A model generated the notes under the pieces. That model made no database searches. It saw only the letters and a list, made by a program, of their open reading frames with translations, and was not told where the DNA came from. From contig RQSC01000663.1 in the NCBI GenBank assembly GCA_013416795.1, positions 24,714 to 49,920 on the forward strand: 25,207 bases of DNA, in the 5' to 3' direction. A program made the translations under genes and the position numbers. Of the stretch, positions 1-25,207 are shown in pieces. Numbering within the stretch: the stretch's first letter is position 1; every line of letters begins with the position of its first letter. This DNA comes from Prasinococcaceae sp. CCMP 1430. Lineage: Eukaryota > Plantae > Prasinodermophyta.

Positions 1-358
1 CGCGCGGCCGCCCGGGCTGCGCCGCGCGCGCGCACAGCGCCCGCGCCCTGCCCCGTCGTCCCTGCTGCTGCGCTCATTCCAGGCCACCGTGGGACAATTT
101 GATGCGATTTTAGATGTATGGTCAGAGATGGGTCGCATCGGCCCGCCCGAGGCCGGCCCACCGCAGCCGATCCGATCCGCCGGGGCGGGCCCGCGGCCGG
201 CCTCCGGAATCCCCTATATCAAAAAGAGTTGAAATTCCCGTCGGTGCGAAGGCGAGAGCGAGCGCTCAACGGGGTGAAGACCGCGCATTTTGATGTGGTT
301 TGATGCATTGGGATTCCGTTTTGTGTGATGGAATCCAAAGGATCGTGAGGGTTCCAAA

Positions 359-370
359 TTTGGCGGGAAA
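359..370. promoter_or_regulatory. Canonical E2F/DP-type site TTTGGCGGGAAA
   Basis: Exact 12-mer TTTGGCGGGAAA (reverse complement TTTCCCGCCAAA) inside a relatively AT-rich non-coding stretch (~90-370). The target gene is unknown because a gap follows. Confidence 0.4.
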
Positions 371-423
371 TCGCGCGCGCGCGTGCGGGCGTGCGGGCGC
401 GCGCGCGCGCGCGCGCGGGCAGA

Positions 424-1226
424 NNNNNNNNNNNNNNNNNNNNNNNNNNNNNNNNNNNNNNNNNNNNNNNNNNNNNNNNNNNNNNNNNNNNNNNNNNNNN
501 NNNNNNNNNNNNNNNNNNNNNNNNNNNNNNNNNNNNNNNNNNNNNNNNNNNNNNNNNNNNNNNNNNNNNNNNNNNNNNNNNNNNNNNNNNNNNNNNNNNN
601 NNNNNNNNNNNNNNNNNNNNNNNNNNNNNNNNNNNNNNNNNNNNNNNNNNNNNNNNNNNNNNNNNNNNNNNNNNNNNNNNNNNNNNNNNNNNNNNNNNNN
701 NNNNNNNNNNNNNNNNNNNNNNNNNNNNNNNNNNNNNNNNNNNNNNNNNNNNNNNNNNNNNNNNNNNNNNNNNNNNNNNNNNNNNNNNNNNNNNNNNNNN
801 NNNNNNNNNNNNNNNNNNNNNNNNNNNNNNNNNNNNNNNNNNNNNNNNNNNNNNNNNNNNNNNNNNNNNNNNNNNNNNNNNNNNNNNNNNNNNNNNNNNN
901 NNNNNNNNNNNNNNNNNNNNNNNNNNNNNNNNNNNNNNNNNNNNNNNNNNNNNNNNNNNNNNNNNNNNNNNNNNNNNNNNNNNNNNNNNNNNNNNNNNNN
1001 NNNNNNNNNNNNNNNNNNNNNNNNNNNNNNNNNNNNNNNNNNNNNNNNNNNNNNNNNNNNNNNNNNNNNNNNNNNNNNNNNNNNNNNNNNNNNNNNNNNN
1101 NNNNNNNNNNNNNNNNNNNNNNNNNNNNNNNNNNNNNNNNNNNNNNNNNNNNNNNNNNNNNNNNNNNNNNNNNNNNNNNNNNNNNNNNNNNNNNNNNNNN
1201 NNNNNNNNNNNNNNNNNNNNNNNNNN
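424..1226. other. Assembly gap (N run)
   Basis: Continuous N, flanked by (GC)n-rich sequence. It may hide the first exon(s) of the kinase. Confidence 0.99.
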
Positions 1227-1473
1227 CGAGCGCGCGGCCGCCGCTGGGGGCGGCGCGCGTGAGCGCGAGAGTTGCTTTGTTTGCAGCGGGCGCGCCCGAG
1301 TGGGGGCCCTCCCGCGCGCGCGCCCTGAGCCGCCGCGGGCGCGGGGGCGCGAGCTTTCCATCGCGCGCGGTGAGGGAGGTGCTGACGCAGCTGAGCACGT
1401 GCGCGCGCTCCGTGCTGGCGGCGGCGCCCGCGCGACGCCACCTGTCCTCCGCGCACATGCGCGCCTGGCGTAG

Positions 1474-2665
1474 CTCAATCCCGAGCAAGAGGTCCCGGAT
1501 CTGCGGCATCTCGGCTTCGAGTTCATCAAACACATCGCTGATGGCGGCCAGGCGCGCCAGCTGGGGTGCAAGCTCTACAGGAACTCCGCGACGGGCGTGT
1601 ACAATGCGGTCAAGTTCCTGCTGCTCGACTCAATGGATGAGAAGCACCTCACCGAGGCAGGGCGAGAGATCCGCAATCAGTGGCGCTGCAACCACGCCAA
1701 CGTCGCCAGCATCAAGTGGGTCAACCTCATCAAACACAAGTGCAAGTTCCAGCCCAAGGAGCAGATGTTCCTCTGCATTGCCATGGAGTTCTGCTCGAAC
1801 GGCGAGCTCTTCAACTCGGTGGCGGGTGGCAAGTTCGCCACCGAGGCGGAGAAGCGGAGGATCTTTTCTGAGCTTGTGGCGGCGGTGGAGTACCTCCATA
1901 CCTTCCTCGAGATTTGCCACCGCGACCTGAAGCTCGAGAACGTGCTGCTGGACGGGAACAACCGCATTAAGTACGTGCGCCAGCTGCGCCGCCGCGGTCC
2001 ATTGCACGCGCGCGGTCCGCGCCCTTGCGACGCTGACACATGGCGGCGCGCCCTCGTGCGCACGCGCACACGACAGGGTCTGTGACTTCGGAGTGAGCAA
2101 GGCGCAGGGATTCGACAGCGATCCGCGCTCGTGCGTTGGAACGCCCGCTTACTGCGCGCCCGAGGTGCTGCACGGGGTGGGAAAAGATGCGTACAACGGG
2201 CGCAAGGCGGATGTGTGGAGCCTCGGCGTGGTGCTATACATCCTTGAGCATCGCCAGTTCCCCTTCGGCGCCGAGCCACAGTGCTCGCTGGTGCAGGTGA
2301 TGGCCAACATCCGCAATATGCACTTCGTTGGGACGAGGCCCAACAGGGAGGTCGGCGTGGACAGTCTCATCCGCTGCATTCTCACACCCGACCCGAAGCG
2401 CCGCCTCGACCTCTCTCAGATTTGGGCGCACCCGTGGATGGCCGGCGTCGACGCCAGCCTGAGGGACCCCACGGGGAGGCCAAACGAGACCGGCGGGCCC
2501 ACGCAGTCTCCGGAGGACGCGGAGCGCGTCTTCGCGAGGGCTGAGGAGTACGTCCTCGACCGCAAGGCCAACGAGTCGTCGCTGGCGGATGCGATGGACG
2601 AGGCCTTCGACCTGGAGAACGTGGAGGACGAGTACGGCGCAGATTTCGCTGCTACGGATGACTAG
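1474..2665 (+). CDS. SnRK2-like Ser/Thr protein kinase, 5'-incomplete; exons 1474..1970 and 2077..2665
   Basis: Spliced reading gives AVKF (subdomain II), REIRNQ (alphaC), HRDLKLENVLLDG, IK|VCDFGVSK, SCVGTPAYCAPEVL and ADVWSLGVVLY. It continues into QSPEDAERVFARA (SnRK2-box-like) and an acidic tail DEAFDLENVEDEYGADFAATDD. The frame opens after TAG 1471-1473, a probable splice acceptor; no in-frame ATG precedes the kinase domain in this exon. Confidence 0.85.
1971..2076 (+). other. Spliceosomal intron in kinase gene (106 nt, phase 2)
   Basis: GTACGT donor, GCTGAC at 2032-2037, and ACGACAG acceptor. Removal restores ATT AA|G GTC TGT GAC TTC GGA (I-K-V-C-D-F-G). Confidence 0.92.
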
Positions 2666-2789
2666 TTGCTGGCACGCGCCGATCTATCCGGCAGGAAGCA
2701 CCTCGAGCGGGCGCTGCGCCGCTGCGGCGTACGGTCATTTTCCCCTGGCGCCACTCTTCGATTGCTCTTGGGTGTGGCCGGTGGCGGAG

Positions 2790-2823
2790 CCCCCCCCCCC
2801 CCCCCCCCCCCCTCCCCCCCCCC
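2790..2823 (+). repeat. Poly-C tract (one T interruption)
   Basis: Directly visible homopolymer; the minus strand is poly-G. Confidence 0.95.
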
Positions 2824-3218
2824 TCGTCTGTGCGCCCACCCATCCATCCACGCACGCATCGCCGGAGCGCCACCCTCCCTTCCCCCAACACGCCCCCATA
2901 ACTAATTATGACCAACCGACAGGCGATCGCGCGTCTCCTCGCCAGCTTCTCGAGCAAGCGGGAGAGCGAGGCAGTGACGCTCGCGCCCGCGCCCCCGCCC
3001 AGCGTGTGCGCCACTCGTGACCATCGGCGCGCCCGCGCTTGGCCGCCCGCCAGCACCGTTGAGAGTGCCGGATATGCGTCAATATGCACGGCACGCGCTC
3101 GCCGCCTGTGCTCGTCGCCGCGCCCCTCGCCCGCCCCACAACTGCCGATCGCCCCCTGCTGCGGCACGAAAAGCGTCGGCGGCGGCGCCGCCGGCGGCCC
3201 GCCGCCCGCGGCCGGTAA

Positions 3219-3290
3219 NNNNNNNNNNNNNNNNNNNNNNNNNNNNNNNNNNNNNNNNNNNNNNNNNNNNNNNNNNNNNNNNNNNNNNNN
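3219..3290. other. Assembly gap (72 N) in the 5' region of ORC2
   Basis: N run. It prevents assignment of the ORC2 start codon. Confidence 0.99.
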
Positions 3291-5509
3291 CGGCGGCGGG
3301 CGCCAAGGCTGCGAGCGTGCGCGCGGCTGCGCCAGCGGCCGCAGCCGCGGCCAGCGTCGTCAAGCGCGGTAGGAGCAACGAGGGCCGTGAGCTGCGCGCG
3401 CTCGGCAGGGCCGTGCGTGCACAGGCAGCCAAGGTCTCCAAGGCGAGGACCGGCGCCGCGGCCGCCGGCGCCGACCCGCTGCTGCAGGAGAGCGTCGAGC
3501 AGCTCAAGGAGCGCTTCCGCGCCACGTTGGGCAGGGATGCGTCCTCAAGCAATAAGGGCTGGCTTGTCATGAAGATCCGGTTGGAAGAGAAGAAGGCCGA
3601 CAAGGAGAAGGCCGCCGCGTCGCCCTCGCCGGCGAAGGCTGGGCGCTCGCCCGCAGCGCGATCGTCGCCGCCGCAGCGGCAGCAGCAGCAGCGTTCACCA
3701 GCGGCTGCGCGGTCACCCACGCACAACCGCGCATCAGCCGGACGGAAGCGCGGGGCGTGCAGCCAGGCAGACGCCGGGGCTTCCGCACGCGCGCGCAAGA
3801 GACTCAACCTCGGCAGCGCGGACGGCATCGCGGGGCGCGATGAGGTAGAAAGCGAGGGCGACGAGGCCTCCGACGAGCAGCTCGAGGATGCACGGGCGGA
3901 CGACGACGGCAGCGGAGGGAGGGACGCCGATGTGGGCGACGACGACTTCTTCAACCGCGATGCGTGTGCAGATGCGAGCCCGGGCGCGGGCGCGGGTACG
4001 AGTGGCTATGTCGCAGCGCCTGTGGCGCCCACCGCAGTCGCGCGGCCGGCGGTCAACGGCGACGCGATCCGCGCGGCGATGCGCGCGGCGATGGGGCGTT
4101 CGATGGGAGGCGGCCTGACCATCGCGGCCGCCGCGCCCGCGGAGCCGAACGAGAGTGCTGGCAGGGGCGTGGACGCAAGCGCGATGGAAAGGGGCACCGG
4201 CACGGCGTGTGCACCTGGCACCGACGAAGCCGAACAGGAGGAGGAGGAGGAGGAGGGTGGGAATGGCCGCGCGTACATCGAAGCCACGCGCAAGCAGGGC
4301 GCGTCCGGCAGCACGGCCAAGGGAAGCAAGGGCGCCAAGGGCGCCAAGGGCGCCGCGCGCACCAAGACGAACAACCGCGCCGCGAGCGCCCCACTGAATG
4401 AGTCGTTGCTGGCGGACGACGCGGCGGTGGCAGCAGCGCTCGCGACGCTTCCCGACAAGCACGCGGCCGCGCGCGCAGAGCTTTTCGAGGTGTACGAGCA
4501 CGAGTCGGCGCAATGGGCACTGCGGCTGCGCGCAGGGAGCTCGCTGCTCTTCCACGGTTTCGGCTCCAAGCGCAAGCTTCTGGATGAGTTCGTCGCGCGC
4601 TCGTGCTCTGACGGCAGCGTGCTGGAAGTCGACGGCTTCGAGCAGGCGCTCACGGCGCGTGACGTGCTGCGCGCGGCCGCCACGATCGCGCGCGAGCACG
4701 CGGCGGCGGTGGCCAACGCCAACGCCGCCACGGGCTCGGCTGTAGACGCCGAGGGCGTGGCCGTGGGCGCGGCGATTAGTGGGATGTCCAATGCGGAGCT
4801 CTGCGCGGTGGTGCGCGCCGCCATGCATCTGCCGGGAGTCGATCCGCGCGCCGAGGAGAGCGGGTCCTCGGTGCCCATGCCTCCCCTGTACCTGGTGGTG
4901 CACTCGATCGACGGCCCCAGCCTGCGGAGCGCCGAGGCGCAAGCGCAGTTGGCCGAACTTGCCGCATGCACGCACGTGCGCGTGGTGGCCAGTGTCGACC
5001 ACCTGAATGCCGCGCTGCTGTGGGATCGCGAGGCGCTCGGGCGCTTTCGCTGGAGCTGGATCGAGGCGCCCACGTGGGCTCCATATACCTCCGAGGCGCG
5101 CAGCTTCGCGCCGCTGGTGGCGCCCCGCGCCGAGGGTCGCCGCGCGCAGGGTGCACTGCAGGTGCTGCAGTCGCTCACGCCCAACGCGCGGGGCATCTTC
5201 CGCATGCTCATCGACCGCTGCAACGCGCAGGCCCAGGCGGCCGCAGCGGCAGGCGGCCGCGGCGGCGGCGCCATTGGCATCAGCTTCCACGCGCTCTACG
5301 AGGCCTGCCGCGAGCGCTTCCTGTGCTCGAGCCAGGCCACGCTCAAGAGTGTGCTCACCGAGTTCGCCGACCACGAGCTGGTGCGCGAACGGCGCACAGC
5401 AGGCACGGGCGAGCGCACCGGGGGCGAGCGCGGCGGCGGTGACCTCATCCAGGTGGCGTTGCCCAAGGCGGCGCTCAGCTCGGTGCTTGAGGCCATGGAC
5501 GCTGCCTGA
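3291..5509 (+). CDS. ORC2: Origin recognition complex subunit 2 (start uncertain, upstream of or within the gap)
   Basis: The C-terminal half has the ORC2 blocks QWALRLRAGSSLLFHGFGSKRKLLDEF, LYLVVHSIDGPSLR, VRVVASVDHLNAALLWD, FRWSWIEAPTWAPYTSE, VLQSLTPNARGIFRML and the winged-helix block ISFHALYEACRERFLCSSQATLKSVLTEFADHELV. The N-terminus is long and low-complexity. Stop TGA at 5507-5509. Confidence 0.93.
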
Positions 5510-5538
5510 GCGCGTGCGCGCGTAAGAACCTCGCTCTA

Positions 5539-5544
5539 AATAAA
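5539..5544 (+). terminator. Possible polyadenylation signal AATAAA for ORC2
   Basis: AATAAA 30 nt after the ORC2 stop, in the ~160-nt spacer between convergent genes. Confidence 0.3.
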
Positions 5545-5669
5545 GCACATGGCACGCGGCGTCTCCGCGCTGCCCGCGCACGCAGGCCTGGCAGAACACT
5601 GTGCTTATACGCACTTCGTCAGAATCGGGGCTAGCGGCACCTGTGTGGCGCTGCGCGGCGCATAATGCG

Positions 5670-8600
5670 CTACGTCGCGCTCTCTGCGCCGCCAGCTTTG
5701 TCACCCACGCCGATGCTGCCCGCGCCGATAGCGTCACTGGGCCCTTCGCACGAGCCGTACAGCGCGCGCTCATACCCCTCGATCTCCGAGGCGGAGAGGC
5801 CGTTGAAAGCAACCGACTCGGGGGCGAGAGCACGCAGGCCGTCGTGGAGCGGCCCGCGGCTCCGCTCAGCGTACCAGCCGACGCGGTCGGGCGCTGACCT
5901 CATCGGCGTCAGCGCGGCCTTCAGTGCGCTGCCGCCATGAAAGCGCTCGCGCCCCTGATCGTCTCGCGAGTCGGTGGGAGTCACATGGGCGTCCTTCTGC
6001 ATGCACCTTGAGAGCGCGATATCTGCCGCCATGTTTTCGTTGCATTGGCCCTCCGCGACGCGCTCGCCTTCGCCGCGCCATCCCGCCGTTGCATCAGCAA
6101 ACTTCTCTAAGCCCGCGGAGTTGAAGAGGTACATGGTGTTCAGCACTGTGAGGGCGCCGGTGCTGGAGTTGGCCAAGGGGACGCCCTCGGCGTCGCGCTT
6201 GTTCCGATGCAAAGCGTCCTCAAACATCACGCGCCCTGTGTAGAGCGCACGCTGCTCGTCGCCCGCCTTGCTCTCAAGCTGTGCGATCATCTTGCGGACA
6301 TTCTCGACGACCACGTAGGAGTTGTCAGGCATGAAAAGGAAGTGGGTGAAGGCCTTCGTGTGGCCGCGGCAATTCAGAATGCGCAGCACTTCAAACAGCT
6401 CCTTTGCGTGGCCGAACTCGCGCCCCCGCACCAAGAATGGCTGCAGCGCCGCCTCGGCCTCAGCGTACGCGGGTCGTTCCGCCTTGAATGCATCGGTGGC
6501 ATATTGGCCCACGAAGAGCACGCCACTGCAGCGCTTGCCCCATGTGCGCCAGGAGCGCGTCGCCAAGCCCGACCGGATGCCTTCGACGTTCGTCGAGATA
6601 ACACACAGCAGCTTGATGGATGCACGCGCGGCATCCTCGCCATGGCCACGCACTACCCTCAGGTGGCGCATCGCGAGATCGTCTGTGGTCCCGTTCCAGC
6701 TCGGATAGCTGACAACGTCGCCCTGGGCGACGCCTTTGTGTTCATGCGCCTCCGGCAGGCCCTCGCCACCATAAGGGGCCACAAAGTTCGCAGAGCACGT
6801 GTCGACCTCGGTTGCCCATGCGGCCGTATTGCCGAGCCTTGCGTCGTCCCACCTAGCGTCCCCTTGCATATGGATAGCGCCCCCAGGTTTGTCAATGTTG
6901 CAGCACAGCAGACGCTCCCGGGTTGTGAATCCCTCGGCGCGCTCCACCGCCGCGGCCGCTGCCGCTGGCTCCAGTGACTTGAGAGGCACCGGGTCGAGCT
7001 GCCACCCACAGCCGCACTGGGTACCAATCCACTGGGACTTGGACGCGTTGGACCCTGCAGGTGTATGGATGACGAAACCGGAGCGGTCGAGGTATTGCTG
7101 CCTCGTTCGCTCGTTGCCGATTGCGAACGCTTCACCAGGGGCGAGGCCAGAGAGCTCGATCTCCCCGCTATCTTTCTGTGGCAAACTGAAGATCTCCCAT
7201 ACGCGACGCTCAGCAGCAGCGCGGCGGCGTTGCACCTGAGGCTGCCAAGCGTGGTGCATGCTTTCGAGACGAGGTGCGCCTTCGCGCCTGTAGTAATGAA
7301 AGACCACGTTCACCGACGGGATGTAGAAATCAAAACCATGGCTGTACAAACGGAGTGCCCGCGCTGGTTCCTCGCCCATGAAAACGTACGGCATGTACTT
7401 GTCGTAAGGCACCGCACGCTCACTCTCGCCGAGGCCAAAGCTGAGTCCCGCTGCCCAGAATCCCGTGAGCTCCGGCCTGCCGACCCAGGGATTCTCATCG
7501 CCTGCCCCCTTGTTCGCCAGGCTCCCACCGTTCAGAAACAGCCTGCAGATGCGTGGCACCATCTTGTAGTGGGAGATGCCATCCAGCCAGGGCTTTTCCA
7601 TTCTGTCGTCTGCCATCGGGTACGCCGTGAGGATGCCGCGCGGGTTCCCGGCCAGCTTCCAATTGTCGATGAGGAGCGAGTCCCAGTTCTGCGCGAAGAG
7701 GGAATGGGAATCCACCTGGAGGAAAAAAGTCTCGTCTTCTAGGAGCTGCTGCGAGTCATACCGTGTCACGCACACGCCCTCCGAATCCTCCGCGCGCTGC
7801 CTGCTGACGCGCACTTGTGACCGACGGCAATTGCTCTCCCCGACCTTGTTGCAATACATGTCCAGGCAATCGAAATCGAACGGGACGGCGAACTGATCAC
7901 CCGATGCTGTCTGCTGCACAATGCCGATGAACACGCGCGACGCGTTCGCGGCGTTCTTGAAAGCGCTCTCAAGGGTGCGTGGGCACTCGCGATCCCGGAA
8001 TGATGCGAGCGCCATGAAGACAGACGATGACGACGTCGAGTGGTTGAGGTGTAAGCGATCCCAAAACGGGCCGTTCCGCGTCAGATGGCGATTTCTATCC
8101 GCCTCGGTCACTGTCTCGAAGGGGTGTCCCATCGTCTTGTTCGTAGCATTTTTGTCGCTGTCGGCGCCATGCTCCGGCTTGGACTCGCCGTGCGCCGGCT
8201 TGGACTCCCCTCGCGCCACGGCGTCCTGCTCGCGCAGCCTTGAGAGGCGCTCTCGCTCTCGCTCCGTGCAGCTCGAGGGCACGGGCATCTGCGGGTTGTG
8301 CCGAAGCAATCCCATGTTGCAACCGTCCTGCTTCGGCCCAAGCTTTCTGAGCGCACTCGTGGCGGCCTCGCGCAGCATCGGCAGCGCGTGTGCGGCCACA
8401 CGCGTGGGCCAGGATTCGATGACCGGGTCCGGCTGGTGTTTTTCGCCGGTAGCGGTCGCCACGCCGCCTGTGGTGGCTTTGTCCCCTTGGTCGCGCTCCC
8501 CTAGGAGCCGCGCGCTGGCGCTGCCGGTCGACCCGGCGTCCACCCGCTGAGACAGCAGCGAAGGCCGCAGCAGCGCGTCGACCGACTCGACCGACGTCTC

Positions 8601-9131
8601 TTCGAGCTCTTGCTCGAGCTCCTCCCACCACGAAAGGCCTTGCGTTTTGGCACCGGGCGCCAGCCCCCCGCGCACTCCGCCGCGCGGAGACTGCCTGTGC
8701 TCCCACACGACGAGAGGCGCGAGCACCGTGAGCGCCATAAGACCGATGGCGATGACGGTGAGTAGCGAGGGCGCACCGGCCCCAGCTGCAGTCGCGGCAT
8801 GGAGCGGCAGCGCCGCCGCCCCCGACGCGGATCCGCGCTCGCGGCGCATGTCGTCGACTCCTTTCCCCACACCGCCCCCTACTATCTCTAGAGCCCCGCC
8901 CTCGGGCGCGACAGGCGCGACCGCGCTCGCGCGGGGCGGGGCGCGCGCAGCGTCCTGTGGCGCGGCAGCCGGCGCCGCGCCGTCCTCCAGCGCGCTGTCA
9001 ACACCCGCGCGGCGGCGCGGCGGCCGCCGCAATTCGATCTGATATGCGCCGATGCGATTTGATGGAGGTCTTCCTGTGTGTGGAGACGAGACCGAGCGGC
9101 CCAATGCGATTTGATATGGATGCGAGCTCAT
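5670..9131 (-). CDS. Type II membrane glycosyltransferase fusion: GT60 (Gnt1/Gnt2-like GlcNAc transferase) plus C-terminal GT31 (C1GALT1-like) domain, ~1153 aa
   Basis: Probable ATG at 9131 (MSSHPYQ). One hydrophobic helix LLTVIAIGLMALTVLAPLVVW (~8703-8765). GT60 motifs VFMALASFRDREC, FLQVDSHSLF, ILTAYP, FWAAGLSFG, VPYD..YVFMGEE and RLYSHGFDFYIP..VVFHYY (~7289-8027). GT31-like motifs KLLCVIST, TWGKRC, HFLFMPDNSYVVVENVRKMI, LYTGR, ADIALSRC and DSRDDQGRERFH (~5757-6618). Confidence 0.85.
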   Translation of the reverse strand: MSSHPYQIALGRSVSSPHTGRPPSNRIGAYQIELRRPPRRRAGVDSALEDGAAPAAAPQDAARAPPRASAVAPVAPEGGALEIVGGGVGKGVDDMRRERGSASGAAALPLHAATAAGAGAPSLLTVIAIGLMALTVLAPLVVWEHRQSPRGGVRGGLAPGAKTQGLSWWEELEQELEETSVESVDALLRPSLLSQRVDAGSTGSASARLLGERDQGDKATTGGVATATGEKHQPDPVIESWPTRVAAHALPMLREAATSALRKLGPKQDGCNMGLLRHNPQMPVPSSCTERERERLSRLREQDAVARGESKPAHGESKPEHGADSDKNATNKTMGHPFETVTEADRNRHLTRNGPFWDRLHLNHSTSSSSVFMALASFRDRECPRTLESAFKNAANASRVFIGIVQQTASGDQFAVPFDFDCLDMYCNKVGESNCRRSQVRVSRQRAEDSEGVCVTRYDSQQLLEDETFFLQVDSHSLFAQNWDSLLIDNWKLAGNPRGILTAYPMADDRMEKPWLDGISHYKMVPRICRLFLNGGSLANKGAGDENPWVGRPELTGFWAAGLSFGLGESERAVPYDKYMPYVFMGEEPARALRLYSHGFDFYIPSVNVVFHYYRREGAPRLESMHHAWQPQVQRRRAAAERRVWEIFSLPQKDSGEIELSGLAPGEAFAIGNERTRQQYLDRSGFVIHTPAGSNASKSQWIGTQCGCGWQLDPVPLKSLEPAAAAAAVERAEGFTTRERLLCCNIDKPGGAIHMQGDARWDDARLGNTAAWATEVDTCSANFVAPYGGEGLPEAHEHKGVAQGDVVSYPSWNGTTDDLAMRHLRVVRGHGEDAARASIKLLCVISTNVEGIRSGLATRSWRTWGKRCSGVLFVGQYATDAFKAERPAYAEAEAALQPFLVRGREFGHAKELFEVLRILNCRGHTKAFTHFLFMPDNSYVVVENVRKMIAQLESKAGDEQRALYTGRVMFEDALHRNKRDAEGVPLANSSTGALTVLNTMYLFNSAGLEKFADATAGWRGEGERVAEGQCNENMAADIALSRCMQKDAHVTPTDSRDDQGRERFHGGSALKAALTPMRSAPDRVGWYAERSRGPLHDGLRALAPESVAFNGLSASEIEGYERALYGSCEGPSDAIGAGSIGVGDKAGGAESAT

Positions 9132-9469
9132 GTCATGTTGGTTGATGGGGGTCCGCGGGTGGTGTGTTGAGCATGCATACGACGGCCGGCGCGCTCTCCG
9201 ACCCCTCCGTGCGGTGGGTGCACGTCGAGGTGGGGAGCGGGCTGCCACGGCGGAGGGGCAGTGGCGCGCGCGCGCGGGCGAGCGCCACTCGCGCTCCCTC
9301 GCCCGCGTCGGCGCTGCGAGTGGCGGCGCCCCGCGCGCGCGCGCGTGCGCGTCCCAGCCAGCCAGGGCGCGCCATTGATGCAAGGCGGAGGTCGCGACGC
9401 GCGAGCCGCTGCCAGTGCTCACGCAGCTGAGCTCGAGCGCCCACAGCGCACCCCACGGTGGCGACGGGC

Positions 9470-11404
9470 ATGCACTGCGAGGGTGCGAACGGCGGGGAGA
9501 GCGATGCCGGCGGCGGGGGCGATGGCACAACAACTGGGTACCACGTAGAGTCAGCGGCGCAGGCGCCGAACATAGCAGAGGCCGCAGCGCATGGCGCGAC
9601 TGGACACCAACACGCAGAGTCTGGGGCGCGGGCGCCGAACATAGGACAGGCCGTGACGCGAGAGCGAGGCGGTCGCGTTGCCGCGTCTCTAGTCGCGTCG
9701 GGAGCGTGGTTCCGTCGCTGGGCGCGCCTGCAACGGCGGCGCTGGGGCAGTGACGACGCGTGGCACCACGTCGCACACGCAGCGCTCGGTGGGGTGGGCG
9801 GGGCGCTCTCCGGTCTCATGGCTGCCGGATTCTTCGAGGCGGCCGACGCCCTCGAGGGTGTGCGACGCAGGTGGGTGCAGTCGGCCAGCTGGGCGTTTTG
9901 GATCGCCTTGCCACTAGGCGCCGTGGCGATACTCGCGGCGACCCGGTGCTGCTTTGACGGCGCTGCGGGCTCGGGCATACCGCTGTTGATGGCAGAGCTC
10001 CTAAGCGCTGCGCCGCGGGGCGAGAACGTCCGCAAACGCGCCTTGTCGCCTTGGGTGGCCGCCGGCAAGGTCGGCATGACTCTGCTCGGGCAGCTGGTAG
10101 GTCTTAGCATCGGCCGCGAGGGGCCAACCGTTCAAGCAGCTGCGACGATCTGCTTCAGCGTGCTGGAGGCCGTTTGGTGGCTGGCGGAAAAGGGCCCAAG
10201 GTGGACACAGACTCTGCTTGAGGGCTGGAGAGAGTGGATGCGGGATAAGGGCCGCGCAGACGAACACGCCCGGCTTGCCATGCTCGCGGGCGGCGCTGCT
10301 GGCATAGCAGGCGCCTTCAATACCCCCCTCGGAGGCGTGTTGTTCGCGATCGAGGAGATGGGCCCAGCGTTCTACGGGAGGGCTACGGGAAAAATGTACT
10401 TCATTATAGTAGCCGTCTCAACTGCGTGCGCGACGTGGGTGTCCGGGTCCTACAGCTGGTATACCGGCGCCGTCTTCTCCGGTACCGTCGCGTCGAATGG
10501 CCAATTCGCGGTGCGCCGCGTCGCGGCACGCGCTGCCGCTCGCGCCACGCCGTAGCTCGTGCGCTGACGCCACTGGCATTTGCTTGCGGCCTTCACGCAG
10601 TACATCACGATAATCGTCGGAGTCTTCTGTGGCCTCGCCGGTGGCCTTTGGAGTAGCGCTCTACTCCTCGGCATGGACGTGCGTGCTGCTCTTAGGTGCC
10701 CCTACCTCATTGCACTTGCCTGCGGTGCCGGTATTGTGCTCACCGGATTCTGGGGGCAAGGACAGACGTATGGCTCGGGTGAGGCGGAGTCGGCGGCCAT
10801 CATCGTGCCGCAGTCATTGGCGGGTACAGATGTGGTCAATCCATCGACGTCTTTCGGTCCCCTGAAAATGATCGCGACTGCTTTGTCTTACTGGGCCGGT
10901 GTTCCTGGTGGCCTCTTTGCGCCGACAATTTCTGCCGGGGCTGGGTGGGGACGTCTTCTATTCCGGTGGATCCTTGGCCCGCTGGGCGTCGCGCAGGACG
11001 CCGAACCAGTGGTGGCTCTATACGCCGCGGCGGCATTCTTTGCGGCAGTGACGCAGAGCCCTCTCACGTCCGTGGCCATCGTGCAAGGCCTTATCACAGA
11101 CCGGCGCGATATCATTCCTGGCCTCCTCATGGCAGTCCTGATTGCCTGGACGCTCAGCCGAGCCCTGTGCCCGGAACCCGTCTACGCTGCGCTCTCGCTC
11201 GCTGCGGGTTCGGCGTGCGTGCCACCAGAAAATTACCAGCGGTCGCTGCGTGCTCTTCGGCGGCGCCAGGCCGAGGCAGCCGATGGTGTAGCGAACAATA
11301 GTCACGATGCAGTGAGCTCCGCAGCCGGCGAATGCGAGCTGGACGAAGCTTCCCACTTACCTACGGACATTGCTCGCCGGCTGGGCTCTTTCGTTACGTC
11401 GTGA
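9470..11404 (+). CDS. CLC family Cl-/H+ antiporter, prokaryote-type without CBS domains; exons 9470..10510 and 10601..11404 (~614 aa)
   Basis: CLC signatures GSGIP, GKVG..IGREGPTVQ, GIAGAFNTPLGGVLFAIEE, GGLFAPTISAG, QSPLTSV and a terminal PEPVY. First in-frame ATG at 9470 (the track's 9458 start is GTG). Confidence 0.93.
10511..10600 (+). other. Spliceosomal intron in CLC gene (90 nt, phase 0)
   Basis: GTGCGC donor, GCTGAC at 10563-10568, and CACGCAG acceptor. It contains the in-frame stop of ORF 9458..10555; removal joins NGQFA to YITIIVGVFCGLAGG. Confidence 0.92.
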
Positions 11405-11716
11405 TGGCAGGCGGATGCAGCCGGCTAGGCCGACGCGAACTGCGACGCGGGCGGCGACCCATCGACGCGGACAGCGGAGGCGGAGCGCCAGGCTGGGCTC
11501 GTCGTCGTCGTAATTAAGTCATTATGCAGTGAGCTCAGCTCTAGTGGGCACCCTCGCGCGGCGCTCCTCAGGAAAGTCCCACGCAGTATTAGCCCGCCAC
11601 GCCCGCCCCCCCCCCAAATGAACAAGAGAACTCGCACACCAGCCGCCACCTCGCCCCCTGCCTCCAGCGCGCGTCCGGCGCGCGCGCACCCACATCCATT
11701 TGCGCTCACTCGCCCG

Positions 11717-14700
11717 TCACACGGCGAGAAGCTCTCGCTGCCACCGCGACGTCTTTGGTGCCACGGTGGCACGGGCGGCTGCAGAGGCTGCGAAGCCATC
11801 GCCTCTCAGAGCCGCCACATAGCTCGCAGAGCTCATGCCCACGGCCACGAGCCTCGCGCGATGCAGAACACCAGCCGCACCGGTGGCAGCGTTTGCGTCT
11901 GCAGCTGCATTCGCGTTTGGCACTCCGCCCCCGCCAGCACCAACCACCCCCGCCGCTCCAGCTCCACCCCCACCCCCGGCGGCAGCTTGGCCTGCCACAG
12001 GCGCACCCGCGGCGCCAAGCAAGCCCGCGTTGTTGAGCGCGTAACTCAAAGAGACCATGCCACGCACGCCCACAAAGACGCCCCCGAGCTGCTCGCCGAG
12101 CCACGTGCCGTCCACGCGCGTGGCGCACGCGCTCAGATATGCACCCACGGCGCGCACTTGGTCCTGGTACGCAACGCCAGCGTTTGCCGAGTCCGCAGCG
12201 GGCACTAGAGTGCCCCAATCTGACCCAGCGGCCATCTTGTTGGTCGCCACTGCCAGCCTCGACGCTTCATTGTACAGCGGAGGAGGCCTCATCGGCCGAA
12301 TCCCAATGTTCGGAAGGATCGACGCCGTGGCGGCGAGGACGGCGTTTGACATTGCCATAAGCTCATCGGCATCGCCCAAACCTTCAGCTCCAGCCTGCGC
12401 GTCGGGGACTGGCCCTTGCGCCAGCTGTGGGTGGTTTGCACAGGCGCGCGAGATCGCAGCAATGGACTTGGCGAACGTGCAGTTGTGAAACTTGAAGCGC
12501 ACGGGCTCCGGCATGCCGCCGAGAGTGCGCTGGACCTCGCCGCTCGCCATGAAATCGAAGGCAGCCGTGTCCAGAGCCAAGCTATGCGGGTGGGGGACGT
12601 GCACGCCCTCGACGGGGCAGCCTCGCAGCGCGTTGACGACAAACGGCAGCAACGGGGACAGCAGCGGCACGGAGCGGTCGAGCGCGGGTGATGCCTCCTG
12701 CGCCGCCGCGAGGCACACCCGCACGAACTGGAAGACCGCGCAAGCAGCCTGGGCCGCACACAGCTTGGCGTTCGCACCAACAACGGCGCGCTTGTACCAG
12801 GCCACCGTCGCACAGCCAGCAACGAACTGCAGCATATCAGGAGGAACTCCCGACGAGGCCAACGCCCGCGCCAGAGCGCCCGCTTCGGCGCGTGCGCGCC
12901 CTGCGGCCTCGGATCCCGCATCAGAGCTGGCCAACGCGACGAGGACGGCGTCGACCACGCCCACAACGAAGCGAAGGAGGCCTGCGCTTCCCTTCCATCC
13001 GTCGAGCCCCGCCACGGTGGTAAGGGCGCTTGAAACGTCAGCCTGCACCATGCAGGCGAGGTCGTTCGCAAGTGTTGATTGGATGAGCCGCACCAGTGCA
13101 GCGTGCAGCATGCCACGCATTGACAGCGCCTTGTCGAGCAGGGGCACCAGCACGCTCGCACCGCTCGCCGCGTCCCCATCACCAGAGTGCAGCGGCGCCC
13201 CGAGCTCAGCAGCCGCAGCCGCGATGACGCCGAGCGACACCGTCGCATACACGGCACCGTCCTGCAGTTGCAGCGAGGATTTCGCCAGCGCCTTGCCGCC
13301 CGCCATGACCGCCGCGGGGACGCCCTGGAGCGCCCGCCGAGCGGCCGAGCGGCCTTGGTTGCCCATGAGCCTCGAGCGCTCGGCAACGCGCTTCAACACG
13401 GCAGCCGCAGACTCGCGCCTCCACGAGACGTCAGGAACACGCAGCGCGCGTGGGGCGGCCTGCCACGAGCTGCCACCGCCCTCGGCACCAATGTCGGAGA
13501 TCCCAGCGAAGAGTGCGCTCGTTGGGGGCGTGCGGGAGAGGACCGCGGCTAGCTCGCGCTGGACGGTGACGAACGGATCCACGCATGCAGCGAGCCATGC
13601 CGCCGTGAGCTCCCAAGCAACGTCTGTGGGCACCGGCGGAGGCGCTGCCGTGCGCTCGACCGGCCCCACGTTGGCAGAGGCCTCCGCATCGTCAGCGCGG
13701 CGCCAGAGCACGGACAGCAACACCCGCATGGGCGCTTGCCGCGCTTCCCACAGACCCGGTTCTGCCCAGTGCGAGCGCGGCCCATACGCCGCGATGAAGT
13801 CCTTCCAATCGCGCAGGCCAGTGCGGATCATGAGCCACTCCAATGCCGCCACCGCTGCCGCCGTCGACTCCAGCCGATCGGCCGCTTGACGGCGCGCGGC
13901 AGGGGAGGCGCCAGGCCGAGCAGCCTGGGCGGACGCGCTCGCGGCCAACCTGAAAGCCCGGTCGAGCGGGCCCGAGCAGTGCTCCTTCGCTGCCTTGGCC
14001 AGCTCGCGGCATGCCTGCAAGAAAGGGTGCAGCGACTCCACCAGGCCGGCGTAATATTCCTCCTTCATTGCCTTGTCACGCTCAGCGCGCCTGCAGGCCT
14101 GCTCCATCATTGCGTCCATATCGTTGGGATCTGCATCGGGCGATTCACCCTCGTGGTCGTATCCGCCGCCGCCGAGCAGAGCACTCTGTTGAGGCTCGGG
14201 AGCCGCCGGGGGCTGCGGCAAGGTGAGCGCAGCAGCAAGGGCACGCGCCGCCGCGGCGGAAACTTCGGGAGGTCGCGACACGCCCTCGCCGACGTGTGCA
14301 GGCGGCGACAGGAGCGACCCGAGGGCCGACGTCACGAAGAGCGCGCGCAGAGAGGCGCCCGCCGCTGCCGAGGCGCATGCTGCGGCGTACGCAGCGGCGT
14401 CACGCGGCATCGACTCCGGAACGGGCGCCGTGCGCGGCAGAGCAGCCGCGATGGCGTTGAGCGCACCCTTGAGAGCACTAGCGGCCTCGGCAGCGTCGAG
14501 GGCAGCCTCACGCGCCTTGGTGCGGCGCCGAGATGCGATGACCCAAGCGGGTAGCTGGCCGTCGCCCGTGATCGTCTCGCCACCAGACGAAAGCGACCAT
14601 CGCGCAACGGCGCCGTGCGCCGCTGTTTGAAAAGGGGTCGCTGCGAGCCCTCCCCCGGGCATGTCTGTGTCGCCCTTTGCGAGTGCGGCGTGTGCATCGT

Positions 14701-17700
14701 GCTCGTGCGTCAGCTTGTCCAGGGCCTTGTTGATCTGACCGGACACAGCCTTCGCTGCTCCCATCGACGCGTTGACGTCCGTCTGCGTGCGCGAGAGAAC
14801 GGCAGAGGTGCCGACGATGCGAGCCAGTGCTAGCAGTCCACTAAGCAAGACCTCGCGCCCGCCGCGATCAGCGTGCTCGAATGGCACAAGGTTGATCATG
14901 CAGTGCATCACCGTGTTCCACTGCGCAGCGGGCAAGCTCGCGGCAAGGACCGCGCAGAGCTGCACGCTGTGGCGCAACTCTGCGAGCGATCCCACCCGCG
15001 CCCCGCGCCCGTGCCCGCCTGCTGACGGCGCACGGAGCATTTGCAAGAATCGAGACGACGCGCGAACCGACCTCTGCACGCCCGCACCAGGGGGCGCAAT
15101 CGCTGACGACACCAGCTGAAGCGCACAGGCGCATGGTCTGAGGTTCGCCAGTCCTGACGGACCAGAACTTTGAGGGCAGCAGCGCAATGCTGACATCACG
15201 AAGTCTGGAACCCCTTCACAGCAGCTGCTGACGTCCGCGTCTTGCCCTCCGGCAGCACTGGCAGCGCGCTGGAGCTGCGACCAGGCGGTCACTGCGACAT
15301 TGACGGATCCGTTGCCCTTCCATAGGCGTGCCAGTCCAGCCACGCGCTTGAGCACCGCCGACGCGTAGCGTTCCCGAGCATGACCGAGTCTCACGAACGC
15401 GCCCATGCGCCCACCAGCCGCGCGCATGCCCTCAAATGCAGGATTCTGAAACGCGGGCGATGTCTCGAGCAGGCGCTGCACCAGCGGCCAGCAGTGTCGC
15501 TGGACCGAGCCGTTTGTGCGTCCGTCGCTACATCTGACATCCGCGAGCGCGTGGTACAGGGGCGCGATGTACATGCACGAGGCCCACGCGCGCTCAGCAA
15601 CAAGAGCTTTGTCCTCGGGCGTCGTGACCACATCGAGCGACGCGAATGCAGCCGCCTGCACAGTTTGCCAGAAGCCAGCCCCTCCAGCGGCGTCCGAGAC
15701 AGCAATGGCGCTCGCAATTTTCGACACGAGCTCGCGCGACTTTTCGCTGTAGTCGTACGAGCGCCAGACGAGGTCGACCGACGTGTCGATGTCCGCGATG
15801 GCATGCTGCACGCACTCGGCAGCCTCCTCAGCGGACTGCCCACTGGGCTCCACGACTGGTATTCGGCCCGAAAACAGGTCTTTTGCAATCGCAAAGTACG
15901 ATTCCATGTCGGTCGGCAGGGGGCGTGGCAAGACCGCAACCCCCGCTTGGATGGAACGGGAACGATTGGAGGCGTCTGGATTTTGCGTCCGCGCTGCAAT
16001 CGCCTCAGTCGTGCTGCCAGGGATTACCGAGGGTTGCTGGCCGATGCCACGGCCAAAGTCGCCATGCCAGGCGCTGTTGTCACCGTCGCCCCCCAAATCG
16101 TCACCGAAGCCGCCGTCGTCCCAGTCGATATCCTCGATGGCGTCGCTCGCTGTCTGCGCACCGGTAACGAGGTCATCACTGTCGTCACTGGCATCGCTCT
16201 CCGTATCAGCCAGAGCATCATCGTGGGTACGTTTTGCTTTCTGCGCCCAAGGGCGCCTGCATTTGCACCGCGTGCACATGCACGTGTTTTTGTGCGGTCG
16301 GGGCGCCTTCCTGCGACTCCTGGAGGACGCAGGGGCCGCCGCCCACCCCCTGGCTGGCGTGAGCGGCGCAGAACCTTCTCCCAGTCGTCGAGTCCTGCCC
16401 AGAGCCAGTCGCCGCGATCGCGGTGCACCCCCCAGGCCAAAAGAGGCACTGCGAGTCGAGCCTTCGTCGCCCGAGTCGACACCCGCTCCCCTATCTGCGA
16501 GTCGCAACAGGATGCGGCCGAGACGGGCCGACTGCTGTTGGGGCGTGCGCACGACACGCGGCCGGCGCTGTAGTCGAGGTGCCGTGCCTGGTGTGCGCAG
16601 TCGAATTGCACCTTGGCGCGCGAGTCCGACAACTCTCTCACCCTGCGGCGTCGCCGAGGCGGACGGCGTGCCCGTATGCACTCTCATCTGCCCGTGCTCA
16701 CGCGAAGCACCAGCACCGATGTTTCCCGACATTTCGCCACTAGCCGCTACACGATGATTGATGCCTGCGCGCGTGGGTGGCCGAAGAATCCTCGCTGGGG
16801 ACTCGTCGTCGTCGTCGCTCGAGTCGATGAGCTGGACGCGCCGTGGGCCAGTCGAAGGCTGCCGCGCGGATGACCCGGCGCCTCCGTCCCGCACTTTCTC
16901 AGGGCCACCGATTGCTGGCGTGCGCATCGCTGGACTCGTCGCATGCCTGCGTCCCCGTACTTGCTGCCCAATCGGCTGCAAGACCGTCCGTGCGTGCGCA
17001 CGCGATGGGCCAGGTGTCTGCTGCGAGGAGTCGGACGCCACGTTGCGCGCCGGTGCCCGTTGTGACTTCGAAGCACTGCCACTGCCGCCATCTCCGATGC
17101 GCGGCGCGGCGCGCGCATTGTGCTCAGTGGGCTCGGCACGAGGTCGCACGATTGCGGCGCCTGCGCGCGGCGGCTGGGGGAGCTCAACCTCAACATTCTG
17201 CGCATTGGCTCGGCGGCGGATGTACTTCCAAACCTTGGCCGCGTTCCACGTCTGTCCGTTCGCGTCGCTCGCCTCCAGCTTGGTACGCAGCGCCACCAGC
17301 TGGGCTTGTAAATGGTCTGCAACGCTTCGGTAGCCGCGCTTTGTCGCATTGTAAATCTGCAGACCGAGTGGTTTCATGCCGCGACGGCGCATGCAGAACG
17401 AGCAGTTGCACAACCAGAAGTCGTCGGGGTGCTCCTCCTCGTAGCAGGTAGGGCAAACCCAGTCGGCCGCACGGGCCTCGCGCAGGCTCAAGCCGAAGCG
17501 CACAACCAAGCAGCGCGAGCAGAAAGTGCCAAGCGCGCTCGAGCACCTGGAGCAGTTGCTGTGGCCGACGCACTCAGCGTTGGCATTGCCGCCCTCACAG
17601 CGGGGGCACCCCGGCTCCCCGCACGTCATTTTCTGTCGACAGAAGTGGCACGTCGTCCCGAGGATGGGATCTAGCACACCTTGCCTCACGGTCGAGCGGT

Positions 17701-20700
17701 CAGCTTCTCCAGCCCGAGGCGCGATGTATCTGCCGCGGGCCACGTCCACCTCTGTATCAATGTCGAAGCCGAGAGCGCCAGCTCCAGACGACCCTCCAGC
17801 AGCAGCGTGCAGCAACTGCTGCTGCTGCTGCTGGCGTCGCTGTTGCCTCGTGTCCTCTCGCCCCTGTCGCTCTTGCTGACGCGCTTGGCGGCGCAAGTCA
17901 CGGCGGCGCTTCTGCTCTCGTTGCTGGCCCTCGGTGAGCAATGGGCCGTCCTCGAACTGCAGCACAGGCTTGGCAAAACGCCGCGCCGCCCCCTCATTGC
18001 CTCGAGCAGCTGCGTGTCTCATCGAGCGTCGAAAGACCGCGAGAAAGTCGGGGACTCGAGCACGGCCATTCGACCTGCGCGGCACGGCACGAGCGTAGGC
18101 GCGCATGCTCTGCCGGAGGATGGTGAGGGCCGCAGCCGGGCCATAGTCGATGTCCTCGACTTCGTACCAAGGCTCAGCATCGAGAGCCGTTCCTACCGGC
18201 AAGCGTGATGTCAATGCGAGTGCGGCCGCAGGTGACGCCATCGTCGCCGTAGGAGAGGGCGGCCGGGCGCGGGGTGCCGGCGGCCGTCGAGGCGGCGGGA
18301 TCGCTTGCTTGGTTCTCTGCTTTTTCTGCGGCGGGGCCAGTGATAGGCGCGCCTGTTCGGCCTGCGGCTGTGCTCGACCGGGATCCCGCTGCGCACCTGC
18401 ACGATTTTGCCTGACCAGCTGCGCGAGCGACATGCCTTCCTCGTCAGTGCTGCTTTCGTCGTTCTCCACGTCAGGCCTCCACGCTTCCTCTTCGTCCTGT
18501 GTCTCCGTTTCGATCCGCCGCTGCTTCTCTCTGTCTCGCACGAGCTGCGGCGCGTGTTCTTTGCATCGTGCGAGGTACTCATCGCGAAGGAGCACCCCGC
18601 CGCTCCTCTCGACGCACATGAGGTGAAACGACTTCGGGCATGCCTCGCACGAGCATCCCAAAGCGGCACCGCGCTTCTTGCAGTGCGCGCACTCAAGCTC
18701 CATAGCACGCTGTATTTCTGCTCGCAACCCGACCAGCCGCCCGTCCTTCCAGTACGCTTGGGGGCACCACTCGGCGCAGTCCTCGTGCACGTGCTTGCCT
18801 CCATGATTCAGCAGCGGGCGCTCGCGCGTGCCGTGGCCCATGCACAGCACGCACGTAGGTTCCACGCTGCGACCACCACTGGTCACTTTCTCCGACCCCA
18901 CCCCCGCGCGTTGGTGAGGCGACGCAGACACATCCTGCGTCGGCAGCGTGCGCTCTTGCGGGGCTGCAGGAGCTCGGCGCAGCGCAAAGAGCGGTGCGGC
19001 ATCGTCTTCACTGCTGCTATCGTCAAGGCCAGCACCGGTGGACGTCTCTCGTGCAGGTGATGTCGTTTTGGGCGGGAGGACCGGATGCGGCGGCACGTTC
19101 TGCTCCTCCCCGGCCGTGTTGGCAGCTTGTGGTTCGCGAGAGCGCTGCACATCCTGCTCATTGCCATTGCTGCCCTCGTCGCCAAGGCCCGCCTGCAAAG
19201 ACTGCTGCTGCGCAGCAGCGGCGGCGGCGACGAGCCGCCGCTGCTGCGGCGCGGCCGATGGCGTGCTCTTTGGCCCACGCGGCCTCTGAGCGAGCGGCAC
19301 GTCATCGTCCTCGCTCGAGTCCTCTTGCAGTCCGACCGCCGCACACCGCTTCTTGAAAGCGCGTCGGGGCGGCGTCCGTCGCGGCGGCTGCGAAGCCGGT
19401 AGAGGGGCCGGCGGCTGCAGAGGCCATGCCAAGAGCTCTTGGTCCACACCGCCGCTGCCGTCGTCCGGCTCAACAGACGCAGGGTCATCCGCACCACCGG
19501 CGTCCTCCGCCTCTCGGCGCTCTCGCATCTCTTGCTCCCTCACGCGCGGCAAAGCGTGCTGCTCGCACCGCGCCGTAAACCTTTGCTTCTGCAGCAGGCC
19601 ACCGCTCGCTTCGACGCACATGAGGTGGAAGGACGCCGGGCAGCCCTTGCGCGAGCAGCCCAGCGCCGCGCCAGGCTTCTGGCAGTACGCGCAGCCAAGC
19701 TTCTTCGCACGAGCGACCGACTTGGCCACGTTGACCAGCTGGTCGTCCTCGTTCAGGTACGCCTCGGGGCACCACTCCGCGCAGTCGGCATGGAGGCGCT
19801 TTCCCTCGAACTCCCCCAGGGGCCGCTCGCTCGTGCCCTTTTCCAGGCACAGCTCGCACGTCGGCGCCTCTTTGACCCGGTGGCGGGAGCAGCGCGCGGT
19901 GAAGGTGTCCTTGTCGAGCATGCCACCGCTCGGCTCCACGCACTTGAGATGGAACGTCCTGCCGCAGCCCTTCCGCAGGCACTTGAGCGGCGCGCCGGTC
20001 GTGTTGCAGTGCGCGCACCGGAGCTTTGAGGCGCGCTTGACAGCCCTGGCCACGTTGACGAGCTGGTCGTCCTCATTCAGGTACGCCTCAGGGCACCACT
20101 CGGCGCAGTCTTCGTGCACGCGTACGCCCTCGACCACGACGATCGGCCTCGCTTTGGTGGCTCGGGCGCCGCACAGCTCGCAGGTGTCCTCAGCAGGCAG
20201 CGGCGATGCCCTGCGCGCCGCCGCAGCCGAGCGCCGCTGCGCCGAAGCTGGCGCCGACGCGAGCGCTGGCACCGCCGCCGCCACGCCGGCCCTGGCCGCA
20301 GCCGTGCCTGCCGGCAATGCCGCCTCAGCCGACGGAGACCCCGGCGGGGAGGCGTCCGTTCCCTCCATGCTGGCCTCCGTCGTGGCCTCGCTCCCGGTGC
20401 ACGTCGGCGGCTGCTGTAGCTCCTCCTGCTGCTGCCGCTCCCGGGCCTCCCGTGGGTCCCGCGGTTGCTGCATGCTCTGCTGCTCGAGCTGCCCTGGACG
20501 CTCAAGCACATCCACAGCCTCGAGCGGGGGCTGTCGGTCTGTATCGCCATGCTGCTGCTCGTCGCGGCCGTCCTCGCTCGTGCGGGGTAGTCGCGGCCTT
20601 TTCCCCCCCGCCTCGACAGCTGCCTCGCCGCGGCGCGCAGCGCGGTGCGCGCCGCTGCCTCGCCGCCGCCGCCGCTTGCGTGTGCCGCCGCCACCCCCTT

Positions 20701-20923
20701 CCTCGCCGTCGGACGGCTCGCTGCAGCTGTCGGGCACCGTCCCCACGTCGTCCTCGCCGCCTCGCGGCGCCCCCACGCCCCCCCCCTGCGCCAGACGCAG
20801 CAGGACGCAGACTGCAGCTGACCCCGCCGCCGCCACGCGCGCGCGCGCGCGCGCCGCGCGCGCGCTCTGGCAGCGCCTCTGCCGAAAATTCGCGCGCTTT
20901 CGCGCGCGTTCGAGCCGCGCCAT
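11717..20923 (-). CDS. ~3,070-aa multidomain nuclear protein: 3x extended PHD (zf-HC5HC2H), zf-4CXXC_R1, then a Mus7/MMS22-like helical solenoid; start uncertain
   Basis: A 9.2-kb stop-free frame with recognisable domains spread through it. First ATG at 20923 (the track's 20926 start is TTG). The first ~50 codons look like (GC)n non-coding or intron sequence, so the true start may be a small upstream exon. Confidence 0.85.
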   Translation of the reverse strand: MARLERARKRANFRQRRCQSARAARARARVAAAGSAAVCVLLRLAQGGGVGAPRGGEDDVGTVPDSCSEPSDGEEGGGGGTRKRRRRRGSGAHRAARRGEAAVEAGGKRPRLPRTSEDGRDEQQHGDTDRQPPLEAVDVLERPGQLEQQSMQQPRDPREARERQQQEELQQPPTCTGSEATTEASMEGTDASPPGSPSAEAALPAGTAAARAGVAAAVPALASAPASAQRRSAAAARRASPLPAEDTCELCGARATKARPIVVVEGVRVHEDCAEWCPEAYLNEDDQLVNVARAVKRASKLRCAHCNTTGAPLKCLRKGCGRTFHLKCVEPSGGMLDKDTFTARCSRHRVKEAPTCELCLEKGTSERPLGEFEGKRLHADCAEWCPEAYLNEDDQLVNVAKSVARAKKLGCAYCQKPGAALGCSRKGCPASFHLMCVEASGGLLQKQRFTARCEQHALPRVREQEMRERREAEDAGGADDPASVEPDDGSGGVDQELLAWPLQPPAPLPASQPPRRTPPRRAFKKRCAAVGLQEDSSEDDDVPLAQRPRGPKSTPSAAPQQRRLVAAAAAAQQQSLQAGLGDEGSNGNEQDVQRSREPQAANTAGEEQNVPPHPVLPPKTTSPARETSTGAGLDDSSSEDDAAPLFALRRAPAAPQERTLPTQDVSASPHQRAGVGSEKVTSGGRSVEPTCVLCMGHGTRERPLLNHGGKHVHEDCAEWCPQAYWKDGRLVGLRAEIQRAMELECAHCKKRGAALGCSCEACPKSFHLMCVERSGGVLLRDEYLARCKEHAPQLVRDREKQRRIETETQDEEEAWRPDVENDESSTDEEGMSLAQLVRQNRAGAQRDPGRAQPQAEQARLSLAPPQKKQRTKQAIPPPRRPPAPRARPPSPTATMASPAAALALTSRLPVGTALDAEPWYEVEDIDYGPAAALTILRQSMRAYARAVPRRSNGRARVPDFLAVFRRSMRHAAARGNEGAARRFAKPVLQFEDGPLLTEGQQREQKRRRDLRRQARQQERQGREDTRQQRRQQQQQQLLHAAAGGSSGAGALGFDIDTEVDVARGRYIAPRAGEADRSTVRQGVLDPILGTTCHFCRQKMTCGEPGCPRCEGGNANAECVGHSNCSRCSSALGTFCSRCLVVRFGLSLREARAADWVCPTCYEEEHPDDFWLCNCSFCMRRRGMKPLGLQIYNATKRGYRSVADHLQAQLVALRTKLEASDANGQTWNAAKVWKYIRRRANAQNVEVELPQPPRAGAAIVRPRAEPTEHNARAAPRIGDGGSGSASKSQRAPARNVASDSSQQTPGPSRAHARTVLQPIGQQVRGRRHATSPAMRTPAIGGPEKVRDGGAGSSARQPSTGPRRVQLIDSSDDDDESPARILRPPTRAGINHRVAASGEMSGNIGAGASREHGQMRVHTGTPSASATPQGERVVGLARQGAIRLRTPGTAPRLQRRPRVVRTPQQQSARLGRILLRLADRGAGVDSGDEGSTRSASFGLGGAPRSRRLALGRTRRLGEGSAPLTPARGWAAAPASSRSRRKAPRPHKNTCMCTRCKCRRPWAQKAKRTHDDALADTESDASDDSDDLVTGAQTASDAIEDIDWDDGGFGDDLGGDGDNSAWHGDFGRGIGQQPSVIPGSTTEAIAARTQNPDASNRSRSIQAGVAVLPRPLPTDMESYFAIAKDLFSGRIPVVEPSGQSAEEAAECVQHAIADIDTSVDLVWRSYDYSEKSRELVSKIASAIAVSDAAGGAGFWQTVQAAAFASLDVVTTPEDKALVAERAWASCMYIAPLYHALADVRCSDGRTNGSVQRHCWPLVQRLLETSPAFQNPAFEGMRAAGGRMGAFVRLGHARERYASAVLKRVAGLARLWKGNGSVNVAVTAWSQLQRAASAAGGQDADVSSCCEGVPDFVMSALRCCPQSSGPSGLANLRPCACALQLVSSAIAPPGAGVQRSVRASSRFLQMLRAPSAGGHGRGARVGSLAELRHSVQLCAVLAASLPAAQWNTVMHCMINLVPFEHADRGGREVLLSGLLALARIVGTSAVLSRTQTDVNASMGAAKAVSGQINKALDKLTHEHDAHAALAKGDTDMPGGGLAATPFQTAAHGAVARWSLSSGGETITGDGQLPAWVIASRRRTKAREAALDAAEAASALKGALNAIAAALPRTAPVPESMPRDAAAYAAACASAAAGASLRALFVTSALGSLLSPPAHVGEGVSRPPEVSAAAARALAAALTLPQPPAAPEPQQSALLGGGGYDHEGESPDADPNDMDAMMEQACRRAERDKAMKEEYYAGLVESLHPFLQACRELAKAAKEHCSGPLDRAFRLAASASAQAARPGASPAARRQAADRLESTAAAVAALEWLMIRTGLRDWKDFIAAYGPRSHWAEPGLWEARQAPMRVLLSVLWRRADDAEASANVGPVERTAAPPPVPTDVAWELTAAWLAACVDPFVTVQRELAAVLSRTPPTSALFAGISDIGAEGGGSSWQAAPRALRVPDVSWRRESAAAVLKRVAERSRLMGNQGRSAARRALQGVPAAVMAGGKALAKSSLQLQDGAVYATVSLGVIAAAAAELGAPLHSGDGDAASGASVLVPLLDKALSMRGMLHAALVRLIQSTLANDLACMVQADVSSALTTVAGLDGWKGSAGLLRFVVGVVDAVLVALASSDAGSEAAGRARAEAGALARALASSGVPPDMLQFVAGCATVAWYKRAVVGANAKLCAAQAACAVFQFVRVCLAAAQEASPALDRSVPLLSPLLPFVVNALRGCPVEGVHVPHPHSLALDTAAFDFMASGEVQRTLGGMPEPVRFKFHNCTFAKSIAAISRACANHPQLAQGPVPDAQAGAEGLGDADELMAMSNAVLAATASILPNIGIRPMRPPPLYNEASRLAVATNKMAAGSDWGTLVPAADSANAGVAYQDQVRAVGAYLSACATRVDGTWLGEQLGGVFVGVRGMVSLSYALNNAGLLGAAGAPVAGQAAAGGGGGAGAAGVVGAGGGGVPNANAAADANAATGAAGVLHRARLVAVGMSSASYVAALRGDGFAASAAARATVAPKTSRWQRELLAV
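14800..15910 (-). other. Mus7/MMS22-like conserved core (helical solenoid continues to the C-terminus)
   Basis: The block order matches my recollection of the Mus7/MMS22 family: ERAWASCMYIAPL, HCWPLVQRLLE, YASAVLKRVAGLARLW, EGVPDFV, LAELRHSVQLCAVLAASLP, then INLVPFEHADRGGREVLLSGLLALAR. Recognised by eye only. Confidence 0.5.
17310..17700 (-). other. zf-4CXXC_R1 (CDCA7/R1-type) zinc finger
   Basis: DPILGTTCHFCRQK...GTFCSRCLVVRFG...WVCPTC...CNCSFCMRRRG..PLG....ATKRGYRSVADHL matches the CDCA7 pattern CHQCRQK / GQFC..CL..RYG / W.CP.C / CNCSFC / G..L...A...G...V..YL. Confidence 0.9.
18554..18853 (-). other. Extended PHD finger 3 (zf-HC5HC2H)
   Basis: CVLC...HVHEDCAEWCPQAYW...CAHCKKRGAALGCSCEACPKSFHLMC...RCKEH. 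Confidence 0.88.
19556..19858 (-). other. Extended PHD finger 2 (zf-HC5HC2H), tandem duplicate of finger 1
   Basis: CELC...LHADCAEWCPEAYLNEDDQLVNVA...CAYC...GAALGCSRKGCPASFHLMC...RCEQH. Confidence 0.88.
19880..20182 (-). other. Extended PHD finger 1 (zf-HC5HC2H)
   Basis: CELC...VHEDCAEWCPEAY...CAHC...GAPLKCLRKGCGRTFHLKC...RCSRH. Confidence 0.88.
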
Positions 20924-21104
20924 CAAAACGCACGCGGGCGCGCACGAGCCGGAATCGCATGGCGACGCGCGGACAGCGTACAGATCCAGGGATCTGAATG
21001 GACCCTATATAGATCTAACCCTACATGCGACCATGCGTGCGTACTGTACCGTAACTGCCGCACCACCGCGCGCGGCCGTTTCTCGGCGCGCCGGCGTTGG
21101 GCAC

Positions 21105-21131
21105 GGGGGTGGGGGGTGGGGGGTGGGGGTG
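21105..21131 (+). repeat. (G5-6T)x4 G-quadruplex-forming motif
   Basis: GGGGGT GGGGGGT GGGGGGT GGGGGT G, followed by a single N at 21133. Confidence 0.85.
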
Positions 21132-21133
21132 NC

Positions 21134-22088
21134 CACCGAAACAGAGCACGAGCGCTGGACACCGCCGCCCCGGGCAGATCGTCTGGGCACACGAGCACTG
21201 CAGAGGCGGGCTTGAGTTGCGCCGCCGTGGCGAGAGCAACCTGGCAGCCGTGCTCAAGGCCGAGTTCTCGTGCGCCGGCCTGGGCGTGCGCGTGATCGAG
21301 CTCGGCCAGGCCCCTGCGAGCGCGCCTGACGCCGCACGCGCGGCAGCCGAGGCAGCGCTCGCACCGCGCTCGCCGCTGGGAGGCTGGGTGTCGAACCTGC
21401 TCAGGCGCGACGGCGCGGTCACCGTCGAGCCCTGGCTCGACATCGCCGCGGAGCTCACCGTCGAGTGGGACGGCGAGGGCGTGCTCCAGGGTGTGTCGGT
21501 ACCTATCGTTGAGAGCATGCGGTGGCAGGGGCAGTGGGTGGGTTGCGGCGGCGGTGCGGCGCGCGCCGCGCTGGCAGACGACATTGCCCGCTTCGTCTAC
21601 GACGACAGCGGCGTGGAGCGGGCGCTGGGGGCGCTGAACATACCAGCGACCTGTGGCGTCCCGCCAGGCTCGAGATGCGGCGCCGACGTCGCTGTCTTGC
21701 GCGCCGCCTCCGCCGATGGGGCAGAGAGCTCGCAGAACGGGTTCGAGGTCGTCGTGCTCGAAGGTGCTGCGCCAGTCGATCGCGCCTCGACGCGATGCGC
21801 GCGATGCAGCGCGCTCTCACCCGGTTAGCGGGAGCGCGTCAGCGTCGATGGCGAGCACTCGTCCCGCCCCGCGCTGACGCGGCTCGCCCCCCCTCGCCTC
21901 GCCGCGAAGTGAACGCGCGCACCACCATGTCCCACTACGCTGCGGCGGCGGTTGCGCGCCTTGGCGGGGGCGAGTACAGCCGCTTCGAGGTGTTGCGCGC
22001 CGCGGATGTGCGGCTAGGACGGGACGGGGTCGTGTGCCTCACCGACCCAGAGACCGCCGAAGCCTTCTGTGCCGTGCTGCGGCGCTAG
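21134..22088 (+). CDS. ATP-grasp fold protein of bacterial type, 5'-incomplete; exons ..21763 and 21910..22088
   Basis: Spliced reading gives VLKAEFSCAGLG (lysine and glycine loop), VTVEPWLDIAAELTVEW, RCGADVAV and VVVLE|VNARTTMSHY (the E-x-N-x-R metal-binding motif), ending VCLTDPETAEAFCAVL. No start codon is found 3' of the N at 21133. Confidence 0.72.
21764..21909 (+). other. Spliceosomal intron in ATP-grasp gene (146 nt, phase 1)
   Basis: GTGCTG donor, GCTGAC at 21873-21878, and GAAG acceptor. Removal fuses GAA G|TG AAC GCG CGC (E-V-N-A-R) and joins track ORFs 21097..21828 and 21522..22088. Confidence 0.82.
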
Positions 22089-22351
22089 TCCAAGCCGCGC
22101 GCCGGACAGGCGCTCCGCATCGTAGAGATGGGAGCGGCAGCAACGGAGCACTCTGTAGTACTGTAGCTAGCTAGCTAGCTGGATAGCGAGCCGACGTGTA
22201 GTTAGGCGCGCAGCCGCTGGTCCAGGGAGGACGAGTGTGTCGTGGTGCACTTATTAATGGATGTTAGGGCCCCGCTAGAGGCCCCGGTGCGCTTCGATGT
22301 GCGCTATGCTGCCCAAGTGGTCGCTGCCGGGCATAAACCCCTGCGCGGTCC

Positions 22352-23595
22352 TCATGAGTGAGCGGCGCTCACGAGCGTGATCTGCTCCGGCGGCGTGATA
22401 GCGCTCACGTTCTTGAATTTCTGCGACGCGTACTTCTCGCGGATGGCCACCAGGTTGCTCTTGGGCGAGTCCTTGTACAGGCGGTGCAGCGCCTCGATGC
22501 ACGGCTCGAGCTCCTTGAGGCTATACCCGGTGTAGTGGGCGATGGTCGGGCTCCACGCAACGCGCTTGTTGGTGAAGTTGGCCAGGAAGACGCACGCCGC
22601 CGCGATTTGGCTCGGGAGGAACTGCAGGAACTTGACGTCGACGAGGGTGAGCTCGCACAGGTAGTTCGCCAGCAGCTCGGTCTTGGGGTCGGCCTCCGAG
22701 CTCTTAATAAAGCGCCGCAGGAAGTGCTTGGGGGTGGGAGCGGTCAGCTCGAAGCCCAGCAGGTCCAGAATCTTGCGCTCCATCTGAATCACCTCGTTGC
22801 GCGTGTATGTGTTGTCAGTGATGTACACGAACTCGTCGACCTGCGGCGCGTAAATCTCCTCGTACTTCGCAGCGACGAGCATGCACGACACGCCCACGAG
22901 CTGCAGCCTGCTTCGCTGCACCTGGAACTTGGACAGCACGCGGTCGATGTAATTCACCGACAGGTACAGCGTGTCCGACACCAGCTTGTACTCCTCAGCC
23001 ACCTCCACCAGCCAGTCCACCAGGATGCTCCTCATCTGCGAGTTGATGTCCTGCTGCGTGCCGTCCTCCATGTACGCGGCAGACGGGCGCCGCGTCTGCT
23101 CCGTCTCGCGCAGATGTTTGTAGATCTCGGCGACGTACTTGGTGCAGTACTCCGGGTCGTTCACATGCGCACGGTCGATGTCCTTCACGTCATCGCCCTT
23201 CGGCGCCGGCTCTGCGCGTGCCGAGGCGCGGCGGCGAGTGCGGCGTGCGGATGCGCGTTTTCGCGGCGCGAGCGCGGACGGCGCGGACAGTTCAAATGTC
23301 AGCTGCCTGCAACAGCGAGGGCGCGAGGCAGCCGCGGCGACGCGGGGTGGGGAGGGGCCCGCACGAGAGCGGCAGGCACGCCACCGGCACGGACGTGCCC
23401 CCTCGCGAGTGAACGGGACGCACGCGCGCCACGCGCGCGCGCGCCCGCTCCGCGGCCGCGACGAACGGGCAAGGGGCGCAGCTTTCGGGCGAGCACCGCA
23501 CGTGCGGGGCGCGCGCGCGCACCTCCCGGTTCCCCCACGCGCTGCTGCTTGGCGCGCGTCGCCGCGCGCGTCACTGGGCCCTTCACCAGGCTCGC
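22352..23595 (-). CDS. CYCA: Cyclin A (plant-type); main exon 23211..22352, preferred upstream exon 23595..23523, start unresolved
   Basis: Cyclin box MRSILVDWLVEVAEEYKLVSDTLYLSVNYIDR, LQLVGVSCMLVAAKYEEIYAP, FVYITDNTY and A-type C-terminus AIREKYASQKFKNVS. A phase-1 intron 23522..23212 (GTGCGC...CACGCAG, CTGAC near 23290) joins ASLVKGPVTRAATRAKQQRVGEPG to EPAPKGDDVKDID. Confidence 0.93.
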
Positions 23596-23751
23596 CTTTT
23601 GATCGAGGACGCGGGCGCGGGCGGGGGGGAGGGGGCACCGCGCGCAGGGGAAGGGAGGGCATCATTAAGCGGCGCTCGTGGTGTTGCGGCGGAGCAACAC
23701 GCCGTCCGCGACGCGCGGCGGCGGCGCAGCGCCTGGGCCGGCACGGTTGCC

Positions 23752-23759
23752 AACCCTAA
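23752..23759 (+). promoter_or_regulatory. Telo-box-like AACCCTAA
   Basis: Single match to the plant telomere-repeat core, upstream of the cyclin A coding exons. One copy could be chance. Confidence 0.25.
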
Positions 23760-23814
23760 AGCGACTCCTCTTTCCCCCCCTTTTTCAATCTCGGGCGCCG
23801 CCAGCGCTCCGCAC

Positions 23815-23939
23815 CTGCTGTACAGCTCGCGCTGCGCCTGGTGCAGCTCGCCAGCAGCAGAGGCGAAGCCTGCCGCCTGCGCCTGGCGCACCGCCTGCGC
23901 TGCCGGGCTCGCGGCGCGTGACAGCGCGCGTCGCAGCAT
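23815..23939 (-). CDS. Orphan coding exon resembling a mitochondrial presequence (MLRRALSRAASPAAQAVRQAQAAGFASAAGELHQAQRELYS)
   Basis: GCC-ATG context, GC3-rich codons, Arg/Ala/Ser-rich N-terminus with no acidic residue before GFASAA, and an AG|GTGCGG donor at 23814. The downstream exon is not established. Confidence 0.5.
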
Positions 23940-24011
23940 GGCTCTGCTGCGCTGCCCGGGGGGGCGCCCCGCCCCGTGCGCGCTGACTGGTGCGACGCTG
24001 CCCCCCCCCCC

Positions 24012-24587
24012 NNNNNNNNNNNNNNNNNNNNNNNNNNNNNNNNNNNNNNNNNNNNNNNNNNNNNNNNNNNNNNNNNNNNNNNNNNNNNNNNNNNNNNNNN
24101 NNNNNNNNNNNNNNNNNNNNNNNNNNNNNNNNNNNNNNNNNNNNNNNNNNNNNNNNNNNNNNNNNNNNNNNNNNNNNNNNNNNNNNNNNNNNNNNNNNNN
24201 NNNNNNNNNNNNNNNNNNNNNNNNNNNNNNNNNNNNNNNNNNNNNNNNNNNNNNNNNNNNNNNNNNNNNNNNNNNNNNNNNNNNNNNNNNNNNNNNNNNN
24301 NNNNNNNNNNNNNNNNNNNNNNNNNNNNNNNNNNNNNNNNNNNNNNNNNNNNNNNNNNNNNNNNNNNNNNNNNNNNNNNNNNNNNNNNNNNNNNNNNNNN
24401 NNNNNNNNNNNNNNNNNNNNNNNNNNNNNNNNNNNNNNNNNNNNNNNNNNNNNNNNNNNNNNNNNNNNNNNNNNNNNNNNNNNNNNNNNNNNNNNNNNNN
24501 NNNNNNNNNNNNNNNNNNNNNNNNNNNNNNNNNNNNNNNNNNNNNNNNNNNNNNNNNNNNNNNNNNNNNNNNNNNNNNNNNNNNNNN
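24012..24587. other. Assembly gap (576 N) after a poly-C run
   Basis: N run beginning after C x11-12. Confidence 0.99.
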
Positions 24588-25120
24588 GCCCCGCCCGCTC
24601 CCTCCTCGCCACGCCCTCCGCCGCCTGCGCCTCCGTCGCGCGCCACAGCGGCCGCGCCGGGCGCACGCGCTGTGAGCCCACCCTCCCCCCGCAGCAGCAG
24701 GCCCGCGGCGCTGCGGCCCGCTCGCTCCCGGCCGCTCCTTTCCCCCCCTTTCATTTTAACCATGGCCAGAAATGCGATCAAAATGCATCGCACGAGAGCC
24801 GGCCCAGTCTGGCTGGGAGCCTGCGTGGCACGCCGCCGCCGCGCCCCCCCCGCAACGCCGCCGCGCCCCATCAAAACCAAAGCGCGAGGCCAACAGGTCC
24901 CAACGGTCACCTCTCGCGTCGTGGAGACCTCATCACACGGCGTCACACTCGCCACAAACGAAACGCTCGATAATGGTTGTGTCGTTCAAAAAGCACGCGG
25001 AGAGAGGATCAGCGCACCCACGGGCGAGCACTCCTGGGCGCTCCGAATTTTTGTTGGCGCAGGAATGGTATCGCGGGATGCGTTCGCGCGGCGCGGGGGA
25101 CGCTAGAACGCGCGCGCCAC

Positions 25121-25121
<1 letters not shown>

Positions 25122-25166
<45 letters not shown>
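25122..25166 (+). repeat. 45-nt pure poly(A) tract
   Basis: Directly visible homopolymer in otherwise GC-rich sequence. Confidence 0.97.
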
Positions 25167-25169
<3 letters not shown>

Positions 25170-25207
25170 GCACCCGCAGGCGCACGGGAGCGAGCAGCGC
25201 AGCGGGG

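Follow-up and report, generated by a model that had tools for sequence, protein, structure and literature searches.

GT60 glycosyltransferases start the mucin-type O-glycans of protists. In GT60 and its sister family GT27 (PMC7185993, PMC8724618), a DxH motif stands in for DxD (PMC7185993). The animal GT27 enzymes, which also start mucin-type O-glycans, have a non-catalytic ricin-type lectin domain at their C-terminus. This GT27-type lectin domain is normally absent from GT60 enzymes, which have been described without any C-terminal accessory domain (PMC8724618). Two precedents exist for inactive domains with a GT-A fold. Cosmc (C1GALT1C1), the chaperone of the GT31 galactosyltransferase C1GalT1 (T-synthase), has a C1GalT1-derived GT-A fold without the DxD and a non-catalytic role (PMC7185993, PMC9065035). 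In B3GLCT, an active and a dead GT-A domain share one chain, and the dead domain binds neither UDP nor Mn2+ and is essential for acceptor/substrate binding (PMC13597200).

Here we describe a protein encoded in a 25,207-nt stretch of DNA (hereafter the window) from the marine green picoalga Prasinococcaceae sp. CCMP 1430, a member of a deep-branching green-algal lineage. A membrane-anchored GT60 of predicted lumenal topology is fused to a C1GalT1-like GT31 fold, and the fusion is conserved in three lineages. GT60 enzymes have been described without a targeting domain, whereas that of the window carries one appended domain; relative to described GT60 enzymes, it adds a linker of ~150 residues and a GT31-derived domain of ~290 residues. 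Since the residues that hold the sugar donor have been lost from the GT31-like domain, this domain probably serves as a helper module rather than catalysing a second step.

A GT60–GT31 fusion conserved in three lineages

The fusion lies in a minus-strand ORF of 1368 open codons (5670-9776). The first-pass annotation had started the protein at the M at 9131, giving 1153 aa to the stop at 5670-5672 (Table 1). The single open frame stood, but the start probably does not. Gene calls from metagenomes of the same species are 1059 aa long and begin at M95 (8849), and the anchors of both more distant orthologues begin at the equivalent place; therefore, M95 is probably the conserved start. A 36-aa indel between strains lies upstream of M95.

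Table 1. Features of the fusion protein, with positions in the window and residues numbered from the M at 9131
Feature	Positions	Strand	Residues	Details or basis
Whole ORF as first annotated	5670..9131	(-)		1153 aa + stop; single unbroken frame
Probable true start (M95) and 26-residue cytoplasmic tail	8772..8849	(-)		Metagenome gene calls, orthologue anchors
Single transmembrane anchor (predicted)	8703..8771	(-)	121-143	Kyte-Doolittle
Stem	8025..8702	(-)	144-369	Poorly conserved; orthologue identity 45%, omega 0.37
GT60 catalytic domain (PF11397)	7083..8024	(-)	370-683	Pfam match, E 7.6e-54
DSH (DxH) metal-binding motif of GT60	7704..7712	(-)	474-476	Seven-domain alignment
Linker	6627..7082	(-)	684-835	Conserved Cys pairs, no known family; Pfam, orthologue alignment
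C1GalT1-like GT31-fold domain, probably non-catalytic	5748..6626	(-)	836-1128	Homology, fold, lost donor site
DxD position, here P-D-N	6321..6329	(-)		Aligned to DDD181-183 of DmC1GalT1
Gly-rich loop position, L-N-T-M-Y replacing G-G-x-G-Y	6129..6143	(-)		Homologue alignment
xED position, here A-D	6021..6026	(-)		Asp255 equivalent kept, Glu lost
C-His position, F-N-G replacing F-H-Y	5799..5807	(-)		Homologue alignment

The protein has a sole strongly hydrophobic segment, the anchor (19-residue Kyte-Doolittle mean of up to 2.56). It lies N-terminal to the GT60 domain and is kept in three lineages, with homologous anchors in L001 (tblastn E 1.8e-10), where the orthologue exons were compared by reference and tblastn, and in P0172. 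We infer a type II topology with a lumenal catalytic part. This arrangement is predicted to match that of the Golgi GT60 enzymes, which have a type II anchor and a lumenal catalytic domain (PMC8724618, PMC3769586), and the anchor would place the protein in this subgroup as opposed to cytoplasmic Gnt1. A PF11397 domain with DxH is likewise common to the window protein and to the Golgi enzymes Gnt2 (pp-alphaGlcNAcT2) of Dictyostelium and OGNT2 of Trypanosoma cruzi.

The PF11397 match scored 183.9 bits against a cut-off of 21 and covered profile positions 1-345 of 352. Asp474 and His476 of the DSH motif are invariant across seven GT60 domains, as are the GEE motif and the C-terminal His. Compared with its orthologue, the domain shows 75% identity and an omega of 0.12; a PDB sequence search with it returned no match. 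Judged by its sequence, the GT60 domain is intact. The linker that follows has no match in a Pfam search, but it is 50% identical to that of the orthologue with an omega of 0.31, and Cys706, 708, 743 and 744 are kept. It is therefore coding, and we rejected an in-frame intron.

The same architecture recurs elsewhere: in a 1189-aa protein that is 95-99% identical to the window ORF, and in a 1012-aa orthologue (56% identical). Marine metagenomes add two lineages with this architecture in all (overall identity 56%; GT60 domain 45%). The third lineage is represented by P0172, in which the GT31-like domain is down to 23% identity. A EukProt entry is identical to the window protein over residues 334-1153. 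The supplements of the Prasinoderma genome paper contain no GT60, GT31 or GT27 entries as text. As the architecture is found in two further lineages, the fusion is genuine and purifying selection acts on it. GC-rich DNA does yield many long spurious ORFs, and in such a genome adjacent GT60 and GT31-like genes or products might be read as one. However, the continuous frame, including a linker under purifying selection, is common to three lineages, there is no stop, second anchor or signal sequence ahead of the GT31-like domain, and public annotation covers both domains. We regard an artefact of the gene model as highly improbable. The description in the first-pass annotation of a single polypeptide with an anchor, a stem, a GT60 domain with an intact DSH, a Cys-containing linker and a C1GALT1-like GT31 fold was thus borne out.

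Ancestry and donor site of the C-terminal domain

The best match of the C-terminal domain in both sequence and fold is C1GalT1 of Drosophila (PDB 7q4i), which was also its sole PDB sequence match (phmmer E 1.4e-7). An exhaustive profile search gave 232 matches, and 77 aligned matches together with the window domain and its orthologue form an alignment (A3) of 79 sequences, among which PF02434 matches 58 and PF01762 matches 22. A word-index search of proteins with the last 354 aa as query gave no match. An AlphaFold model built on the 79-sequence alignment reached a pLDDT of 79.6 and a pTM of 0.81; it was confident solely with this alignment, the pLDDT with a two-sequence alignment being only 31. 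The model matched 7q4i with a Foldseek E of 7e-15 and a VIA Z of 27.6 (rmsd 2.5 Å over 255 residues), and other GT31 structures followed at VIA Z 17-19.5. As GT31 homologues supplied the alignment behind the model, this fold match depends partly on the sequence match. The domain retains its fold-defining Cys, TWGxRC, VEN and Trp. Two of C1GalT1's conserved disulfide pairs are kept; the Cys-Cys pair of that enzyme is replaced. In conclusion, the C-terminal domain is a descendant of a C1GalT1-type GT31 galactosyltransferase.

Donor-site residues have been selectively lost from this domain and have drifted. Taking the roles of the Mn2+- and UDP-binding residues of C1GalT1 from PMC9065035, we found Asp181 and Asp183 replaced by P and N. 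The second and third DxD positions are D in 73/77 and 76/77 homologues; in the orthologues, the motif reads RAD and SDA. In the Gly-rich loop, where 65, 76 and 68 of the 77 homologues have G, the window has LNxM versus GGxG. In xED, the catalytic Asp remains (D1037; D in 76/77 homologues), while A, P or S stands in for the Glu across the window domain, a strain variant (P-D) and the orthologues. The C-His is H in 73/77 homologues and K or D in the orthologues; in the window, His324 has become N and the neighbouring Tyr325 G. Lys158, the uracil Lys, is H in the window domain. These residues are replaced differently in each orthologue, and the xED and Lys158 positions vary even between strains of one species. 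In P0172, the GT31-like domain is degenerate as well, with SDA, A-D and a D at the C-His position.

To compare these changes with the rest of the domain, we counted ten hallmark donor/metal positions (DxD, Gly loop, xED Glu, C-His and uracil Lys). The window domain keeps 1/10 of them versus 38/68 other conserved columns (Fisher p 0.014), and its orthologue keeps 1/10 versus 43/68 (p 0.002). Residues are shared between the two orthologues at 2/10 donor positions versus 48/68 others (p 0.003). All five core residues are present in 68/77 GT31 homologues and none has fewer than three; the window domain has two. Parts of the acceptor side survive. The window domain and its nearest orthologue both have the catalytic Asp, the equivalents of Tyr218 and Trp300 and a DxRDxxGRERFH loop; in P0172, much of the acceptor side is also lost. 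Overall, the domain is 51% identical to that of the orthologue, with saturated dS and an omega of about 0.4; relative to the GT60 domain, dN is raised by a factor of 2.3.

One active domain or two

The first-pass annotation had proposed a two-step assembly line in which the GT60 domain starts the glycan and the second domain extends it with beta-1,3-Gal, and had named the lack of a GT31 profile match as evidence that would count against this. The fusion itself held. The extension step was unsupported, as the Mn2+- and UDP-binding residues are replaced, and differently in each orthologue. Searched alone against Pfam and NCBIfam, the C-terminal domain matched no GT31 profile (PF02434, PF01762) even at E<=10.

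Both domains could still be active, alpha-GlcNAc addition being followed by beta-1,3-Gal transfer through a metal-independent or otherwise altered GT31 donor site. In agreement, the fold is nearest to C1GalT1, the catalytic base Asp survives together with the equivalents of Tyr218 and Trp300 and the DxRDxxGRERFH loop, and metal-independent GT-A enzymes exist (PMC7185993). Biochemically, the pairing is plausible, since P0070, from another metagenome scaffold, joins GT60 to a GT31 that is fully intact. Nonetheless, nine of the ten donor/metal positions are lost and vary between orthologues and even strains, a pattern of relaxed constraint and not of a rebuilt site. The loss extends to the uracil-binding Lys and the Gly loop. 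The missing Pfam match and the raised dN also speak against activity, and we consider it unlikely that both steps take place.

The opposite possibility is that the C-terminal domain is a decaying and presently functionless relic of a once bifunctional enzyme. Its faster evolution compared with the GT60 domain (omega 0.40 versus 0.12), the loss of catalytic motifs and the divergence in P0172 would fit such decay. On the other hand, ~300 codons have stayed open in three lineages despite dS >1, the omega value lies well under 1, the fold-defining residues are kept and the structure model is confident. We therefore find a relic quite improbable.

The reading we favour, and hold to be reasonably likely, is that of an active polypeptide α-HexNAc transferase with a catalytically dead, GT31-derived accessory domain, with both catalysis and inactivity predicted from conserved or lost residues. 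A single gene would give rise to a secretory-pathway membrane protein with type II topology, whose lumenal GT60 domain would add alpha-GlcNAc (or another HexNAc), most likely to Ser/Thr and possibly to Hyp, of secreted or wall proteins. A C1GalT1-type ancestor of the C-terminal domain would have lost its Mn2+- and UDP-sugar-binding residues, ending sugar transfer by this domain. We suggest that the domain may now serve the GT60 domain by docking its (glyco)protein substrate or product, a role comparable to that of the inactive domain in B3GLCT; alternatively, it might be a built-in folding or oligomerisation scaffold, similar to Cosmc. The loss of acceptor-side residues in P0172 weakens the sugar-binding version of an accessory role. 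Some observations point the other way: GT-A enzymes can act without DxD or metal, as in GT14 and bacterial GT6 (PMC7185993), the orthologue has Arg and Lys where two metal positions used to be, and the retained D1037, Tyr218/Trp300 equivalents and DxRDxxGRERFH loop could mean residual chemistry.

Relation to known inactive domains and to an active-looking fusion

Like Cosmc, the window domain has a GT31 fold without DxD. Cosmc assists an active GT31 as a protein in its own right. The putatively dead domain of the window, in contrast, is fused to a GT60; it also retains the xED Asp, whereas Cosmc is without xED altogether. A specific kinship with Cosmc is unsupported, given this Asp, the lack of a specific sequence link and the grouping of the domain with other GT60-linked domains. 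Since there is no such link, the donor-site loss was most likely independent of that in Cosmc. The combination of an active and an inactive domain in one chain resembles B3GLCT, although the two B3GLCT domains come from a single family, with the dead one at the N-terminus, whereas the window protein joins GT60 to GT31 and has its presumed dead domain at the C-terminus. In position, the window domain parallels the lectin domain of animal GT27 enzymes, which is also C-terminal. However, the lectin domain is unrelated to the algal domain in fold and origin, and sugar binding by the algal domain is hypothetical.

The window protein appears to be a natural case of a glycosyltransferase turned pseudoenzyme within a fusion protein, and it cautions against deducing glycan structure from domain names alone. 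P0070, with the architecture GT60x2-ShK-GT31, keeps every motif in its GT31 domain. This domain looks active by sequence, and the assembly-line idea would fit P0070. The two proteins form a matched pair for studying the change of role of a domain.

More tentatively, and with rather low confidence, we propose that all these fusions descend from one P0070-like enzyme that both initiated and extended glycans, and that the GT31 domain of the Prasinoderma type lost catalysis and came to steer the GT60 domain as a docking module for glycopeptides or substrates. If so, the window domain, derived from a dead glycosyltransferase, would have arisen independently and by convergence as an equivalent of the lectin domain that animal GalNAc transferases carry. 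A single origin for every GT31 domain linked to a GT60 was not rejected (p-AU 0.77). A free quick tree placed P0070 apart from the degenerate domains, but the constrained tree was better by 17.8 lnL, and an independent origin of the P0070 GT31 domain can therefore not be claimed. In the tree, the window domain groups with the other GT60-linked domains.

Gene model and membrane anchor

The fusion gene occupies a single open frame, and residue numbering throughout follows the 1153-residue model starting at 9131. Residues 334–1153 are 100% identical to an EukProt protein, and the sole hydrophobic segment of this model spans residues 121–143. The start at 9131 is doubtful, because same-species metagenome contigs carry 1059-aa gene calls beginning at M95 (8849), the low-complexity stretch before M95 is 36 residues longer, in frame, in a strain variant (P0001), and the protein begins just before the anchor in both more distant orthologues. 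This stretch may be 5′ UTR rather than coding sequence. In one of these, P0172, the N-terminus MAGAGGLPLHS aligns with window residues 103–112 and the TM segment comes next. At L001, the locus of the 56%-identical orthologue P0002, a homologous anchor lies on a separate upstream exon (tblastn E 1.8e-10) and a GT...AG interval terminates exactly at the main-ORF start; the first 'M' of that ORF is therefore really the Val of VDAL. Since the window gene is uninterrupted, the two species differ in their intron content. We infer a type II topology, with a short tail in the cytoplasm, a single anchor and a long portion C-terminal to it.

The window has a GC content of 0.60–0.74 outside N runs. The ORC2 gene is convergent on the 3′ end of the fusion gene, with about 160 bp between the stops, and neither it nor the ClC neighbour has an obvious functional link to the fusion gene.

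Coordinates of features (window positions unless a locus is named)
Feature	Position	Strand	Details
Open frame	9776 to 5670	-	
ORF, first-pass model	ATG 9131, stop 5670-5672	-	1153 residues
Low-complexity stretch	8850-9131	-	
Within-species variant	about 6408	-	Lys158-equivalent H908 to K
Within-species variants	6021-6029	-	MAAD to MVPD, residue before catalytic Asp
ORC2 homologue	3017-5509	+	PF04084 E 1e-56, plus ORC2 WHD
ClC chloride-channel gene fragment	9458-10555	+	PF00654 E 4e-28; divergent from fusion gene's 5′ end
N runs (assembly gaps)	424-1226, 3219-3290, 21132, 24012-24587		3219-3290 falls within N-terminal region of ORC2 gene
GTGCGT...CCTAG interval	L001:7216-8001 (interval about 7770-8000)		additional frame change about 7410 to 7720
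P0070 gene	L010:3001-8730		1909 aa; Tara metagenome scaffold, GC 0.69

The GT60 domain and GT31 ancestry of the C-terminal domain

Residues 370–683 match PF11397 (E 7.6e-54) and contain the DSH triplet (474–476); DxH is the GT60 family's version of DxD (PMC7185993). The D and H of DSH, GEE 586–588 and His612 do not vary among seven aligned GT60 domains, bearing out the intact GT60 motif of the first-pass annotation. The domain is 75% identical to that of P0002 (dN 0.20, omega 0.12) and nothing in its sequence points to inactivity. The membrane-bound members of GT60 that have been characterised transfer alpha-GlcNAc onto Ser/Thr residues in the Golgi (PMC8724618, PMC3769586), and prasinophyte GT60 genes have already been recorded (PMC3797821).

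The first-pass annotation had also proposed a fused C1GALT1-like GT31 domain, and had named the lack of a GT31 profile match as evidence against it. Pfam and NCBIfam scans of the C-terminal domain indeed gave zero matches, even at E ≤ 10, as did a word-index protein search. phmmer against PDB sequences returned a single match, Drosophila C1GalT1 (7q4i; E 1.4e-7, two collinear stretches). A profile built from the domain and its orthologue was run with HMMER exhaustively against 1.84 billion representatives and found 232 proteins at E ≤ 1e-3, among which the only close ones were the orthologue and one fragment. The 77 domain-spanning hits were aligned with the window domain and its orthologue (n = 79); 58/79 match PF02434 (Fringe-like, the Pfam family to which C1GalT1 belongs) and 22/79 match PF01762. 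A language-model feature search likewise returned GT31 clusters. An AlphaFold model built from this alignment (pLDDT 79.6, pTM 0.81) matches 7q4i with a Foldseek E of 7e-15 and a VIA Z of 27.6 (rmsd 2.5 Å over 255 residues), compared with VIA Z 17–19.5 for B3GalT5, CHSY3/CHPF, B3GNT2, B3GalT6 and Manic Fringe, although fold and sequence matches are not fully independent because the model was built on a GT31 alignment. Judged by sequence and predicted structure, the assignment to a C1GalT1-like GT31 fold is correct.

Active-site state of the C-terminal domain

In the Drosophila enzyme (DmC1GalT1), Mn2+ is coordinated by Asp181 and Asp183 (DxD) and His324, ribose is bound by Asp182, uracil by Lys158 and Glu150, and pyrophosphate by Tyr325 and Arg152, with a Gly-rich loop facing the donor; the xED motif supplies the catalytic base, Asp255, and the GalNAc-peptide is held by Tyr218, Ser220, Trp300 and Tyr304 (PMC9065035). 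Residue equivalences to this enzyme were consistent across three alignments.

Donor-site and xED positions in GT31 homologues and the fusion lineages
DmC1GalT1 position	Homologues	Window	Other sequences
Lys158	K in 67/77	H	K in strain variant, E in P0002, Q in P0172
Asp181-183	D in 73/77 (2nd), 76/77 (3rd)	P-D-N	other lineages R-A-D; S-D-A
GGxG loop	G in 65, 76, 68 of 77	L-N-x-M	other lineages L-S-x-M; G-A-x-G
xED Glu	E in 60/77	A	P; S; A
His324	H in 73/77	N	other lineages K; D
Tyr325	Y in 43/77	G	other lineages N; G

The Cys-Cys pair is likewise lost. D1037, the catalytic-base Asp, is kept (76/77 homologues have D here), as are the Tyr218 and Trp300 equivalents, Cys843, Cys868, Cys1030, Cys1043, TWGxRC, VEN and Gly966; the window and P0002 also keep a DxRDxxGRERFH loop. 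Among columns at least 55% conserved in GT31, the window retains 1/10 donor positions and 38/68 others (Fisher p 0.014), and P0002 1/10 and 43/68 (p 0.002). The two agree with each other at 2/10 donor positions and 48/68 others (p 0.003). Five core residues are all present in 68/77 homologues and fewer than three in none of the 77; the window and P0002 each have two. Within-species polymorphism (MAAD/MVPD, H908/K) falls exactly on former active-site positions. Taken together, the donor-site pattern is the signature of release from constraint, not of rebuilding for a new donor. Residual metal-independent activity is conceivable, since GT14 and bacterial GT6 enzymes function without DxD (PMC7185993), but we consider it unlikely.

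The domain itself has been retained: the three lineages all keep its frame open, identity stands at 51% with dS exceeding 1, and omega comes to about 0.40, an overestimate if dS is saturated. The gene encodes a conserved membrane-anchored GT60 domain and a conserved GT31-fold domain without a donor site. The anchored GT60–GT31 fusion of the first-pass annotation therefore stands, whereas an active second domain that extends the glycan with beta-1,3-Gal is not supported. We read the protein as a putative GT60 initiator fused to a GT31-derived pseudoenzyme domain. Public databases already include the protein under an unnamed entry, and our literature search found no description of a GT60 with such a fused domain.

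Possible roles and spread of the fusion

The GT60 domain would start O-HexNAc glycans in the secretory pathway, with the dead GT31-fold domain as an accessory module. Such a module is plausible because of two precedents. Cosmc, a C1GalT1 paralogue without DxD, is a scaffold or chaperone (PMC7185993, PMC9065035), and the extra GT-A domain of B3GLCT does not bind UDP or Mn2+ yet is essential for acceptor binding (PMC13597200). GT60 enzymes are otherwise said to be without the lectin domain that their GT27 relatives carry at the C-terminus (PMC8724618); the dead domain sits at exactly the same position in the chain. We favour docking of substrate or product as its probable function, given that the base Asp is still there along with the counterparts of Trp300 and Tyr218. 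Its role may instead be purely structural, since the acceptor side has decayed further in P0172.

The fusion was found in three lineages, represented by marine (Tara) metagenome sequences together with the species of the window itself, and the donor site is degenerate in all three. The window's cluster has 17 member sequences, the P0002 lineage 7 (56% identity) and the P0172 lineage 19 (45% identity in GT60; 23% in the C-terminal domain, pairwise E 2e-13); their loci have a GC content of 0.68–0.70. The three dead domains cluster in a quick ML tree (SH-aLRT 80), with SH-aLRT 100 for the window and P0002.

A separate metagenome protein, P0070, combines a signal peptide with two PF11397 domains (E 1e-132) and ShK modules, and its C-terminal domain is a GT31 whose motifs are all intact (GDD, SGGSGY, SEDV, CC, FHY). 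P0070 is a candidate for the single-chain 'initiate and extend' O-glycan enzyme that had been proposed for the window gene. Its GT31 domain falls among stand-alone enzymes in the free tree. When the four GT60-linked GT31 domains were all forced into one clade, the log-likelihood was 17.8 higher (p-AU 0.77); the clade is not disfavoured, and a single origin would therefore be compatible with the data, with the caveat of the dead domains' long branches. Another metagenome protein among the C-terminal-domain profile hits, P0024 (1067 aa), has three tandem GT31 (Fringe-like) domains.

Follow-up and report, generated by a model that had tools for sequence, protein, structure and literature searches.

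In a 25,207-nucleotide stretch of DNA from Prasinococcaceae sp. CCMP 1430 (contig RQSC01000663.1, positions 24,714 to 49,920), referred to here as the window, a very long reading frame on the minus strand encodes zinc-finger modules followed by an extended helical region. This locus raises two questions: whether a single gene joins these parts and, if it does, what the helical region is. An earlier note on this DNA proposed that chromatin- and DNA-reading fingers are fused to a recombination scaffold of the MMS22/Mus7 type. Our analysis supports the fingers and points to another interpretation of the C-terminus. With a probability of about 0.6, we regard the product as a lineage-specific, domain-accreted, multivalent chromatin reader of the CDCA7 class that carries an orphan helical platform, and not as an MMS22/Mus7 fusion.

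The giant reading frame and its transcription

According to the ORF listing and its translation, the minus-strand ORF at 11717..20926 comprises 3,069 amino acids without an internal stop, and its first ATG, at 20923, yields a protein of 3,068 aa. The whole coding sequence (11717..20923, minus strand; 3,068 codons, stop at 11717-11719) is apparently a single exon, and its translation without a stop bears out the single open frame of 9.2 kb described previously. Since stops are expected in random sequence at approximately 0.021 per codon at the observed GC content of 68%, the chance of 3,069 consecutive open codons is approximately e^-66. The longest stop-free runs of the other frames are 420-843 codons, with one exception of 1,381 codons that contains the neighbouring ORF for a 1,368-aa glycosyltransferase.

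An allele present on a TARA metagenome scaffold (L001) is 99.35% identical and ungapped over the ORF; no indel occurs within 9.1 kb of ORF, while gaps open 15 times in the 8.4 kb of flanking sequence. The zinc fingers show six synonymous and no nonsynonymous changes between the two alleles, and the helical domain shows 12 synonymous and three nonsynonymous changes (pN/pS 0.09), while the pN/pS of the linkers is 0.8-1.4. As far as this allele comparison reaches, it shows that the fingers and the helical domain are under purifying selection. The reading frame of the TARA allele seems to be interrupted (ORF 6..1796 versus 1384..9237), but this sole interruption is a run of Ns in the scaffold, and a frameshift or intron was rejected. 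The metagenome gene caller began this allele at an internal Met, only because of the same N gap.

Contigs of run X1, which is guessed to be RNA and in which DNA carry-over is possible, match the window with 100% identity and no joints over 14010-18109, 18320-18821 and 19458-19753. The linker that follows the CDCA7-type finger is covered by RNA-labelled contigs at 15209-16480, 16514-16770 and 16763-18109; the first of these, 1,272 nt long, extends over the boundary between linker and helical domain, which is also crossed by a metatranscriptome contig at 15825-16150. Additionally, contigs from seawater metatranscriptomes are present in both halves of the ORF. Splicing that separates the fingers from the helical region, an outcome that the earlier note had named as contrary to its proposal, was looked for, and no splice joints were seen in the RNA-labelled contigs over 14010-18109, the RNA nature of X1 being a guess. 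Two joints (17116>19365 and 17173>19215, with sides of 20-22 nt) were found only in run X4, an assembly of unknown type; they were put down to cross-matching of low-complexity sequence and rejected as splicing.

Because the ORF is free of indels, both the fingers and the helical domain are under selection, and colinear, unspliced RNA-labelled contigs run across their junction, the two parts are likely to be one gene. Alternatively, the open frame could be real and still be read as at least two transcription units or as isoforms, as might happen, for instance, if a promoter lay inside the 1.4-kb linker, so that the finger and helical products would be mostly separate. The near absence of constraint in the linker (residues 1206-1672) and in the N-terminus (pN/pS 0.82 and 0.65, respectively) would agree with this alternative, as would the nature of the RNA evidence, which consists of short contigs rather than full-length reads and has holes of 33 nt (16481-16513) and 30 nt (14378-14407) between the listed contig pieces. 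The internal Met start called in the TARA allele could be cited as well, although the N gap explains it. Against separate products stand the 9.2 kb without a stop, linkers that are free of indels against the allele while the flanks have 15, contig depth that is alike on both sides of the junction between fingers and helical domain, the two contigs that run from the linker into the helical domain and the lack of joints in the contigs. We therefore consider separate products improbable. As a component of our main reading, the frame is probably a single genuine nuclear gene, very large and with one exon, from a marine picoeukaryote with a GC-rich genome; weak Atlas hints on taxonomy suggest a green alga of prasinophyte grade.

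The N-terminal half and its ePHD fingers

The protein begins with a basic, low-complexity region rich in Ala, Gly and Arg (residues 1-246; 20186..20923, minus strand), recognised by its composition, which includes an RKRRRRR cluster and has no Pfam match. This region is poorly constrained relative to the TARA allele (pN/pS 0.65), and some of it may belong to the 5′ UTR.

A Pfam search with the whole protein identified zf-HC5HC2H in three stretches (E 8.5e-24). Based on the PF13771 model, whose gathering score is 29.1 bits, we localized ePHD finger 1 at residues 247-349 (19877..20185, minus strand; 47.7 bits, and 37 bits with PF13832), finger 2 at residues 355-457 (19553..19861, minus strand; 52.0 bits) and finger 3 at residues 690-791 (18551..18856, minus strand; 40.5 bits), which confirms the three extended PHD fingers claimed previously. 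All three have the pattern of a C2HC pre-PHD followed by an atypical PHD, with Cys/His columns that are invariant in the three-finger alignment. Fingers 1 and 2 are 62% identical in amino acids and 69% identical in nucleotides. The best solved relatives of these fingers in the PDB are the ePHDs of KMT2D, Jade-1, PHF7 and PHF6, and BRPF1 was also found; KMT2D and Jade-1 are among the relatives of finger 1, and finger 3 matches the PHF7 ePHD. HECT, SET, bromodomain and PWWP domains were not found by Pfam in the 3,068-aa protein.

An acidic short motif, (G)L/x-[DE]-D/E-S-S-[ED]-D-D-..-PLA/SLA..R, was seen by inspection in three copies at residues 531-549, 632-650 and 820-841 (18401..19333, minus strand). 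A fourth copy occurs at residues 1363-1381, in the linker after the CDCA7-type finger. Any function of this motif would have to be inferred from its sequence. The segment immediately upstream of the CDCA7-type finger (residues 801-1085) is moderately constrained (pN/pS 0.23).

The CDCA7-type finger

The zf-4CXXC_R1 finger (residues 1088-1205; 17309..17662, minus strand) matches PF10497 with 79.3 bits against a gathering score of 22.7 (E 1.2e-20 in the whole protein), so the domain named in the earlier note stands. Using phmmer and alignment, we found that it matches the solved human CDCA7 chains 8TLE and 8YV8 with E 5e-10. In the alignment to 8TLE_A, all 11 signature cysteines are kept (C1092, 1095, 1101, 1106, 1135, 1138, 1157, 1160, 1172, 1174 and 1177), and R1096, Q1097, G1132, R1142 and S1175 are the equivalents of human CDCA7 R274, Q275, G294, R304 and S330. 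The definition of class I zf-4CXXC_R1 domains, also called HMZF, requires conservation of the ICF residues R274, G294 and R304 (PMC10538959). Because the three of them (R1096, G1132 and R1142) and the 11 cysteines are kept, the algal finger falls within this published class I definition.

The roles of R274, Q275, R304, S330 and G294 have been described, and the animal and Arabidopsis domains bind hemimethylated DNA (PMC11343034). All of the residues tied to recognition in that work are retained in the algal finger, a conservation that favours the CDCA7-style sensor of hemimethylated CpG proposed previously; by analogy, we infer that it would bind hemimethylated CpG in the major groove, like the human, Xenopus and Arabidopsis domains. 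Two inserts are absent from the tested CDCA7 domains: one with four extra Cys (residues 1107-1129) and one of eight residues, which brings the segment at residues 1161-1171 to 11 residues, eight more than in human CDCA7. These inserts could be specificity modifiers. A PDB match of the Cys-rich part of the finger to RNF31/HOIP (E 0.0018) was attributed to the spacing of the cysteines alone and rejected as a sign of relationship. The CpG observed/expected ratio of the window is 1.17, which is not depleted; thus, the window sequence itself does not point to heavy CpG methylation.

The linker and the C-terminal helical domain

The finger is followed by a low-complexity linker (residues 1206-1672; 15908..17308, minus strand) with no Pfam match and weak constraint (pN/pS 0.82). 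This linker includes the SIM-like acidic motif VQLIDSSDDDDE at residues 1363-1381 and a small C-x-C-x2-C-x-C cluster at residues 1548-1557. Next, residues 1673-2900 (12224..15907, minus strand) form a conserved domain, predicted to be all-helical, that is ARM/HEAT-like by secondary structure and has no family assignment, and an Ala/Gly-rich tail (residues 2901-3068; 11720..12223, minus strand; pN/pS 0.20) ends the protein. The C-terminal part has a diverged orthologue in a second marine taxon, on TARA scaffold L002; the orthologue fragment is detectable over residues 2542-2941 (12101..13300, minus strand) with 33-45% identity, and the end of this orthologue resembles the last residues of the tail.

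AlphaFold models predict the final ~1,400 aa to be all-helical, and this part has more hydrophobic residues than the linkers. The model of residues 1673-2872 from a single sequence reached a pLDDT of 41 and a pTM of 0.28, and that of residues 2542-3068 with two L002 pieces reached 49.5 and 0.51; in both of these low-confidence models, the helices are regular and 15-25 residues long. The earlier description of ~1,400 aa of helical repeat-like sequence is thus fair wording for what the models predict, at this low confidence, and both were too poor for a fold assignment. Pfam matches to B12D (15-16 bits, below the cut-off) were judged to be chance and were rejected as a family for this domain.

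A phmmer search with residues 1673-2872 against 1.84 billion representative proteins gave three matches, all of them alleles or orthologue fragments: near-identical fragments at 98% and 79%, and P0004. The relatives of the domain in this collection are its own alleles and the one 33-45%-identical fragment from the second marine taxon. A homologue search with the C-terminus alone found no relative, and searches with the whole protein and with region 1660-3068 found a 99% allele, P0001, as the sole match. When the same architecture was sought via the finger (region 1080-1215, in proteins of 1,690-5,370 aa), there was no match beyond P0001. Scans of metagenome contigs with the C-terminal and ePHD alignments matched patterns and gave no relative confirmed by tblastn, and sequence and profile searches of the PDB with the C-terminal domain found no related structure. 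In the ESM Atlas, none of the clusters listed contains both PF10497 and PF13771, and a literature search on the combination of ePHD, CDCA7 finger and helical domain, or on MMS22L in algae, found nothing relevant. The previous statement that no protein of this architecture has been described agrees with all of these searches of proteins, Atlas clusters and literature.

One explanation for the orphan domain is that it is a very divergent member of another alpha-solenoid family, such as the karyopherin-like, Pds5/WapL/Scc2 cohesin-regulator-like, TOG, PSME4/Blm10 or GIGANTEA-like proteins, whose function it would then follow. In language-model searches of the ESM Atlas with the C-terminus, the 401 aa of highest conservation and the finger region, the nearest clusters of the C-terminal domain were PSME4/Blm10, GIGANTEA_C, exportins and Urb2. 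Likewise, fold searches (Swiss-Prot AFDB twice, PDB Foldseek, ESM Atlas and VIA wide) with the low-confidence models matched only solenoids, among them karyopherins, WapL, Pds5, TOG domains and designed repeat proteins. However, these matches are scattered over many unrelated families, the Atlas recognition scores were low (1434 and 1168 versus 2300 for known families), and the fold matches (TM<0.4; Z<=11.5) are generic or meaningless, lying inside the stated noise for helical repeats, with no sequence support. Membership in one of these families is therefore unlikely, and we retain the orphan helical platform as the preferred description.

The proposed MMS22/Mus7 assignment

According to a review, plants have no clear MMS22L orthologue that is known, and a reader, TONSL, brings MMS22L to post-replicative chromatin (PMC9409234). 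A protein whose final ~1,400 aa were a Mus7/MMS22/MMS22L homologue would be a RAD51-promoting scaffold brought to such chromatin by its own readers of hemimethylated CpG and histones, and would fill the place of MMS22L, which is apparently missing from plants. The C-terminal domain is large, helical and conserved, as MMS22-family proteins are, and a very divergent plant orthologue would have escaped notice where no clear one is known (PMC9409234). A shape match in the Atlas to the recombination regulator FIRRM points in the same direction, but its TM of 0.37 is not meaningful.

The earlier note had suggested HMMER and AlphaFold/Foldseek runs for this assignment, which had come from a reading of the raw sequence only. 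We looked for matches to PF09462, the profile named there, and to the N- and C-terminal models of MMS22L. No Mus7, MMS22 or MMS22L Pfam model matched at E<=1 with the whole protein or at E<=10 with the C-terminus and three sub-pieces of it; HMMER filters may hide very weak profile matches. The three phmmer matches among 1.84 billion representatives include no Mus7/MMS22-family protein, and neither sequence nor profile searches of the PDB gave a related structure. MMS22L, Mus7 and MMS22 are absent among the 30 Swiss-Prot AlphaFold matches listed for the low-confidence models (pLDDT 41 and 49.5), and no MMS22-family protein occurs among the language-model neighbours of the domain; the structural runs returned only generic ARM/HEAT-like repeats. 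Homology to Mus7/MMS22 is consequently very improbable and not borne out by any profile, sequence or PDB match. The proposed delivery of an MMS22-like scaffold by reader modules is left with modules that are real and lie in one frame, and its key premise, the MMS22 identity, is unsupported. A looser version, to which we give hardly any weight, is that the orphan domain could be the functional counterpart of the MMS22L said to be missing from the green lineage, too diverged to be recognised by sequence methods and wired to a hemimethylated-CpG sensor and ePHDs instead of, or besides, TONSOKU; in that case, DNA hemimethylation would be the label by which nascent chromatin is selected for fork repair through recombination.

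A proposed role on methylated chromatin

The CDCA7 finger is currently seen as a sensor of hemimethylated CpG through which HELLS/DDM1 is recruited to heterochromatin just after replication. In our main reading, a multivalent CDCA7-class reader with an orphan platform, three ePHDs and one class I CDCA7-type finger would be strung on long, disordered acidic and basic linkers, followed by a helical domain of ~1,250-1,400 residues that appears to be under purifying selection and belongs to no recognisable family. The CDCA7-type finger would bind hemimethylated CpG, and the ePHDs would add contacts to histone tails or DNA; jointly, the fingers would tether the helical platform, a putative docking surface for a partner, to chromatin that is methylated and has probably just been replicated.

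Should the finger still recognise hemimethylated CpG, the alga would be using this mark to position something besides, or beyond, a remodeler, and the protein would offer a naturally occurring test of which other functions can be recruited to nascent methylated DNA. The protein also shows that a class I finger should not be equated by default with a CDCA7 orthologue in early-branching green algae. Its practical value is limited at present; apart from one species, the protein has been met in alleles from the environment and, in a relative, as a single fragment.

Comparison with known systems

The features that the algal protein shares with MMS22L, Mus7 and Mms22 are only its large size and mostly helical content; the tests run, in which the fold queries were of low confidence, detected no sequence, profile or fold similarity of its C-terminus to them. 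The homology between MMS22L and yeast Mms22 is itself remote. The ePHD readers PHF6, PHF7, G2E3, Jade/BRPF and KMT2C/D contain the same modules of C2HC pre-PHD and atypical PHD, and several ePHDs per chain are also known in PHF6 and G2E3, but none of these readers carries a zf-4CXXC_R1 finger or the C-terminal domain of the algal protein.

CDCA7, CDCA7L and plant CDCA7 alpha and beta have in common with the algal finger the 11 cysteines and R274, G294, R304, Q275 and S330, and the algal finger differs from these class I fingers by its 4-Cys and 8-residue inserts. Class I CDCA7 proteins of vertebrates and Arabidopsis are small, with a few hundred residues, whereas the algal protein has 3,068 residues, three upstream ePHDs and a downstream helical domain of 1,400 aa; as a whole protein, it lies outside a CDCA7 type characterized by small size and no further recognised domain. 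Beyond the finger, the vertebrate and Arabidopsis class I proteins contain no domain that has been recognised, enzymatic or otherwise (PMC10538959).

In larger chromatin proteins of the green lineage, zf-4CXXC_R1 fingers occur in class II, DDR, together with DDT and WHIM, and in class III, IBM1/JMJ24, together with JmjC; the class II fingers lack the ICF glycine, and the class III fingers lack every ICF residue (PMC10538959). DDT, WHIM and JmjC were not found by Pfam in the 3,068-aa algal protein. Plant classes II and III are a precedent for an embedded zf-4CXXC_R1 finger; the algal finger instead keeps all of the ICF residues, and what is new, judging from the domains recognised here, is the joining of a finger with every class I hallmark to three ePHDs and a conserved helical platform.

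Reading frame and structure of the giant gene

One long coding frame on the minus strand of the window (25,207 nt, ~68% GC, four runs of N) encodes four genuine zinc reader modules, along with a helical domain that is conserved but fits no recognised family. As the earlier note had claimed, this 9.2-kb frame is single and open: ORF 11717..20926 is translated without a stop into 3,069 aa, or 3,068 residues from its first ATG at 20923. At the base composition of the window, stops are expected at ~2% of random codons; thus, the chance of so long an open run is ~e^-66. Open runs in the other frames are at most 420-843 codons long; the one exception, of 1,381 codons, contains the neighbouring 1,368-aa glycosyltransferase ORF. 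GC3 is high throughout the giant ORF (0.63-0.91).

The locus is also present, at 99.35% identity, on scaffold L001 from a TARA metagenome. The L001 alignment to the ORF is ungapped across 7,559 and 1,546 nt, with 15 gap openings in the flanking 8.4 kb, and the only interruption of the allele's ORF is a scaffold gap of Ns. Among the 69 substitutions, 38 fall at third codon positions. The synonymous/nonsynonymous counts are 6/0 in the four zinc modules (pN/pS 0), 12/3 in the helical domain (0.09), 4/2 in the tail (0.20) and 3/2 in the segment before the CDCA7 finger (0.23), versus 7/12 in the N-terminus (0.65), 4/9 in linker residues 1206-1672 (0.82) and 1/4 in linker residues 461-689 (1.41). 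The low values in the zinc modules and helical domain indicate that the structured parts are under purifying selection in the frame of the ORF. In this one allele comparison, the linkers vary freely by substitution, not so far by indels.

Run X1, a putative RNA run (labelled 'RNA?'; 7.8 Mb of contigs), contains 66% of the words of the giant gene. Three stretches, 14010-18109, 18320-18821 and 19458-19753, are matched by X1 contigs with 100% identity and without joints. The start of the helical domain falls inside contig 15209-16480, and contigs 16514-16770 and 16763-18109 extend through the linker and on into the CDCA7 finger. Contigs from seawater metatranscriptomes map to the finger half of the gene (17338-17829 and 18240-18523) as well as to its helical half (14441-14596 and 15825-16150). 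The single transcript proposed across the finger-helical junction is therefore favoured by unspliced colinear contigs of putative RNA, although contigs are no proof of one continuous molecule.

On one side of the giant gene is a gene for a voltage-gated chloride channel (CLC), on the other a short divergent intergenic region. The CLC gene, convergent with it at a distance of 313 nt, consists of two plus-strand ORFs (9458-10555 and 10580-11404) matching the first half of PF00654 and its second half, respectively, which implies a short intron or a frame change at ~10555-10580. This split suggests that the genome has introns, whereas the 9.2-kb giant gene has no splice joint over the contig-covered stretches. 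Farther away are a plus-strand ORC2 gene with RecA-like and WHD domains (3017-5509, with an N gap at 3219-3290 inside the ORF), the minus-strand 1,368-aa ORF (5670-9776), whose residues 585-898 match a GT60-type 'GlcNAc' glycosyltransferase domain in Pfam, with no GT31 match at E<=0.001, and a plus-strand protein kinase domain fragment (1600-2085), which adjoins an 803-nt N run (424-1226) and belongs to a gene incomplete in the assembly. Upstream, the next identified gene is an A/B-type cyclin on the same strand (22352-23665, Cyclin_N and Cyclin_C), and no Pfam match was found in the region between (~21000-22100). The neighbourhood is compact and unremarkable for a eukaryote.

Extended PHD fingers and linkers

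Pfam analysis of the whole protein identified zf-HC5HC2H/zf-HC5HC2H_2 at three stretches and zf-4CXXC_R1 once. Scanned as separate pieces, ePHD 1 (residues 247-349), ePHD 2 (355-457) and ePHD 3 (690-791) all passed the gathering score of 29.1 bits, with 47.7, 52.0 and 40.5 bits, respectively; the N-terminus and all three long linkers gave no Pfam match. All four modules, as first read from the sequence, exceed their gathering scores. The alignment of the three ePHDs has 46 invariant columns, including every Cys/His ligand, and ePHDs 1 and 2 share 62% protein and 69% DNA identity. Their nearest solved relatives in the PDB are the ePHDs of KMT2D, Jade-1, PHF7, PHF6 and BRPF1. The ePHDs of AF10, PHF6, Jade and BRPF contact histone tails or DNA.

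In the predicted disordered linkers, an acidic cluster of Ser, Asp and Glu, with PLA/SLA..R after it, occurs in four copies, at residues 531-549 (19277-19333), 632-650 (18974-19030), 820-841 (18401-18466) and 1363-1381 (16781-16837). Speculatively, these short motifs could be phosphorylated or could bind SUMO or histones; the fourth, VQLIDSSDDDDE, resembles a SUMO-interaction motif. Separately, an isolated C-M-C-x2-C-x-C cluster, CMCTRCKCRR (residues 1548-1557, 16253-16282), lies in an otherwise disordered linker and has no Pfam match.

The helical C-terminal domain

The C-terminal ~1,400 residues have a hydrophobic fraction of 0.25-0.33, compared with 0.13-0.18 in the linkers, and are predicted as an uninterrupted series of helices in AlphaFold models of low confidence (pLDDT 41, pTM 0.28; pLDDT 49.5, pTM 0.51). 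No Pfam family matched this domain at E<=1 (whole protein) or E<=10 (domain and three sub-pieces), the sole match being a sub-threshold B12D. No sequence relative was found in the PDB, either with the protein query (nothing at E<=10) or with a three-row profile; arcadin-1 (E 0.22), from a PDB sequence search, was regarded as a chance match.

In a word-indexed search of 5.8 billion proteins, the whole protein retrieved only a 99% allele in its length class, and the domain alone retrieved nothing. Exhaustive phmmer analysis of 1.84 billion representatives identified three proteins, two of them near-identical fragments. The third, P0004 (340 aa, 39% identity, E 1e-4), comes from the 1,695-bp TARA scaffold L002. 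Using tblastn and allowing a frame change at ~nt 370-381, the match widens to residues 2542-2941 with 33-45% identity and takes in the motifs PLLPFVVNALRGCPVEG and AAFDF. Hence, the domain is present in at least one further taxon, in a short contig that covers the C-terminal part only, the attachment of the fingers lying beyond its reach. The two blocks on either side of 370-381 align well, and the +1 change needed between them is due either to misassembly or to a very short intron of that taxon.

Fold searches (Foldseek against Swiss-Prot AlphaFold models and the PDB, ESM Atlas shape search, VIA-align) gave scattered ARM/HEAT-type matches, i.e., karyopherins, WapL, Pds5, TOG domains, eIF3c and designed repeats, with TM <0.4 and Z <=11.5, inside the tool's stated noise for helical repeats. 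Recognition scores were low for the language-model neighbours, which were generic (PSME4/Blm10, GIGANTEA_C, exportins, Urb2). The earlier note had proposed a Mus7/MMS22-like C-terminus, a fork-repair scaffold delivered by the fingers, and its mechanism requires that identity. Plants are described in a review as having no clear MMS22L (PMC9409234), an attractive gap that adds appeal to this proposal, yet is no evidence for it. MMS22L, Mus7 and Mms22 are absent from the Pfam, PDB, protein, fold and language-model matches listed for the domain, and no family was matched by sequence, profile, fold or language-model comparison. The tests being negative or, with low-confidence models, uninformative, the proposal is not borne out, and we consider it very improbable.

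The CDCA7-type finger and comparison with CDCA7

The zf-4CXXC_R1 finger (residues 1088-1205) scored 79.3 bits against a Pfam gathering score of 22.7, and its top phmmer match among all PDB chains is human CDCA7 (8TLE and relatives, 8YV8; E 5e-10 to 2e-9). TCHFCRQK, LGTFC and VVRFG align with TCHQCRQK, RGQFC and RNRYG of human CDCA7, and CNCSFC is the same in both; consequently, R1096, Q1097, G1132, R1142 and S1175 correspond to R274, Q275, G294, R304 and S330. In CDCA7, R274 and Q275 confer hemimethylation selectivity, R304 and S330 make backbone contacts and G294 maintains zinc-site integrity; hemimethylated-DNA preference has been reported for the human, Xenopus, sea anemone, oyster and Arabidopsis domains (PMC11343034). 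Class I fingers retain 11 signature cysteines and three ICF residues, and class I proteins are regarded as CDCA7 orthologues (PMC10538959). Judged by its sequence, the finger is class I. Compared with human CDCA7, it has a 16-residue longer loop within residues 1107-1129 (17537-17605) and eight more residues (within 1161-1171) ahead of CNCSFC. The longer loop contains four additional cysteines and one histidine (C-x8-C-x5-C-x2-C) and might form a further zinc site that human CDCA7 lacks. This loop also has a weak PDB match, RNF31/HOIP (E 0.0018), which is probably explained by nothing more than the spacing of its cysteines. Despite the predicted hemimethylated-CpG reader, the window (1-25207) shows no CpG depletion (observed/expected 1.17; GpC 1.31).

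The combination of ePHD and zf-4CXXC_R1 was found neither in a homologue search restricted to the length class of the giant protein, nor among the ESM Atlas clusters listed, nor in a literature search, and 'PHD' never occurs in the text and supplements of a 180-species CDCA7 survey. These searches would miss shorter or divided orthologues from algae yet to be sampled; within their scope, the earlier claim that no described protein has this architecture holds. From what is known of the CDCA7 and ePHD families, the class I finger would sense hemimethylated CpG and the ePHDs would contact histone tails or DNA; the finger and ePHD readers may thereby place the helical domain on chromatin as a protein-interaction platform. 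The giant protein is, in our view, a CDCA7-class protein with a new domain architecture.
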